A DNA stretch of 60,018 nucleotides from positions 1-60,018 of the forward strand of contig JABIQV010000001.1 in the NCBI GenBank assembly GCA_018699495.1, written 5' to 3'. This stretch comes from a bacterium. GTDB taxonomy: Bacteria; Margulisbacteria; Marinamargulisbacteria; JABIPA01. A program made the position numbers and the translations under genes. The notes under the pieces were generated by a model that worked only from the letters and a program-made list of their open reading frames with translations, had not been told where the DNA came from and did not search any database. This document shows, in pieces, positions 1 through 60,018 of this stretch (positions within the stretch are counted from its first letter, which is position 1; the number at the start of each line of letters is the position of its first letter).

Positions 1-326
1 TCGCCTACTTTTAACATGTGTCCATTAATGGCATAAGCCGTCCCACAGACAAAATCAATCAGACGTTTTCCAGAATCAGGATCTAAGTACTTTAAATTTA
101 TAATAACTGGCTTATTTTCTCTTAAATATGTAGCAATACTCAATGAATCCTCATAAATTCTTGGCTCTTCAACTTTTATTTCAGACACTGGGAATGCTGA
201 TAAGTTTTGGTTTCTTACCACGGGTTCTTTAAACACTCCTAAACGAGGAATTGGAGTCAAATCCTCGTCATCATTCGTTTCTTGAAATCCAAAAAATTCT
301 TTTATTTTATCTAAAGTATCGGACAT
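1..326 (-). CDS. sepF: Cell division protein SepF (3' end runs off the window; absent from the ORF track)
   Basis: Manual translation from ATG at 326: MSDTLDKIKEFFGFQE...EPRIYEDSLSIATYLRENKPVIINL...KRLIDFVCGTAYAINGHMLKVG. SD-like GAGG upstream; lies directly after yggS/ylmE as in dcw clusters. Confidence 0.9.
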   Translation of the reverse strand, partial: MSDTLDKIKEFFGFQETNDDEDLTPIPRLGVFKEPVVRNQNLSAFPVSEIKVEEPRIYEDSLSIATYLRENKPVIINLKYLDPDSGKRLIDFVCGTAYAINGHMLKVG

Positions 327-370
327 ATTTGTTTCCTCGTTTGTTTCTTATTTATTTTGTGACATGCCAA

Positions 371-1030
371 TCAATTAAAAAAGTAACGTCCAATTCGAAC
401 CATGGAGGCTCCATTTTCAGCAGCAATCAAAAAATCATTTGTCATTCCCATGCTTAATATTTCAAAGGATGGATAGTTTTTCTTCAGTCTCTCAAAACAC
501 TGAAACACCTGCTGATAGCACATTTCTATTTGATGGATATCCTCTGTTAAAGGACCCATTGCCATCAGCCCCTTTATTTTAACATACCTGGGCAATTCTA
601 TCTTGCTTAATACATCGTCAATGTCTCGCTCAGAAAACCCATACTTGTTATCCTCTCCCGTAAAGTTTACCTGCAAAAATATAGAAATATTCTTTTGTTT
701 TTTAACCGCTAATTCAACAATTTTATTTAATACCTTTTCGCTATGGACGGACTGAATAACGTCAAAGTAATCGATAATCTTTGATAGTTTATTTGTCTGT
801 ATTGGTCCGATAAAATGCCAGACTATGCTAGACGAAAGATGTTCAATAAGCGGTATCGCATGTTGCAGTCTATTTTCGCCAAGATTAGTAAACCCTGCTT
901 CAATTAATTGTGAAATTTTGTCCTGGTCATAATATTTCGTTACCGCCAAGACAGTTGTGAGGGGGTTAACTTTATATAAACTTGTCTTTAGTTTATTTAT
1001 CCTCTTTTCAAGAGGCTCGGTAGACGACAC
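371..1030 (-). CDS. yggS: PLP homeostasis protein, YggS/YlmE family
   Basis: Motifs LAVTK, GENR, WHFIGPIQTNK, LSMGMTND, MVRIG. Confidence 0.95.
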   Translation of the reverse strand: MSSTEPLEKRINKLKTSLYKVNPLTTVLAVTKYYDQDKISQLIEAGFTNLGENRLQHAIPLIEHLSSSIVWHFIGPIQTNKLSKIIDYFDVIQSVHSEKVLNKIVELAVKKQKNISIFLQVNFTGEDNKYGFSERDIDDVLSKIELPRYVKIKGLMAMGPLTEDIHQIEMCYQQVFQCFERLKKNYPSFEILSMGMTNDFLIAAENGASMVRIGRYFFN

Positions 1031-1037
1031 CAGATGG

Positions 1038-2462
1038 CTATCCTTTTTCCTTATTATTTTTTGATTTTTTTAGGCTATTTCCACGTTTTTTTAATTTTTT
1101 TAACTCTTTTTCAGATCCATCCAATATATCATCAGAAACCGTCCATTTTCCCTTAAACTCGTTTGGCAATTCGAATTTAAAGTCCCTAAATGCTTTTTCA
1201 ATAACTGTCATCAACCCTCTTGCTCCTGTTTTTTCCATTATAGCCAATGATGCAATTTTTTTGAGAAGTTTATCCGAAATTATGGTATCGATATCATAAT
1301 ACTTAAAAGATGCAATTAACTGATTTAAAATGGACGTTTCTGACTCCTTTAAAATTTGGAACAAGTCATTTTCGTCCAGTGAATTGCAGACGACTCTAAC
1401 CGGTAAACGACCCACAAACTCAGACTCCAACCCATAATCAATAAAATCTTGGGTCGACGAAAAACCAACTAACTGATTATCTTTATACCCTCTATTTTTT
1501 CTCTCAAAGCCAAATTTACTACCTTCTATACGTTTTCTGACGATGTTTTGAAGCCCGTCAAAGGCCCCGCTGACAATGAATAAAATATGTCTCGTATTTA
1601 TCGTCTCTTTTTTCTTGTTCTTTTTGCCCAAAAATCCCTGCAGCTGTGACTGAATATCCCAAGCGGTTTTTAAAGGAACATCTGTTTCTTCCATTAATTT
1701 CAACAAATTTGATTGAACACCTCTCCCGCTGACATCTTTACCAACCTTATCTGAGGACCCTGAAATCTTATCTATTTCATCTAAATAAATAATCCCATAT
1801 TGCGCCAAATCAGTATTTCCATTTGCTTTTGATACGAGTTGTCGGACGAGATCTTCAACATCTCCTCCAACATACCCTGTTTCAGTAAACTTAGTTGCGT
1901 CACTTTTTACAAACGGAACGCCGATTAAATCAGCAATACATTGAATTAGAAATGTTTTCCCCACGCCTGTCGGACCTACCATAATAACATTCTGTTTATG
2001 ATAATTTTTACACATATCTTTCAATTTCAAACATGATTTAACGTGGTTAAAATGGTCACAAACTGCAATTGACAACACCTTTTTTGCGTCGTCTTGTTTT
2101 ATAACAAACCGATCCAAATGAGCTTTGATTTCTTTGGGAATATAATCAAATATCAAATCTACCGTTTCGTTTTCTTCCGTCGATTCTACTTCAGATTTAA
2201 CATCTTCCGTTTGGCCAAATTCTTGGAAAAATAATTTAGATTTTATCCCCTGGCTCTTACTCATTAATTTGGTGATTTCACTGGCTAGATCATCAATATT
2301 ACTTAAGCGTTTTTTTACAGACGCAGTCCCTTTAGGCGCGTCCCCATCAAAAGGGGGTAAAGGGGTGAACACTCTTGCCTCAACGCTTTCCAGCTTATCT
2401 TTTTCGAATTCACTGCCTTTTTTATCATCACTTGATTTAATATCTTCTGAATTTGATTCCAT
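1038..2462 (-). CDS. ClpX-like AAA+ ATPase lacking the C4 zinc-binding domain; probable start ATG 2462
   Basis: Walker A GPTGVGKT, DATKFTETGYVGGDVE, Walker B IIYLDEIDK, DVSGRGVQSNLLK, TGARGL. The N-terminus is acidic with no Cys cluster. Confidence 0.85.
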   Translation of the reverse strand: MESNSEDIKSSDDKKGSEFEKDKLESVEARVFTPLPPFDGDAPKGTASVKKRLSNIDDLASEITKLMSKSQGIKSKLFFQEFGQTEDVKSEVESTEENETVDLIFDYIPKEIKAHLDRFVIKQDDAKKVLSIAVCDHFNHVKSCLKLKDMCKNYHKQNVIMVGPTGVGKTFLIQCIADLIGVPFVKSDATKFTETGYVGGDVEDLVRQLVSKANGNTDLAQYGIIYLDEIDKISGSSDKVGKDVSGRGVQSNLLKLMEETDVPLKTAWDIQSQLQGFLGKKNKKKETINTRHILFIVSGAFDGLQNIVRKRIEGSKFGFERKNRGYKDNQLVGFSSTQDFIDYGLESEFVGRLPVRVVCNSLDENDLFQILKESETSILNQLIASFKYYDIDTIISDKLLKKIASLAIMEKTGARGLMTVIEKAFRDFKFELPNEFKGKWTVSDDILDGSEKELKKLKKRGNSLKKSKNNKEKG

Positions 2463-2514
2463 TAAAAGAAAGTATACACATGACAATTTTATGCGTCGAG
2501 ACTCCCCCTAAATC

Positions 2515-2544
2515 TTGACGCCCCCTTTTTTATACTGATATGTT
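2515..2544 (+). promoter_or_regulatory. Putative sigma70 promoter of the mPPase-like/tpiA/ppi unit
   Basis: TTGACG (2515-2520), 18 nt, TGaTATGTT (2536-2544); ATG 6 nt downstream. Confidence 0.5.
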
Positions 2545-2550
2545 GGTTAA

Positions 2551-4563
2551 ATGAATCTTGGATTATCTTTAATTTTGACACTTTCTATATTCTTGACCAC
2601 TTATGGTCTATTTATTTTTCTAAACGTTTCCAAGATAAAAACCGACACGCCTGACCAGAACTTCGTTACGGGCCTAGTTATTGATGGCCTTAAAGCATAC
2701 TGGTATCGCCTATTTAGTTCGATTATCCAAGTTTTAATCTCTTTAATTGCGGTCGTTGCATTATTTACTTATTTTTTTGACAAACTGTTTATGGTGGACC
2801 AAATTCTGGGGTTCCTTATGGGCGGAATTGCTATGCTTCTTGTTTCTTTTGTTAGTTTTACATTATATCCTAAACTCATTCCAGCGATAATCAGCCAAAA
2901 TTTAGGGTACTTAAAAGATGGGATTCTTATTCAATATAAAACGACATCCTCTCTGTCATTTTTAATCAATAGCCTCCCCATGATTTTTCTTTGTATTTCG
3001 TTGTTAATATTTGATATAGAGGTCATTATTGGATTTAGTTTAGGGCTAATATTCACGGCATTATTTTTACGCATTGGTGGAGGTCTTTATTATACTAGTT
3101 CAGATTTGGCTAACCAATTAAGTTTCGAATTTGGTGAAAACATTCCTCAGGACGACAAACGCAACCCAGGTTCAATCATGGAACTTATTGGGATTTATAT
3201 TAGCCAAATAACTGGATTCATTTGCGATGTTTTAGGGTCGTACATATTTTCGGTTGCAGGCTGCTTATTAACCATATTTAGCCTGACAAAATTTCAAATC
3301 GTGCCCAATGAAATACTTAACAACTTTTATTTTTTTCCTTTTATGATGATATTTTCTGGTCTTTCATCATCGTTTATTTCTTATTTTTATTGTGTGGTTA
3401 GAATCAAAAATGGAAAACACTCAAATTTTCTGCTCGAAGGAATTTATTTATCTATTATCCTGTGCGGATTTTCTGCGTTTATTGTTTCCCGAATTACCGC
3501 CAATCAAATTGTTTCGTTCTTGCCGTTTATATTTGGTCTAATTGGGGCCATTTTAATATGTTTTTTATCTGAATACATTACCTCTCAACGGTTTCAGCCG
3601 AGTAAACCATCTTGCAGCACTGCCCAATTTGGAAGTATTCTTCCTTTTTTAAGCAGTAGTTCTTTAGGATACAAGACAAATAGTGTTTTTTTATTTATTT
3701 CGTTTTCCTTTCTCTCTGCTAGTTATTTGGTTTCCGGTACCGTTGGAATGATTATCGCAATATTTGGATTTGTTTCTGTTACGCACACTATTTTACAAAC
3801 CAAGATCTTCTCTCATTTTTCTGTAATAACTTCAAAACTCTCGACACTTAGCTCTGCAAAACAAATATCGATGCACCATCTAAAAAAAACAGAGGAGATA
3901 GGGTCTACCACAGTAGCCGTTGGAAATGGATATGCCACTGCAGCAGCGATTCTTGCAACGTTTTCTATATTATTTTCATTTATTTATATTCAGCACTACG
4001 ATTTCAAATCACTCCTTATCGTTGATTTTAGATTACTCATAGGGATTCTTATTGGGCTAACATTACCTTTCACCGTTGTAAGTTACTTATTGAAAGCTCT
4101 ATCTTCACAAACCATTACCATTCTTAAAGAGATATCGAGGCAATACAAAGAAATTCCTTATTTAATGGAAAACAAATCACATCCAGACATTATTCGGCTA
4201 TCTGACCACACAACCTTCATGTCTATGAACGCCATGATTGTCCCAGGAATCCTTATTGGACTCGTTCCCATAGCATTGGGTTTCGTTTTTGGAATAAAGC
4301 TCAGCATAGGCTTAATAATCGGCTGTTTTTTTACAGGATTCAATCAAGGCCTCTTTTGGGCAGTTACCGGAGATAGCCTTCATTTTGCTAAACGTCATAT
4401 CGAAGATGGTCATTTTGGAGGTAAAAATAGCGAGACGTTCTATAATATTCGAAGTGTTGATCATATTGGGAAGGCCTATCGTGACCTTTTAAATCCAACC
4501 TTAAATATTTTAATAAAGGCCGTTACAATTATTTCTATCTTTGTCATTTTAAATCTTGCGTAA
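2551..4563 (+). CDS. Membrane-bound H+/Na+-translocating pyrophosphatase (HppA family) homologue with degenerate catalytic motifs
   Basis: Multi-TM 670 aa protein. Scaffold landmarks RIGGG, IPQDDKRNP, EISRQYKEIP, AKRHIEDGHFGGK, NPTLNILIK are recognisable; the catalytic Asp motifs are replaced. Confidence 0.85.
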   Translation: MNLGLSLILTLSIFLTTYGLFIFLNVSKIKTDTPDQNFVTGLVIDGLKAYWYRLFSSIIQVLISLIAVVALFTYFFDKLFMVDQILGFLMGGIAMLLVSFVSFTLYPKLIPAIISQNLGYLKDGILIQYKTTSSLSFLINSLPMIFLCISLLIFDIEVIIGFSLGLIFTALFLRIGGGLYYTSSDLANQLSFEFGENIPQDDKRNPGSIMELIGIYISQITGFICDVLGSYIFSVAGCLLTIFSLTKFQIVPNEILNNFYFFPFMMIFSGLSSSFISYFYCVVRIKNGKHSNFLLEGIYLSIILCGFSAFIVSRITANQIVSFLPFIFGLIGAILICFLSEYITSQRFQPSKPSCSTAQFGSILPFLSSSSLGYKTNSVFLFISFSFLSASYLVSGTVGMIIAIFGFVSVTHTILQTKIFSHFSVITSKLSTLSSAKQISMHHLKKTEEIGSTTVAVGNGYATAAAILATFSILFSFIYIQHYDFKSLLIVDFRLLIGILIGLTLPFTVVSYLLKALSSQTITILKEISRQYKEIPYLMENKSHPDIIRLSDHTTFMSMNAMIVPGILIGLVPIALGFVFGIKLSIGLIIGCFFTGFNQGLFWAVTGDSLHFAKRHIEDGHFGGKNSETFYNIRSVDHIGKAYRDLLNPTLNILIKAVTIISIFVILNLA

Positions 4564-4596
4564 CATATAAAGTATAAATAGAAGGAGTCCACCATA

Positions 4597-5385
4597 ATGA
4601 GAAAGCCAATAATTGCTGCAAACTGGAAAATGAATAAAACGATCAAAGAAAGTCAATTATTCATGCAGAAGTTTTTATTTGATTACACACCTATTAGCTG
4701 TGACATCGTAATTTGTCCGCCCGTAACTGCTCTTTCGAGTGTAGGATCGATTATCTCTGGTTCTTCGTACAGTTCCTCTATAAAATTAGGAACTCAAAAT
4801 TGTCACTGGGAAGAAAAAGGGGCTTACACAGGTGAGGTTTCATTGCCTATGCTCAAAGAATTTTCCGTAAATTCCGTTATCATCGGACACTCAGAACGAC
4901 GCCAATATTTTTCAGAAACGAACCAAACCGTGAATAAAAAACTTAAAGCAATTTATTCTCAAAATTTGCGTCCGATATTCTGTATTGGCGAATCATTAGA
5001 GCAACGAGAAGCTGGGAATACATTCACTGTATTGTCAACGCAATTAAATGAAGGTCTTGATGATATTTCGATTACATCTGGTGAAGATATTGTTATTGCG
5101 TACGAACCTATATGGGCCATTGGCACAGGAAATGTAGCGACTCCAAAACAAATTCAAGCTGTTCATTCGTTTATCCGAGAAACGTTATCTGTATTATTTT
5201 CTCCATCTATTGCATCAGCCATTCGTATTCAATACGGAGGTTCTGTTAAACCATCAAACATTGAATCGATCATGCAATTAAAAGACGTAGATGGGGCATT
5301 GGTAGGTGGTGCAAGTTTAGAACCAGACGACTTTATGAGTCTTATACAGATAGCTTGTAAAGCTAAAGAACAGATACGTTCATAA
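4597..5385 (+). CDS. tpiA: Triosephosphate isomerase
   Basis: AANWKMN, IIGHSERR, AYEPIWAIGTG, YGGSVKP, LVGGASL; RBS GAAGGAG. Confidence 0.98.
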   Translation: MRKPIIAANWKMNKTIKESQLFMQKFLFDYTPISCDIVICPPVTALSSVGSIISGSSYSSSIKLGTQNCHWEEKGAYTGEVSLPMLKEFSVNSVIIGHSERRQYFSETNQTVNKKLKAIYSQNLRPIFCIGESLEQREAGNTFTVLSTQLNEGLDDISITSGEDIVIAYEPIWAIGTGNVATPKQIQAVHSFIRETLSVLFSPSIASAIRIQYGGSVKPSNIESIMQLKDVDGALVGGASLEPDDFMSLIQIACKAKEQIRS

Positions 5386-5413
5386 CCCAATAACAAATTA
5401 AAAGGAATCCAAT

Positions 5414-6046
5414 ATGATACATTTTACAAACACTTTTTTTATCAAACGTCTTAAACAATTAGCCCCTTTTATTGTGCTAATCGCTCTGTCACTAAACATA
5501 TGGGCTGAACCCCAACCAAAAATTCTTATCCAGACTAATAAAGGAGATATCATTCTTGAACTAGATGCCGAAAAAGCACCTCTTTCCGTCAAAAACTTTA
5601 TAACCTACACAGAATCGGGATTTTATACCGACACAATATTTCACAGAATCATTAAAAACTTCATGATTCAGGGAGGCGGGTTTACAAAATCATTTGACCG
5701 TAAAAAGGTTAATTCGCCAATTAAAAATGAAGCTAAAAATGGTTTGAAAAATAAAAAAGGAACAATTTCAATGGCCAGAACAAACGTTTGGGATAGTGCG
5801 ACATCTCAATTTTTTATAAATTTGGTAGATAACGGATTTTTAGATAATCAATATGCAGTATTTGGAAAGGTAATCACAGGTATTGAAGTTGTCGATAAAA
5901 TTGGAAACTTAAAAACACAAGCGTTAAACTCTTCATTTCAAAACATTCCCTATGAACCAGTCGTAATAAAATCAGTTACGGTACTAGGAAATAAAAAAAC
6001 GAATAACGCACCGTCCTCTAATAAGAGCACAGAGATACGTAAATAA
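5414..6046 (+). CDS. Cyclophilin-type peptidyl-prolyl isomerase with signal peptide
   Basis: FHRIIKNFMIQGGG, ISMART, ATSQFFIN, YAVFGKV; hydrophobic N-terminus. Confidence 0.95.
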   Translation: MIHFTNTFFIKRLKQLAPFIVLIALSLNIWAEPQPKILIQTNKGDIILELDAEKAPLSVKNFITYTESGFYTDTIFHRIIKNFMIQGGGFTKSFDRKKVNSPIKNEAKNGLKNKKGTISMARTNVWDSATSQFFINLVDNGFLDNQYAVFGKVITGIEVVDKIGNLKTQALNSSFQNIPYEPVVIKSVTVLGNKKTNNAPSSNKSTEIRK

Positions 6047-6232
6047 GATAAATCTAAACATTTACAAGAATATTTAGACGGCTCACTTTTCAATAAAAGT
6101 CCAAATATTCTTGTTGTTTGCTAGTCGACTAAACTAATAAATAGTTTCTTTATTCTCAACACTTTAAGATAAGTTGATAAAGATCTAGCGCCCCTTAACG
6201 AAAAAAGCGAATCCTTGGAGATTCAAAAAAAG

Positions 6233-6272
6233 TTCAGGTGGAGTTTTGTATTAATACAAAACTCCACCTGAA
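6233..6272. terminator. Perfect 40-bp palindrome between convergent genes, probable bidirectional terminator
   Basis: TTCAGGTGGAGTTTTGTATT|AATACAAAACTCCACCTGAA; an A-tract at 6225-6231 gives a U-tail on the minus strand. Confidence 0.7.
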
Positions 6273-6299
6273 GATCAATAAAAATAAACGCGAACGATT

Positions 6300-7223
6300 T
6301 TAGACCCTATCAAGGTAGGATTTGAGGGTATTCTTCATTAACATTGCAATTGTCATAGGTCCTACGCCTCCGGGAACAGGCGTAATTAAACGTGCCTTCT
6401 TACTCGCTCCCTCAAAATCAACATCTCCTACCAATTTATACCCACGTTCCCTCGTCGAATCATCAACTCTGTTAACACCGACATCAATCACTACGGCACC
6501 CTCTTTCACCATGTCCTCTTTGACAAATAATGGCTGACCTATTGCAGCAATCAGAATATCCGCCTGTAAGGTAATCTCTTTTAAATTCTTTGTACGAGAA
6601 TGACAAACTGTTACTGTCGCATTCCCAGGTTCCCCTGGCTCCGATTTTTGAATTAACATTGCGCTTAATGGCTTCCCTACGATATTGCTTCGTCCAACTA
6701 TAACAACATGTTTACCAGACGTTTCAACCTTGTACGCTTTTAATAACTCACATACACCAAAAGGGGTACATGACTTAAACGTAGGTAACCCTAATAATAA
6801 TTTTCCGACATTAACGGGGTGAAACCCATCGACATCCTTTTCGTGAGATATTAAGTCTAACAATTTTCGCTCATTCAATCCTTTTGGAAGTGGAACTTGA
6901 AGTAAAATTCCGTCCACATCTTGGTCATTGTTAAGCCGCTCAATTAAGGCGATTAGTTCGTCTTCGGTAACTGCCGCACTAAGAACATAATCAAAAGACT
7001 TCATTCCTAGGGATTCACAAACTTTTTTCTTTCTCCCAACATAAGTTGCCGATGCAGGATCGTTCCCAACTAATATTACAGCTAGCCCTGGACGTCTTTT
7101 TCCTGACGAAATCAGTCCTTCTATTTTTTCTTTAAGGTCTACAAGTAACTGATCAGACACTTTCTTTCCGTCTATAATTTGTACCATATCAATCATTTTT
7201 AATTCTCCAATATTACTTAACAT
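6300..7223 (-). CDS. folD: Bifunctional methylene-THF dehydrogenase/cyclohydrolase
   Basis: KDVDGFHP, PCTP-like SCTPFG, GRSNIVGKP, ITPVPGGVGPMT. The true start may be a few codons downstream. Confidence 0.97.
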   Translation of the reverse strand: MLSNIGELKMIDMVQIIDGKKVSDQLLVDLKEKIEGLISSGKRRPGLAVILVGNDPASATYVGRKKKVCESLGMKSFDYVLSAAVTEDELIALIERLNNDQDVDGILLQVPLPKGLNERKLLDLISHEKDVDGFHPVNVGKLLLGLPTFKSCTPFGVCELLKAYKVETSGKHVVIVGRSNIVGKPLSAMLIQKSEPGEPGNATVTVCHSRTKNLKEITLQADILIAAIGQPLFVKEDMVKEGAVVIDVGVNRVDDSTRERGYKLVGDVDFEGASKKARLITPVPGGVGPMTIAMLMKNTLKSYLDRV

Positions 7224-7258
7224 AAACGTCTCCTATTAGGACTCCTAATTTAACTTAC

Positions 7259-7675
7259 CTATTTTTTATCACTTTCATTTATAACAAAGCGTTTATTATC
7301 TTCCACGCCACCCTTATATTTATCGTAGGTACCCTCTTTGTATCCTTCATCTTGCCGTTTATGATTGAGTTTATTTTTTTTAAAATACAGTTCAAAGACC
7401 TCTTTTGCGTCTAACCCCGACACTGAACACATTGATACCCAAAAATGTAGCATATCAACTAACTCGATTTTAACGTTATCCCAATCTTCTTCGTCCTTTT
7501 TCCACCATTTCCAGTTTAAACTGTCGACAGCTTCCGCGGACTCTTGCCTTAACGCTAGTTCAAAATTAAGAAACCATTTTCTTCTTATGTCTGGGTCTTT
7601 AATATCTGTATATAAGCTAGGGTTTATTTTTTCGTTCAATTCAATTTGTTTGTCAAAAATATCTTGTAGTTCCAT
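7259..7675 (-). CDS. Dimeric (all-alpha) dUTPase
   Basis: E-x-x-E, WKWWK, ELVDMLHF, Y-x-x-KN-x-x-N-x-x-RQ-x-x-GY signatures. Confidence 0.9.
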   Translation of the reverse strand: MELQDIFDKQIELNEKINPSLYTDIKDPDIRRKWFLNFELALRQESAEAVDSLNWKWWKKDEEDWDNVKIELVDMLHFWVSMCSVSGLDAKEVFELYFKKNKLNHKRQDEGYKEGTYDKYKGGVEDNKRFVINESDKK

Positions 7676-8120
7676 TTTGTTTTAGTCTCCTTTATATTAA
7701 GGCTCTTATTTTAACGCCTTTCCTTTGAACAATAAAATGGAAATGTGTTTTTATAATATTTAATAATTCGTTTAAACTCATTTAAGTAACCGTTACAATT
7801 TCATTCCATAAAAAAAGAAGCTAAAAACTTATGTATTAACACACATTAGTCCATTCACATATTTTGAATTTTTGGATAAACGAAACGGAAAGTGATTACT
7901 TACTTTATCCGCTATTTCATTCGAATCGGAAGCATACTTCAATTCTAAAATTTAACGCCTAAACAATTATTAACCAGCCTACTAGTCTTTAGTAACATTC
8001 AAACTATATCCGAAATTTAAGAACACAACTAATTGCTAGCTCCTGACAAAAATTACTTGAATTATTCAACCCATATAAAAATCCCTTTTGACTTAAAAAA
8101 CAGCATGCTATCATACTAAA

Positions 8121-9776
8121 ATGAACAATCAACTCATAAAAAAATACAGTCCTACAAAATCAATACCTATAAAAAATAGAACATGGCCAGATAGTATTAT
8201 TAGCGATTCCCCAACATGGTGTAGCGTTGACTTACGGGACGGAAACCAAGCCCTTATCAATCCCATGAACATGGACCAAAAACTATCGTTATTTAAACTA
8301 CTAGTAGATATAGGCTTCAAAGAAATTGAAGTAGGCTTCCCATCTGCGGCTCAAGTCGAATTCGATTTTTTAAGAAACCTGATAGACAATAATCTAATTC
8401 CTGATGACGTAACCGTACAAGTTCTCTGCCAAGCAAGAAAACACTTGATTGATCGAACGTTTGAAGCGATTGACGGCGCCAAAAATGTAATTTTTCATAT
8501 CTACAACTCTACGTCTACCGCTCAAAGAGAAATCGTCTTTCAAAAAAGCAAACAAGAAATTAAAGACATAGCTTGCCAGGGAGTAAATTGGGTAAATGAA
8601 AACCTAAGCAAAACATCATCTAATGTTCGTCTCCAGTATTCCCCAGAAAGTTTTACAGGAACAGAGATTGAATATGCCGTAGACGTTTGTGAAGCCGTTT
8701 TAGACACATGGTCTGGTCAAAAGCCTGTAATAATGAACTTACCTGCAACAGTAGAATTATTTACACCTAATATTTATGCAGATATGATCGAATGGTTTAT
8801 TACTCATTTTTCTCGTCCAAACGAAATTATTGTAAGCGTTCACACTCATAATGATAGAGGTACTGGTGTTGCCGCTTCAGAATTTGGAGTTATGGCAGGT
8901 GCTACTAGAGTTGAAGGTACCCTATTTGGAAATGGAGAACGTACCGGAAATGTAGACATCATTACACTTGCTCTCAACCTATATACCCAAGGCGTTGAAA
9001 CAAATTTAGATTTACACGGATTAGATAAAATTATTGACGTTTATAAATCATGTACAAACTTGCCAATTCACCCTCGCCACCCTTATGTTGGAGACTTAGT
9101 ATACACGGCCTTTTCTGGATCTCATCAGGATGCGATTAAAAAAGGCTTGGCTTCCAGAAAAGCGCTCAAAAAAGAAAAATGGGATATACCTTATCTCCCT
9201 ATAGACCCAACTGATTTAGGCCGAACTTACGAAGCCGTTATACGAATAAATAGCCAATCTGGAAAAGGCGGAATTGCCTATATCATGGAAAATGAATACG
9301 GGTACTCCTTGCCGAAAAGCATGCATCCCGAATTCAGTAAATTAATTCAAATCTTAACAGAAAAATCAGGCAAGGAAATTTCTTCAGACGAAATTTATAC
9401 TTGTTTTAAAGATAGCTACTTAAGTCTAAGTTATCCATTTAAATTAATTAAATTTAAATCAAATCAAAATGATGAAGATGAAACATCCGTCACGTTAACA
9501 TTAACATTAGACGGTCGAGAATTGGCTATCAAAGGCTCTGGAAACGGGCCAATTGATGCAAGTAAACAAGCCCTTCTTCCACATACTAGTGGGTTTAAAA
9601 TTGTTAATTATGCTGAACATTCCTTGTCTGAAGGTTCAGATTCGAAAGCTATCGCTTATATACAATTGGAATCTAAAACGGGTCAGCAATGTTACGGGGT
9701 CGGTATCGATCCGAGTATTAACCTAGCATCAATCAAAGCGTTATTTTCGGCATTAAATCGTCTTCACTATTTATAG
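8121..9776 (+). CDS. leuA: 2-isopropylmalate synthase (LEU4/actinobacterial type)
   Basis: WCSVDLRDGNQAL, HTHNDRG, GNGERTGNVD, AFSGSHQDAI, IRINSQSGKGG. Confidence 0.97.
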   Translation: MNNQLIKKYSPTKSIPIKNRTWPDSIISDSPTWCSVDLRDGNQALINPMNMDQKLSLFKLLVDIGFKEIEVGFPSAAQVEFDFLRNLIDNNLIPDDVTVQVLCQARKHLIDRTFEAIDGAKNVIFHIYNSTSTAQREIVFQKSKQEIKDIACQGVNWVNENLSKTSSNVRLQYSPESFTGTEIEYAVDVCEAVLDTWSGQKPVIMNLPATVELFTPNIYADMIEWFITHFSRPNEIIVSVHTHNDRGTGVAASEFGVMAGATRVEGTLFGNGERTGNVDIITLALNLYTQGVETNLDLHGLDKIIDVYKSCTNLPIHPRHPYVGDLVYTAFSGSHQDAIKKGLASRKALKKEKWDIPYLPIDPTDLGRTYEAVIRINSQSGKGGIAYIMENEYGYSLPKSMHPEFSKLIQILTEKSGKEISSDEIYTCFKDSYLSLSYPFKLIKFKSNQNDEDETSVTLTLTLDGRELAIKGSGNGPIDASKQALLPHTSGFKIVNYAEHSLSEGSDSKAIAYIQLESKTGQQCYGVGIDPSINLASIKALFSALNRLHYL

Positions 9777-10371
9777 ATCTTTCCAGTCTACACCATCCAA
9801 AAAAGTACGCGTTTATCCGTAAATGGTCCCCCTAAATTGATTCTATATAATGAATCTACATCTGCAATGTAAATGAAAGCGTAATCGCGGTTAAAAACTC
9901 CACACACCACTACCCGCCATCCCTCCTAAATATAAAACGAAAACAGGTCGTGAGTTTCGTGCCTTCAAAGAGAACATGTTGTTTTGAACGTATACCTCTA
10001 CCTTTCCCTTTTCAGCATCAACCAGATGTTACCCAGTAGATTATTAATCGACAGTCTTTATACTACAGACCCCTAGATATTCTGGTCTTTCTCGACAAAA
10101 GCCATAAAAAAATATCTCAACCATAGATATTTTTCCGTTATTTCTCGTTGATTGAGTGGGGTATTACACGTCTATCGAACCTATCTGAACACCTATACAT
10201 GGGGCCGAAATGAAATCCAGACGTAAACGTTTTAGAGCCAAGATCTGGAAAAGAAAGAGTGTCTCACATAACAGAATGTTAAATCCCTTCTATAAAAGCT
10301 CCCCGAATCCAAATTCAGGTAGCTATACATAAGCATAGGGAAGCAGCTATTTGATAATTTAATAGACCTAT

Positions 10372-11499
10372 TTAAAGCTTAATATATTTAAGAGGATTTA
10401 CTGGGTTTCCGTTTACCCGAATTTCAAAATGAAGATGCGGCCCCGTAGAATTTCCTGTACTTCCTACCCAGCCAATAACATCCCCCCTAGAAATATAGTC
10501 TCCTACTTTCACAAAGATTCGTGACTGGTGGGCATAAACCGTCGAATATCTTTTTTTTGCTTTGGTTCCATGGTCAATAATTGTAATTTTCCCGTACCCG
10601 TTATATTTCTTCTTTCTTCCAGCCACGATAACAATGCCCGACTCTGCTGCCTTAATTTTGTGCCCAGTAGGCGCCGCAAAATCGACACCTCTGTGTAAAA
10701 TGCGCCGCTTATAGATAGGATGCTTACGCCACCCAAAACTTGATGATAACCATCCCTTTACAGGCCTGATAAATTTTCCTTTTCCAAAAAACTGTGTTTT
10801 TCCTAAAGTCCCTTTAATAACCTCAGAAGCAATTGCTATAGATGCAACTCGTAATGCTTCATTCTTTTTCTCTATTTTTGAAATCTCACTTTCAAGAGAA
10901 CCGACAGTTTTCGTTTTTCTCTTTTTGGACCTTTTTAAGGCTTTCTCTTGTTTAGAGATACTTTTTGTCAATTTGTTAACGTTAGCTGTATAGTTTTCTA
11001 ATTTTTCCTTTTCCGCCTCGAGGAAATCATGTTGTTTCCGTACATTTTTCACTAAATCTGCATCGGATTCTAAAAGCCGCTTAAAAATATAGGACTCAAA
11101 CAAAGATGGCAACTCAGAATTAAGTAAAATCAATTCAAAAAACCCAAATGTTTTAGTTTTATATAGTTGAATAACCCTCTCTTCTAAGGCCTTCGTTTTT
11201 TCACTAAGCGATTTCTCTAAAGTTTTAATAGCCCTATTAGATTTTACTAATTTCCCTTTATTTTTTTTAAGCTTTTTTTTATTTTTGTTTTTCTGCAATT
11301 CAAGGTAACGTATTTCTTTATTTAACGATGAAATATCCCTTAACATCTTAGTCTTTTGGCTCTTCTTTTCCTTTATTTTTAGGTAATTTTTTTCTAAACT
11401 ATCCTTTATTTTAACAGGCGAATTTGTCTGACTTTGCGAGACGCCCGCAAACATCAAAGAAAAAATAATCAACCCAATTATTAATTTAATCCGATTCAT
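10372..11499 (-). CDS. M23 family murein hydrolase/activator with coiled coil (EnvC-like architecture)
   Basis: Signal peptide, long coiled coil, HRGVD, YAH and GPHLHFE motifs. Confidence 0.9.
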   Translation of the reverse strand: MNRIKLIIGLIIFSLMFAGVSQSQTNSPVKIKDSLEKNYLKIKEKKSQKTKMLRDISSLNKEIRYLELQKNKNKKKLKKNKGKLVKSNRAIKTLEKSLSEKTKALEERVIQLYKTKTFGFFELILLNSELPSLFESYIFKRLLESDADLVKNVRKQHDFLEAEKEKLENYTANVNKLTKSISKQEKALKRSKKRKTKTVGSLESEISKIEKKNEALRVASIAIASEVIKGTLGKTQFFGKGKFIRPVKGWLSSSFGWRKHPIYKRRILHRGVDFAAPTGHKIKAAESGIVIVAGRKKKYNGYGKITIIDHGTKAKKRYSTVYAHQSRIFVKVGDYISRGDVIGWVGSTGNSTGPHLHFEIRVNGNPVNPLKYIKL

Positions 11500-13283
11500 T
11501 TTAACTCCCGTAATATCTTCTCTGCCAAAACTTTCCCTATATTTCCAACGTTGGATACATCTTCAACACTAGCTACCTTCACCAATTCCACCGAACCAAA
11601 TGCTACAAACAAAGCATTAATTCTAGCGTTTCCAACCCCGGGTATGGCATGCAACCTAGAATGACCATATGACTTCGTACGTTTTAACCGCTGAAAATCA
11701 TTGGAAAACCGATGCGCTTCATCCCTTATATTTTGACAAATCCTTAATGCGGGACAGCCTTCGTTGAGTTTTAGTGGCTCGGAAAAATTCTCCATAAAAA
11801 GCTCTTCTTCTCGTTTCGCCAAACTAACCACTGGTAGAACAATACCCACATCTCGAACCGCACGCAACGCAGCGTTCAACTGAGGTTTTCCTCCGTCAAT
11901 AACCAACAGATCTGGTAATACTTGTTTTTTTTCAACACACCCCGAAACACGCCTAAATACAGCTTCATAAATAGACTTAGGGTCATTACTCTTGTCCTTA
12001 ACAGACCGAATAGTATACCTTCTATACAACGATTTGTAAGGCTTTCCAAACTTAAACGTTACGGCTGCGGCAACAATATTTTCGCCTTGGTGATGAGAAA
12101 TATCAAATCCGAATATTAATACAGGCAACGTATTTAACTTTAGTACTTTTCTCAACATATCAAGCCCAGCACCGATAGACCCTTTAGATTCAGACTCTTT
12201 TTCAATAACTTTCTGAATCGCGTATTCGGCATTTTTTTGAGCCAGCACAACCATCCTCTTTTTGGCACCTATTTTAGGACAATGGATGCTTATACGCTTA
12301 AATTCTTCCAAGTTTATTTTTAAAAATGCATTCAATAAATTTTCAGAACATATAATATCCTGAACCCCGGTTTGAATTTGAGAAAATTGCTGAAACACGA
12401 CGCTTTCCAAAGGATTTAATTTTTCGTCTTCCAAATCGTAAAACAATCCATACTGATTTGTTAACTTTCCATCGATAATAACCTGAGTCATGATGTACCG
12501 TTTCCCCCCACTGTCAACGCACGCCCATACCTGAGCATTTAAACTTTCTGTCAAAAACACATGCTGTTTTACATAGACCTTTTCAAGGTTACTAATTTTA
12601 TCTCTCAATTTAGCAGCTTTTTCAAAGTCCAACATATCCGCGGCTGTCTTCATTTTTTTTTGCATTTGATTAATTAAAATCCGACTCTTTCCAGAGAGAA
12701 GCATATCAACATCTTTTATTATATCTGTATATTCTGATTGAATATTTTTATACAAACATGGCCCAATACACCGACCTATATCTAACTTAATACATTTAGG
12801 TTGAATAGAAATTGCATCAATTTTTTGTTTACAGTCTCTAATAGGAAAAAATTCTTCTAGCAACTGAACAAACCGCCTAGAGGACCCGATAGAAGGAAAA
12901 GGCCCATAATAAGTCGCCCCATCTTTATATCGTCGGCGAGTAGAGATAACTCGTGGAAATGGTTCATTCGTAATTTTAATAAATGGATATGATTTATCGT
13001 CTTTGAGACTGATATTATATTTTGGTTGATTGTCTTTAATTAATTGGGATTCAAGAACAAAGGCTTCATACTCTGACGATGTAATTATTGTATCAAAATC
13101 TGTAATCAAGGAAACTAAGGCTCGTGTTTTGGGATGAAAATTTGAAGAGGATAAAAAGTAACTGGATACACGCTTTTTTAAATTTTTAGCCTTCCCGATG
13201 TAAAGGATCGTTCCTTTTCTATCTAGCATTTTATAAACACCAGGTAAATCGGGAAGGCTTTTAATTCTGTCTTTTAGACTAAT
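11496..13283 (-). CDS. uvrC: Excinuclease ABC subunit C; the frame extends upstream of ATG 13229, probable ATT start at 13283
   Basis: YIGKAKNLKKRV, QPKYN, FDISH, DGGKPQ, IRDEAHRF, HhH. The conserved LPDLPGVYKM segment lies upstream of the first ATG. Confidence 0.95.
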   Translation of the reverse strand: MSLKDRIKSLPDLPGVYKMLDRKGTILYIGKAKNLKKRVSSYFLSSSNFHPKTRALVSLITDFDTIITSSEYEAFVLESQLIKDNQPKYNISLKDDKSYPFIKITNEPFPRVISTRRRYKDGATYYGPFPSIGSSRRFVQLLEEFFPIRDCKQKIDAISIQPKCIKLDIGRCIGPCLYKNIQSEYTDIIKDVDMLLSGKSRILINQMQKKMKTAADMLDFEKAAKLRDKISNLEKVYVKQHVFLTESLNAQVWACVDSGGKRYIMTQVIIDGKLTNQYGLFYDLEDEKLNPLESVVFQQFSQIQTGVQDIICSENLLNAFLKINLEEFKRISIHCPKIGAKKRMVVLAQKNAEYAIQKVIEKESESKGSIGAGLDMLRKVLKLNTLPVLIFGFDISHHQGENIVAAAVTFKFGKPYKSLYRRYTIRSVKDKSNDPKSIYEAVFRRVSGCVEKKQVLPDLLVIDGGKPQLNAALRAVRDVGIVLPVVSLAKREEELFMENFSEPLKLNEGCPALRICQNIRDEAHRFSNDFQRLKRTKSYGHSRLHAIPGVGNARINALFVAFGSVELVKVASVEDVSNVGNIGKVLAEKILRELK

Positions 13284-13308
13284 TTTTTGTTTCTACCTTG
13301 TTGGAAAA

Positions 13309-13770
13309 CTAATCTTTTGCACTTACTTTTATAGTAATTGTGCACGTTATATCTTCGGGTAAAATCACGGGAACTTTAAATTCACCAGTTTCTTTTATTG
13401 GAGATTTTAGCTGAATATATTTTTTATCAACCTCTAAATCTAAATCAATTCTAATTAGACTTTGAATATCTCCAACTCCAACAGACCCGTATAATTTACC
13501 GCCATCGTGAGCTGTTTGAGAGGTAGAAAGCGTTTTGTTATCAAGTGCTTTCCCTAACTCTTCCGCTGCTTTTTTCTCATTTATTTTTCTATGCTCTTCT
13601 CGTTTAATAAGGCCACTCGTCAATGACAAGTTTTCTTTAGTAACCGTAAGTGCATAACCTTGAGGAACGAGATAATTTCTTGCAAACCCAAGTTTCACAT
13701 TCTTCATCTGTCCTAATTTCGCGTTACCTTTAAGATCTTTTACAAAAACTACTTTTACTTCTTTAGCCAT
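13309..13770 (-). CDS. rplI: 50S ribosomal protein L9
   Basis: VKLGFARNYLVPQG, GKLYGSV, PIKETG. Confidence 0.96.
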   Translation of the reverse strand: MAKEVKVVFVKDLKGNAKLGQMKNVKLGFARNYLVPQGYALTVTKENLSLTSGLIKREEHRKINEKKAAEELGKALDNKTLSTSQTAHDGGKLYGSVGVGDIQSLIRIDLDLEVDKKYIQLKSPIKETGEFKVPVILPEDITCTITIKVSAKD

Positions 13771-13782
13771 TATATATCTCCT

Positions 13783-14031
13783 CTAATCAACGCAAAATGG
13801 AATCAACGACATAAAACGTGCGCGTTTTATCGCAATTGCTAACTTTCGCTGATGTTTTGCACATACGCCTGAATTACGCTTCGGTACTATTTTACCTCGG
13901 TCTGTAACCAATCGTTTATATCCGAATGTGTCTTTGTAATCAATTATGTCTTTTTTATCCGCGCAAAACTGACATACTTTACGTCTTCTTTTTCTTCTCT
14001 TTATCTGAACCGGACTTTTATTTTCTACCAT
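13783..14031 (-). CDS. rpsR: 30S ribosomal protein S18 (Zn-binding C+ form); start ATG 14031
   Basis: CQFC, IDYKD, RGKI, CAKHQRKLAIAIKRAR. Confidence 0.97.
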   Translation of the reverse strand: MVENKSPVQIKRRKRRRKVCQFCADKKDIIDYKDTFGYKRLVTDRGKIVPKRNSGVCAKHQRKLAIAIKRARFMSLIPFCVD

Positions 14032-14091
14032 CGAATCTCCTTTCAACTTTCTCAAGCTGAGTTTCTAATTTATATTTTTCACAGTGTACTA

Positions 14092-14448
14092 TCAAGAGAA
14101 CTGCGCCTCTGCCGGAATATCCATATGTTGTTCAGCATTTCTACTATCTAACATTTGTAAATTGTCAGCAATTATTTCTGCCGAGCTAATTTTTTCCCCA
14201 TCTTTTTCGTAAGAACTAAATTGCAATCGACCTTCTATAGCAACCAGTTTTCCCTTTTTAAGATACTCACCACAAATTTCAGCCAACCGCCTCCACGCGA
14301 CAATTCTTAAAAAATCCGCACTATTTGCTTCTGACTTCTTAAACCGATTTACCGCAATAGTAAATCGAGTAACTGTAATTCCAGACAACGTAACTCTCAT
14401 ATCAGGGTCTTTCACGAGTCTTCCAATTAAAAATGCTTTGTTATACAT
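14092..14448 (-). CDS. ssb: Single-stranded DNA-binding protein, short paralogue without the IPF tail
   Basis: NKAFLIGRLVKDP, AWRRLAEICGEYLKKGKLVAIEGRL. Confidence 0.9.
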   Translation of the reverse strand: MYNKAFLIGRLVKDPDMRVTLSGITVTRFTIAVNRFKKSEANSADFLRIVAWRRLAEICGEYLKKGKLVAIEGRLQFSSYEKDGEKISSAEIIADNLQMLDSRNAEQHMDIPAEAQFS

Positions 14449-14463
14449 AATAATACTTTCCCT

Positions 14464-15054
14464 TTAAAATGGAATATTTTCTTCTTCAGCCGAAAATTCT
14501 TCCGAAAATGAATTTGAATTGTCTTCAAAACTAAAGTCAGATTCACTCACTTTTTCAACCGTCGCTTCTTCTAAAGACGATGTCGCAACAGGGTGAACAG
14601 GCTGAGTTAAATTTACAGATTCTGTATTAACAGGTTGTTCGGTTTGAGCAGGTTGCTTCACAACATTATCCTGAAAACCCTGCCCAAAAGGAGCATCATT
14701 CACCTGATTAGCCAATGGATCATCAATAGAAATAGATGGAGATGAAATTAAACGAACCTCTCTTCCCTCTACTTCCGTTACCCACTTTCTCTTTCCTTCT
14801 GGGGTATCAAACGTGCGCGTTGCAATATTACCTTCTACCAACACAACATCATTTTCTTTTAAGCTTTGATTTTGCTCCGCCAACTGCCTCCACAAAACAA
14901 CTGTAATAAAGTCGTACCCTGTTTCAGCACCCTCTCTCGAAGGCCTATCAACTTTTAAACGAACACGCAGCATTCCGTCTCCCGAATTTGTTGATTTCAA
15001 TTCAGGACGACTATCTACGCTCCCAACTAATACTATACGATTAAGACTCGACAT
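14464..15054 (-). CDS. ssb: Single-stranded DNA-binding protein, long paralogue with acidic tail; start ATG 15054
   Basis: LNRIVLVG, LWRQLAE, VEGNIATRTFD, C-terminal EEENIPF. Confidence 0.9.
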   Translation of the reverse strand: MSSLNRIVLVGSVDSRPELKSTNSGDGMLRVRLKVDRPSREGAETGYDFITVVLWRQLAEQNQSLKENDVVLVEGNIATRTFDTPEGKRKWVTEVEGREVRLISSPSISIDDPLANQVNDAPFGQGFQDNVVKQPAQTEQPVNTESVNLTQPVHPVATSSLEEATVEKVSESDFSFEDNSNSFSEEFSAEEENIPF

Positions 15055-15370
15055 CCTCTGTCTTTTCTTTTTTTGATGATCGTACTGATTCAATTTTCAC
15101 GGTCATATGTCGAAGAAAGTTTTCGTTAACTTTCATTCGGTGATTCATTTCGTCTAAGGCTTCGTTCCCACTTTGAAACTCAACTAACCAGTAACGTCCT
15201 CTATCTCCAATTAGACATGTTTTAGTTAATTCTTTTTCTCCCATGTCCTCAAACTTCAAGATTGATCCACCAAAATTAGTAACCCATCCTTTAAAGTCTT
15301 CCGTCAATTTTTGATATTTTTCTTCACCAAGATTTGGCTTCAAAATTAACATAGTTTCGTATTCTCTCAT
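15041..15370 (-). CDS. rpsF: 30S ribosomal protein S6
   Basis: MREYETMLILKP, position in the rpsF-ssb-rpsR-rplI operon, RBS AGGAG. Confidence 0.95.
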   Translation of the reverse strand: MREYETMLILKPNLGEEKYQKLTEDFKGWVTNFGGSILKFEDMGEKELTKTCLIGDRGRYWLVEFQSGNEALDEMNHRMKVNENFLRHMTVKIESVRSSKKEKTEDVES

Positions 15371-15545
15371 CGTTGTCTCCTGACGTTATATTTCAATTTC
15401 AAGTCTTAACCCAAAGTACAATTACCTCAGTGTAATTCTACATACAATTAGCGACAGATTACTATATCATATCAATTTATTGTTTAAAAGAGTTGGTGAT
15501 GACTTCCGATTTCAACAGCCACACTGTATACTTCATGAACACATT

Positions 15546-16583
15546 ATGGAATCTAGAATTGTATCATCAGAATCGAGCCTCGAAGATAAAAAAGAAAAAA
15601 GCCTTCGCCCGAGGTTATTAGAAAATTTTATTGGGCAACCAAGATTAAAAGAAAACCTATCCGTTTATATCCAAGCTGCAAAGGTTCGAGAAGAGCAAGT
15701 AGAACATATTCTTTTTTACGGCCCTCCGGGATTGGGAAAAACAACACTCGCAGCTGTCGTCGCAACCGAAATGCAAGTAAACTTTAAGCCGACATCAGGG
15801 CCCGCCATTGAACGGCCTGGCGATTTGGCTTCAATTTTAACAAATCTCGAAAAAGGTGACATTTTATTTATTGACGAAATTCATCGATTAAATAGGAGTG
15901 TTGAAGAAGTCCTTTATTCTGCCATGGAAGATTTTGAATTAGATATTATTATTGGGAAAGGCCCGTCTGCTCGTTCCATCCGGCTTGATCTACAACCATT
16001 CACATTAATTGGCGCGACAACACGTGCTGGCTTATTAACAGCCCCGCTTAGAGATCGTTTTGGCATTATTGAACAATTAGAATTTTATTCGGTCACTGAA
16101 TTAAGTGATGTCATTTCTAGGGCTTCCGCTATTTTAGGTACAAAAATTCAAGAGAAAGCTGTTCATGAGATTGGATTACGGTCTCGCGGAACGCCCCGAA
16201 TAGCCAACCGACTCTTGAAGCGTGTCCGCGATTGGGCTCAAATTAAAGGGACCGGAGATATTACAAATGATATTGTTTCCAGCTCTCTTACACAACTAGG
16301 AATTGATGCCATGGGCCTAGACAATGCTGACAGAAAATACCTTAATAGTATTATCAAAAAATTTAGAGGGGGACCTGTAGGTGTCGAAACAATCGCGGCT
16401 TGTCTCTCTGAGGAAGTTGAAACTGTTGAAGATATTTATGAACCATATATGCTTCAGTTAGGATTTATTGAACGAACCCCTAGAGGTCGAATTGTGACAA
16501 TGCACGGGTATAAACATCTTAATATTCCATATTCTGACCTAAAAAAAGACGAAGAGACTATCGAGCGACCCTCTCTATTTTAA
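15546..16583 (+). CDS. ruvB: Holliday junction helicase RuvB; probable start ATG 15546
   Basis: [40 protein letters not shown]. Confidence 0.98.
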
Positions 16584-16613
16584 GAGCGTCGCAAAAGCCG
16601 AAAGGATTAAAAC

Positions 16614-17201
16614 ATGACAAAAAGAACCGCTACAATAAAAAGAGAAACTAAGGAAACAGCTATTCATCTAAAGTTAACATTAGATGGCGCTGGCCAATCA
16701 ACGCTTAAAACAGACATCCCTTTTTTGGACCACATGTTAGATTTATTTTGTGTTCATGGAAATTTTGATCTTGACCTCTCCTTAAAAGGAGACATCGACA
16801 TTGACTATCACCATTCGGTTGAAGATGTTGGGATTTGTCTTGGCAAAGCCTTTCACACCGCTCTTGGAAATTTTAAAGGAATACAAAGATACAGCTCAGG
16901 GTTAACGCCTATGGACGAATCCTTAAGTCAAATAGCTATCGATATCTCTAATAGACCTTTTTTAGCCTTTGAGGCTGATTTTCCTAAGTCGAAAATAGGT
17001 ACATTTGATGTAGAACTGGTTGAAGAATTTTTTAATGCCTTTGCCATCAATTCAAAGATTTCGTTGCATATTAAAGTTTTAGAGGGAACAAATTTGCACC
17101 ATATGGTTGAATCTTGTTTTAAAGGGTTTGGCCGACTCCTTGATGAGGCTAGTCGCTTAACAGGGTCATCAAAAATTCCTTCATCAAAGGGATTATTATA
17201 A
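16614..17201 (+). CDS. hisB: Imidazoleglycerol-phosphate dehydratase
   Basis: RETKET, FLDHML, HHSVED, PMDES, NLHHMVE, PSSKG. Confidence 0.97.
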   Translation: MTKRTATIKRETKETAIHLKLTLDGAGQSTLKTDIPFLDHMLDLFCVHGNFDLDLSLKGDIDIDYHHSVEDVGICLGKAFHTALGNFKGIQRYSSGLTPMDESLSQIAIDISNRPFLAFEADFPKSKIGTFDVELVEEFFNAFAINSKISLHIKVLEGTNLHHMVESCFKGFGRLLDEASRLTGSSKIPSSKGLL

Positions 17202-17405
17202 GGCTCGGATTGGGAGTTGTTCTATAAATTCATAAGATTATCTATCGAGTAACATTTTCTTATCTATACCGTTTTGTATGATATTCCAAAATCAATCTGG
17301 AAACGTTGTACCTCCCGATCCTCCTTTTTGAAGACCCTCTTTTAACGTATTTTCACGGCTCCCAGTCATTGTTAAATCATTTAGATTTATATAGAATATT
17401 ACACT

Positions 17406-19463
17406 ATGAATATAAATAAAAAAATCAATGAGAAAAAAAATAACCCAAAAGAATGGCGTAACGTTATTCTTTATATTATTGTCGGATTATTAACAATTTC
17501 AGTTGTCTCTACATTTTTTGGAGATGCGAACGCAAGTATTACAAAATCCTTTTCTGAATTTTCGTCTGATTTAGAAAAAGGTCAAATTAAAGAAGTCAAA
17601 CTTCGTCCTAGTGACCACCTAATTTTAGGGACAACTTCTAATGATGAGCATTTCAAAACCTACTATGTAAATTATCCCGGTTTTATCGAAGACCTTCAGT
17701 CAAACAATGTAGAAATCATAGTAAATCCTGTTGAATCCGGAAGGATGTGGGGCGTTTTCATCCAAGCGTTCTTGCCCTTTATCTTGATCGGCTTTTTATG
17801 GTTTTTTATTTTTAGGCAGGCTCAAGGTGCAAATAGCCAAGCCATGTCCTTTGGAAAAACACGCGCCATGCCCTGGAAAAAAGAAAACAAAGATAAATCA
17901 GTAACATTTAAGGATGTCGCTGGTGTAAACGAGGCTGTAGAAGAACTTGGTGAAATTGTAGAGTTTTTAAAAAACTCTGAAAAATATAAAGCATTGGGAG
18001 CAAAAATCCCTAAAGGAGCCCTTCTTATGGGTCCTCCAGGAACTGGGAAAACACTTTTAGCTAAAGCCGTTGCAGGAGAGGCTGATGTTCCATTTTTCAG
18101 TCTATCGGGGTCAGATTTTGTTGAAATGTTTGTTGGGGTTGGAGCCTCTAGAGTTCGTGATTTGTTTAAGCAAGCTTCAAAAAATGCCCCTGCTATCATA
18201 TTTGTAGACGAGATTGACGCTGTCGGGCGTCATCGAGGTGCCGGAATGGGTGGTGGTCATGATGAACGCGAACAAACGCTTAACCAACTTTTAGTTGAAA
18301 TGGACGGGTTTAATCCGTCAAATACGGTAATCGTTCTTGCCGCTACTAATCGCCCAGACATTCTTGATCCAGCTCTTTTGAGACCAGGTCGGTTCGATCG
18401 ACAAATTACTGTTGATAAACCAGACGTAACAGGACGGTTAGCTATTTTAAACATACATGCAAAAGGGAAAACCTTTGATTCAAATATAGACTTAGAAGTC
18501 GTGGCAAAACGAACCTCTGGGTTTACAGGTGCAGATCTTGCCAATTTATTAAACGAAGCAGCCCTTCTTACTGCTCGAAAAAACAATAAAAAAGTGCACC
18601 TCGAAGAAATTGAAGAATCCATTGATAGAGTTATTGCCGGCCCTGAAAGAAAATCACGAATTATCTCTGATAAAGAAAAAGAAACAGTCGCGTATCATGA
18701 AGTTGGTCATGCATTAGTTGCAAAAAAGATACCTGATGCTGACCCTGTTCATAAAATAAGTATTCTTCCCAGGGGTCGTGCTCTTGGGTACACTCTTCAA
18801 TTGCCAGTCCAAGACAAACATCTCCATAGTAGAGAAGAGATTAAAAATGAAATTCAAATCTTACTAGGCGGTCGAATTGCTGAAGAGATGATATTCAATT
18901 CCATTACATCAGGGGCATCTAATGATATAGAGAGAATTACCGCTCTCGCAAAGGATTATGTATGTAAATATGGAATGTCAGAAAATTTGGGGACTCGGGT
19001 TTATGGAAAAAGTAGTAGCCATGTATTCTTAGCAAAAAGTTATGGAGACGATACCAAGGATTACTCAGAAGAGACGGCTAGGGAAATTGACTTGGAAATT
19101 AATAAGTTAATAAAAGAAGGATACCAAAGTGCCTCAGAAATTCTTAAAAATCATAAAACTGACTTAATAAATGTTGCGACAGTCTTAATGGAACGAGAAG
19201 TCTTAGATGGAAATGAATTTCAACTCATCCTTGATGGCAAAACGTTAGAGCCTTTACTAAAAGCAACGGTTAAAAAAGAAAAACAATCTGAAAAAAGCGC
19301 CTCAGGGGCTCCGTCTAAAGGCACGCTAGAAAAGCCTGCTAAAAATCAGCCGCAGCAAAGCTCTCAGCCGAATGAGTCGATAAAGCCTACAACGCAATCT
19401 GACAAGACCTCGGAGGGTTCTCCAGCAATAGAAAGTGACGACGCATCAAACTCTGTTGAGTGA
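17406..19463 (+). CDS. ftsH: ATP-dependent zinc metalloprotease FtsH
   Basis: Two TMs, [26 protein letters not shown]; low-complexity C-terminal tail. Confidence 0.98.
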
Positions 19464-19653
19464 TTGAACACATAGAACTATATCGCTTGTGCAGTGCTAT
19501 GTTCAACAACGGGAAATTTTTTACTGAATGACCGAAGTGACATAGACAAGATTCAAACTAATTCGTTTAAGCCACAGAATTAGTAAAAAAAGAGTCTATT
19601 TAGTTATGGAAGCTCAGTTAACTCTCTGAGATATTTTAAATAAGTTTATTACT

Positions 19654-19730
19654 CGGAGCGTGGCGCAGCCTGGTAGCGCACTAGTCTGGGGGACTAGGGG
19701 TCGCTGGTTCAAATCCAGTCGCTCCGACCA
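19654..19730 (+). tRNA. tRNA-Pro(GGG)
   Basis: CGGAGCG...CTAGT CT GGG GG ACTAG...GGTTCAAATCC...CGCTCCGACCA; full cloverleaf with encoded CCA. Confidence 0.97.
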
Positions 19731-19758
19731 AAGTAAACGAATAAGAAAGGGCCATTAA

Positions 19759-20694
19759 TTGAGATTTTCTTCGACCAATTTTTTTTCATTGGTAATTATG
19801 AGACCAAACGGACGATCTCTTATTAATTTAAGAATCTCTGGAAATATCATCATTTCTATACTTTCTCTTTTTTTGATTACCTCAATAGCAATTGGAACGA
19901 CTCTCTATTTTTCGATGAATGCGGGATTTAAATTAAAGGCTTACGAATCACTAAAAAACAAATATGATTCGCAATCGATTGCGCTTGATCAATATAATCT
20001 TCAAATTAGAGACCTGTCCGATGAAATCAGTCTCCTCCAAGATAAAGAACTTGAAATAAGGTCCCTTCTTGGAGAAAGAGTTAAAAAAAAAAATAAAAAA
20101 ATAAGTGCCTCCAAAAACGGAATCAGTTTGACCACGGAATTAGGCGCTACCCCAAAACAAAAAAGCAACCAAATTCAAACAAACATTGTCAAACTTGAAT
20201 CTCACATATCCTCACTAAAAAGCAGTCTATCTGGCTTATCTCAAAAAACCACTCAATACAAACATCGATTCGCATCAACACCATCTATTTGGCCAGTATT
20301 TGGTCGAATCAGATCCCATTTTGGATGGAGAAATCACCCTATCACAAAAAAAAGAACCCAACATAAAGGAATTGACATCCCGTCCTGGCAAGGGGCTCCC
20401 ATTCGGGCCACGGCTGACGGTGTTGTGACATATGCTGGATGGTCCAAAACATACGGATATTTAACTATCATCGATCACAAATATGGCTATATGACGATCT
20501 ACGCGCATTCATCTCGTCTTCTTGTTGAAAAAGGAGAGTTTGTGAAAAAAGGCAGGCATATTGCTCAAATTGGTTCAACAGGACTTTCTACAGGGTCCCA
20601 CCTTCACTATGAAATACGACGATGGAGAAAAGCGATCCCACCTAAGGCATATTTAGACCTGGATATGTTTACAGCAAGTAACAGAATGTGGTAA
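19759..20694 (+). CDS. Membrane-anchored M23 endopeptidase (Csd1-like architecture)
   Basis: N-terminal TM, coiled coil, TPSIWPV, HKGID, YAH, HLHYE. Confidence 0.9.
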   Translation: MRFSSTNFFSLVIMRPNGRSLINLRISGNIIISILSLFLITSIAIGTTLYFSMNAGFKLKAYESLKNKYDSQSIALDQYNLQIRDLSDEISLLQDKELEIRSLLGERVKKKNKKISASKNGISLTTELGATPKQKSNQIQTNIVKLESHISSLKSSLSGLSQKTTQYKHRFASTPSIWPVFGRIRSHFGWRNHPITKKRTQHKGIDIPSWQGAPIRATADGVVTYAGWSKTYGYLTIIDHKYGYMTIYAHSSRLLVEKGEFVKKGRHIAQIGSTGLSTGSHLHYEIRRWRKAIPPKAYLDLDMFTASNRMW

Positions 20695-20709
20695 TTTTTA
20701 AGCTTAGTT

Positions 20710-21105
20710 ATGATTAAAAAAAAGAAAAAATATAGAAGCGAAATTGTTAATACTGTCATTGGCGAAGACACTCATTTTACTGGGTCATTAAATACCCAAA
20801 AATCAGTCCGTATCGAAGGCTTTTTTGAAGGTGAAATTATTTCCCAAGGTGAAATATTTGTTGGTGCAAATAGCAAAGTAAAGGCGAACTTAATTGCAAA
20901 AAATGTTGTAGTAGCTGGCGAAGTTATTGGAAATATTGAAGCTATTAACGGATTAGAAATTTATCGCTCAGGCCGTGTGGTAGGCGACATAACGGGTGAC
21001 CACTTATACGTTGAAGAAGGTGCAATATATAAAGGCCGTGTAAATATGGATGTCATCTCTTCAAAAAACGATTTCGAAGGACCTTTTAAATTAATCCAAC
21101 AGTAG
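20710..21105 (+). CDS. Bactofilin (polymer-forming cytoskeletal protein, CcmA family)
   Basis: TVIGEDT..G.L....RIEG...G.I, V.GEV.GNI.A, G.V.GDI....L.VEEGA...G beta-helix pattern. Confidence 0.93.
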   Translation: MIKKKKKYRSEIVNTVIGEDTHFTGSLNTQKSVRIEGFFEGEIISQGEIFVGANSKVKANLIAKNVVVAGEVIGNIEAINGLEIYRSGRVVGDITGDHLYVEEGAIYKGRVNMDVISSKNDFEGPFKLIQQ

Positions 21106-21926
21106 TTCCATCTACTTTATACGTTTGTGGGACGCCTATCGGTAATCTTGGAGACATATCAACTAGGCTTATTGCGGTATTAACAGCTGTCGATTGTATC
21201 TATGCTGAAGATACTAGAGTCACAAAGAAATTACTTTCTTCTTGTAAGATAACAACTCAAATTTATTCGCTCAACGCACATACAGAAAAAGAAAAAACTA
21301 GATTAGTTCTTCATTCATTATCTAACCACCAAAGTATTGCTTTGGTATCGGATGCAGGGACACCTAATATTTGTGACCCAGGAGCTTATCTAATAAAAGA
21401 AGTTATTCAAAATAATTACCGTGTCATTCCTGTCCCAGGACCGTCTGCAATTGCCACTCTAGTATCAATATCCGGAATTTTAGCTAACTCATTTTCGTTT
21501 TCGGGATTTTTCCCAAAATCTAAAACCGAGGCGTTCAAGTTACTTGAAACATTAGAACCCTCAAACTACCCAGTTGTCTTTTATGAAACAGCTAAACGAC
21601 TACTATCAACCCTAGATTTTCTAGAAAAAGAAATCGACGTCACAACAATTTGCCTTGCTAAAGAAATGACAAAAAAGTTCGAAACCTACCTTTATGGAAC
21701 CGTTCCAGAAATTAAAAAACAACTCACCACTATCCAGATAAAAGGAGAATGGTGTATTATTTTTACATACAAATTAAAAATACAGAAATCTGTGAGCTCT
21801 CTTGTCCAATCCCTTTTTAACGAGGGTCTAACCACTCATCAAATACTTTTTGTCGCTCATAAGATATTAAAACACCCAAAAAATGAGGTTTATAAACATG
21901 TCTTACTCAACAAGCAACCTGATTGA
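21090..21926 (+). CDS. rsmI: 16S rRNA C1402 2'-O-methyltransferase RsmI; the true ORF extends about 84 codons upstream of the track start, probable ATT start
   Basis: In-frame LYVCGTPIGNLGDIS...AEDTR...LVSDAGTP...DPG...PGPSA...KEMTKKFE...KGE. Confidence 0.93.
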   Translation: MNPTVVPSTLYVCGTPIGNLGDISTRLIAVLTAVDCIYAEDTRVTKKLLSSCKITTQIYSLNAHTEKEKTRLVLHSLSNHQSIALVSDAGTPNICDPGAYLIKEVIQNNYRVIPVPGPSAIATLVSISGILANSFSFSGFFPKSKTEAFKLLETLEPSNYPVVFYETAKRLLSTLDFLEKEIDVTTICLAKEMTKKFETYLYGTVPEIKKQLTTIQIKGEWCIIFTYKLKIQKSVSSLVQSLFNEGLTTHQILFVAHKILKHPKNEVYKHVLLNKQPD

Positions 21927-22674
21927 TACCCATGCCCATATTTATATGTGTAAGGAATCAACAGAAACACTAGCCACCGAGTCAATAACAAACGGAATCC
22001 AATCAACAATAAATGTTGGAATTGATTTAATTACCAGCCAACAGGTGATAAAAGATCATGCCAAATTCCCTTCATTGAAGCCTACTGTAGGCATTCATCC
22101 TTGCTCTACACCAGACATATCTCATGAAGACCTTTTTAAATTAGAATCACTTGCCCTGTTACCTAGCGTTGTTGCCATTGGTGAAACCGGATTAGACTAT
22201 TATTGGGAACCCTACGATAGAGACAAGCAAGAATTTTTCTTTAGATATCAATTGAACCTAGCTGAAAAATTAAATCTTCCCGTCATTGTCCACAACCGTC
22301 GTGCAGATGACGATATAATCAGAATAGCGAATCAATTTCCAGAGGTAAAAAAAGTGTTTCATTGTTTTTCTTGTGGTCCATCCGTGTACGACAAACTAGA
22401 TCATAAAAATCATTTTTTTTCGTTTACTGGTAATATTACCTATTCAACTAAAGGAAAAACTATTCAGGCACTCAAAAAGATCCCAATTCAAAAAATCATG
22501 ATCGAAACCGATGCGCCTTACCTTACTCCCAAGGCTTTTTCAGGACAAAAAAACAGACCGATCTATGTCAAAGAAGTTATGAAAAAGATAGCGTTAGTGA
22601 AAGGTCTCGATGAAACAGAGGTCTCCGAACAAACGACAGCAAATGCTCTCTCGTTTTTTAACTTAGCACTGTAA
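21898..22674 (+). CDS. tatD: TatD family nuclease; probable start ATG 21898
   Basis: IDTHAH, GIHP, IGETGLDY, HNR, HCF, ETDAPYL. Confidence 0.95.
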   Translation: MSYSTSNLIDTHAHIYMCKESTETLATESITNGIQSTINVGIDLITSQQVIKDHAKFPSLKPTVGIHPCSTPDISHEDLFKLESLALLPSVVAIGETGLDYYWEPYDRDKQEFFFRYQLNLAEKLNLPVIVHNRRADDDIIRIANQFPEVKKVFHCFSCGPSVYDKLDHKNHFFSFTGNITYSTKGKTIQALKKIPIQKIMIETDAPYLTPKAFSGQKNRPIYVKEVMKKIALVKGLDETEVSEQTTANALSFFNLAL

Positions 22675-22677
22675 CCG

Positions 22678-23676
22678 ATGGGAAAATTATTAAAATTAAA
22701 ACAATCACGGGCTCTGATTATCCAAATCTCCCAATGCTTGGCATCTGGGATTTCTCTAAATAAAGCACTATGTTTAATCAGAGATCATGAAACTAAAAAT
22801 GAGCAAAAGAAAATTTTGAATACAAGCATATCTGACCTGAACAAAGGTTATTCTTTTATATCATGTCTTCGCCCTATCCTACCCAATGATTTTTATCTTT
22901 CTCAATTAAGTACTAACCACAATCCTGATATTCGGTTACTTCTTCCCCATTTGATTCACTATTTTGACGTTAAAATTAGTCAAATTGAGATGATTAAAAA
23001 AGAAATGAAGTATCCAATATTTTTGTGTGGACTAAGTATCTGTCTTATCATTCTTTTCCTATCTTTCTTAGCACCTCAATATTCAGAACTTTTTATTAAC
23101 CTCCAAATCCCACTCCCCCCCCTATTCAAAGCAGTTGATCGTCTCAATCAAATTATAGCTAATTTTTATCTCTCGACTAATGTCGTCTTGCTACTAATTG
23201 CTGCTCCCATACTTATTTTTTGCCTATTTAAAAAAACTCTACTTCAAATTAAAAAGCAATATTCTAATAATCCTTCTGACATTCTGTGGATATTTGGTAT
23301 CTTCTTAAAAGGCAACTATTCCATTCAAGAAATTTTAGAAATGATAAATTTCTCAGGCCGATCAGAAAATACTATATTTTCGTGTTTCAAAAAAAAGTTT
23401 CAAACCACAGGTCTATTTTCAAAAAGCTTTTGCCGCTACTTCACCATTCCATCAATCGACCAAACGCTTTTAAAAAATAGTGAACAATCTGGGAACCTAA
23501 CTCAAACAGTTCTTGATATTTCTAAATCACTCTCCGAGACCCATCACCTTAAAAAAATGAACCTTTTGAAAGTAATTCCTTCTGCATGCTTGTTGTTTGT
23601 TAGTTTATTAATTTTTCTATTTATGAGCTCAACTTTCCTGCCTCTTCTTGAAGGCCTAGGGAATTTGAATTTTTAA
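22678..23676 (+). CDS. Type IV pilus / type II secretion inner-membrane platform protein (PilC/GspF family), divergent
   Basis: LASGISL..AL, MKYPIFL, PQYSELF...LPP, SEQSGNL, three-TM layout. Confidence 0.8.
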   Translation: MGKLLKLKQSRALIIQISQCLASGISLNKALCLIRDHETKNEQKKILNTSISDLNKGYSFISCLRPILPNDFYLSQLSTNHNPDIRLLLPHLIHYFDVKISQIEMIKKEMKYPIFLCGLSICLIILFLSFLAPQYSELFINLQIPLPPLFKAVDRLNQIIANFYLSTNVVLLLIAAPILIFCLFKKTLLQIKKQYSNNPSDILWIFGIFLKGNYSIQEILEMINFSGRSENTIFSCFKKKFQTTGLFSKSFCRYFTIPSIDQTLLKNSEQSGNLTQTVLDISKSLSETHHLKKMNLLKVIPSACLLFVSLLIFLFMSSTFLPLLEGLGNLNF

Positions 23677-23880
23677 CAAGTGTTAATTTCGTACCGGTCA
23701 AACAACTTAATCGGCCCTAAGACGATTTTCAAATGGCAAAAAACAATGAAATTGGTCGTTATTATTACGTTTTATTCTCATCAAGATCACTAGTTCAAAC
23801 TAAAAAATATAACGTGCCATCCACTTTTTAATATATCTGATTATTAACGGCAGAGCACAACTCAATTAGCTTATTTTTAG

Positions 23881-23910
23881 TTGACGTAATATAAATAAAA
23901 TTTGTATAAT
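23881..23910 (+). promoter_or_regulatory. Sigma70 promoter of the pilin gene
   Basis: TTGACG, 18 nt, TATAAT; RBS AAGGAG before ATG 24007. Confidence 0.65.
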
Positions 23911-24006
23911 TTTATTATCTATAAAGTAACTAAACGGATATATGCTACTATCCCCACCACATAAAATTATACCCTACTTCAGCATGCTAATTAAAAAGGA
24001 GATTAA

Positions 24007-24441
24007 ATGAAAAAAACCAAAGTCCTGTTAGACCTACATAGAAATAAAGGATTTACATTAATCGAGCTTATTCTCTGTCTTTCTATTATTGGTTTAATGA
24101 TGTCCTTTATCGCTCCAAATTTTGGGAATGTGTTATCGAATTCGAAAGAACAGGGTGTTAAAGCAGCATTAAGAACCGTGCAAATATCTCTTGAGAACTA
24201 TTACTTAAATAAGGAAACGTATCCGCAAGGAACAGATGTGCATGTGTCATCTATTCTGGAAGAATTAAAAACATCCGGAGCTATAAGTAAAGAAATTAAA
24301 AACCCCTTTTCGGGAGAAGTTTTCTCAGACACCGATACTTCAGGGTTTATAACATACTCATTCGAACCTGACAGTCAATCATACACGTTGGAAGCGAAAG
24401 GATTAAACAACGAATTTACTATTTTACTGGTTGAACATTAG
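24007..24441 (+). CDS. Type IV pilin / GspG-like pseudopilin
   Basis: Prepilin cleavage and methylation motif KG|FTLIEL, hydrophobic helix, LENY...YP, NPF. Confidence 0.9.
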   Translation: MKKTKVLLDLHRNKGFTLIELILCLSIIGLMMSFIAPNFGNVLSNSKEQGVKAALRTVQISLENYYLNKETYPQGTDVHVSSILEELKTSGAISKEIKNPFSGEVFSDTDTSGFITYSFEPDSQSYTLEAKGLNNEFTILLVEH

Positions 24442-24501
24442 ATGCCAATTTCCTGATTAAATTTATTTAATCGCCTAAAATCAGGGATGATTCGTCACTA
24501 T

Positions 24502-25404
24502 TTATTTGGTGACATTTACTGTTGACGAGAAATAATGAGCTGTATCTCCATTTTCTACGAACTCCATAGAATAATTGACCTGTTTCTTTTCAAACGCCAT
24601 CGAAAAACCCAACGTTGAATGGTAGACGGATTTATCATTTTTCAAAACCCCCTTTTGCCCTATTAATATATTTAAATTTTCTAGTGGTAATTTTGATAAT
24701 TGAGCGCCAACACTAAAAATAGGCGTCCCTTCGATGAAATCCGACTGCCCATAAATCGAAACCCCAAAGTTTTCTATCGTATGACTTCCTGATAATGACA
24801 GCTGGGATGAAATAATTTCTGAAGCTCCAAAATAAGTTTGAAAACTCGACGTCAATGCATTTTTATATAAAATGGAAAACCTGGAATTTCTTTCAGAAAA
24901 TGATACCCCCAAATTGGCGTCAAACGAACTTTCATTAGTAAACTGAGTCTGAACTTTATATAAAATCCCGCTCACTCCCAACGATATGATCCAATCTCCT
25001 GACGAAACTGATGTGGACACTCCAGATACTGCTTTTACCGAATGGTTAGACAGTTGGTCTCCAGGCTTTTTTTCCTCAAAAAATCCAAATAATCCATCAT
25101 TTACCGTCTCAGAAACCCCTATACCAAACATACCAAAAGGAAGCTTGATTGTGGCACCAATATTTCTGTAATCTACACCAGATCCATTTTCAGTACTAAA
25201 CCCTGTTACCTGAATCCCTCGTCCACCCATTAATGCTGGATTTGAAAAAATAGCCTCTGGCCCCTTTTCTACGTCCGAAACTCCACCAATGCCTGCTGAA
25301 TAAGCTGAGTAGCCGATGGACTCCATGTCCACTAAATCCATTGACACTACATATGAATAATTTAACGCAACCGCCACAAAAATACCTATAACTAATCGCA
25401 CCAT
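24502..25404 (-). CDS. Putative outer-membrane beta-barrel, PorV/FadL-like
   Basis: Signal peptide; GYSAYSAGIGG...EAIFSNPALM resembles the A-x-x-MGG...NPA motif; amphipathic beta strands to the C-terminus. Confidence 0.6.
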   Translation of the reverse strand: MVRLVIGIFVAVALNYSYVVSMDLVDMESIGYSAYSAGIGGVSDVEKGPEAIFSNPALMGGRGIQVTGFSTENGSGVDYRNIGATIKLPFGMFGIGVSETVNDGLFGFFEEKKPGDQLSNHSVKAVSGVSTSVSSGDWIISLGVSGILYKVQTQFTNESSFDANLGVSFSERNSRFSILYKNALTSSFQTYFGASEIISSQLSLSGSHTIENFGVSIYGQSDFIEGTPIFSVGAQLSKLPLENLNILIGQKGVLKNDKSVYHSTLGFSMAFEKKQVNYSMEFVENGDTAHYFSSTVNVTK

Positions 25405-25554
25405 GCCCCACCCCTTTTTATTTCAACCCATAGCTTCTATACCCGAAAATATGTTATCTAAACCCATGTAAAATTAATCAACGATTCATACCTGCTCATT
25501 TTTAGTCTATACTATTAACTTAATTCTAATTCGATCACTGATTAAATAGACATA

Positions 25555-28500
25555 ATGAGCATACATAAATCATTTTATTCAATTTTACTTATTTTTTTCC
25601 TTTTTTTGGAACAATCGTCGTTTTCTCTATCTTTTTCAGACAACATCACAGAAATAAAAGGAACCGCCTCCAGGCAATACCTTGGACGAAACATGGTCTC
25701 TATTTCTGACATTAACGGGAACCATAAGCCAGACTTACTTATTACTGCACCTGAGTTCAATACTTCTTCTGGAAAATATTACATATTTTTTGATTATTCA
25801 TTAGATGATGTCTCTTTAAGCGACACCGATGCCGACCTTCAGAGTACAACGGGCATAGAAGGTAGCTTATTTTCAAAAAACATTGTTGGTAATGGAGACT
25901 TTAATGGAGATGGAATTGGAGATTTTGTAATAGCTATTCCAGAATTCTCTCCTCAACAATTATTTTTGATAGCCGGCGATAAGGATGAAAATATTAATTT
26001 AGTAAACGCTTCTGTTTCGATTATTAGCCAAGAAACAATTTTAAATAAAGGAGCAGAACTCTCTTCCTCGTTATCTCTTTCTGGAGATGTAAATGGAGAC
26101 GGATTTTCAGATTTATTAATTGGAGCTGATTTTTCAGATTCCTCAGTTGGAACAAATACAGGATCATCTTTTTTATTACTTGGACGCGACGATATGTCGT
26201 CATTGCTTAATCTTGAATTAAATCAATCAACAACAATGAATATAGAGTTTATTGGATCTTCTGAATTTGAACATTTTGGATATAGTGTTGCTATCTTGCC
26301 AGACATTAACGGAGATGGATTAGACGACATTATGATTTCATCTTTCGACCATACGTCTCAATTTTCCAAAGCTACCTATTTATTTTACGGGAGTAAACTA
26401 ACATTTGACCCTTCAAAAACGAAACAACTATTAAAGGCGGAGAATGCTGATGCTAGTTTCATTCACACTTCTGATAGTGGGTTTGGAGACACTGTAATTG
26501 GCCTGGGTGATATAAACGGAGATCTATTCGGCGACTTCGCTATTTCAGCACCTTTTTCAGATGAAGGAGATGGCAATATTTTTATTTTTCTTGGCGGGAA
26601 GGGTACTCCCTATTCTGAAAAAAACATGCCTGCTATTGAACAATCCATGACTATCCAAGGAACCAATCAGTCATCTCTAGGTTTTCATAGCTTAACTCGG
26701 CTCGGTGATATTAATGGAGACAATCTACAAGACATTGGAATTGGCTCTTATTTTTCTAATAATCAAAAAGGAGAAGTCTATATATTCCTGGGGAAAACCG
26801 GGTTTGAAAAAGGGTCTAATTTGCTAGTTACATTAGCAGACATTACGTTAACACCTGACTCTACATCTGAACGAATGGGTTATTCACTTTCACCAGGAGA
26901 TGACTTCAACCAAGACTATATAGACGAATTTTTTATTTCTGCAAGAGAGTCTGGCGATGTTACCGATAAGATGGGAATTCTCCGTGCCTTTTCACTTCGT
27001 TCGAATATTATTCCGACGACAATCGGTCCGTTTTCTGTTTTTACAGATTCTGCCCGAACTTCTTTAGCGACAACCGTAAAAAATACTGACGTTCTTTATT
27101 TAAGAATTGAAGCAAATGATCCGACCTCTTCGACAGAAAATATTATTCAAATTGTTGCAGAATTCGAAACACATTCGATTAGTGTTAACATGGTCGAAAC
27201 AACGACAAGCTCAGGTATTTATGAAGGTGCAGTAAGAGTTTCCTCGGGACGTTCGTCGAAACTTTTATCCCAAATTTCGGCAGATAAAGGTAAGCCCATT
27301 AAATTCACATACGATGATGCAACTCTAGCAACAGTTGATGTTATAAACTCCACACCGGAGGTGGTTAGTTTTTCTATCTCTCAATCTGGAATTGGAAGCG
27401 AAACGTCAGTAGAACTCAGTTATGTAGTATCTGATGGTAATTTCGACAAATTTAATTTTAGTGAGTCCCCTTCTCAAATTCAACAATTTAATTTCATAGC
27501 TGAAGAATGGGAAAATCTTTCCGATCTAGACGGAGCGCTTACCAATTTGAGTTCAAGTCCTAGGGGGATAACCTACTCTCGCGCTAATACCGTGAACGTT
27601 GGAAACATTGAGGAAACAATACAAATTAGAATTAGACCCTCCGATGATGAAGGGTTAGGAGCCTATTTTGAAAGTAATTCTATCGTAGTCGATAATACAA
27701 ACCCATCCCCTCCAACACTTAATTCTATTTCCACAAAAAGTGCGTTGAACATTACTGTTTCAGGTAAAGCGGAGCCTTCTTCGTTGGTCAACGTGTATCG
27801 TACTAATTCATCTCAAGACACTTGGGAATTAACTGCGACAACAACTGCAGATTCACAGGGCGATTTTATGGCATTCCCTGTCCCACTCACAGATACATTG
27901 TCCTTTATAGCAGGTAAAAGTGTCGATTCTGTAGGTAATGAATCGATTACCAGCAATGTTATATCTGTTTCCTTTGGAACTATCGACTATGGCGAATCAA
28001 GTGGGCAACTCTCGATATCCTTTTCCCTAGCTAAAAATACAGTTACATCGGACCAAACCATAGACTTTTTAGAAATACCAACTCAAAATTTAGAGGCCTT
28101 AACAGGACCTCCTCCACCATTCTATTCCTTCGAATCATCTTTCAAAATTGGAGACGAAAAAAATTCTCTTTCCTCATCGGTTTTAACTACTCTGACATTT
28201 ACGGACATATTGACGTCAACCTCCGATATAAAATTAATGATCTGGAGTGCCACATCGGCTACGTGGAAGGAAATGGAGATAAAAACTATATCAGTTGGAG
28301 AAATTTCATATAATATGAGTTCTTTTGGATATTATTCAATAATAGGCTTAAATGATAAAACTGCACCAAAAATTTCAGACCTCCTCATAAATAACATGCC
28401 AATAAATAGTACTTTTTATTATACCAACACGCCTTTTATCACAGTTAATATCGAGGATGCTGACTCCGGTGTTTCCAGCTATTCTATTTCATTAAAAAAC

Positions 28501-28992
28501 GAAACCAATGAAAGTATAAAATCGAACTCAGGTCAATTTGGAGTAAAAACCACGACGTTCTCACCAAGTTTAAATATAACGGAAGAGCTGAGCGATGGGG
28601 CCTATACAATCAACGTTGTGGCCTTCGATAATGGAATCAATTCAAGCAGCATGGAGAGCACATTTCTGATTGACGAAAGTGTACTGAGTATTGAAACGGT
28701 ATTTGGCCCAAATCCATGGGATCCTACCATTAAAGAATTAGTTATAGGAATTAACGCTAGCCAAACCATAGACTCCATTCAGGTATATATTTTTGATCAA
28801 CGTCAGCAAAAAATAATGGAAAAAACAATAGACTCTTTCGCGTTTATTGGCGGCGGCTATCATACTATCACTTGGGATGGCCAAACCTCGAATAACAACC
28901 TCGTCAAAAATGGACTCTATTACGGATATATACTTGTTAAATCAAACTCCGGAATCTACAAAGAAAAAATAAAAATCATGGTCTTAAAATAG
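25555..28992 (+). CDS. Secreted FG-GAP/integrin-alpha beta-propeller protein with Ig-like domains and a C-terminal FlgD-Ig/T9SS-CTD-like domain
   Basis: Seven D-x-N-G-D-type Ca loops (DINGNHKPD, DFNGDGIGD, DVNGDGFSD, DINGDGLDD, DINGDLFGD, DINGDNLQD, DFNQDYIDE); DNTNP and DKTAP Ig linkers; terminal GPNP...TWDG...NGLY...KIMVLK. Confidence 0.85.
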   Translation: MSIHKSFYSILLIFFLFLEQSSFSLSFSDNITEIKGTASRQYLGRNMVSISDINGNHKPDLLITAPEFNTSSGKYYIFFDYSLDDVSLSDTDADLQSTTGIEGSLFSKNIVGNGDFNGDGIGDFVIAIPEFSPQQLFLIAGDKDENINLVNASVSIISQETILNKGAELSSSLSLSGDVNGDGFSDLLIGADFSDSSVGTNTGSSFLLLGRDDMSSLLNLELNQSTTMNIEFIGSSEFEHFGYSVAILPDINGDGLDDIMISSFDHTSQFSKATYLFYGSKLTFDPSKTKQLLKAENADASFIHTSDSGFGDTVIGLGDINGDLFGDFAISAPFSDEGDGNIFIFLGGKGTPYSEKNMPAIEQSMTIQGTNQSSLGFHSLTRLGDINGDNLQDIGIGSYFSNNQKGEVYIFLGKTGFEKGSNLLVTLADITLTPDSTSERMGYSLSPGDDFNQDYIDEFFISARESGDVTDKMGILRAFSLRSNIIPTTIGPFSVFTDSARTSLATTVKNTDVLYLRIEANDPTSSTENIIQIVAEFETHSISVNMVETTTSSGIYEGAVRVSSGRSSKLLSQISADKGKPIKFTYDDATLATVDVINSTPEVVSFSISQSGIGSETSVELSYVVSDGNFDKFNFSESPSQIQQFNFIAEEWENLSDLDGALTNLSSSPRGITYSRANTVNVGNIEETIQIRIRPSDDEGLGAYFESNSIVVDNTNPSPPTLNSISTKSALNITVSGKAEPSSLVNVYRTNSSQDTWELTATTTADSQGDFMAFPVPLTDTLSFIAGKSVDSVGNESITSNVISVSFGTIDYGESSGQLSISFSLAKNTVTSDQTIDFLEIPTQNLEALTGPPPPFYSFESSFKIGDEKNSLSSSVLTTLTFTDILTSTSDIKLMIWSATSATWKEMEIKTISVGEISYNMSSFGYYSIIGLNDKTAPKISDLLINNMPINSTFYYTNTPFITVNIEDADSGVSSYSISLKNETNESIKSNSGQFGVKTTTFSPSLNITEELSDGAYTINVVAFDNGINSSSMESTFLIDESVLSIETVFGPNPWDPTIKELVIGINASQTIDSIQVYIFDQRQQKIMEKTIDSFAFIGGGYHTITWDGQTSNNNLVKNGLYYGYILVKSNSGIYKEKIKIMVLK

Positions 28993-29005
28993 AGGAATGT
29001 AATCA

Positions 29006-30523
29006 ATGCAATCGATAAAAACATCTAATAAACTAGCAACTCAATGTTTTATAATCTTATTTACAACCTGGATATGTTCGACTTCCATCACTTCAAATAC
29101 AGAGTTTTCAAGAAATGTATTTGACGCCAGTATCTCAGCGATTGGCGGGGCAAGCATAGGAAAAAAAGACCTTCCCTCAAGTATTTTCTACAACTGGGCA
29201 GCTCCTTCCAATAAAACAATGTCCATTATGTTTCAATCTGGTTCAATTTTAGACGCGCCTTATCTGGTATCTGCGGGTGAACTAAATTTGATAGTACCTT
29301 TTAGAATTGCATATCTTTCTCAAACTGACTCAAATATCCCTGAATCTATAATTAACGATCTTGGCATCCCTGAAATGACAAATGAGACAATGACTCAATC
29401 TTTCCAAGAGTTATTAGTCTCTTTCTCGCACAACGTAATGGGAATAGATGTTGGTTGGCTCTTAGATTACTCGTTTGAATCTCTTCACAAAGAAACCGGC
29501 CAGGCTATAAGTCTTGGCGTTGCTCTTAGAAAAGAGTTTCAATTCCTTGGAATAACGGGGGGCGTTGGAGTTAGTACAAGAGACCTAATTTCTGGAGGTC
29601 AGGTTTGGACAACTGGGTTAACCGAAGTAATTTCTCCGTTTACGGCAGTTGCTCTTGATATATTTTTAACAAAAGACATCCATGTTGTGACTGGTTTAAA
29701 AATCTCGAACGAGTACCCTCTTATATATAGCTTCGGATCTGAGTACTCAGTCTATCAATCCCCAGCCGCGACCGTGATTGCACGTGCTGGTCTTGAGACG
29801 GAAAATTTGAGACTTGGGCTTGGACTCAATTTTCAGGGATATCTACTCAACTATGCGTATTCCATGCAAAACTACTCATTTATTGAAAATGAACATCAAG
29901 TCTCATTTCAACTTAATCTAAACAAATTCCAACAAGTGTTTAATAAAAATTCTCACCAGAAGACTAATACCTTTCAGCATTTAAATACCCCCACATCACA
30001 AAAGTATAAAGTTGGTTTCAAAAATACCGAATCCCCTCAGTCTTCATCACTGTTTAACAACACAATTTCTTCATTAAAAAATCAAAAAACAGCCATTCCA
30101 ACAAAAAGATTATCACCCGAATTCTATAGTCTAAAACAAGCGCCTGAAAAAAACCTTCTACCCAGTGTTGCACCCCCTACTCTTGTTTTTTCGGCCCTTC
30201 TATCTAAAACAAAAAATAGCCAAAAACTAAAAATCGAGGAGTTCAACTCTATAGAAACTAAAAATATAAATAATGAAAATGACCAATTAATTAAAAAGCG
30301 AACATACCCTGTCCCATTTTTACTGGATTTTACATTTAACAAAAAAAGGTACAGTTTTGAGGTTTCTACTACTAAGACGGGGTACACAATTATTTCGGGG
30401 TCCCTCTCCAAAGGCGCAAAAATTCTTGTTCAAAATGAAATCTTACCCCTAAAGTCGAATCAATTATTCAAAAAGTTTAAGTTAGAAGAGACTCCTGTAT
30501 CAATCTTAATATTTTTCGAATAG
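29006..30523 (+). CDS. Putative PorV/PorP-like outer-membrane beta-barrel with an extra C-terminal soluble region
   Basis: Signal peptide; DASISAIGGA...SIFYNWA; barrel-end pattern FGSEY...ARAG...LGLGL...NYAYS...HQVSF; then a Ser/Lys-rich linker and a small domain. Confidence 0.6.
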   Translation: MQSIKTSNKLATQCFIILFTTWICSTSITSNTEFSRNVFDASISAIGGASIGKKDLPSSIFYNWAAPSNKTMSIMFQSGSILDAPYLVSAGELNLIVPFRIAYLSQTDSNIPESIINDLGIPEMTNETMTQSFQELLVSFSHNVMGIDVGWLLDYSFESLHKETGQAISLGVALRKEFQFLGITGGVGVSTRDLISGGQVWTTGLTEVISPFTAVALDIFLTKDIHVVTGLKISNEYPLIYSFGSEYSVYQSPAATVIARAGLETENLRLGLGLNFQGYLLNYAYSMQNYSFIENEHQVSFQLNLNKFQQVFNKNSHQKTNTFQHLNTPTSQKYKVGFKNTESPQSSSLFNNTISSLKNQKTAIPTKRLSPEFYSLKQAPEKNLLPSVAPPTLVFSALLSKTKNSQKLKIEEFNSIETKNINNENDQLIKKRTYPVPFLLDFTFNKKRYSFEVSTTKTGYTIISGSLSKGAKILVQNEILPLKSNQLFKKFKLEETPVSILIFFE

Positions 30524-30671
30524 AGTTCCCTTTTTGCTATTACATACACGACCACGCAAAATTTAGCTTTTGCCCTAGATTTAAGCATAAGCATTTAAAG
30601 GTTTAGCTTTCTAAAATTTTTTCTATTTATGTAGCCCTAAAAACATCCGAACTGTTTATATTGAACCATTA

Positions 30672-31298
30672 CTAATTAGTATCCCCATCAGATACCGCAT
30701 CAGCATCAATTTTCTTCTTAATTTTCATAATGGATGCTTTATAAATACGAGAAATTTGAGACTCGGAAATTCCGAATTTCCCACCAATCTCCTTAAATGT
30801 CATATCATTTTTTGTATGAAGAACTACTATTTTTTTTTCTCTATAATTCAAACCACTCATCGCTTGATTTAGCTGGATTCCCGTTTCGATCTGATTCTCA
30901 AAATCCGCCCTTTTGTTAATCGCCATAAATACATAAGCTGCGTCTGTAATCCAATCATAAAACCGAGTTGGATCCGACTTTGATATATATCGTATATGAT
31001 CTTTCATTGCCCCCAAAATTCGTCTCTGTGCCAATGGCCACACATCTGGGCATAATTCCGGGTCCCAAACCTTAATCGTCTCAAGAAACTCCAATTGAGA
31101 GATAGTCCTCAGATCATCGATTTCACTTTCCCCTACATACTTCGGTAAATACTTCACATAACGACGTAACACCATTTCTAAACGATTTGAAAAGGCGTCA
31201 ATGATGATAATGTCCCAAGTCTCAAGGAGAGATATTTTTATTGAGTTTAAAACAGGTTCACGAATCGATTCCCAAATACCTTTTGTTTCTTTCTTCAA
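30672..31298 (-). CDS. FliA/WhiG (sigma28)-like RNA polymerase sigma factor lacking region 3
   Basis: Region 2 LPKYV..DDL...DP...RILGAMKDHIR; region 4 TFKEIG..GISESQISRI; only 208 aa. Confidence 0.8.
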   Translation of the reverse strand: MKKETKGIWESIREPVLNSIKISLLETWDIIIIDAFSNRLEMVLRRYVKYLPKYVGESEIDDLRTISQLEFLETIKVWDPELCPDVWPLAQRRILGAMKDHIRYISKSDPTRFYDWITDAAYVFMAINKRADFENQIETGIQLNQAMSGLNYREKKIVVLHTKNDMTFKEIGGKFGISESQISRIYKASIMKIKKKIDADAVSDGDTN

Positions 31299-31299
31299 A

Positions 31300-31563
31300 T
31301 TAAAGGTTCAACTTTTTCATTATTTTGTCTAACAAGTTGGCCTCGTTAATGTAGCTCATTTTATCCTCAGAGAATAATGCTTTGCATACATCTCTATATA
31401 AATTTGACACGTTTTCTCTGAGCTCAGATTTGACGGTAGTATCTTTAATATTTAACTTTTTAAGCTCATAATTAATTTTTCGTTTCTCAGAATCCTCAAC
31501 CCCATGCCTTTTCCTATAAATACTTTGGGGAACTTTTTTGACATAAAAATTATCGTCTGTCAT
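31300..31563 (-). CDS. Small hypothetical protein, possibly an FlgM-like anti-sigma factor
   Basis: 87 aa, coupled between flhA and the sigma gene; C-terminal YINEANLLDKIM loosely resembles FlgM Y-x-ID-x-x-x-IA-x-K-x. Confidence 0.5.
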   Translation of the reverse strand: MTDDNFYVKKVPQSIYRKRHGVEDSEKRKINYELKKLNIKDTTVKSELRENVSNLYRDVCKALFSEDKMSYINEANLLDKIMKKLNL

Positions 31564-33647
31564 TACATTTCATCTGAACTAATAACCCCAATAGACTGAA
31601 CTTTTACCTGAGGTACAATTTCATTATAAGACAGAACCGCAAGAAAGGGATAATTTCTCTCTGTAAACTTTTTGAAATGTGTTCGTAACCGCGGAGAGCA
31701 AAGTGAGACAGGTGGTTTTTCCATTTTTCTGAAATTAGACATATGTTCACCTACTTGGCTCAAAACTTTTTCACCAACCTGAGGGTCCAGGGCTAAAAAG
31801 CTACCGTATTCCGATTGGTGAATAGAATTAATCATGGTTTCCTCTAATCTAGGATCAATCGTAAAAACTGTAATCGTATCGTCCTTATCCATATATTTAC
31901 TGCATATTTGTCGTGATAACGATTGTCTCACATATTCTGCCAATAAATTTGTATCCCTAGACACATGCGCATAATCCGCTAATCGTTCCAAAATAGTTGA
32001 AAGGTCTCTAATCGAAACACGTTCCTTAACCAACGCTTGAAGAACCTTATGCACCTGCCCTAAAGAAAGCATATCCGGAACCAACTCCCGAACAATAGCG
32101 GCATTAGAACTTTTAACTAACTCCATTAATGATTGTACATTTTGACGCGTAATAATGTCATCCGCATTTTGCTTAATGACCTCTGAAAAATGATTCGATA
32201 TGAAATCCGTAATATTCTGAGCTGCTATTACATTTTCTTGAAGCCTTTCAATTTGGTCTTCTGAAACCCATGCTCCAGGCTGTAAATTAGTAGGATCTAC
32301 TGCCTCTATTCCGTTTATACCTTTTCTCTTGAGTTCAGCCGAGGTTCGCTGTACAAAAAAATGTCCTGGAAGGGCCTCTCCCAATGCGATCCTTGTACCT
32401 CGAATATCCATTTGATATTGGTTAGGGGGAAGACTCAAATCATCCATTACTCGAACACCTGGTATAACAAACCCTAATTCTTGTCCAATGTGGTAGCGTA
32501 CCAATGTAATTCGTTCTAATAAAGGGCCATTTTGACTCGGATCAATTAACGGAACCAAATTCCGACCAGTTTTCATACTGATTGGATCTAACGCTAGGGT
32601 TCCAAGTAAATTTTCAGGTTTTTTCATCGCATCTTTTGCCGATTCTTGTCCAGAATCTACATTTAACTCTTCTTCTTGTTTTTGTTTTCTTAAAATCACG
32701 TAGGAAAGACAAGCCACCCCTCCAGATATTGCCAGGAAAGGTACCGTAGGCAACCCAGGGACGATTGCAAATAAGAGTAAAATGAAAGATGTAACAGCAA
32801 ATGCTTTTGGCTGTGTAAAAATTTGTGCCGCTATATCTTTTCCTAGACTTTCTGCAGATGCCGACTTAGTAACAACCAAACCTGTTGCGATTGATATTAA
32901 AAGTGCAGGAACCTGAGAAACAAGACCATCACCAATCGATAGCGTTGTAAAAATTTTAGCCGCCTCTCCTGCCGCTAACCCTTGCATAGCAACCCCAATG
33001 GCTAAACCACCTACAATATTAATAATCATGATGATGATACCCGCAATAGCATCCCCTTTAACAAATTTATTCGCACCATCCATAGATCCAAAAAATTGAG
33101 ATTCTTTGCCTAACTTCTCTCGTCTGTCTTTTGCCTGACTAGCATCAATCAATCCCGCATTTAAATCCGCATCAATACTCATTTGTTTACCAGGCAACGC
33201 ATCAAGGGTAAACCTCGCAGCAACCTCAGCAACCCGTTCTGATCCTTTTGTAATTACCATAAATTGCACCAAAGTAATAATACAAAAGGCGACTATCCCT
33301 ACAACAAAATTTCCTCCAGTAACAAACTCCGCAAAGGCAATAACCACCGTCCCATCAAATTTCTTACCTAAGCTCAAAATTAATTTTGTGGATGCAACGT
33401 TAATAGATAGCCGGTAAAGAGTTACCACTAACAACAGGGAAGGGAATGCTGCAAAATCTAACGGTTCCGCCAAGTACATAGCTATTAAAAGAATAGAAAC
33501 CGAAACCGCAATATTAAGAACCATTAAAATATCTAGAAGTGCAGAAGGAATGGGAACGATCATTAACGTCATAATCAATATAAGTACAATAGCCAACAAT
33601 ACGTCGGCTAAGGTAAACAGTTCTTTTAAAGTGCTTAATTTCATCAT
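31563..33647 (-). CDS. flhA: Type III export gate FlhA; probable start ATG 33647
   Basis: FHIPEP motif ITKGSERVAEVAARFTLDALPGKQMSIDADLNAG, FFGSMDGANKFVKGDAIAG, IGDGLVSQ, ERVSIRD, VLSYNEI. Confidence 0.97.
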   Translation of the reverse strand: MMKLSTLKELFTLADVLLAIVLILIMTLMIVPIPSALLDILMVLNIAVSVSILLIAMYLAEPLDFAAFPSLLLVVTLYRLSINVASTKLILSLGKKFDGTVVIAFAEFVTGGNFVVGIVAFCIITLVQFMVITKGSERVAEVAARFTLDALPGKQMSIDADLNAGLIDASQAKDRREKLGKESQFFGSMDGANKFVKGDAIAGIIIMIINIVGGLAIGVAMQGLAAGEAAKIFTTLSIGDGLVSQVPALLISIATGLVVTKSASAESLGKDIAAQIFTQPKAFAVTSFILLLFAIVPGLPTVPFLAISGGVACLSYVILRKQKQEEELNVDSGQESAKDAMKKPENLLGTLALDPISMKTGRNLVPLIDPSQNGPLLERITLVRYHIGQELGFVIPGVRVMDDLSLPPNQYQMDIRGTRIALGEALPGHFFVQRTSAELKRKGINGIEAVDPTNLQPGAWVSEDQIERLQENVIAAQNITDFISNHFSEVIKQNADDIITRQNVQSLMELVKSSNAAIVRELVPDMLSLGQVHKVLQALVKERVSIRDLSTILERLADYAHVSRDTNLLAEYVRQSLSRQICSKYMDKDDTITVFTIDPRLEETMINSIHQSEYGSFLALDPQVGEKVLSQVGEHMSNFRKMEKPPVSLCSPRLRTHFKKFTERNYPFLAVLSYNEIVPQVKVQSIGVISSDEM

Positions 33648-33648
33648 A

Positions 33649-34716
33649 TTATTGGTAGGCTCGTTTCTTTTTAAGATTATACACAAATGCTAATATCTCT
33701 GCTACCAGCTTGTAATATTCTGGAGGCACTTCCGCATTAACTTCTGTAATTGGATATAGCGCTTGAGCGAGAAGGGGGTTTTCAATTATTGGAATATTGT
33801 TTTCAAGTGCAAGTTGCTTAATTTGCTTCGCTACTAGCCGCTTTCCCTTTGCCACCAATACAGGGGCTCGCATACTATTATGCTTATACCGAATAGCTAA
33901 TGCGATATACACAGGATTTGTGACAACAACATCAGCTCCCGGAACAGACCCCATTTGTCGTCCCTGAGACATTTGTCTAGCCGCATCTTTCTGTCGTTGC
34001 TTAATTTGAGGGTCCCCTTCAAGCCGTTTGTACTCATCCTTTATTTCTTTTTTTGACATTTTCAACCCTTTTATATGTTCGTGCTTTTGATATAAATAAT
34101 CAAAAATTGCAATGACAAAATATAATCCAGCCAGCCGATTTATCACCTTTACAACCAAATGCCCTGTGAATTCCATTAACTGCCACAACGATAACTGTTG
34201 CCCAAGCAATACCATGAAAAACTCATCCTTAATTGCCCCGTACAACAACATTATGACCAAAGTCATCTTAATAAGAGACTTCGCTAGCTCAACATACTGC
34301 TTAGCTGAAAAAAACTTTTTAACACCTTCTAAAGGGTTTAGCTTCGACAATTTAGGAATTAAAGGATCCCCTGAAATCAAAAACCCAGTTTGTAAGGCCT
34401 CTATAATTAAGGCTACAATGGTATTTGTTACTAAGATTGGTAGCAAACAAGCAAAGCTAGTTGTCAAGACGTATCGGAGAAGAACGCCTACAGTAGCGGC
34501 ACTAAACTCTTCAGGAATTTGTCCAAAAGTATAATTTGATAGATTTGCTATCCGATCCCACATGGATTTAGCCGTCGCCTTAAAAATGGCAAAAGCGACA
34601 ATCATCAAGACAGCGCCAGTTATTTCCTTGCTTTTTGCTATTTGACCTTTTTTTCTTGCCTCCCTCATTTTATGAGGGGTAGGCTCTTCGGTCTTTTCTG
34701 CTGAATCGTCTCCCAT
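33649..34716 (-). CDS. flhB: Type III export switch protein FlhB (NPTH replaced by NPVY)
   Basis: EKTEEPTPHK, KGQIAKSKE, LKMSKKEIKDEYKRLEGDP, VVTNPVY, AP..VAKG, VAEILAFV. Confidence 0.95.
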   Translation of the reverse strand: MGDDSAEKTEEPTPHKMREARKKGQIAKSKEITGAVLMIVAFAIFKATAKSMWDRIANLSNYTFGQIPEEFSAATVGVLLRYVLTTSFACLLPILVTNTIVALIIEALQTGFLISGDPLIPKLSKLNPLEGVKKFFSAKQYVELAKSLIKMTLVIMLLYGAIKDEFFMVLLGQQLSLWQLMEFTGHLVVKVINRLAGLYFVIAIFDYLYQKHEHIKGLKMSKKEIKDEYKRLEGDPQIKQRQKDAARQMSQGRQMGSVPGADVVVTNPVYIALAIRYKHNSMRAPVLVAKGKRLVAKQIKQLALENNIPIIENPLLAQALYPITEVNAEVPPEYYKLVAEILAFVYNLKKKRAYQ

Positions 34717-34737
34717 AGGTTCCTTTTAATTACTAAA

Positions 34738-35508
34738 TTATAACTGCATCAAATATAACACTCGAATCGTGTGTTCCGTTAAATCTTCCAACATTATAAA
34801 TATACTTTGAATCATTCCTGGTGCAATAGCCAAAAATATTATTAAACTAATCGTTGGCTTTAATTGAAACCCTAATTGAAATACATTAACCTGTGGCGCT
34901 ACACGACTTAACATTCCAAATGAAAAATCGACTAAAAAAACAATCAATAATATAGGAACCGAAAGTTGAAGAGCCAGTCCAAATAAGTCCGTCCCTAAAT
35001 TGGCAATATACTTCCCTGCCAAAGAAAAATTAGGAATAACACCGATCGGAATCAAAGAAAAACTTTTATGCACCATCGCTATTACCATATGATGTCCGTT
35101 AATTTGCAAAAACATCATTATGGATGTCCATTCCAATAAAAGTGATATTAGCGTACTTGTTCTCCCTGTTAAGGGGTTTAACAAGGAGGCTACACTCAAC
35201 CCGGCCTGGGTATCCATTAAGGAGCCTCCAAATTCAATAGCAACCAAAATTGCCTCTGACACAAAGCCTATAGTGACTCCAATTAATACCTCTACAACCA
35301 ATGCAAGTACAAACGTAATTAAAGTATCTGGAGGAGTGATAGGTAAAGGAACCAAAAATACGAGTAACGTAGACGCCCAAAAAATTAGCGTAACTTTGCT
35401 CATTGCAAATACTTGCTTTTTATTAAAAAACGGAGCTACTGTAACCATACCTGCAAGTCTGCCAAACACTAAAAAAAAGGCAGTTAATTGTGTAAGTGTA
35501 AAAACCAT
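34738..35508 (-). CDS. fliR: Type III export protein FliR
   Basis: R-x-x-G...APFF, GSLMDTQAGL, NGHH, RVAPQVNVF. Confidence 0.95.
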   Translation of the reverse strand: MVFTLTQLTAFFLVFGRLAGMVTVAPFFNKKQVFAMSKVTLIFWASTLLVFLVPLPITPPDTLITFVLALVVEVLIGVTIGFVSEAILVAIEFGGSLMDTQAGLSVASLLNPLTGRTSTLISLLLEWTSIMMFLQINGHHMVIAMVHKSFSLIPIGVIPNFSLAGKYIANLGTDLFGLALQLSVPILLIVFLVDFSFGMLSRVAPQVNVFQLGFQLKPTISLIIFLAIAPGMIQSIFIMLEDLTEHTIRVLYLMQL

Positions 35509-35511
35509 TTT

Positions 35512-35781
35512 CTATTGTGAATAAAGCGGAATATTTTCCCAAAGACCTAAAGCCATTTCCATGACCAACCGGGACATCCATGGGAAGGTAGCCCCTATCA
35601 CTATCATTACCACAACCATTTTAGGAACAAACGTAAGTGTTTGTTCTTGAATTTGCGTAACAGCTTGAAAAACTGCAACAATTAGCCCTATAGCCAACCC
35701 CAATCCTACGCTGGGCATCGACACAAGCAATGTTACTTGTATTGCCTGATTCAAAATAGCTGTTACTGTATCTATATTCAT
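35512..35781 (-). CDS. fliQ: Type III export protein FliQ
   Basis: FQAVTQIQEQTLTFVPK, PWM. Confidence 0.97.
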   Translation of the reverse strand: MNIDTVTAILNQAIQVTLLVSMPSVGLGLAIGLIVAVFQAVTQIQEQTLTFVPKMVVVMIVIGATFPWMSRLVMEMALGLWENIPLYSQ

Positions 35782-36536
35782 TGAAAGCTTATTAATAAAC
35801 CTCTAATAATTAAATTCCACCCGTCTGTTAAAACAAACAATAAGATCTTAAATGGAAGAGAGATCATTGCAGGAGATAACATAAACATTCCTAAAGATAA
35901 CAAGATATTTGAAACGATAAGGTCAATAACGACAAACGGAATAAATAATAAAAATCCAATCTGAAATGCAGTTTTTAATTCAGAAATCACAAACGCTGGT
36001 ACCAACACGAAAATTGGGACCTTTTCATAATCATTTACACTCTTCATTTGAGAAAACTCGAGAAACAGGGCTAAATCTTTATCTCTAATAAACTTCAGCA
36101 TAAAATTCCTAAAAGGCTTTGCTCCCAATTGAATCGCTTCATTTTGAGAAATTTTTCCCGATTTATAAGGTTTAACTGCTGACTCATTGACTTCATTCCA
36201 TGTCGGTGTCATCACAAATATAGTCATAAACATCGCAAGCGCAATGATAATGGGGCTAGGAGGACTAGACTGAGTTCCAATAGCCTGTCTTATCATGCTC
36301 AGAACAATAACCGTCCTTAAAAAGGATGTCGTAGATATTAGAAAAAAGGGAATTAACCCAATAGAAGATAAAGCAATAAGTAAATTAATAGTTGATGTGA
36401 ACCCTGATGGTTTTAAAATTGTTTCTATGTCTAATCCCGAAAAAGGTCCGGCTCCAATTTCTTGGGCAAGCACAATCGACGGTATAAAAACGATTAGAAA
36501 GGTAATAAACTTAACAAATTTATTTTTCATTAACAA
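35778..36536 (-). CDS. fliP: Type III export protein FliP
   Basis: TSFLR, RQAIG, PAFVISELKTAFQIGF, LGMFMLSP, PFKILLFVLTDGW; cleavable signal peptide as in flagellar FliP. Confidence 0.97.
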   Translation of the reverse strand: MLMKNKFVKFITFLIVFIPSIVLAQEIGAGPFSGLDIETILKPSGFTSTINLLIALSSIGLIPFFLISTTSFLRTVIVLSMIRQAIGTQSSPPSPIIIALAMFMTIFVMTPTWNEVNESAVKPYKSGKISQNEAIQLGAKPFRNFMLKFIRDKDLALFLEFSQMKSVNDYEKVPIFVLVPAFVISELKTAFQIGFLLFIPFVVIDLIVSNILLSLGMFMLSPAMISLPFKILLFVLTDGWNLIIRGLLISFQ

Positions 36537-36776
36537 TTAAACCCACTTGTGCAATACCTCTATAGACTTAGAATTACTTGCCACAAGAACCTTAATATTA
36601 TTACACTCCAAGTATACCAAAGAAGAATTTGAATCGACTGGCATTCTATCCAGAATTTTTATGTCCCCAGAAAACTTCTTTCTATATATCCCCTTAGTAA
36701 ACTTCTGTATAATAAACAGCATTCCAATGAGTACACCAAGCGTTAAGATTACTTGAATGTAATAAGAAGTGGCCAT
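36537..36776 (-). CDS. fliO: FliO-like chaperone
   Basis: One TM followed by an IKILDRMP...LV beta-rich domain; lies between fliN and fliP. Confidence 0.8.
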   Translation of the reverse strand: MATSYYIQVILTLGVLIGMLFIIQKFTKGIYRKKFSGDIKILDRMPVDSNSSLVYLECNNIKVLVASNSKSIEVLHKWV

Positions 36777-37196
36777 TTATTTTTCTGACGACAAGATATT
36801 AGTAACTCTTAGGCCATAATTATTGTCAATCGCGACCACTTCTCCCTGAGCTATAGTTTGACCATTGACGACTAAGTCTAACGGCTCTCCGACTAATCTC
36901 TCTAGCTCTATTATTGACCCTTCAGAAAGTTCGTAAACTTCTTTTAAAGATAGATTAGAACGTCCAAGTTCAACAGAAACACTAACAGGGATGCTACTAA
37001 AAATATCCTGTTCTAAAACAGACGACCCTTCTATACTTGCCAATTTGGGAAATTGAATATTGGATACATTTGGAGCGGCTACAGAGCGAGTTGGATCTTC
37101 CTCTCTACTCGACACTTGAGGGTCCATAGAAAAAGCTTGTTCCATTATCGGGTCAATATCTTCTAAGGGATCTTTAATACCGGAATTATTTGTCAT
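36777..37196 (-). CDS. fliN: C-ring protein FliN
   Basis: IPVSVSVELGR, GSIIELERLVGEPLDLVVNG, GEVVAIDNNYGLRVT. Confidence 0.95.
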   Translation of the reverse strand: MTNNSGIKDPLEDIDPIMEQAFSMDPQVSSREEDPTRSVAAPNVSNIQFPKLASIEGSSVLEQDIFSSIPVSVSVELGRSNLSLKEVYELSEGSIIELERLVGEPLDLVVNGQTIAQGEVVAIDNNYGLRVTNILSSEK

Positions 37197-37929
37197 ACTC
37201 GAGCACCTCTTTCACTAATTTTAAATAATCTTCTGCGCCATTTGATTCGGGATCATACTCAAAAACCGTCTGCCGATATCCTGCCGCTTCAGATACAGCA
37301 ACATTTACTCTTACTGGACTCGTTATTAATCCTGGAAAAACACGTTCCAGACTCGACAAGATTTCTTTTGATTTGTTGTTACGTTTATCAAACAAAGTTG
37401 GAATTACTTTAGAAATCTTTACGTTTCTTCGGAATATTCTATTAATGATTTTGATATTGTTCAATAGTTGTTTTACACCAACAAGAGACAAATACTCCAT
37501 TGAAACAGGAACCCAAAGTTCATCTGAAAAAACTAAAGCGTTTTGACTAAACAAACTCATCGATGGTCCACAATCTACCAGAACAAAGTCATACCCCGTT
37601 AAGGAGTCAAACTTTTCTAAAAATATTTTTTCTTTGTTTTTTCTACTGGAAAGCACAATAGATGCTGGAAACATCCTTTCATTAGAACATATAATATCAA
37701 TATTCTGCCGTGATTTTTCAATACATTGCTCAGGAGTCTTATTTCCCATAACAATATCATAAAGTGTATGTTTAGGATCAACCCCCAAATGGTAACCAGC
37801 AGAGCCCTGAGGGTCAGTATCAATAACCAAAACTTTTTTTCCCTTTAAAACTAGTCCATGGGCAATATTGATAACAGTACACGTCTTACCAGTTCCTCCC
37901 TTATAATTAATGACTGAAATTTTTTTCAT
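37186..37929 (-). CDS. ParA/Soj family ATPase
   Basis: Deviant Walker A NYKGGTGKT, IDTDPQG, DCGPS, VPVSMEYLSLVG, TLFDKR, VSEAAG. This is Soj-like (DPQ, DCxPS), not FlhG/MinD-like. Confidence 0.92.
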   Translation of the reverse strand: MKKISVINYKGGTGKTCTVINIAHGLVLKGKKVLVIDTDPQGSAGYHLGVDPKHTLYDIVMGNKTPEQCIEKSRQNIDIICSNERMFPASIVLSSRKNKEKIFLEKFDSLTGYDFVLVDCGPSMSLFSQNALVFSDELWVPVSMEYLSLVGVKQLLNNIKIINRIFRRNVKISKVIPTLFDKRNNKSKEILSSLERVFPGLITSPVRVNVAVSEAAGYRQTVFEYDPESNGAEDYLKLVKEVLEYDK

Positions 37930-37935
37930 AATATT

Positions 37936-39402
37936 TTAAAACTCGTCGTCTAAATCGTCCCAAGAAAAATCGTCATCCGCCTCGCTATCAGAATCTTCTA
38001 CTACATCTTCAGTTTCCTCGACTCCTCCAGTTTCAGGAATGGGAGGTTCTTCAAGAGTCGCGGTTGATTCTTTAACTTCTTGGTTGAGAGCGTCTTCCTC
38101 TTCAATCAAAGAATTTTCCAATACCGGTTTAGCCCCTACTTCTGGCACGTCCCGGATATCGGAAGAACCGATTCCGTTAGTATCTAAATCGTCCGATACG
38201 CTTGCCTGAACCGTCTTAGCAGGAGCTGTGCCAAATGAACCAACAGCATCCTCTAAAACATTATCTTCGACTGGTCCGGCAGGTGACGTTACCGTCGGAT
38301 TCAGTGTCGTTGTTTCAGTATTTGACAAATCTTCGCAATCAACAGATTTTATTTCCGAATAATCAGAAATCGACTTATCTTGTCTTAGTCGTTGTGATTC
38401 TACTTCGGACTTTTCAACCATATGAACGTCCGACTTGGCAATTTTATCAGAGTCACGCAAGTCAACGATTTGTACAGCTATCTGATCATTTATTATGCCA
38501 ACCTGTCCGGTAACAGCCGTTTCTCCACCAATTAAAACCTGTATAGGCGTTTCAAGAGTAGATTTCAAGGGAATAACATCACCAATTTGTAGCTCCATTA
38601 ACTCCTTCATGGTTAAACTAGCATCCCCAATCAATGCCTTTACAGGTATATTAATCCGTTTTTCTGTTTCAGAATTTAGTTTGATTCTTCGTTTTGTAGG
38701 GGTAACCTTGGACTTCTTTAACTTTAGTAAATGCTTTAAAACGCTATTTGGATAAGCAAAGGTGATCGTGTGCAAATTTTGATCAATAAAATAAAAATTA
38801 AGAGAAAATAATACATACGCTTCTCGATAGGAAAGCTTCTTATCTTGAGCATACGTACCACTTGAAAACTCATCCGACACATTTTGGTCGCCCAATATAT
38901 TTCCCCAACTATCATTAAACAGAGGGATAATTTCCTCTAGTTGTGTTTTCAATATTTTGAGTTCAATTTCACCAAATTTTTCGCGTCCATCAGGAACGCC
39001 TTGTCCACCCAATAACCGGTCGACGAGCATTTCCGAAAGAGCCCAATCCAAAATCACGTCCATTTTTCCTAAGTCATTTAATAAATATTTAGACTGAACG
39101 ATCTGCTCTTGCTGACTATCAAGAAACTCTCCATAACGCATCTGTTTAGCCTCAACAGAATGCAACTCAACTTTAGCAGTCAAGTCATTTGATAGTTTTT
39201 TTGTAATAAGCTCTGCCAAGCGATAGTGCAACATATGAACTATTTTCATTTCATCCCTTGGCAAACTATCGAAATTAATATTTCGAACAGAGGAAATATT
39301 AATTTCATCTAAATCAAGATCTTTAAATTGAATGGTCGTCCAATCTCCAATCGCAGGTCCTAATTTAATATTACGTGTGTATTTAAACTGTGTGCTACCC
39401 AA
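37936..39402 (-). CDS. fliM: FliM-like C-ring protein with a long acidic C-terminal tail
   Basis: CheC-like middle domain (YGEFL, VDRLLGGQG, GEIE), SpoA domain (LQIGDVIPL), then about 170 aa of acidic tail; RBS AAGGGGAG. Confidence 0.85.
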   Translation of the reverse strand: MGSTQFKYTRNIKLGPAIGDWTTIQFKDLDLDEINISSVRNINFDSLPRDEMKIVHMLHYRLAELITKKLSNDLTAKVELHSVEAKQMRYGEFLDSQQEQIVQSKYLLNDLGKMDVILDWALSEMLVDRLLGGQGVPDGREKFGEIELKILKTQLEEIIPLFNDSWGNILGDQNVSDEFSSGTYAQDKKLSYREAYVLFSLNFYFIDQNLHTITFAYPNSVLKHLLKLKKSKVTPTKRRIKLNSETEKRINIPVKALIGDASLTMKELMELQIGDVIPLKSTLETPIQVLIGGETAVTGQVGIINDQIAVQIVDLRDSDKIAKSDVHMVEKSEVESQRLRQDKSISDYSEIKSVDCEDLSNTETTTLNPTVTSPAGPVEDNVLEDAVGSFGTAPAKTVQASVSDDLDTNGIGSSDIRDVPEVGAKPVLENSLIEEEDALNQEVKESTATLEEPPIPETGGVEETEDVVEDSDSEADDDFSWDDLDDEF

Positions 39403-39516
39403 AATAATTCTCCCCTTTTAACGCCATCTACGGCATAGGTATCTTTGACCAAAAAAAAACAAATCAACTTAATTAAGTACCATCACTGGTAATTATACCC
39501 AGTTTCAGCCCATTTT

Positions 39517-40215
39517 TCATTCTATTTCTTCTGAATCAGACTCATCATCGTTATGATCGCGGCTGCTATCTGATTCATTCTGCCCCTCTTGGAAACGACT
39601 ATCGTCTACCAAGTTTAAGTCCATATCTATCTCTTCACTATTGGTAGTTTTAAGATAGGCATATAAATTATTTAACTCCGGCTTAAGTATATCATATAGT
39701 TGCTTGTTTACATTTAATTTAATTTCAAGCCCCTTCTCTGATTTTTTAATTGAAATTTCTAAGGGGATATCCCGTTTATCAAAGGAGAATTTATACTGTG
39801 TGCCTTCAGATTTTTGAACCTCTACAATAGCTTTATTTAAAACCTCTTTTACGAACTGAGTTAAGTCTCCTATCGAGATTGGCAATGCATCTATCTGATA
39901 AAACATTGAAGCCAAGGTTTGAATTTTATTCGATGCTGACTTTTTCAAGGCCTTACTATCCGACGATTTTTCACTACTTTCAGAATGTTTCGCATCCTTT
40001 GTCGTCTTTCGATCGATTTCTTCAGGATCCTGATTTTCAGAATCCATCCTGTAGGACCCATCGAGATTTTTCTCAATGCTAGAGAAATCTTTTAATGGCT
40101 TTGCTTTTTTCTCGGTAAATAGTTCGAGAAACCCTTCGCCTTCGTAGTTCACATCCAGAGATGATACTAAATTTGGTACATATTTCGCCAATTTTAATTG
40201 AACCTCAAAATCCAC
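39517..40215 (-). CDS. Putative FliK/SctP-like length-control protein (short)
   Basis: Disordered charged middle region; C-terminal beta-beta-beta-alpha pattern (FSFD..PLEISIKK..GLEIKL....ILKPELNNLYAYL) typical of the T3S4 domain; operon context. Confidence 0.55.
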   Translation of the reverse strand: MDFEVQLKLAKYVPNLVSSLDVNYEGEGFLELFTEKKAKPLKDFSSIEKNLDGSYRMDSENQDPEEIDRKTTKDAKHSESSEKSSDSKALKKSASNKIQTLASMFYQIDALPISIGDLTQFVKEVLNKAIVEVQKSEGTQYKFSFDKRDIPLEISIKKSEKGLEIKLNVNKQLYDILKPELNNLYAYLKTTNSEEIDMDLNLVDDSRFQEGQNESDSSRDHNDDESDSEEIE

Positions 40216-41292
40216 TTATTTTTCCTTTTTTAATTTTTCTTGAGTTTCTTTTTTTATTTTGTATCGATAGCCATCGAATACTTGACCTAATTTTTTCGAA
40301 TATTTACCCTGTTGAATAAAATCACGTCTTAATGGGAATCTTTGTTGAAGTTCCAAACCATACTTCTCTGCTAATTGTTCAATAGTCATGTCACGGGGTT
40401 TGTCTTTACAGACGTAGGATGCCGAACATCCTTCATACAACCTACCCAAATCTCTTATCCCCAATTTCAAAAAGGGTTCGTAGTTAGGATTACTTTCGAA
40501 AGGAACAATTACCTTCACCGCCCCCTTGAAGGAATCTAAAGCATATTCAGTTGTTTCGATCATTAATTTTTCATCTGCTACCGAGTGATTATGAAATTTG
40601 GTACCATCTTGAGGAACAAAATTCTGAATAACGAATTCATGAATCATTCCGAATTCATTATGCAAATCTCGAATTTTATCTATCATCTGCTTTCGATGCG
40701 TCTTTGACTCACCTATTCCGACTAAAAGACCTGTTACCACAGGAAGCTTGAGCTTAGACGACCACTCGATTTGTTTCAATCGTAAATCCATTTTTTTTCC
40801 TGGTGATTCTGGGTATATATTTGAAAAGTTTCTCTGATCGACTGTATCCAGCATAATTTTTGAAAGAGCACATGTCTGCGCCAATTTTTTGATTTCGTCA
40901 GGACTTAAAAATCCGAGCTCAATAACGGGAATAAGCCCCTCTAAAAACCCGAGTTCACAAATCGTATAAACATAATCAGAGTAAGTATCAAACCCCCATA
41001 AATCCAAAGTCGCTCTTACCTGAGAGTATTTGTCGGGTCTCTCACCTGCCACATATACGGCTTCCCTTGCACCACTTAAACGTGCGTCCCTTGCAATCTT
41101 AATTGTAGAATAAGGAACAACAATATTGTCCTTTCTATGAAAACTACAATAAGGACAATTATTTCTACACATTCTAGATAAAACGACTGACGTTGCTTTA
41201 GAATAAGCAAGTACATTATCTCTATCTTCACCTAAAACCTGTATATCATTTTCCTTATCATTACTATTACCTAACGCGTACCCAACAACCAT
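40216..41292 (-). CDS. Radical SAM protein, divergent CofG (FO synthase subunit 1)-like
   Basis: CRNNCPYC (CxxxCxxC), AYSK, GERP, SPGK...RL, TGLLVGIGES, VIQNF, GIRDLG; RBS AAGGAG. Confidence 0.8.
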   Translation of the reverse strand: MVVGYALGNSNDKENDIQVLGEDRDNVLAYSKATSVVLSRMCRNNCPYCSFHRKDNIVVPYSTIKIARDARLSGAREAVYVAGERPDKYSQVRATLDLWGFDTYSDYVYTICELGFLEGLIPVIELGFLSPDEIKKLAQTCALSKIMLDTVDQRNFSNIYPESPGKKMDLRLKQIEWSSKLKLPVVTGLLVGIGESKTHRKQMIDKIRDLHNEFGMIHEFVIQNFVPQDGTKFHNHSVADEKLMIETTEYALDSFKGAVKVIVPFESNPNYEPFLKLGIRDLGRLYEGCSASYVCKDKPRDMTIEQLAEKYGLELQQRFPLRRDFIQQGKYSKKLGQVFDGYRYKIKKETQEKLKKEK

Positions 41293-41421
41293 TGTATCTC
41301 CTTAACTAAAACGACTACCCAATCTCACCAACGTAAATATATTAATTTGAGTATGTTATGCTACAATAGAAACATAATTAGAGCAATATTATGTAAAAAT
41401 TAAATTAGTGCAAGGTCCAAA

Positions 41422-42498
41422 ATGAGTAGAACTAAATATATTGTCGACTTAAAGCAATACGGAAATAATATAAAAAATATTAGAGAATCTCTAAATCCCA
41501 CAACAAAGATTCTTCTCACTCTAAAATGTGACGCATATGGTCTAGGGGCAGTCAAGCTAGCAGAAGTGGCTGAGAAACAAAATGTAGCGTACTTTGGAGT
41601 TGCTTCGATAGAAGAGGCTCTTGAATTGAGAGAAGCTGGAATCGAAACGAATATACTTTTGTTTTCTGAGCCTTTTTTAGACGACTTAAAAAAGATCGTA
41701 ACGTTAAATATCACCCCGACGTTATTTAAACCGTCTAGTGCATACCTCCTTAATGAAATATCTAAAAAGAAAGGGATAATAACAAATTTTCATTTTAAAC
41801 TAGATACGGGCATGGCAAGAAATGGAACAAACCCGGAACAAGCATATACAGACATACAATACATTTTAAATCTTCCTTACCTTAAACTCGAAAGCATCTA
41901 TACACACATATCAGACGGATCAAAACCCTACTCAAGTTATACTCACAATCAAAATAGGCAATTTGTAAAATTTATTCAAAAAGTAAAACTATTATCAAAA
42001 AATTCTTACACAATCCACATAGCAAACTCAGACACTACGTTGAATTTTCCTCAATACCAATACGATATGGTTCGAATTGGTCTTCATTCATATAGACATA
42101 TTATGACTTTGATGAGTAAAGTTCTCCTCTTAAAATTAATGGATTTGGGAGATTTCATTGGATATGAACGATCCTATACTCTTAAAAGGAAAGCTATAAT
42201 CGCCATAATTGCAATAGGGTATGGAGACGGAATTCCCTATCAGCTTTCTAATAAAGGTACCGTATTAATAAACGGTATTGAATACCCTATAGTAGGAAAA
42301 GTATGTATGGATCATATTATGGTGAATCTAGGCCCAAATAGTGGCAAGGTTTCCGAAGGGGACGACGTTGTCATAATAGGAAAACAAAAACAACAACAAA
42401 TTTCTCTGGAAAAGGTCGCCCGCATATCCGGCAACATCCCTTATTCAATCATGACTGGAATATCTAAACGTGTCCCTCGTGAATATGTAAGTAACTAA
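41422..42498 (+). CDS. alr: Alanine racemase
   Basis: KCDAYGLG (PLP Lys), EALELR, KLDTGMAR, HIANS, MVRIG, IGY, GYGDG, GKVCMD. Confidence 0.9.
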   Translation: MSRTKYIVDLKQYGNNIKNIRESLNPTTKILLTLKCDAYGLGAVKLAEVAEKQNVAYFGVASIEEALELREAGIETNILLFSEPFLDDLKKIVTLNITPTLFKPSSAYLLNEISKKKGIITNFHFKLDTGMARNGTNPEQAYTDIQYILNLPYLKLESIYTHISDGSKPYSSYTHNQNRQFVKFIQKVKLLSKNSYTIHIANSDTTLNFPQYQYDMVRIGLHSYRHIMTLMSKVLLLKLMDLGDFIGYERSYTLKRKAIIAIIAIGYGDGIPYQLSNKGTVLINGIEYPIVGKVCMDHIMVNLGPNSGKVSEGDDVVIIGKQKQQQISLEKVARISGNIPYSIMTGISKRVPREYVSN

Positions 42499-42594
42499 AG
42501 CAAACTTAATCTACTTCTTTTACTTGCTTACGTGGAACCGTTTCAGTTTGTAATTGGAGAATTTAATTATGTTCTTTGAACATATGAGTATTTA

Positions 42595-42712
42595 TCTTGG
42601 CCACGACCAACTCTCCCACCAGGGTAACCCGGAAGTACCATAGGCGCTGAAGGACTTAACTACTGTGTTCGGAATGAGAACAGGTGTACCCCCTTCGCTA
42701 TAATGACCAAGA
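42595..42712 (-). rRNA. rrf: 5S rRNA
   Basis: ACACCUGUUCUCAUUCCGAACACAG and GGUACU...GGGAGAGU conserved blocks; terminal helix extended by a perfect 20-bp flanking inverted repeat (42581-42600 / 42707-42726). Confidence 0.97.
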
Positions 42713-42815
42713 TAAATACTCATATGGTTCAACAACTTGGCATTGTTGAACTTGCATTGATACCGAAACTTAGATTTGCCAACCGTCTTGATTTATTATT
42801 CATAGGCCGTTTTAA

Positions 42816-45804
<2,989 letters not shown>

Positions 45805-45893
45805 AAACGGCCCATGAGTAATAAATCATTTCAAATTGAAACAACTTCAAATTGGCAATTTTATTTTCTTAAGATTCTAAATTTCGATATCAA

Positions 45894-45962
45894 TTTCAAA
45901 GAACTAAGCACCTATTGATTAGTGCGAGATACAAATATATTAAAATAAATTTTGTTTGTCAA
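45894..45962 (-). promoter_or_regulatory. rRNA promoter and boxA directly upstream of 23S
   Basis: TTGACA (45962-45957), 17 nt, TATATT (45939-45934); boxA AGTTCTTTGAAA (45905-45894). Confidence 0.8.
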
Positions 45963-46068
45963 ACACCTATTTTATTTTTTTTCATCAGTCCTTCTTTTCT
46001 CTTCATTATATCCATAATAACCAGCTTAAACTTGCCAACATTTTATCAATTAATGTAGATTTAGTTTT

Positions 46069-46521
46069 ATGAAAAATAGTCACCAAGTAGCATCTAATAA
46101 AAAAGCCTTCTTTAATTTTGAGATTATAGAAAAAAATGAGGCGGGTATTGTATTAACAGGATGCGAAATTAAATCTGTGCGGCAAGGGCATGTCACTATA
46201 AAAGAAAGTTATGTACGAATCATCAACAATGAGCTTTGGTTGATAAATTGCAATATTCTTCCTTATACTCAGGGAAATAGGCATAATGGAAACCCCGCTA
46301 GAGATAGAAAGCTTTTAATAAAAAAGAATGAAATTAAAAAACTTATTGGAAAAACCACTCAAAAGGGACTCGTTTTAGTTGCACTTTCCCTATACTTTAA
46401 AGGATCCAATCTAAAGGTTGGATTCGGTCTTGCCCGCCCAAAAAAAATGCACGACAAACGGCAAGTTCTAAAAGATCAAGCTGTTAACAGAGAAATTCAA
46501 CGCTCATCAAAAATCAGATAA
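46069..46521 (+). CDS. smpB: SsrA-binding protein
   Basis: NKKAFFNF, EAGIVLTGCEIKSVR, RDRKLL, HDKR. Confidence 0.97.
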   Translation: MKNSHQVASNKKAFFNFEIIEKNEAGIVLTGCEIKSVRQGHVTIKESYVRIINNELWLINCNILPYTQGNRHNGNPARDRKLLIKKNEIKKLIGKTTQKGLVLVALSLYFKGSNLKVGFGLARPKKMHDKRQVLKDQAVNREIQRSSKIR

Positions 46522-46927
46522 TTTTTTCATACCGTGAAATTGAGAAATGAATGTCACAGACATTTGAATAAGACCTCTCGCCTTTTTACACCAATCGTTT
46601 ACGACTAACAAAATTTCGTCATTGCTGGAAAAAGACTGGCGTCTCCTAATCTGTTCGTATTTTCTATATATAGATGTAGCATTACACCCCTATTTCTATG
46701 CCACTACACACTAATTAAAAACCTATCCCTCCTGAAAATATTTAAAATTGGTTTTTTACTTTTGTATGTCGCCGAAACATATAGAACTTTCATGTACCAA
46801 CAAACATAGTAATCCTGTTCAGAAAGTATCCATTTGAATTTGTAAACTTTTCATGGTCTGGTCTATAATATGATAAGAAAATACATATCAATCTGGCAGG
46901 CAACTTAAAACCTTTTCAATTTGGTTT

Positions 46928-47620
46928 TTATGTGTTGAAACTGGACACGTATTTGAGGGGGTCTTTTTTACCCGCGTCCCTAAACCCTTTCAACCTTAAT
47001 AAACAAGATGGACATTTCCCGCAAGCAGGTCTCTTCCCGTAATAACACGTATGTGTTTCCTTTAATAACTCCAGATGATTAAGATCTACCATCATCTTTA
47101 TCGTATCCGCCTTCGAAAGCCACATTAATGGTGCGCAAATTACAAAAGGAAAAGAAAATGCTAAATTCAGCACCCGTTCCGCACTTCCTATAAATTCATT
47201 TCGACAATCAGGATACCCCGAAAAATCAGTCTGGCACGCCCCTATGACCAAATTTGATATGTTATTTTTATAGGCATAAATAGCCGCCCTGTTCAAAAAT
47301 ATTAAATTTCTTCCTGGAACAAATGAGTTAGGATGCTCGATAGTTGTATCGGCTATTATCACAGAATCATTTAATAAGGTTGACGATTCCCACTCCTCAT
47401 TTACTGCAAGATTTATAACGGTAAATTGAACGTTTAATTTATCAGCTATCTTCTGAGCCTGAATAAGTTCTATATTATGTCTCTGCCCATAATTGAAACC
47501 AATTGCTTCAACACTATTAAACTTATGTAACGCATAAGCTAGGCATGTCGTACTATCCTGCCCTCCTGAAAAAAGGACGACGGCTTTTTCATATTTGGAT
47601 ATATTTTTATGATTCTTCAT
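46928..47620 (-). CDS. queC: 7-cyano-7-deazaguanine synthase
   Basis: FSGGQDSTTC, YGQRH, FVPGRN, YPDCR, TCY, CGKCPSC. Confidence 0.97.
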   Translation of the reverse strand: MKNHKNISKYEKAVVLFSGGQDSTTCLAYALHKFNSVEAIGFNYGQRHNIELIQAQKIADKLNVQFTVINLAVNEEWESSTLLNDSVIIADTTIEHPNSFVPGRNLIFLNRAAIYAYKNNISNLVIGACQTDFSGYPDCRNEFIGSAERVLNLAFSFPFVICAPLMWLSKADTIKMMVDLNHLELLKETHTCYYGKRPACGKCPSCLLRLKGFRDAGKKDPLKYVSSFNT

Positions 47621-48293
47621 TCTTTCATCCTCATTTTACATAATTACAAACTTCAAAACGTTTAGTTTTTTTTAAATAGACTTCAAACGAACCTTTACCG
47701 TACCGGCTTCTATCTATAAAGCGGTCCAACTTTCTTTATTAGTTGAACCCTTTAACAAAGGTTTAGAAATTCGAACCGCCTTTATCTGCCTTACTTATTG
47801 TTTGTGTCTAAAGTTCACATAAACGGACAGCCTCGAATTATAGTTCATCTGAAAAGTTAACATCTACAATATAGTATGAGATCATAGCATCCATTCTAAA
47901 GACAACTATATGATACCAACTATTTCCACACCATCGCACCGGAATAAATGCCGATAAAGACACGGCACATACCAAATATGTTATTAATTCAAAATAAATA
48001 ATAACGTCATCCATTACACTATAAAATGGATTAAGGTCCATTGCCCCATTGTTTTTAAAGACATTTATGGTTACAAAACTTGAAATGAGGAGCCCGCCTC
48101 AACTAAAACAGGATAATGTAGATATCCATCCGAATATAAAAGAACGTACATAATAATATCTATTAGAACAAATGTTTTGATTCTTAAAAATAAACATATT
48201 TGCCACGCTAAATGTGTATTCTATATATAAAGAGCGTTGTTAATGTTGGTAACAGTTCTAAAGTTTCTGGAATACATTTTAAATGGAAGGTTT

Positions 48294-48368
48294 TGGTAGC
48301 GGGGAGAGGATTCGAACCTCTGACCTTCGGGTTATGAGCCCGACAAGCTACCACTGCTCCACCCCGCG
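48294..48368 (-). tRNA. Initiator tRNA-fMet(CAT)
   Basis: CGCGGGGTGGAGC...TCGGG CT CAT AA CCCGA...CCCCGCTACCA; C1:A72 mismatch and three G-C pairs in the anticodon stem. Confidence 0.97.
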
Positions 48369-48550
48369 CCATTGTTTAAGAGTATTGATTTATTTCGAAA
48401 AAATTACTATTCAAAATACCTACTCTATAAGGTTGAGACCTGTATACTACCAAAGAATCACTAATTGTAAAACCCCAAGTTCGGGAATACATCTTTTCTG
48501 CGTCTCTTAACAACAAAAGTTTATATATCAGTGTTTTGATAGTTTAGTCA

Positions 48551-50116
48551 TTAGTTTAAAAATGGCGTCATCTTTTTCCCCGTACTCTGATGAATCTTCC
48601 AATTTAAATTGTCTGTCTCTGGAAAATCTTCTCTGAAATGCCCCCCCCTACTTTCCCTTCTTTTTAATCCAAAATCGAGTATTAGCTTAGATACGCAAAA
48701 AATATTCTTTAACTCATAATAAATTATATGGCTGTATTCAGTATTTAAACAATCTTCTTTAGATTTCAAAAAATCTAACCCTTCTTGCATCAGCTGTTGG
48801 TTTCTAACAATACCCCCGCACTTCCACATCATTTCCTTAATCTGATATTTAAGAACTTGGAATTCGGCCAACTTTTCGGAATTTACTCCATTAAACACCA
48901 TCCCTACATCCCAATTTTCATTCAAATCATTTTCGTTCTTTCTCACGTAATCCCCACATCTGTACCCAAAAACTAATCCATCCAATAAGGAATTCGACGC
49001 CAATCGATTCGCCCCATGAATTCCCAAACAAGCAGATTCTCCGGTAGAATAGAGCCCCTCTATAGATGATTTCCCCCATTCATTCACTTTAATTCCCCCC
49101 ATCAAAAAATGAGCCGCTGGAGAAACCGGAACAAAGTCTTTGGTTAAATCTATTTTTGCAATCAAGCATCTTCGATAAATATTTGGAAACTTAACAGATA
49201 AATCACCAGATATTTGAGTTAAATCCAAATACACGTGATTACTTCCAGATTTAATACATTCTTTTACAATTGCTCTTGAAACAATATCTCTAGGTGCGAG
49301 TTCTCGTAAATCATGGTAATTTTTCATAAATCGATTACCTTTTATATTCCTTAAAACAGCGCCTTCTCCGCGAACCGCTTCTGAAATTAAAAATATAGAT
49401 ATCGGCTTTTTATCGCCCGTATATAATGTTGTCGGATGAAACTGTATAAACTCCATATCTTGAATTAAACACCCGGCGTCATATGCTAACGCTATTCCAT
49501 CCCCAGTTGTTCCTGACGGATTTGTGCTATGACTAAATACTTGTCCACATCCGCCTGTCGCAATTATTGTTGCTTTTGCAGAGAGTCGTTCATATTTGCT
49601 TCCTTTTAAAACAACGCACCCGACCGCTTTCTCGTTTTTTATGCATAGATTAACCACCATTGTATTCTGTAAAAACGTTATATTGGGCTCTTTTAAAAGA
49701 CGAGTTCCCAACGCCCTCTCAATTTCTTTTCCAGTTTCATCCTTTGCATGCAAAATTCGTCGTCTGTGATGAGCGCCTTCTTGTCCAAAATCAAATTGGC
49801 TACCTTTTTTATCAAACTCGGCACCAATATCAATCAATTCCTTTACGCGCTCTAGTCCTTCCTCGACTAGTACTTTTACAACTTCGGAATCACATAGCCC
49901 CGCACCTGCTTCTAACGTATCCTGATAATGGAGAGATGGCGCATCGGATTTATCTAAGGCTACAGCTATTCCTCCTTGAGCATAATGAGTCGACCCAGAC
50001 TTTAAGGAATTCTTCGATATCATTACCGTTTTCCCGAATTTTGAAAGACGTAAGGCAGCAGATAATCCAGCGATTCCGCTCCCGATTACAATATAATCAT
50101 AAATTGTAGATTTCAT
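48551..50116 (-). CDS. nadB: L-aspartate oxidase
   Basis: GSGIAG, AQGGIA, EGAHHRRRILH, QFHPT, SEAVRGEG, LAPRDIV, HGANRLASNSL, ESRGGH. Confidence 0.96.
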   Translation of the reverse strand: MKSTIYDYIVIGSGIAGLSAALRLSKFGKTVMISKNSLKSGSTHYAQGGIAVALDKSDAPSLHYQDTLEAGAGLCDSEVVKVLVEEGLERVKELIDIGAEFDKKGSQFDFGQEGAHHRRRILHAKDETGKEIERALGTRLLKEPNITFLQNTMVVNLCIKNEKAVGCVVLKGSKYERLSAKATIIATGGCGQVFSHSTNPSGTTGDGIALAYDAGCLIQDMEFIQFHPTTLYTGDKKPISIFLISEAVRGEGAVLRNIKGNRFMKNYHDLRELAPRDIVSRAIVKECIKSGSNHVYLDLTQISGDLSVKFPNIYRRCLIAKIDLTKDFVPVSPAAHFLMGGIKVNEWGKSSIEGLYSTGESACLGIHGANRLASNSLLDGLVFGYRCGDYVRKNENDLNENWDVGMVFNGVNSEKLAEFQVLKYQIKEMMWKCGGIVRNQQLMQEGLDFLKSKEDCLNTEYSHIIYYELKNIFCVSKLILDFGLKRRESRGGHFREDFPETDNLNWKIHQSTGKKMTPFLN

Positions 50117-50288
50117 AATTTGATACTAGTTTACCAAAAACTCTCCAAAATCAAATAGTGTGTATCTGGTAAAAAGACATTTAGTCGACAACCGATTCTT
50201 ACCGACATATCTACTCGTTCGAAACGACATCCACTCTCCAATAAAAAATACAAGACAATACCCAATATATTTTTTAAAATAGATACTC

Positions 50289-51779
50289 ATGTCATCCAAA
50301 CAATGTGTAATTGGTCTCGATTTAGGGACCACAGGAGTAAGGTCAATCGCGTTTGACCAAAAAGGCGTTATTATCACTTCAAATTATCAAGAAATTAGAC
50401 AATCCTATCCTAACCCGGGATGGGTTGAACAGGACCCCCTAAATATTCTTAACGTGACTTTAGAACTTCTTCATAAAACAGCTCAAGATTTAATGGGGTA
50501 TTCTATTTTAACTGTAGGGATAACAAACCAACGAGAAACAACCGTTTTATGGAACAGTAAAACAGGATTGCCTATTTATCCGGCTATCGTATGGCAAGAC
50601 ATTCGTACAACTAAGTATTGCGCCTCCCTTAAAAAAGAACATTTTTTGCGTGTCAAAGAAAAAACGGGCCTATTTATAGACGCTTATTTTTCTGCTACTA
50701 AAATCAAATGGATTCTAGATAACGTTCCTGATGCAAAAAATTGTCTGAATAAAGGCATTTTGAAATTTGGAACTATAGATTCTTGGATTATTTGGAACCT
50801 TACAGGAGGAACTATCCATGCAACAGATACAAGCAATGCTTCTCGAACGCTTCTTTTTAACATCAACACCTTAAAATATGACGATTATTTGCTAAATTTA
50901 TTTGCGATTCCTCCGTCCATACTACCGCAGGTAAAGCCCAGCAACAGCTCTTTTGGGTCAATAAAAAACATATTTTCTAGCCCCGTTACTATCAATGCTG
51001 TTTTGGGAGACCAACAGGCCTCCTTCTTCGCCCATTCGTGTGGTCAAACATCTATTATAAAAAATACTTATGGAACAGGACTATTCATGATCTATGGAAC
51101 AGGAAACATAATTCACCCGTCTGGAAAATTAATTAATACAATTGGTTGGACAACCAATAAAAATACAGAATACGCAGTCGAAGGAAGCGTATTTACAGGG
51201 GGTTCGGTAATTCAGTGGCTTAGAGACGAACTCCAAATCATTTCTAGCGCCTCTCAATCTGAACCTATGGCCACCTCCCTTTCAGGAAACAACGGCGTTT
51301 ATTTTGTTCCAGCATTTTCAGGACTTGGCGCTCCACATTGGGACCCATATGCTAGAGGTGCTATTCTTGGACTAACCCGAGGGACTACGTCAGCACATAT
51401 AGTTAGAGCAGCTCTTGAGTCAATGGCTTATCAAGCCTTAGATTTATTTAAATCCGTACAGGATGTCAATCCGCGCAATAAAATCGAAAAATTGTGTGTA
51501 GACGGAGGCGCCTGCTCAAATGATTTTTTAATGCAGTTTCAGTCTGACATGCTTCAACTCCCTGTCGAAAGACCAGAAATTATAGAAACCACAGCGTTTG
51601 GAGTAGCCGGAATGGCTGGAATTTCTTGTGGTTTTTGGGACCCTTCTTCTTTTCGCGACTCAAAAAAGATCTCCCGTGTATTTTATCCAAAAATGTCGCA
51701 AGATGAACGAAATTCTTTATATAACAAATGGAAAGAGGCTACAAAAAGGTCTTCGAAATGGGAAACCCCGATAAATTAA
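50289..51779 (+). CDS. glpK: Glycerol kinase
   Basis: DLGTTG, GITNQRET, YFSATK, TDTSNASRT, GDQQA, KNTYGTG, GAPHWD, DGG. Confidence 0.96.
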   Translation: MSSKQCVIGLDLGTTGVRSIAFDQKGVIITSNYQEIRQSYPNPGWVEQDPLNILNVTLELLHKTAQDLMGYSILTVGITNQRETTVLWNSKTGLPIYPAIVWQDIRTTKYCASLKKEHFLRVKEKTGLFIDAYFSATKIKWILDNVPDAKNCLNKGILKFGTIDSWIIWNLTGGTIHATDTSNASRTLLFNINTLKYDDYLLNLFAIPPSILPQVKPSNSSFGSIKNIFSSPVTINAVLGDQQASFFAHSCGQTSIIKNTYGTGLFMIYGTGNIIHPSGKLINTIGWTTNKNTEYAVEGSVFTGGSVIQWLRDELQIISSASQSEPMATSLSGNNGVYFVPAFSGLGAPHWDPYARGAILGLTRGTTSAHIVRAALESMAYQALDLFKSVQDVNPRNKIEKLCVDGGACSNDFLMQFQSDMLQLPVERPEIIETTAFGVAGMAGISCGFWDPSSFRDSKKISRVFYPKMSQDERNSLYNKWKEATKRSSKWETPIN

Positions 51780-51902
51780 TATTCGACTTAATTCATTCTC
51801 GCCGCCATAACAGATTACAAAACAGATATTCCAATCTAAAATTTTTATCTATTATAGGGGTAGAAATATTTAGACATAAGACAGTATAATTCGGCAGAAA
51901 TT

Positions 51903-53090
51903 ATGAAAAAAAATCAAACTCACCATCCTATTCTAGTAATAGGAGCTGGAGCTGTTGGCTCAACATTTATAAAGAAAGCAAATTTACTGCCTACCTTATT
52001 TCCAACTATCCACTTAGCCAGTCGTACAATCGATAAATGTATAACTCTTTCTAAGAAATGTACGGGCATTCAAATTATCCCTCATCTCTTAGACGCGGAT
52101 AATTCAAATGACGTTTTACAACTAATCGAAAAAACCAAAGCTCACCTTGTCGTAAATCTTGCTTTGCCTTATCAAGATTTAACAATAATGGATGCCTGCA
52201 TAAGAGCTAAAGTCAATTATTTAGATACGGCAAATTATGAGCCAAAAGATGAAGCAAAGTTTTGCTATGAATGGCAATGGGCTCTAAATGATTCATTCGT
52301 TGCCGCTAATATTCTTGCTTTACTTGGTTGTGGGTTTGATCCGGGTGTCACAAATATATTTTGTAAATACGCGGAAAAACACCTATTTGATACAATAGAC
52401 ATTCTAGACTGTAATGGGGGGGATCATGGCCACCCATTTGCTACAAATTTTAATCCTGAAATTAATATTCGAGAAATCACCCAAAATGGACAATACTATT
52501 CAAATAAACAATGGATTAAAACAAAACCAATGGAAATTTCTCGAGTCTTTAACTTTCCTGAAATTGGAAAAAGAAAAGCCTATTTAATGTATCACGAAGA
52601 ACTTCAATCCTTGGTAAAAAACATCAATGGTCTAAAAGAAATTCGATTTTGGATGACTTTCTCGGACACCTATTTAAATCACTTAACTGTTCTTCAAAAT
52701 GTAGGTCTAACAAGTATTAAGCCCATTTCTTTCAACGGAAAGTCGATTATTCCACTTGAATTTTTGAAAGAGTGCCTTCCTAACCCATCTTCTCTTTCTG
52801 AAAATTATTCGGGAAAAACATGTATTGGGTGTCTAATTTCAGGAACAAAAAATGGAAAACAAAAAAAAATATTTATATACAACACCTGCTCTCACGAAGA
52901 AAGTCACAACGAATTAAAGTCACAAGCAGTATCTTATACAACGGCAATCCCTGCGTTACTTGGAGCATCTCTTATATCAAAGGGAATTTGGACTGGATCA
53001 GGTACTTTAAATGTCGAAGAAATGGACCCAGATCCATTTATGAAAGAACTGCCTCACCTAGGCCTTCCTTGGAAGATACATAACTATTGA
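51903..53090 (+). CDS. Carboxy(nor)spermidine dehydrogenase (saccharopine dehydrogenase family)
   Basis: IGAGAVG, ALPYQDL, YLDTANYEP, GFDPG, DCNGGDHGHPFATNFNPEINIRE, YHEEL; adjacent to nspC. Confidence 0.93.
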   Translation: MKKNQTHHPILVIGAGAVGSTFIKKANLLPTLFPTIHLASRTIDKCITLSKKCTGIQIIPHLLDADNSNDVLQLIEKTKAHLVVNLALPYQDLTIMDACIRAKVNYLDTANYEPKDEAKFCYEWQWALNDSFVAANILALLGCGFDPGVTNIFCKYAEKHLFDTIDILDCNGGDHGHPFATNFNPEINIREITQNGQYYSNKQWIKTKPMEISRVFNFPEIGKRKAYLMYHEELQSLVKNINGLKEIRFWMTFSDTYLNHLTVLQNVGLTSIKPISFNGKSIIPLEFLKECLPNPSSLSENYSGKTCIGCLISGTKNGKQKKIFIYNTCSHEESHNELKSQAVSYTTAIPALLGASLISKGIWTGSGTLNVEEMDPDPFMKELPHLGLPWKIHNY

Positions 53091-53103
53091 TGGTAATTTT
53101 AAA

Positions 53104-54300
53104 ATGACAGTAGGTAACCCACTATTACACAAATCTATGGTGTCTTGTAAAAGAAAAAATATTCTATCTCCAGATATATTAAATAAAATATCAACACCTG
53201 CCTACGTAATCGACGAATACCTATTAGAAAAAAATCTGAAAATTCTTTCTTATATCCAAAACTCAACTAATTGCAAAATTCTACTCGCACTTAAGGCCTT
53301 TTCAACGTCTGCCTGTTTCCCGTTAATTAAAAAATATCTTTCTGGAGTAACGGCAAGTTCTTTAAACGAAGCTAAACTAGGATCAGAGGAATTTGGGAAA
53401 AATGTTCATGTTTACGCGCCTGCTTACACACCACAAATTTTTAAGAAGCTACTGAAATATTCAAGTCATATCGTTATGAACTCATTCACTCAATGGAAAC
53501 GATTAAAACACCTAGCTGTTTTTAGCGAAAATCTTGAAATAGGAATACGAGTAAACCCGCACTATTCAGAGGTGGCAAATGCCAAATATAACCCTTGCTC
53601 GACCAATTCCAGATTTGGAGTGAGTTCAGATACTTTAAAAAATGAAAGCCTAGACGGAATTTCAGGATTACATTTTCATGCTTTATGTCAACAACCCTTT
53701 GATGTCTTAGAAAGAGTATGGACTCAAATCGAATCGAAATTTGAGAAAGCTCTCTACCAATTACGTTGGGTAAACCTGGGTGGAGGCCATTATTTGACTC
53801 ATCCAGAGTATGATGTAAAAAAACTCATAACATTTATTAATAAAATTCAAAACAAATTTGATATCTCTGTGTATATGGAGCCAGGAGAGGCTGTAGTATA
53901 TAACTCTGGATTCTTGGTAACATCAATATTGGATTTGGGCGATATAAATCCTTCATACGCAATAGTAGATGCATCTGCCTCAGCTCACATGCCGGACATT
54001 CTCGAAATGCCATATAGACCTACACTACTCAACGAAAGCCCTATGTCCAGTTCTACTTTTAAGTATTCAATAGGTGGTCCAACTTGTTTATCTGGCGATA
54101 TTATTGGGGATTACTCATTCGAAAAAAAACTGAAAATTGGAGACAAATTAGTACTAACCGATATGGCACAATATACGATTGTCAAAAATACAACATTTAA
54201 TGGAATAGAGTTGCCCTCTATCCACCTATTAAAAACTGACGGGGAGTTAAAACTCATCAAAAAATTTAATTATGCCGATTTCAAATCTAGAGTTGGGTAA
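53104..54300 (+). CDS. nspC: Carboxy(nor)spermidine decarboxylase
   Basis: ALKAF, ASSLNEA, YNPC...SRFG, HFHALC, GGGH, EPGEA, HMPDILEMPYRP, CLSGD, YTIVKNTTFNG. Confidence 0.95.
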   Translation: MTVGNPLLHKSMVSCKRKNILSPDILNKISTPAYVIDEYLLEKNLKILSYIQNSTNCKILLALKAFSTSACFPLIKKYLSGVTASSLNEAKLGSEEFGKNVHVYAPAYTPQIFKKLLKYSSHIVMNSFTQWKRLKHLAVFSENLEIGIRVNPHYSEVANAKYNPCSTNSRFGVSSDTLKNESLDGISGLHFHALCQQPFDVLERVWTQIESKFEKALYQLRWVNLGGGHYLTHPEYDVKKLITFINKIQNKFDISVYMEPGEAVVYNSGFLVTSILDLGDINPSYAIVDASASAHMPDILEMPYRPTLLNESPMSSSTFKYSIGGPTCLSGDIIGDYSFEKKLKIGDKLVLTDMAQYTIVKNTTFNGIELPSIHLLKTDGELKLIKKFNYADFKSRVG

Positions 54301-55680
54301 TTTCATTTGTTAAACGAATTAAATGGATTCGTTTTAAAAATTTTATGAAGCAAGTCAATTTAACAATACTGGCGAAAGATTAAAAATAGGTTGGATTACT
54401 ATATCCCTGTCTAGATCCGAAATAAGTAGGAAAAAATTTTCCTACACATTACTACCTGCTCTTTGTCATTTCAGCGATTTTTTGTTTACCCTGAGTCCGC
54501 ATAGTTACAGCCCATTCCAAGCCAATATAAAACTCATTTTTAACCATTACGTCTGACAGAACCATTTCTCCCAAGTAAACTCCCCACCTTATTTTTAAAA
54601 ATGTTAAGGATTTCACATCACTCCTCTTAAAAAGGAGCCCTTAAATTATATTTATCCATATCAAGGAAACCGGTTGCACATATGGTATTTTCGTCAACCA
54701 TACACGAAGAACTTTCTTCAACGGCCCTATCTTGAATTAACGAAGCGTTGAATTATTTATTTGGGGATTTCTTATTGTTTTGGAAATGGAGACCGCCAAC
54801 ATTTATAATTAGAATAAGCGGTAAAAACGTTGCTCCTGGCGAGCGTTACGCCATCTTCAATCTTTAAGATACCTGGTATCACTAGTGTCACAAAGAGTAT
54901 GGAGGTTTAACTGTAGAAAAAATCTCTCGACCTTCATAACTGGCTAATTTGAAAGAAATGCCGCACAAAGTCCCAATTTTTCTTTTTCAGACCGTCCCAT
55001 ATAATAATATCCTCTACTATCAGAATCTGAATTCTAAAAGAAACTACGATTTCAACAAACCCATCACATCGAAGTACATGCCTAGTTCCCAAATAAAACC
55101 AACCGAATCAACCCCCTCGTCATTCTTTTTGTGGCTTCATTCACTCCCTATATGCTTATTTCTTCTATTTATGTTTAAGCACTTGCATCTAATTTTAAAA
55201 GAAGTAGAAAACGTTCCACCGCTGGATAAACAATATGTCGCCTCCCGTATAAATCGAATGTACTAAGCTTTCCTCCAAGTTATAATCCTCTGTTTGTCTC
55301 ATCCATTTCTTTATCTAATTGGTCTAAATCTTGACATAAAAGCCGAAAAGACAGGATTGTCGGGATACCCATTCGGGAAACATTTCCCAGTCCATTTCCA
55401 AACTCATATCTTCAGTCATTAGGATCACTCTGACCCCTAATGCTTAATAATTCTTTGCCGAAGACTAAACAGAACATATTTAAATTTGAGAAAATGGAAC
55501 CCATTTTGTCGGTTACAAAAGCTGGTCAAGACTCATTATTAAAAATACACAGGCTTACTTACAATCCGACCTAAGAAATTGCATTTGTACAAATACGAGA
55601 AGCACCTATTTACTCGCGTGTTCAGACGTTTCATTATTTATACTCTCTATTCAACATCACATTAGTGAAAATTATCTAAT

Positions 55681-56703
55681 TCAAATTAACCCTTGTGATC
55701 GTGCCATGTATCCACATAACTTATATAATACTCTAGAAGCCACAATCATATTAATTGTATGCTCATTTCCTGAAATTTCTACTAAATCAGCCCCCACAAT
55801 GGTTTTACCCTGTCTTACAAGTAATTCAATTAAATAAAAAATATGTTCGACCGAAAGACCTCCTGGAACCGGAGTTCCTGTATCCGGACATAAACTAGGC
55901 ATCAACACGTCTATATCAAAGCTAATATATAATTTTTCTTTACATTGCTCTGTGATTTCAAGGCAAATGTCATGCCATGTGCGACCTCTATACAGTGACG
56001 ACTTAATTGCCCTATCTGTAAATAACGACACTTTATCGTGATGTTTGGTAGCATATTCCAGCTCTTCTTCAGAAAACGCCCTAGCCCCAACTTGTACCAA
56101 ATTTAATTCGTCATTTTTTTGGAGACAATTAAAAATGACTGACGCGTGAGACCCCTCAAATCCTTCATAATCTTCCCTCATATCCAAATGCGCATCTAAA
56201 TGAAGTATCGAAAAGCTCTTGTATTTATTAGAAGTTGCCTTTATAAAAGATTCGGACACGCTATGATCACCACCCAATCCAATAACGAATTTTCCATGTT
56301 CAAATAAGCGCTCTATTCGAGATAATACCTCTGAAAAAAACTCCTCAGACTGTGCATTTACATATTTTAAATGAAAAGCATGGGAGTTGATGTCATCGCC
56401 ATCTTCTAATCCAGAAATTATCTTCTTAGAAACATAGGAAAGTCGGTCATTCCATGCGACCCAGGAAGCTGCTACCTTTTCACAAAATATCCCAGCCTTC
56501 CAAATATTGCCCAAGTATTCGTCATATATTTCTATCTGAGAAGATGAAATTTTTAGCGATTCTGGACCCATCGACGTTCCTCTTCTATAACTTGTCGTGA
56601 CATCCCAAGGAACAGGTAAAATGACAATATTAGAAGCATCAAAGTCACAATCAAGTCCGAAAATGTTAGAGTTACTTAAACTAATATCGCTTGGATTTTT
56701 CAT
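55681..56703 (-). CDS. speB: Agmatinase (ureohydrolase family); probable start ATG 56703
   Basis: PWDVTTSY, GGDHS, DAHLD, SHAS, SFDID, TGTPVPGG, DLVE. Confidence 0.9.
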   Translation of the reverse strand: MKNPSDISLSNSNIFGLDCDFDASNIVILPVPWDVTTSYRRGTSMGPESLKISSSQIEIYDEYLGNIWKAGIFCEKVAASWVAWNDRLSYVSKKIISGLEDGDDINSHAFHLKYVNAQSEEFFSEVLSRIERLFEHGKFVIGLGGDHSVSESFIKATSNKYKSFSILHLDAHLDMREDYEGFEGSHASVIFNCLQKNDELNLVQVGARAFSEEELEYATKHHDKVSLFTDRAIKSSLYRGRTWHDICLEITEQCKEKLYISFDIDVLMPSLCPDTGTPVPGGLSVEHIFYLIELLVRQGKTIVGADLVEISGNEHTINMIVASRVLYKLCGYMARSQGLI

Positions 56704-56707
56704 ATTC

Positions 56708-58168
56708 TTATTTAATAATTCGCCAAACTTCAAACTTCCCATAAGACTTAGAGTTAATAGTCTCAATTAATGAGTACTCTCCGGTACTGTTTCCTTTTTT
56801 GAAATTCGACTCTGGAATAGGTATTCTTGAAACTCCTCCTAAATTACTAGCCATGCTGTTAAATTCAGAGTTGTCATTTAAAATATAAAGACTAGTCCCA
56901 TTCGGCACATTATCTTTAGATGGTAAATCTGTGCCATATTGGGCCTCATCTTTAAACCAAAACCAAAAATAATGACGATCAACAAATAGATGATCGTATG
57001 GCGGTAACACGCTAACTAGGTTTTTCTTTAGCTTACTGTAATCTTCATTACCGCGATTCATCCACAATAAAAAGGCGTTGCCTGACAAACTATATCCGGC
57101 GTAAATAAAAAGCAAAAATACTATCCGAGGAAATTTTATCCTCAAACTATCAACAAATAGTCCCATCAGTAATATAACTGCTGGAATTAATAACGTGTAG
57201 TATGGCCTTAATAGCGGCTGGAATACTAATAGTAATATTGAAAAATATAGTAACGTAATAAGAGAGAGAAAAAACGCGAACTGATTCCTTCTAAGCTGAC
57301 AAATACCCCATCCTATAACGACGCATTCAATCCCTACAAGAAGAGCCCTCTTTGCGCCCATCATATACCCCTCGTAAATCCAAGCAATATTTGTAAAAAA
57401 CCCGTTTAAGACAGATATCCCAGGAATTCTGTCATTTCCGAACACTGCGCCTACCCATTCGACCGGAGCATAGATACTCCAAAATCTAAAATAAAGGATA
57501 ACTAAAAGTGCGGATGGAAGATGTCCTAAAATAAACGGAACCAGAGACCTTGCTAAGATTCTATTTTTAAAAAGCAGAAACATCCAACCAACCATGAAAG
57601 ACAAATAGAAAATGATACATATCGGATGGATTAAGGAAAATAACGATAATGAGAGTCCCAACAAAAAAACATGTTTATGTCGTAACAGCCCTACGTATGT
57701 AGTCGCAAAAAACAAGGCAAAAAGGCAAAACATGAGCGCTAAACTCTCTGGTCGCACAATTCTATGGGCAATAAACACAATATTAGAGAATACAAAACTT
57801 GCTACAGTCCCAACTATTACTATCCGTGACTTAAGTGTTTTGATACACAAGTTGGAAAACAAAAAAACAGAGACTAACCCGAAAAGAATGTTGATTTTTC
57901 TAAAGCCATACAAAGTTGATGGAATAAATTTCAAAAGAGGCCCAACCACTCCTGGATAAAGAAAAAACTCTTGCCCGCTATACCCGGTTAAATAATTGAA
58001 GAATTTAAAATTGTTAGAAAATGAATAAGCCGTATTCGCGTACATGGGCTCATCATATAAAACAGTGGGAAACAGTTTCAAATTGTAAAGGGATACGATA
58101 GAAAAAACTAAAAGAAAAAAGGAAATTAGATACTTTTTAAAACTCTCGTCTGATATTTTGATGACCAT
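56708..58168 (-). CDS. GT-C fold membrane glycosyltransferase (ArnT/PMT-like); probable start ATG 58168
   Basis: YDEPMY in the first loop, about 11-13 TMs, RPE and HP motifs, soluble C-terminal domain. Confidence 0.75.
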   Translation of the reverse strand: MVIKISDESFKKYLISFFLLVFSIVSLYNLKLFPTVLYDEPMYANTAYSFSNNFKFFNYLTGYSGQEFFLYPGVVGPLLKFIPSTLYGFRKINILFGLVSVFLFSNLCIKTLKSRIVIVGTVASFVFSNIVFIAHRIVRPESLALMFCLFALFFATTYVGLLRHKHVFLLGLSLSLFSLIHPICIIFYLSFMVGWMFLLFKNRILARSLVPFILGHLPSALLVILYFRFWSIYAPVEWVGAVFGNDRIPGISVLNGFFTNIAWIYEGYMMGAKRALLVGIECVVIGWGICQLRRNQFAFFLSLITLLYFSILLLVFQPLLRPYYTLLIPAVILLMGLFVDSLRIKFPRIVFLLFIYAGYSLSGNAFLLWMNRGNEDYSKLKKNLVSVLPPYDHLFVDRHYFWFWFKDEAQYGTDLPSKDNVPNGTSLYILNDNSEFNSMASNLGGVSRIPIPESNFKKGNSTGEYSLIETINSKSYGKFEVWRIIK

Positions 58169-58998
58169 CTTCAAAATTTAGCATATATTATGTTTATCAA
58201 AAAGAATTTTGTTGCAAAGACAATTAATTCCACACCCAAACAACCAAGTAAAACCGAAAAACCAATTTAACAAATACACTTCACTAAGACTATAATTCTG
58301 AGATACATAACAGGATCAACTCTCCTATGAGGTACAAAACATTTCACTACTTGTTACACAGATGTCCCCTACCTTTGCCAAATTTGACGACCGTAATGAT
58401 ATTATGACAATCATATTGTAAAATAAATATCGATTAAATAGGAAAAATAGCCTCGCCACGCAAAAACGCCTTGACAATCAACTCGGGAATTTTGATACTT
58501 AACCGGCCAAAACTAAGACACACCTAAAAATCCAAAACATCTTCACCCTTCGAATATTTCTTTTTTCTATAACTAAACCAAAAAAACAAAATAAGCATAG
58601 GGTTAGCAGAATGACATAATTAGTCCTCATTGTCCCCTTACATGAAATCACTTAGTCCGAGAGATAAGTCCAAAAGACAAACCTATCCATGTAATGCTTG
58701 CCAAGAAACAGAAGCTAATGAAAAGTTCCAAAAAAAGATGCCAGATAATGAAATAAAAACATCTTTAGGGATTTGCACCATAAATTTAGCCAAACGATGG
58801 GTTAGTTAGGAAAACAAATATAGGATGTTTCAAATGAACTGACAAAGCTTCGATATCTTTAGTGCTAGTTCCAGCTTTAAAAAGATAAAACAGGGTCTTA
58901 TGTGGCGGGCCATGTGGGACGATGTAAGAACCTTCTACCTTGAATCGGATGAGAGTTTTAGAGTCCCAAACTATGGCGAAGTATTCGTGATTTGATAT

Positions 58999-59712
58999 TT
59001 AAGAACAATTAACATTGCAACTAGCTACGAATTCATCATCAGAACTTTTGGATAAAAATTCTCAAATTTGCTTGCCGGCTTCTATGGGTGTTTTTACTGT
59101 ATTGGTATCAACAAAGTGTTGGTAGTCAGGTTGGTCTGGAAATTCATCAATTGATTTTGATACGGCACTCTGGAATATGTCCGTTTGAACAGCACCTGGA
59201 TAAAAAATCCCAACCTTCAGATTTTCATTTTCTTTTTTTAAACAACGGGCGGCCATTAATTGTGCCGCTTTGCCAATACTGTATACACTCCAATGGGACC
59301 GAGGGGTTTGCGATGAATAGGATCCAATAAATAAAATGCGTGTTTTGTGTAAACGACATGATAGGGATTGAAGTAGTTTTAGTGGCGCAACTACATCAAG
59401 TGCAAAGGCTTGTTCAAGGTCCTCTAATGGAATATTAAGCAATGAAGAAAATGGCCCGGCTTGACCTGCACAAATGACAATGTAATCAATGTTTTTAACG
59501 GTGCTATAGTGTTTGTGAATTTGACTGTATGAATTGGGAATGGTCACATCTAATGGTAAGGTTTCAATTAAGTTGTTTTCCTATTTGAGTTTACAAAGGT
59601 TGTTTTCTCTCCGAGAAATCCCAAGAACTTGAATTGATTCACGAGCCAAGTCAAGAGACATAGCGCACCCAATTCCTGAACTTGCACCCGTAACAAGGGC
59701 ATGTTTAGTCAT
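58999..59712 (-). pseudogene. Short-chain dehydrogenase/reductase interrupted by two in-frame stops
   Basis: ATG 59712 MTKHALVTGASSGIG..., TAG at 59583-59581, the frame continues through CAG and YSIGK, TGA at 59064-59062, then EFLSKSSDDEFVAS to TAA 58999. Confidence 0.8.
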
Positions 59713-59782
59713 CTATATAGTATAACCTAGATCCCTTTATTCTTTAATAAAAAGTGACAGTTTGCATAGTGAAAAAATGTAA

Positions 59783-59872
59783 TGGCGGAAAGGGTGGGAT
59801 TCGAACCCACGATGCCATTGCTAACATACACGCGTTCCAGGCGTGCTCCTTAAACCACTCGGACACCTTTCC
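59783..59872 (-). tRNA. tRNA-Ser(GGA)
   Basis: GGAAAGG...CACGC CT GGA AC GCGTG, long variable arm, GGTTCGAATCC, GCCA end. Confidence 0.96.
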
Positions 59873-59938
59873 TAACAAAAAACGACTGCAAAAATTGAAA
59901 AACTTAAAAATGAATGCTTTATACTCGGTCCTTAATTT

Positions 59939-60014
59939 TGGTGGAGGTAACCGGGATCGAACCGATGACCTTCTGCGTGCAAGGCAGACGCTCTCCCAAC
60001 TGAGCTATACCCCC
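59939..60014 (-). tRNA. tRNA-Ala(TGC)
   Basis: GGGGGTATAGCTCAG...TCTGC CT TGC AC GCAGA...TACCTCCACCA; G3:U70 pair. Confidence 0.96.
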
Positions 60015-60018
60015 AAAA

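Follow-up and report, generated by a model that had tools for sequence, protein, structure and literature searches.

To our knowledge, the membrane pyrophosphatases (M-PPases; TC 3.A.10) have been treated as a family made up exclusively of active H+ and Na+ pumps. In the accounts cited here, they are described as obligate dimers whose subunits communicate with each other (PMC5150537, PMC6530997, PMC10897367), and Asp6.43 and Lys12.50 as the residues that activate the water nucleophile and hold it in check (Li et al. 2016, PMC5150537). Literature searches returned no description of catalytically dead M-PPases, and the main text of the Marinamargulisbacteria genome paper (PMC6349859) does not mention M-PPases.

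The gene considered here lies in a window of 60,018 nucleotides, the whole stretch of DNA that was analysed. According to a preliminary description, it encodes a full-length M-PPase homologue that has lost its catalytic residues and whose fold is retained by selection for a non-hydrolytic role, such as that of a passive ion conduit, a regulatory heterodimer subunit or a sensor. Like the pump of Thermotoga maritima (TmPPase; 4AV3, 5LZQ, 8B21), the 670-residue protein is predicted to adopt the full-length 16-helix fold (TMq 0.86-0.90, rmsd ~3 Å); the conserved blocks follow each other in the same order, and Arg5.50, Asp6.50, Ser6.54, Asn/Asp16.46 and Lys16.50 are kept. Unlike in TmPPase, with which it shares ~20% identity, 15 of the 19 residues of the hydrolytic centre are replaced, including Asp6.43 and Lys12.50, a Gly occupies the position of the gate Glu6.53, and the acidic cage is neutralised. 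With centre and cage eroded in this way, neither PPi hydrolysis nor PPi-driven pumping would be expected.

An intact hppA paralogue is present in the same genome: the canonical pump L001 (769 aa, 859.6 bits) retains 19/19 positions of the hydrolytic centre, whereas the 670-residue protein retains 4/19. The two belong to the same Pfam family and are under equally strong purifying selection (dN/dS 0.020 and 0.024, respectively), but they fall into different tree clades, are ~25-32% identical over their aligned parts, and the long periplasmic inserts of L001 are missing from the 670-residue protein. In the following, the family of its orthologues is referred to as clade B.

Fold and family

The reading frame was described as uninterrupted, and it does run through 670 codons, with a stop codon immediately preceding its ATG (Table 1). 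Residues 17-664 align to positions 5-644 of the 645 of the H_PPase profile PF03030 (E 1e-80), at a score of 272.3-272.6 bits compared with 859.6 for L001. For none of the 12 NCBIfam equivalogs of sodium- or proton-translocating pyrophosphatases does the score come near the cut-off; the highest is that of NF001960 (270.8 vs a cut-off of 546). TmPPase in the PDB is matched with an E-value of 2.9e-49 by the 670-residue protein alone and of 1.9e-112 by the family profile.

The AF2 model (pLDDT 86.4, pTM 0.88) has a TM-score of 0.89 to TmPPase 8b21. Foldseek returned 36 PDB matches at E<=0.001; those listed are all M-PPases, the best with a TMq of 0.89-0.90, and the next fold follows only at E 0.023 and TMq 0.10. 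On superposition with the solved pump structures, those of Thermotoga and Vigna included, the model shows the full pump fold, with 16 helices of which six form the inner ring (TMq 0.86-0.90 to the TmPPase, VrPPase and PaPPase structures). In the ESM Atlas, a search led to ordinary PF03030 clusters alone, and to no structure. The gene product is, as modelled, a real, intact and selected membrane protein with the whole 16-helix fold. Its ancestor appears to have been an M-PPase of the K+-dependent type; V455, a small, non-lysine residue, is found at the position where a Lys presumably marks the K+-independent pumps.

Table 1. Features of the locus (positions in the window)
Feature	Position	Strand	Evidence
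Sigma-70-like promoter candidate TTGACG-18-TATGTT, TG-extended	2515..2544	+	consensus scan
Membrane-pyrophosphatase-derived protein gene (clade-B orthologue), 670 aa	2551..4563	+	ORF, PF03030, AF2 model, Foldseek, dN/dS
R174 (Arg5.50), kept buried arginine of the coupling funnel/gate	3070..3072	+	R in 55/56 clade-B proteins
TM5 block YTSSDLANQLSFEFG, in place of TKAADVGADLVGKVE; Y181-G195	3091..3135	+	alignments
Loop 5-6 lid motif D202-K-R204-N205-P206 (DxRNP), kept	3154..3168	+	5th-8th entropy percentile, clade B
TM6 block IMELIGIYISQ, in place of IADNVGDNVGD; I209-Q219	3175..3207	+	alignments
Gate segment D226 (Asp6.50), G229, S230 (Ser6.54), F233	3226..3249	+	alignments to 4av3, 4a01
Clade-specific motif N292-x-x-L295-E296-x-x-Y299, cytoplasmic start of TM8	3424..3447	+	clade-B conservation
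TM11 block KIFSHFSVITSK, in place of DAFGPIADNAGG; K418-K429	3802..3837	+	alignments
TM12 block TEEIGSTT (T447-T454)...N459	3889..3927	+	alignments
Cytoplasmic loop 13-14, conserved	4129..4188	+	invariant columns of alignment A1
TM15 block GDSLHFAKR, in place of GGAWDNAKK; G607-R615	4369..4395	+	alignments
TM16 block VDHIGKAYRD, in place of GDTVGDPFKD; V636-D645	4456..4485	+	alignments
N652 (Asn16.46) and K656 (Lys16.50), kept gate residues	4504..4518	+	clade-B alignment
tpiA (triosephosphate isomerase), probably co-transcribed	4597..5385	+	PF00121, E 2.4e-94
Cyclophilin-type peptidyl-prolyl isomerase, third gene of the conserved run	5414..6046	+	PF00160, E 4.6e-48

Loss of the hydrolytic centre

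The 19 Asp, Lys and Asn positions of the Mg/PPi site were scored in one hmmalign, in which nearly all full-length canonical proteins keep 19/19. In the 670-residue protein, only D185, K614, D637 and D645 survive, and three further positions carry conservative swaps (E211, R615, R644). The six motif replacements of the preliminary description were all reproduced, in the alignment with L001 as well as by residue number, and its claim that nearly all Mg- and PPi-binding Asp and Lys residues are gone agrees with these four survivors. In TM5, Lys5.58 and the equivalents of D257 and K261 have become T182, Q189 and E193, respectively, with D185 kept; in TM6, the nucleophile-activating Asp6.43 is Q219; and TM11 has lost both Asp. 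TM12 carries S452 for the Asn534-equivalent and N459 for Lys12.50. In TM15, K614 remains beside H611 (D691-equivalent) and R615 (K695-equivalent), and in TM16 D637 and Asp16.39 (D645) remain beside K641 (D727-equivalent) and R644 (K16.38). The set formed by the nucleophile-activating pair Asp6.43 and Asp16.39 and by Lys12.50, here Q219, D645 and N459, is thus kept at one of three positions. To judge from its residues, the protein can presumably no longer hydrolyse pyrophosphate.

Preservation of the acidic cage at shifted positions is not indicated either: by charge counts only, the net charge of five motif blocks is -3, against medians of -11 in canonical pumps and 0 in clade B. Extra basic residues of the pocket are K418, K429, K641, R615 and R644.

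Erosion is uneven across the 56 clade-B proteins. Asp6.43 is an Asp in only 6/56, Lys12.50 is K in 1/56 and N in 42/56, and at the D507-equivalent position in TM11 Asp is not among the commonest residues. Asp16.39 is kept in 44/56, the D723-equivalent in 35/56 and the D279-equivalent in 32/56; the least eroded members, of the L011 and P0053 type, keep up to 12/19 positions. Several phosphate-contacting lysines are moderately conserved (K694-equivalent K/R in 49/56, K16.38 K/R in 46/56), and ~80% of the clade have a lysine one residue before the lost Lys5.58.

Gate network and pattern of constraint

The M-PPase ion-gate set is incomplete: D226, S230, N652 and K656 are present, and the semi-conserved Glu is absent from both of its possible positions, 6.53 (G229) and 6.57 (F233). 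What is left is well conserved in the clade, with Asp6.50 in 55/56 proteins, Ser6.54 in 54/56, and K in 49/56 or R in 7/56 at Lys16.50. Column entropies of R5.50, D6.50, S6.54, K16.50 and the D, R and N of loop 5-6 rank in the 2nd-8th percentile, Arg5.50 in the 2nd; the DxRNP motif of this loop is invariant or near-invariant in alignment A1. The catalytic positions rank in the 16th-96th percentile, and the Mg-binding Asp positions that are lost in the 670-residue protein in the 55th-86th.

The constraint comparison was made between 56 non-redundant clade-B proteins and 127 canonical ones. For the inner-ring helices, entropy over the cytoplasmic third is 0.71 in canonical pumps and 2.23 in clade B, which is the level of its outer ring; as clade B covers one class and the canonical set many phyla, these entropies are not strictly comparable. 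The lowest entropy within clade B is found in the middle thirds of the same helices (1.65). It thus appears that the former Mg/PPi cage, at the cytoplasmic ends of the six inner helices, has lost both its constraint and its negative charge, and that conservation in the protein is highest halfway through the membrane, where these helices carry the R-D-S-K network and lack the gate glutamate.

Other conserved residues are specific to the clade. At the cytoplasmic start of TM8, where residues 293-316 form a helix in the AF2 model, N292, L295, E296 and Y299 are 98%, 95%, 95% and 100% conserved, and the same positions are unconserved in canonical pumps. Loop 13-14 follows the pattern E527-x2-R-Q531-x3-I535-P536-x-L538-x3-K542-x2-P545-D546, of which L538 and K542 are clade-specific, as are the conserved Q60 and Y64 in TM2. 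The 670-residue protein itself departs from such residues at two positions (Y64 to S, E359 to Q).

Distribution, phylogeny and selection

Matches to the clade-B profile of at least 523.9 bits are found in 41/55 genomes of the same class, over at least 15 families. The 91 genomes of sister classes yielded no clear orthologue; the best match among them (393.5 bits) is a canonical pump with 19/19 positions. DNA of this bacterial class is present in marine metagenomes. Clade B forms one side of a branch with a support of 100 in FastTree (102 rows), IQ-TREE with LG+G4 (53 rows) and IQ-TREE with C20-PMSF, and it appears to be one orthologous family that arose once.

The genome encodes further dead paralogues (L002, L004, L005/L006), which, like the clade-B protein, match PF03030 over their full length and have eroded catalytic motifs. 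Unlike clade B, these form a separate clade C (support 99-100) among the canonical pumps, and they are longer (~770 aa) and faster-evolving (dN/dS 0.076). A single origin of clades B and C is disfavoured, not rejected (delta lnL 40.8, p-AU 0.066 under LG+G4).

Compared with its same-genus orthologue L008, the gene shows 48.5 nonsynonymous and 283.5 synonymous differences, corresponding to a dN of 0.032, a dS of 1.32 and a dN/dS of 0.024, uniform over the gene thirds and approximate, since dS is near saturation. Between the same two genomes, the dN/dS is 0.020 for the canonical pump and 0.076 for another dead paralogue. The ratio is thus far from 1, and orthologues exist, neither of which is expected of a decaying gene. 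In the longer term, the rate is about twice the canonical one, with identities of 32-47% for clade B vs 57-73% for the canonical pump over the same 10 genome pairs. In the reference MAG of the sister species, codon 84 of the gene is a TAA, and another assembly of this species has Gln there; besides L008, the frame is intact in 19/19 orthologous loci. As the hydrolytic residues are lost and yet selection is strong and class-wide, the pump scaffold must now do a different job.

Other pyrophosphatases in the genomes

Among the 41 related genomes, a canonical pump (at least 524 bits) is found in 21 and none in 20, nine of which are at least 90% complete; a soluble PPase (PF00719) is found in 14. 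Cross-tabulation gives 19 genomes with the canonical pump only, 12 with the soluble enzyme only, two with both and eight with neither. A real PPase is therefore present in 33/41, and seven of the eight exceptions are less than 90% complete. Of the well-covered genomes lacking a canonical pump, 8/9 have the soluble PPase; since a real pyrophosphatase is almost never missing from such genomes, the 670-residue protein does not replace one. Nor is it an obligate partner subunit, because 20/41 related genomes lack a canonical pump. The exception is genome G024 (91% complete), in which no canonical pump, PF00719 or DHHA2 was found; residual or altered catalysis is therefore possible somewhere in the family.

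Gene neighbourhood and transcription

As had been noted, the gene leads into tpiA, which starts 33 nt downstream behind the ribosome-binding site GAAGGAG; no terminator-like site was found in the intergenic gap. This order is widespread: tpiA is next downstream of the clade-B gene in 15 of 19 loci representing 15 families (gap <=36 nt in 13/15), and in two further loci it comes after an HD-domain gene. A cyclophilin gene follows tpiA in 13/19 loci, recO is next upstream in 9/19, and mgtE lies one or two genes upstream in 8/19. Among these orthologous loci, neither an output domain nor a conserved signalling partner was found near the clade-B gene, and Rfam and tRNA scans gave no match near it in the window.

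The proposed promoter could be upheld only in part. The match exists, and with 7 nt between the end of its -10 element and the ATG it would give a near-leaderless mRNA, but it provides no evidence of a promoter, because the region shows no enrichment of sigma-70-like sites (7 observed vs 15.5 expected in shuffles). Metatranscriptome contigs from two runs of one study match parts of the gene at >=99% (positions 2251-2670, 2524-2678, 2907-3057, 3582-3874, 3694-4167, 4149-4299, 4268-4431 and 4537-4813); these are low-depth contigs for which DNA carry-over is possible, so that they do not prove transcription, and the gaps in coverage carry no meaning. In a second study (two runs), tpiA and a clpX-like gene are covered and the pyrophosphatase-derived gene is not.

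Possible functions

The clade-B protein is very probably dead as an enzyme, selected, orthologous across its clade and stand-alone. It shows two marks of a pseudoenzyme, clear homology to an enzyme family whose key catalytic residues it lacks and purifying selection with orthologues in other genomes; the third, inactivity, is suggested indirectly by the canonical M-PPase or soluble PPase that 33/41 related genomes also carry. The proposal of a non-hydrolytic role for which the fold is maintained by selection gains support from the low dN/dS, the presence in 41/55 genomes and the predicted pump fold, and further from the unconstrained catalytic positions and the real pyrophosphatase kept beside clade B in related genomes. 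What this role may be has to be weighed among several readings. A decaying, functionless gene, suggested by the eroded site and the premature TAA of one sister-species assembly, has virtually no probability and is ruled out by the selection and conservation data: a dN/dS of 0.024 at a dS of 1.32, intact frames in all 19 loci besides L008 and conservation over at least 15 families. An enzyme that still hydrolyses PPi or another phospho-substrate via a remodelled, Mg-poor site is barely credible; the frequent Asp16.39 and D723- and D279-equivalents, members such as P0053 and the lack of any other pyrophosphatase in G024 would speak for it, but Asp6.43, Lys12.50 and the Asp of the D507-equivalent are rarely or not commonly found in the family, the 670-residue protein has four of 19 positions, and all but one of the genomes without a real PPase are less than 90% complete. 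The heterodimer proposed in the preliminary description, in which the dead copy would pair with a canonical pump and tune it in the manner of dead paralogues from other enzyme families, could draw on the communicating subunits of the obligate M-PPase dimer and on the presence of L001 in the same genome. As a general role it is disfavoured and highly improbable, given that 20/41 genomes, nine of them at least 90% complete, have relatives but no canonical pump, that clade B occurs in 11/12 genomes with the soluble PPase only, and that the clade-B gene and L001 lie on different contigs.

Two further readings concern binding at the cytoplasmic side. The neutral or basic funnel might still bind an anionic phospho-ligand, be it Pi, PPi or some phosphorylated metabolite, with no Mg-dependent hydrolysis to follow, and the protein would then respond to this ligand as a transporter-like sensor; the conserved phosphate-contacting lysines, the lysine preceding the Lys5.58 position, the extra basic pocket residues and the nearly invariant DxRNP lid are compatible with such a ligand receptor. 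It is nevertheless improbable: over their cytoplasmic thirds, the inner helices vary as much as the outer ring does, both an output domain and a conserved signalling partner are absent nearby, and most pocket positions are free to vary across the family, which argues against one specific ligand. Alternatively, the protein might be a membrane scaffold or anchor, a stable 16-helix dimeric platform whose conserved cytoplasmic loops bind a soluble partner (TpiA, cyclophilin or other) and whose buried R-D-K network would be purely structural. Pseudoenzymes often serve as scaffolds according to the accounts cited here (PMC5106787, PMC11266112), the clade-specific Q60/Y64, N292/E296/Y299 and K542 are placed in loops and helix ends on the cytoplasmic side, tpiA is closely linked throughout the class (15/19 loci plus two more), and the known gate-opening machinery is gone. 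On the other hand, the mid-membrane inner helices and not the cytoplasmic face are best conserved, gene order alone shows no binding and may simply be inherited, no conserved neighbour of unknown function offers itself as a partner, and the 670-residue protein has lost Y64 and E359; a scaffold is thus rather unlikely, if to be kept in mind.

The best overall explanation, and a reasonably probable one, is a stand-alone, non-hydrolytic, selected pump derivative whose core may bind or conduct ions. Such a protein would work alone, presumably as a homodimer like its relatives; its R5.50-D6.50-S6.54-K16.50 network would retain the binding or passage of a cation (H+/Na+), controlled from the cytoplasmic face by something other than PPi hydrolysis, yielding a PPi-independent conduit or an ion-sensing module. 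Continued binding or passage of H+ or Na+ by the gate network, under control of this kind, is put forward tentatively. It is speculative that a primary pump has in this way become a gated cation conduit or an ion-sensing transceptor, independent of PPi and controlled by the DxRNP lid and the clade-specific cytoplasmic residues instead of by hydrolysis. The R-D-S-K network may only be a buried ion pair that joins TM5, TM6 and TM16, and the loss of Lys12.50, Asp6.43 and the gate Glu removes the known route of gate opening. The conservation of the phosphate-contacting lysines fits ligand binding and a conduit equally well.

Transceptors are sensors derived from transporters, such as UhpC in E. 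coli and Snf3/Rgt2 in yeast; these arose from secondary carriers, retain the sites for their substrates and signal through known partners. The likeness is one of analogy only, in that a transport fold is kept for a role outside the ancestral transport cycle; unlike in transceptors, the ancestor of clade B was a primary pump and the substrate site is eroded.

Significance

A 94%-identical orthologue is named 'K(+)-stimulated pyrophosphate-energized sodium pump' at JGI, a label by which metabolic reconstructions of these uncultured marine bacteria would be led astray. That a family member without a hydrolytic centre stands alone and is kept by strong selection across a whole class shows a second use of the M-PPase scaffold. 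Because selection preserves the mid-membrane gate, clade B supplies pump variants that are 'hydrolysis-free' by nature; with these, ion binding and passage at the gate could be tested, which bears on the coupling of chemistry to transport in M-PPases, which is treated as an open question in the accounts cited here (PMC9408878, PMC5150537). If the conduit or transceptor reading is true, the transport path of M-PPases can run uncoupled from chemistry, and natural proteins would allow the gate to be studied alone.

An intact fold with an eroded catalytic site

The reading frame of the window gene is open over all 670 codons, as the preliminary description had held, and a stop codon immediately precedes its ATG. 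The protein covers positions 5-644 of the 645 in the Pfam H_PPase profile (PF03030; E 1e-80, 272.6 bits), and its nearest solved structures are the Na+-PPase of Thermotoga maritima (4av3, E 2.9e-49) and the H+-PPase of Vigna radiata (4a01, E 1.2e-47). An AlphaFold2 model, for which 21 members of the eroded M-PPase family to which the protein belongs (clade B) served as input alignment, is confident (pLDDT 86.4, pTM 0.88) and all-helical. In the structural comparison with Thermotoga- and Vigna-type pumps that had been proposed at the outset, the model superposes over its whole length (TMq 0.86-0.90, identity ~20%), the next unrelated fold reaching E 0.023 and TMq 0.10; because the superposition runs from end to end, the protein is predicted to keep the complete 16-helix pump fold.

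Although homologous to M-PPases, the protein lacks the full catalytic set, the complete nucleophile pair and the gate Glu, and it scores far under every curated cut-off of the 12 NCBIfam pyrophosphatase equivalogs tested (best 270.8 versus 546). The hydrolytic centre was scored at 19 Asp, Lys or Asn positions, for which we take Vigna residue numbers as labels; the columns were set on L001, the intact canonical paralogue for which the preliminary description had suggested looking in this genome, and checked against the 4av3 and 4a01 alignments. The window protein retains four of the 19 (D185, K614, D637 and D645); nearly every canonical protein of full length in that hmmalign has all 19. Most Mg/PPi-binding Asp and Lys residues are indeed lost, and the six motif replacements listed earlier are exactly reproduced in the alignment with L001. 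Passages of Li et al. (2016, PMC5150537) assign activation of the water nucleophile to Asp6.43 and Asp16.39, with Lys12.50 pairing with Asp6.43, and place the ion gate at Asp6.50, Glu6.53/6.57, Ser6.54, Asp/Asn16.46 and Lys16.50. In the window protein, Asp6.43 is replaced by Q219 and Lys12.50 by N459, and the gate Glu is absent from both candidate sites (G229, F233); D226, S230, N652, K656 and R174 (Arg5.50) are still present. Judged by these residues, the protein is eroded at its catalytic site. No paper describing a catalytically dead M-PPase was found in a literature search that left out most subscription journals, so that absence is not proven.

Coordinates of the features discussed, numbered within the window or within the locus named
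Feature	Location	Positions	Strand
Window gene	window	2551-4563	+
AAA+ protein gene, divergent neighbour	window	1038-2486	-
23S and 5S rRNA genes	window	42595-45805	-
tRNA-Ala, at the end of the window	window	59939-60014	
Eroded paralogue L002	G000:C98	1450-3759	
Eroded paralogue L004	G000:C95	1447-3753	
Eroded paralogue L005, C-terminal part from contig edge	G000:C115	2-1258	
Eroded paralogue L006, N-terminal part running off contig	G000:C24	1450-2451	
TAA at codon 84 of the same-genus orthologue (L008; also L027 = JABIPA010000004.1)	G001:C74	1750-1752	
Partly eroded M-PPase and canonical pump (L037)	G004:C106	1041-3050 and 5308-7500	same strand

Selection, distribution and phylogeny

The orthologue in the same-genus genome G001 shares 94% amino-acid identity with the window protein. 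Differences between the two genes fall on 283.5 of 456.5 synonymous and 48.5 of 1550.5 nonsynonymous sites (dS 1.32, dN 0.032), and dN/dS is 0.024, with the same ratio in every third of the gene; dS is near saturation and the ratio approximate, but the contrast is nonetheless plain. Between these two genomes, the ratio is 0.020 for the canonical pump and 0.076 for another dead paralogue. The window gene is under strong selection and is not decaying. In the G001 assembly, codon 84 of the orthologue is TAA, and NCBI annotates the 576-aa remainder only, as 'hypothetical protein'; other assemblies of this species give a 670-aa protein (P0001) with Gln at the position. Either the species is polymorphic here or the assembly is wrong.

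Most of the 40 relatives searched with the window protein hold full-length relatives of about 660-720 aa at 26-40% identity. A profile of 21 aligned full-length relatives (mean column identity 51%) was run on 146 genomes of the phylum: 41 of the 55 same-class genomes match at 523.9 to 987.2 bits, six more have more divergent relatives (206-372 bits), and eight have no match at E ≤ 1e-60. The orthologues and the dN/dS ratio, both among the criteria given in the preliminary description, came out for a maintained gene. Among the 91 genomes of other classes, the top match (393.5 bits) is an ordinary 19/19 pump. Against 1.84 billion representative proteins, the profile gave 9466 matches at E ≤ 0.001; among the best 150, about 55 belong to the eroded family (0-12 of 19 positions kept), and the remainder are mostly 19/19, interspersed with roughly a dozen partly eroded proteins keeping 11 to 18 of 19. 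A branch with support 100 sets clade B apart in FastTree (102 rows), IQ-TREE LG+G4 (53 rows) and IQ-TREE C20-PMSF trees, and the clade-B side takes in the extremely divergent copies L044-L046 of one bacterial family; in these (genomes G034, G007 and G018), the TM16 GDxxKD block has become AFLYAHYFQW, and Asp6.50 and Lys16.50 are kept. The window protein is orthologous across a class. DNA of its organism is present in marine and seawater metagenomes.

The window's genome holds three or four more eroded paralogues (L002, L004, L005/L006), which differ from the window protein in forming a separate clade among canonical pumps in trees; constraining the two dead groups to a single clade costs 40.8 log-likelihood units, though such a tree is not rejected at 0.05 (p-AU 0.066). 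L005 and L006 may be halves of a single gene, and immediately upstream of the latter is a mutator-type transposase-like ORF. Sister classes contain other partly eroded M-PPases, about 655-690 aa long (L049, L052, L053, L054 and L055, in genomes G057, G068, G063, G058 and G069): four keep 14-15 of the 19 positions, with Asp6.43 changed to Asn, and L055 keeps seven; the G057 copy (L049) has two in-frame TAA codons. At L037, a partly eroded M-PPase, grouping in trees with an 11-of-19 representative (P0122), lies about 2.3 kb upstream of a canonical pump.

Constraint within the family

Column entropies were compared for 56 non-redundant clade-B members and 127 canonical pumps, two sets that differ in breadth, so that the pattern is readable within each group only. 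The ex-catalytic positions range from the 16th to the 96th entropy percentile in clade B, those lost by the window protein lying mostly above the median; the Asp6.43 position holds K in 22 members, N in nine and D in six, and the D507-equivalent S in 23, A in ten and T in six. Between the 2nd and 8th percentile, by contrast, come R5.50 (R in 55/56), D6.50 (55/56), S6.54 (54/56), K16.50 (K in 49 members and R in 7) and, in loop 5-6, the motif D-x-R-N. When each model helix is divided in three, conservation in canonical pumps peaks in the cytoplasmic thirds of the six inner-ring helices (mean entropy 0.71 bits); in clade B those thirds reach 2.23, no better than the outer ring (2.22-2.25), and the middle thirds are most conserved (1.65). 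Periplasmic thirds are similar in both groups (2.16 and 2.01). The strongest constraint on the family falls on the mid-membrane core of the inner ring.

Clade B also conserves a set of its own: Q60, Y64, Q84, P107, N292, L295, E296, Y299, Y326, E359, K542 and W603, of which, in the model, Q60/Y64 fall within TM2 and N292-Y299 where TM8 begins on the cytoplasmic side, and an additional lysine one residue ahead of the lost Lys5.58. The window copy, on a long branch in trees, is among the more eroded members: of the 88 positions conserved to 80% or more among the others, it holds 73, and it is without Y64, the shifted lysine, Y326 and E359.

Gene neighbourhood and expression

Gene order was surveyed at 19 orthologous loci from 15 families. 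The gene tpiA follows directly in 15 and, in two more, with an HD-domain gene (HD_5) inserted between; tpiA is followed by a cyclophilin gene in 13, recO adjoins upstream in nine, and mgtE is one or two genes away upstream in eight. The HD-domain gene (PF13487) lies directly 3' of the dead-pump gene at L015 (G016), L018 (G008) and L023 (G003), with tpiA after it at L015 and L023 and no tpiA within the L018 locus. The gap to tpiA is at most 36 nt in 13 of 15 loci. In the window, where the gene had been said to lead into tpiA and does so, it measures 33 nt and contains a strong ribosome-binding site, and no terminator-like hairpin was seen there; the two genes are probably co-transcribed. The arrangement may be merely inherited and is not a demonstrated functional link. 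A promoter-like match was found, as had been suggested, ending 7 nt before the ATG, but such matches are scarcer than in shuffled sequence. In one metatranscriptome study, contigs match stretches of the gene with at least 99% identity, which is compatible with expression without proving it.

The divergent neighbour, an AAA+ protein (AAA_2 and AAA matches; no further Pfam match at E ≤ 1e-5), carries at its N-terminus a long acidic extension (roughly 120-160 residues) and is, by eye, ClpX-like without the ClpX zinc-finger domain. Elsewhere in the window, the rRNA genes may be unlinked, because no 16S gene occurs within 14 kb upstream of 23S and 5S.

Relation to active pyrophosphatases

Pyrophosphatases were surveyed in 41 genomes, the window's own and 40 relatives. 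A canonical-type pump (at least 524 bits) is present in 21, with motifs intact in all eleven copies inspected, and was not found in 20, nine of which are at least 90% complete (G009, G010, G013, G015, G020, G022, G024, G027 and G030). Soluble family-I pyrophosphatase (PF00719) occurs in 14 genomes. Canonical only was found in 19, soluble only in 12, both in two and neither in eight; the two enzymes are almost mutually exclusive across the class. Seven of the eight 'neither' genomes are 62-89% complete and the eighth, G024, 91%; the family-II marker DHHA2 had no match in the five of them searched. Clade B is present in 11 of the 12 soluble-only genomes. The lineage swaps two kinds of active pyrophosphatase, and the dead family persists in both settings, which argues that the clade-B protein is neither an obligate subunit of the canonical pump nor the cell's pyrophosphatase; G024 is the sole result pointing against the latter. 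The window protein is independent of the canonical pump.

Possible functions

The early proposal that selection retains the fold for a non-hydrolytic role is supported by the dN/dS of 0.024, the kept fold, the eroded catalytic site and class-wide orthologues. Since the best-protected residues are those of the charged network to which the transported ion binds in real pumps, the likeliest reading, still a tentative one, is that this network may yet bind or pass H+ or Na+; control of the ion site would have shifted from PPi hydrolysis to the lid motif and the clade-specific cytoplasmic residues. Against this reading counts that the known gate-opening device, the Lys12.50-Asp6.43 pair with the gate Glu, is gone. 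It is also conceivable, if rather doubtful, that the protein is a pure scaffold or anchor, its buried ion pair being structural only. Across 93 columns spanning five motif blocks, acidic and basic residues number 19 and 8 in canonical pumps (medians; net -11) and 13 and 10 in the window protein (net -3, plus four His), and the median net charge of clade B is 0; that such a neutralised funnel receives an anionic ligand seems unlikely.

A regulatory subunit of the canonical pump, one of the roles first suggested, is disfavoured by the 20 genomes in which that pump was not found and is very improbable; a remodelled enzyme is given slightly less credence still, and a decaying gene, at the dN/dS measured against G001, next to none. 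Ion binding or passage is the preferred reading, and the function probably depends on the membrane core. The protein should not be annotated as a sodium or proton pump, the kind of label that JGI gives its 94%-identical orthologue. It represents a new, non-catalytic form within a well-known family of pumps, class-wide and stand-alone.

What the first reader, a model, noticed from the sequence alone, without database searches (positions are those of the whole stretch)
30672..41292. Rewired flagellar-type III export operon: candidate non-chemotactic or non-flagellar secretion machine
Seen: one tightly coupled minus-strand run of radical SAM, fliK-like, fliM, parA, fliN, fliO, fliP, fliQ, fliR, flhB, flhA, an 87-aa ORF and a sigma gene. 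Genes that commonly interleave here are absent: flgD/flgE and motAB/fliL between fliK and fliM, cheY/fliY near fliN, and flhF/flhG after flhA. Two foreign genes are inserted. The core is flagellar in type (separate FliM/FliN/FliO, signal-peptide FliP), but each regulatory interface is altered (see the separate findings). Inference: an exapted flagellar export apparatus independent of classical injectisomes, or a highly atypical flagellum. The missing genes could lie elsewhere in the genome.
Basis: partly seen in the sequence, partly recalled or inferred. Interest (0 to 1): 0.85.

Follow-up and report, generated by a model that had tools for sequence, protein, structure and literature searches.

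The report
Flagellin-less flagellar machine in Margulisbacteria
This marine Margulisbacteria-type genome encodes a complete flagellar base, rod, rings and export gate but no filament or chemotaxis genes, and the same set is kept across its phylum, which points to a flagellum-derived machine with a different job.

Summary
The gene run is real. HMMs confirm 11 of 13 calls, and the 87-aa ORF proved to be a conserved gene. The "fliK-like" ORF has no FliK signature, and the radical SAM gene is CofG-like. The window is one contig of an 85.5%-complete MAG whose FlhA relatives are titled Marinamargulisbacteria/Margulisiibacteriota.

Found on other contigs:
- FliK, FlgB/C/F/G, FliE, FliF, FlgA/H/I, FliH/I/J
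- a 290-aa FlgE-like protein
- two MotAB sets

Not found: flagellin, FlgK, FlgD, FliD, FliS, CheW.

Across 146 genomes of the phylum, FlhA occurs in 135, flagellin in 15, FlgK in 13 and FlgD in 11. The 13 genomes that have flagellin plus FlgK all carry a second FlhA. In a 51-row tree the window-type FlhA forms its own clade (SH-aLRT 100). It lies on the flagellar side of SctV and apart from the flagellin-linked copy.

A closed relative has the same two clusters, with a FliG that lacks its C-terminal domain and with no stator.

Best reading: an old, phylum-wide, filament-less flagellar hook–basal-body machine that exports non-flagellin substrates. In this class it has gained a ParA, a sigma-binding 87-aa partner and candidate new surface subunits. 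Function remains inferred.

The parts
30672..31298 (-). Divergent FliA/WhiG-like sigma factor (208 aa), last gene of the run
   Evidence: Sigma70_r4 42.4 bits. The best NCBIfam hits are the FliA/WhiG region-4 parts, below their cut-offs. A homologue follows flhA on the same strand in 58 of 80 related loci. Family alignment A2 has 57% mean column identity.
31300..31563 (-). Conserved 87-aa protein, predicted sigma-binding partner (candidate anti-sigma, FlgM analogue)
   Evidence: No Pfam or NCBIfam hit. Alignment A1 (19 sequences) shows an N-terminal F/Y-x3-(V/I)PQSxYR motif and a C-terminal LG(L/I). Complex prediction with the sigma factor: score 0.85, best control 0.00.
31563..33686 (-). FlhA export-gate protein, phylum-specific lineage
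   Evidence: FHIPEP 820.9 bits. It is the only FHIPEP match in the genome. It sits in a clade of 32 rows, SH-aLRT 100.
33649..34716 (-). FlhB, with NPVY where the usual cleavage motif is NPTH
   Evidence: Bac_export_2 376.6 bits. The motif reads TNPVYIALAI. Relatives: NPTH 35, NPIH 12, NPVH 10, NPFH 1, NPVY 1 and NPVF 1, out of 60.
34738..35508 (-). FliR
   Evidence: Bac_export_1 185.4 bits.
35512..35781 (-). FliQ
   Evidence: Bac_export_3 85.9 bits.
35778..36536 (-). FliP with a signal-like N-terminus
   Evidence: FliP 253 bits. N-terminal sequence seen.
36537..36776 (-). FliO (79 aa)
   Evidence: PF04347 23.4 bits, cut-off 22. TIGR03500 35.6 bits, below its cut-off.
36777..37196 (-). FliN
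   Evidence: FliMN_C 83.8 bits. TIGR02480 96.1 bits, over its cut-off.
37186..37929 (-). Dedicated ParA/Soj-type ATPase between fliM and fliN
   Evidence: AAA_31 150.7 bits. No equivalog reached. Deviant Walker A KGGTGKT. Paralogues in the genome are only 35% and 26% identical. The same position is occupied in 20 of 42 related loci.
37936..39402 (-). FliM (488 aa) with a long acidic C-terminal tail
   Evidence: FliM 45.7 and FliMN_C 62.2 bits. TIGR01397 102.3 bits, below its cut-off. The last 168 residues hold 47 D/E against 10 K/R.
39517..40215 (-). 232-aa acidic ORF of unknown role; not shown to be FliK
   Evidence: No meaningful Pfam or NCBIfam hit. tblastn matches only the near-identical locus L002.
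40216..41292 (-). CofG-like radical SAM enzyme, a conserved upstream neighbour
   Evidence: NF004884 210.7 bits, cut-off 209. A homologue lies upstream of fliM on the same strand in 14 of 31 loci that have enough upstream sequence.

Best explanation
The run is the C-ring and export-gate operon of a complete but filament-less flagellar-type machine.

The machine's parts, most of them encoded elsewhere in the genome:
- MS ring, and FliM/FliN
- FliOPQR-FlhBA gate
- FliH/I/J ATPase complex
- rod, and P and L rings
- FliK ruler
- a small FlgE-like hook protein

This machine is an old lineage of its own, kept in nearly all Margulisiibacteriota. The canonical flagellum (flagellin, FlgK, FlgD, FliD, FliS, FlhF/FlhG, chemotaxis) exists as a second, separate system only in a few families.

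Inferred mechanism:
1. It assembles like a flagellar hook-basal body.
2. FliK and FlhB then switch export to late substrates that are not flagellin.
3. The operon's own sigma factor is held by the 87-aa partner, much as FlgM holds sigma-28, so late expression is tied to assembly.
4. The ParA-type ATPase places or counts the machines.

In this class the late substrates are probably the small helical-hairpin proteins and large lysine-rich proteins that share an operon with the FlgE-like gene. Stator and FliG C-domain modules are still present, so rotation is possible here. Rotation is not required across the phylum.

Shown: gene content, distribution, phylogeny, synteny.
Inferred: export of non-flagellin cargo, the sigma and anti-sigma logic, the ParA role.
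For: In the window: HMM-confirmed operon.

In the genome:
- C69 holds FliK, an FlhB C-terminal paralogue, FlgF, FlgG, FlgA, FlgH, FlgI, a FliA-like sigma, FlgB, FlgC, FliE and FliF.
- C107 holds a 290-aa FlgE/F/G-subfamily protein (TIGR03506 110.2 bits, over its cut-off).
- C14 holds FliH, FliI and FliJ.
- There are two MotAB sets.

Not found in G000:
- flagellin_N
- FlgK, FlgD, FliD, FliS and CheW
- phmmer with 3 flagellins, FlgK, FlgD, FliD and CheW from relatives against all 5977 ORFs of 50 aa or more, at E<=10: no hit

In the 5-genome panel these six families were found only in the flagellin-bearing control G058. They were not found in G000, G026, G028 or the closed genome G129.

Across the 146 genomes of the phylum:
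- FHIPEP: 135 (70 of 72 high-quality)
- flagellin: 15 (11 of 72)
- FlgK: 13
- FlgD: 11
- CheW: 23
- All 13 genomes G057-G069 that hold flagellin plus FlgK have 2 or 3 FHIPEP matches.

Tree: the window-type FlhA forms one clade of 32 rows (SH-aLRT 100, stem 0.41) that includes the lower-scoring copy of 9 flagellin-bearing genomes. Their other copy forms a separate clade (100) joined to reference FlhA (95). SctV is apart (100).

The canonical locus in G058 reads flhA-flhF-flhG-fliA with CheW nearby. The window-type copy in the same genome reads flhA-orf121-sigma.

The closed genome G129 has the same two clusters. Its FliG is 159 aa with N and M domains only. It has no FliG_C, MotB, flagellin, FlgK, FlgD, FliD, FliS or CheW match.

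Synteny is conserved.

Sigma with orf87: complex prediction score 0.85, best of 3 controls 0.00. That mark was reached by 58 of 80 solved complexes and 2 of 110 mismatched pairs; these counts hold only roughly because my own alignments were used. The runs agree in at least 72% of contacts, and the partner's pLDDT is at least 68.

RNA: metatranscriptome-library contigs from 2 studies match parts of the operon, mostly at 99% identity or more.
Against: - Function is not observed. There is no imaging, proteome or secretome.
- G000 is 85.5% complete. The three-domain FliG and the small FliG that follows fliF are seen only in the same-genus genome G026.
- Absence is judged by HMM and phmmer sensitivity, so a very divergent filament protein would be missed.
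- Stators and FliG_C-bearing proteins are present in this class: MotB_plug in 42 of 55 class genomes. In G099 such a module lies directly upstream of the window-type operon. This fits a rotating organelle at least as well as a pure secretion device.
- FliK and FlgE-like are also what an ordinary flagellum has.
- Two exceptions to the flagellin pattern: G007 (hit on a 1,986-base contig) and G126 (59-bit partial hit in a single-FlhA genome).
- An AU test does not reject a tree that joins all 41 Margulis FlhA rows (p = 0.246). The origin of the two lineages (old duplication or transfer) stays open.
- RNA-library contigs also cover the flanks, so DNA carry-over is not excluded.
- A complex-prediction pass is a model's confidence, not binding. 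Solved sigma/anti-sigma complexes could lend likeness.
Confidence: 0.62

Rival explanations
1. It is still a motility organelle: an atypical flagellum whose propeller is built from non-flagellin subunits, or from the hook protein itself. It is turned by the MotAB stators and runs without chemotaxis.
For: - There are two MotA/MotB sets, with plug and OmpA-type domains.
- A three-domain FliG lies beside MotAB in the same genus.
- A FliM-like 186-aa protein lies next to MotAB.
- In G099 a FliG_C protein, MotA and MotB sit directly upstream of flgE-like-fliM...flhA.
- MotB is present in 42 of 55 class genomes.
- The class-specific operon of 1-3 tandem 86-90-aa two-helix proteins plus 102-117-aa paralogues lies with the flgE-like gene in at least 14 genomes. 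Tandem paralogous small subunits are typical of filament proteins.
- FliK here is 413 aa.
Against: - Outside this class and the flagellin-bearing families, MotB is found in only 4 of 78 genomes. The closed genome G129 lacks FliG_C and MotB, yet keeps the machine under strong conservation. Rotation therefore cannot be its common function.
- No cap (FlgD, FliD), junction (FlgK) or chaperone (FliS) was found.
- CheW is present in 2 of 55 class genomes.
- The hairpin model has only moderate confidence (pLDDT 69). Its fold matches are non-specific: 0 with E<=0.001.
Confidence: 0.22
2. It is an ordinary flagellum. The late genes (flagellin, FlgK/L, FliD, chemotaxis) exist but are missing from the MAGs, because variable flagellin islands assemble and bin badly.
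For: G000 is 85.5% complete in 171 contigs. Contig C69 ends 14 nt after fliF. Flagellin loci are often repetitive (general knowledge).
Against: - The closed one-contig genomes G129 and G085, and the 4-contig genome G145, are not among the 15 genomes with a flagellin match.
- G129 also lacks FlgK, FlgD, FliD, FliS and CheW.
- Non-variable late genes are missing too: FlgK in 13 of 146 and FlgD in 11 of 146.
- The 13 MAGs of families f31-f34 recovered flagellin and FlgK without difficulty, and each has a second FlhA.
Confidence: 0.05
3. It is a decaying relic of a lost flagellum with no present function.
For: Late genes are gone. FlhB in this species carries NPVY instead of NPTH. FliG is truncated in many lineages.
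Against: - All ORFs are intact and tightly coupled.
- FlhA is 59-99% identical across the 77 Margulis-type loci, which span several classes by their titles. It is present in 70 of 72 high-quality genomes.
- Gene order is conserved.
- Class-specific additions (parA, orf87, the hairpin operon) are themselves conserved.
- The operon is present in RNA libraries.
Confidence: 0.04

Closest known systems
Buchnera aphidicola flagellar basal-body complexes (Schepers et al. 2021, PMC8109811, abstract read)
   Same: Gene clusters for basal-body structural proteins and the flagellar type III export machinery are kept. They are expressed and assembled, and no motility function is known.
   Different: Buchnera is a reduced insect endosymbiont, and its set is what remains of an enterobacterial flagellum. 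Here the set is phylum-wide in largely free-living aquatic lineages. It forms its own FlhA clade, co-exists with a full second flagellum in 13 genomes, and has gained parts of its own (parA, orf87, the hairpin operon).
Lysobacter enzymogenes OH11 flagellar T3SS without functional fliC (Fulano et al. 2020, PMC7688988, abstract read)
   Same: A non-flagellated bacterium keeps the flagellar T3SS genes. The system is expressed and is reported to export non-flagellar proteins.
   Different: According to that abstract, Lysobacter still exports the hook cap FlgD. Here FlgD is not found. The Lysobacter case is a recent loss within one genus, whereas this is an old lineage-wide state with a separate phylogenetic identity.
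Non-flagellar T3SS / injectisome (Abby and Rocha 2012, PMC3459982, seen only in the search listing; features recalled)
   Same: A flagellum-derived export apparatus without flagellin or chemotaxis. In some classes here it also lacks the FliG torque domain and stators. It keeps the FliM/FliN-type sorting platform, the ATPase complex and the ruler/FlhB switch.
   Different: The window's FlhA is on the flagellar side of the SctV split. FliO, the rod proteins FlgB/C/F/G and the FlgH/FlgI rings are kept. No secretin lies at the locus; the one secretin in G000 is on another contig. There are no recognisable needle, tip or translocon families.
Canonical flagellar fla/che-type operon (Bacillus or spirochaete order fliM-fliY-...-fliPQR-flhB-flhA-flhF-flhG-...-sigD; recalled), and the canonical locus of the relative G058
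   Same: The order fliM-fliN-fliO-P-Q-R-flhB-flhA-...-sigma is the same backbone, with the sigma gene at the end.
   Different: There is no flhF or flhG after flhA. An 87-aa sigma partner sits there instead. A ParA-type ATPase lies between fliM and fliN. No che genes are present, and no flagellin regulon was found.

Membership tests
Flagellar-type T3SS export gate (FlhA/FlhB/FliPQR/FliO) | All six gate proteins are recognisable by their family models | tested here: met
   FHIPEP 820.9, Bac_export_2 376.6, Bac_export_1 185.4, Bac_export_3 85.9, FliP 253 and FliO 23.4 bits; all over the Pfam cut-offs.
Flagellar-type T3SS export gate (FlhA/FlhB/FliPQR/FliO) | FlhA branches with FlhA and not with SctV | tested here: met
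   The split between the 3 SctV rows and the 48 FlhA rows has SH-aLRT 100. Only 7 named reference sequences were used.
Canonical bacterial flagellum | Flagellin filament gene | tested here: not met
   PF00669 gave no match in G000. phmmer with 3 relatives' flagellins gave no hit among 5977 ORFs. It is absent from G026, G028 and closed G129, and present in 15 of 146 phylum genomes. G000 is 85.5% complete.
Canonical bacterial flagellum | Hook-filament junction and caps (FlgK, FlgD, FliD) and the flagellin chaperone FliS | tested here: not met
   Each was found only in control genome G058 of the 5-genome panel. FlgK is in 13 of 146 and FlgD in 11 of 146 genomes.
Canonical bacterial flagellum | Hook protein FlgE and ruler FliK | tested here: inconclusive
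   The 290-aa protein passes TIGR03506 (110.2 bits; cut-off 70.25), but no FlgE equivalog cut-off is reached. FliK has a Flg_hook domain at 32.2 bits. Whether the 290-aa protein forms a hook is untested.
Canonical bacterial flagellum | Rod, MS, P and L rings | tested here: met
   FlgG, FlgH (151.6 bits), FlgI (342.2), FlgA and FliF (158.6) are clear. FlgB, FlgC and FliE are weak, at 19-20 bits, but sit in the expected order.
Canonical bacterial flagellum | Torque generation: MotA/MotB stators and FliG with its C-terminal domain | tested here: inconclusive
   G000 has two MotAB sets. FliG_C occurs in a 483-aa membrane-anchored protein in G000 and in a 351-aa three-domain FliG in G026. The FliG that follows fliF is short and lacks FliG_C in G026 (243 aa) and G129 (159 aa).
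Canonical bacterial flagellum | Chemotaxis coupling (CheW/CheA) | tested here: not met
   CheW gave no match in G000, G026, G028 or G129. It is in 23 of 146 phylum genomes and 2 of 55 in the class. CheY and MCP were not tested.
Injectisome (NF-T3SS) | SctV-clade gate protein; a secretin in place of the L/P rings; no FliO or flagellar rod | tested here: not met
   FlhA is not in the SctV clade. FlgH, FlgI, FlgB/C/F/G and FliO are present. The only secretin in G000 is on contig C120, away from the flagellar loci.
Injectisome (NF-T3SS) | Needle subunit SctF | tested here: inconclusive
   The 88-aa family (A3) is predicted as a two-helix hairpin (pLDDT 69). The PDB profile search found nothing significant. 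Foldseek gave 0 hits at E<=0.001; needle chains appear only among generic hairpins at E of about 2-4.
FlhG/MinD-type flagellar number regulator | Orthology of the operon's ParA to FlhG | tested here: inconclusive
   G058's FlhG hits the window ParA best, but weakly (37.4 bits, against 34.0 for the Soj-like paralogue). The NCBIfam top hits are ParA/RepA types below their cut-offs. The C-terminus looks Soj-like, with no obvious amphipathic membrane helix (read; this criterion is recalled).

The most novel reading that the evidence does not exclude
Margulisiibacteriota carry a second, independent exaptation of the flagellum, parallel to the injectisome. It would be a vertically inherited hook-basal-body nanomachine that lost filament, junction, caps and chemotaxis long ago, and in several classes also lost the FliG torque domain and stators. 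In Marinamargulisbacteria it would have evolved its own outer parts:
- a new appendage polymerised from tandem 86-90-aa helical-hairpin subunits, built with 102-117-aa paralogues and large lysine-rich proteins encoded with the hook gene
- positioning by a dedicated ParA
- control by a private sigma / anti-sigma pair
Probability: 0.3. Interest if true: 0.92.

Novelty: new variant of a known kind. Interest (0 to 1): 0.8.

Why it matters
Flagellar export machines that outlive the filament are known from single lineages (Buchnera, Lysobacter). The injectisome is the one accepted case of a flagellum turned into another machine.

Here a filament-less flagellar apparatus is kept in 135 of 146 species genomes of a whole phylum that is sister to the Cyanobacteria group. 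It has its own FlhA lineage and stands beside a normal flagellum in 13 genomes.

- If it is a working secretion or surface machine, it is a natural second experiment in how a flagellum is repurposed. Intermediate states are still alive: with and without stators, and with a full or a truncated FliG.
- It would change how 'flagellar genes present' is read in MAG surveys, where it is often scored as motility.
- It gives concrete candidates for new T3SS substrates and for a new sigma/anti-sigma pair in abundant, uncultured marine bacteria.

Tried and rejected
- Sigma-70 promoter and terminator scan of 30300-41600: 34 promoter-like sites against 36.5 expected, and 7 terminator-like sites against 6.9. 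Uninformative.
- Genome scan for a sigma-28-like promoter pattern (consensus recalled from memory): 29 sites, none within 10 kb of a flagellar gene. No lead to late genes.
- ESM Atlas look-up of the 914-aa protein: best score 0.84, below the useful range.
- PDB profile searches with the 88-aa and 108-aa families: best E 0.18 and 0.15.
- Foldseek of the 88-aa model: no hit at E<=0.001.
- phmmer with G058's FlhF against G000 ORFs: no hit at E<=1e-3. It also failed to hit any SRP GTPase, so this says little.
- AU test for one clade of all Margulis FlhA: p = 0.246, undecided.
- RNA-library contigs leave parts of the stretch uncovered in runs X3 and X4. This is not interpreted, because contigs cannot show absence.
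- Earlier-findings look-ups returned nothing on this genome or phylum, and one unrelated chlamydial case.
- Literature searches found only passing mentions: Margulisbacteria + flagellar (11 papers); Termititenax + flagell (0); a five-term set of names for the phylum and its classes plus 'flagell' (48 papers held at least two of the terms); Ruthmannia + flagell (1, a name list); WOR-1/ZB3/GN15 terms; Termititenax alone (7).
- The Termititenax genome paper (Utami et al. 2019, recalled) is not held. It, or the closed supplements of the Margulisbacteria genome papers, may mention these genes.
- I considered that the 1145-aa FG-GAP protein and the 505-aa protein next to the sigma gene might be T3 substrates. 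I rejected this because both start with Sec-type hydrophobic signal-like N-termini.

Full report
OBSERVATION

The ORF list shows thirteen minus-strand ORFs from 41292 down to 30672. They overlap or are separated by at most 21 nt, apart from one 114-nt gap between fliM and the 232-aa ORF.

Pfam and NCBIfam identify, in transcription order:
- a CofG-like radical SAM enzyme (NF004884, 210.7 bits, cut-off 209)
- a 232-aa acidic ORF with no family
- FliM (488 aa, with an acidic tail of 47 D/E in its last 168 residues)
- a ParA/Soj-type ATPase
- FliN, FliO, FliP, FliQ, FliR, FlhB, FlhA
- an 87-aa ORF
- a 208-aa sigma factor in which only region 4 is recognised, and that region is FliA/WhiG-like

A true FliK with a Flg_hook domain lies on another contig. 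Flanking the run are alr on the other strand and a 5S-23S rRNA pair.

WHAT GENOME THIS IS

The window is a whole contig (C148) of a MAG of 2,098,716 bases in 171 contigs, 85.52% complete. Its FlhA has relatives at 59-99% identity on contigs mostly titled Candidatus Marinamargulisbacteria, Margulisiibacteriota, Saganbacteria or WOR-1. A few carry other labels. Relatives at 46-47% identity are titled Sericytochromatia, Blackallbacteria and Cyanobacteria UBA7694.

REST OF THE MACHINE IN THE SAME GENOME

- Contig C69 carries, on one strand: FliK, a 158-aa FlhB C-terminal paralogue, FlgF-like, FlgG, FlgA, FlgH, FlgI, a 130-aa ORF, a FliA-like sigma factor, FlgB, FlgC, FliE and FliF. The contig ends 14 nt after fliF.
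- C14 carries FliH and FliI (TIGR01026, 601.6 bits). FliJ (PF02050, 31.1 bits, over its cut-off) lies about 1.2 kb downstream of fliI on the same strand, beyond one plus-strand ORF.
- C107 carries a 290-aa FlgE/F/G-subfamily protein whose best models are FlgE ends.
- C51 carries MotA, MotB and a 186-aa FliM-like protein (the MotA and MotB Pfam calls were made on the same-genus orthologues).
- C129 carries a second module: a 483-aa protein with a signal-like N-terminus, a membrane segment and a FliG_C domain, followed by MotA and MotB.
- A three-domain FliG (351 aa) is seen in the same-genus genome G026 next to the MotAB locus. It is not recovered in G000, probably because it falls in a contig gap.

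WHAT IS MISSING

No match was found in G000 for flagellin, FlgK, FlgD, FliD, FliS or CheW.

phmmer with three flagellins, FlgK, FlgD, FliD and CheW, all taken from flagellin-bearing relatives, found nothing among all 5977 ORFs of 50 aa or more at E<=10.

Because the MAG is incomplete, I used a panel of five genomes:
- G000 (this genome)
- G026 (same genus, 91% complete)
- G028 (same class, 95%)
- G129 (another class, closed in one contig, 98%)
- G058 (a flagellin-bearing control, 99%)

Each of these six families was found only in G058.

PHYLUM-WIDE PICTURE

The genome tool returned 146 species genomes for the window's phylum, counting G000.

| Family | Genomes with a match | High-quality genomes |
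|---|---|---|
| FHIPEP (FlhA) | 135 | 70 of 72 |
| Flagellin | 15 | 11 of 72 |
| FlgK | 13 | 10 of 72 |
| FlgD | 11 | 10 of 72 |
| CheW | 23 | 17 of 72 |
| MotB_plug | 59 | 27 of 72 |
| FliG_M | 128 | 66 of 72 |

- The 290-aa FlgE-like protein finds a match at E<=1e-8 in 130 genomes. In the most distant genomes this may be a rod paralogue.
- Thirteen genomes (G057-G069, four families) hold both flagellin and FlgK. All eleven FlgD-positive genomes are among them, and each of the thirteen has two or three FHIPEP matches.
- The other two flagellin hits are a 1,986-base contig in G007 and a 59-bit partial hit in G126.
- In the window's own class (55 genomes), flagellin is found in 1, CheW in 2 and MotB in 42.
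- Outside that class MotB is found in 17 of 91. Thirteen of those are the flagellin-bearing genomes.

TWO FLHA LINEAGES

I built a tree of 51 FlhA/SctV rows (IQ-TREE, LG+G4, SH-aLRT). The rows were:
- the window
- 22 single-copy genomes
- both copies from 9 flagellin-bearing genomes
- 3 cyanobacterial-sister sequences
- 4 named flagellar FlhA and 3 named SctV from plasmid records

The window-type FlhA forms one clade of 32 rows (support 100, stem 0.41). It contains every single-copy genome and the lower-scoring copy of the flagellin-bearing genomes. The higher-scoring copies form their own clade (100), which joins the reference flagellar FlhA (95). SctV is separate (100).

So the window's FlhA is flagellar in type and is not an injectisome protein, but it does not branch among the ordinary flagellar sequences sampled.

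An AU test does not reject joining all 41 Margulis rows (p = 0.246). Old duplication and transfer therefore both stay open. Rooting on SctV is a convention only.

THE TWO SYSTEMS SIDE BY SIDE

In G058 the canonical copy sits in flhA-flhF(SRP54-type GTPase)-flhG-fliA, with CheW nearby. The window-type copy sits in flhA-orf121-sigma. G058 also has two FliI above 600 bits. It has a canonical cluster with FliF, FliG, FliI, FlgG, FlgH, FlgI, FlgK and flagellin-family genes on one contig.

CORE OF THE WINDOW-TYPE SYSTEM

The closed genome G129 has two clusters:
- fliK(251 aa)-flgE-like-fliM-fliN-fliO-P-Q-R-flhB-flhA-sigma
- flgF-flgG-flgA-flgH-flgI-orf93-fliA-flgB-flgC-fliE-fliF-FliG(159 aa, N and M domains only)-fliH-fliI-fliJ

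The whole genome has no FliG_C and no MotB_plug match.

In G026 the ORF after fliF is 243 aa, with only weak FliG_N and FliG_M signals. Many FliG_M hits across the phylum lie in ORFs of 150-245 aa.

In G099 (another class, 100% complete), a 495-aa FliG_C-type protein, MotA and MotB lie directly upstream of flgE-like-fliM-...-flhA-sigma on one strand. This ties that stator module to the machine wherever the module exists.

The common denominator of the phylum is thus a hook-basal body with an export apparatus. Torque parts are optional.

FEATURES OF THE WINDOW'S CLASS

- parA sits between fliM and fliN in 20 of 42 related loci that hold both genes. Twenty of the 22 without it are more distant (FlhA identity 59-69%) and have short fliM-fliN gaps. 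The other two are closer relatives (72% and 77%) with gaps of 734 and 1,367 nt that may hold a parA too divergent to match.
- A sigma gene follows flhA in 58 of 80 loci. A CofG-like gene precedes fliM in 14 of 31 loci.
- The 87-aa ORF is a conserved family (A1). A complex prediction with the sigma family (A2) supports binding:
  - Score 0.85, best of three controls 0.00.
  - The mark was reached by 58 of 80 solved complexes and 2 of 110 mismatched pairs. These counts hold only roughly with my own alignments.
  - The runs agree in at least 72% of contacts, and the partner's pLDDT is at least 68.
  - The interface uses residues 30-85 of the small protein and the N-terminal part of the sigma factor. 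It leaves the conserved N-terminal motif of the small protein free.
  - This is a model's confidence, not a measurement, and solved sigma/anti-sigma pairs may lend likeness.
- FlhB reads NPVY where 35 of 60 relatives read NPTH. The N-P pair is invariant.

CANDIDATE NEW OUTER PARTS

- In G000 the FlgE-like gene ends an operon of five unknown proteins of 88, 108, 914, 362 and 587 aa.
- The same five genes are found in G028, between the flhA-sigma operon and the FlgE-like gene.
- The 108-aa family occurs only in the window's class (30 of 146 genomes, all in the class). In at least 14 genomes it lies about 6 kb from the FlgE-like gene on the same contig and strand.
- The 88-aa family occurs in one to three tandem copies. 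The 108-aa family has a 112-117-aa paralogue.
- The 88-aa protein is modelled as a two-helix hairpin (pLDDT 69).
- Sequence and fold searches give no significant relative. Injectisome needle chains appear only among generic hairpins.
- These are leads to late substrates, not findings.

EXPRESSION

Contigs from four metatranscriptome libraries of two studies lie on the stretch at 95% identity or more, most of them at 99% or more. One 1,188-base contig spans the end of fliP, fliO, fliN and parA. Flanking genes are covered too. DNA carry-over cannot be excluded, so this is weak support.

COMPARISON AND NOVELTY

The closest known cases are:
- the Buchnera basal bodies (abstract)
- the Lysobacter enzymogenes flagellar T3SS that works without flagellin (abstract)
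- the injectisome, which is the known full exaptation (listing only)

The present case differs in four ways:
- It is phylum-wide and vertically coherent.
- It has a separate FlhA lineage.
- It co-exists with a true flagellum in some members.
- It has lineage-specific additions.

I found no paper in the searchable library that describes it. In the listing, the two main genome papers on the group show no occurrence of 'flagell'. One relevant paper could not be read, and supplements were closed.

VERDICT

The best explanation is a filament-less, flagellum-derived hook-basal-body export machine (confidence 0.62). The main rival is an atypical motile organelle with a non-flagellin propeller (0.22).

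Noticed in passing
window 25555-30523 (+): A 1145-aa FG-GAP-repeat protein (with weak C-terminal FlgD_ig and Big_6 hits) and a 505-aa protein with no family lie convergent to the sigma gene. Both start with signal-like N-termini. The pair recurs just past the sigma gene in 6 related loci at 22-77% identity (L002, L009, L024, L060, L068, L074).
   Followed up: partly
G000 contig C107 259-7772 (locus L087): An operon of five unknown proteins (88, 108, 914, 362 and 587 aa) ends in the 290-aa FlgE-like gene. The small ones are class-specific, tandemly duplicated families. The 88-aa one is modelled as a helical hairpin, and the large ones are lysine/glutamate-rich.
   Followed up: partly
G000 contig C129 11785-14725 (locus L104 5786-8726): A 483-aa protein has a signal-like N-terminus, a weak FliF C-terminal-like stretch, a membrane segment and a FliG_C domain. 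It is followed by a second MotA/MotB pair, and rho lies next to it. In G099 the same kind of module sits directly upstream of the window-type flagellar operon.
   Followed up: partly
window 33649-34716 (-): FlhB carries NPVY instead of the usual NPTH autocleavage motif. Only the near-identical locus L002 shares it, and one other relative has NPVF.
   Followed up: yes
window 42595-45805 (-): 5S and 23S rRNA genes are present, but there is no 16S rRNA match anywhere in the 60-kb contig. The rRNA genes therefore appear unlinked.
   Followed up: no
loci L003-L027 (relatives), between fliP and fliQ: In many relatives the tblastn hits to fliP and fliQ start about 1.6-1.8 kb apart, against about 0.75 kb in the window. 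This suggests a much longer FliP or an extra gene there.
   Followed up: no
window 40216-41292 (-), and G000 as a whole: A CofG-like radical SAM gene is conserved upstream of fliM in 14 of 31 related loci. Only one weak paralogue (25% identity) exists elsewhere in the genome, and no CofH partner was looked for.
   Followed up: no
G126:C4:62270-62632: A 253-aa ORF has a 59-bit partial Flagellin_N match in a genome that has only the window-type FlhA. It is the one unexplained exception to the flagellin / second-FlhA rule.
   Followed up: no
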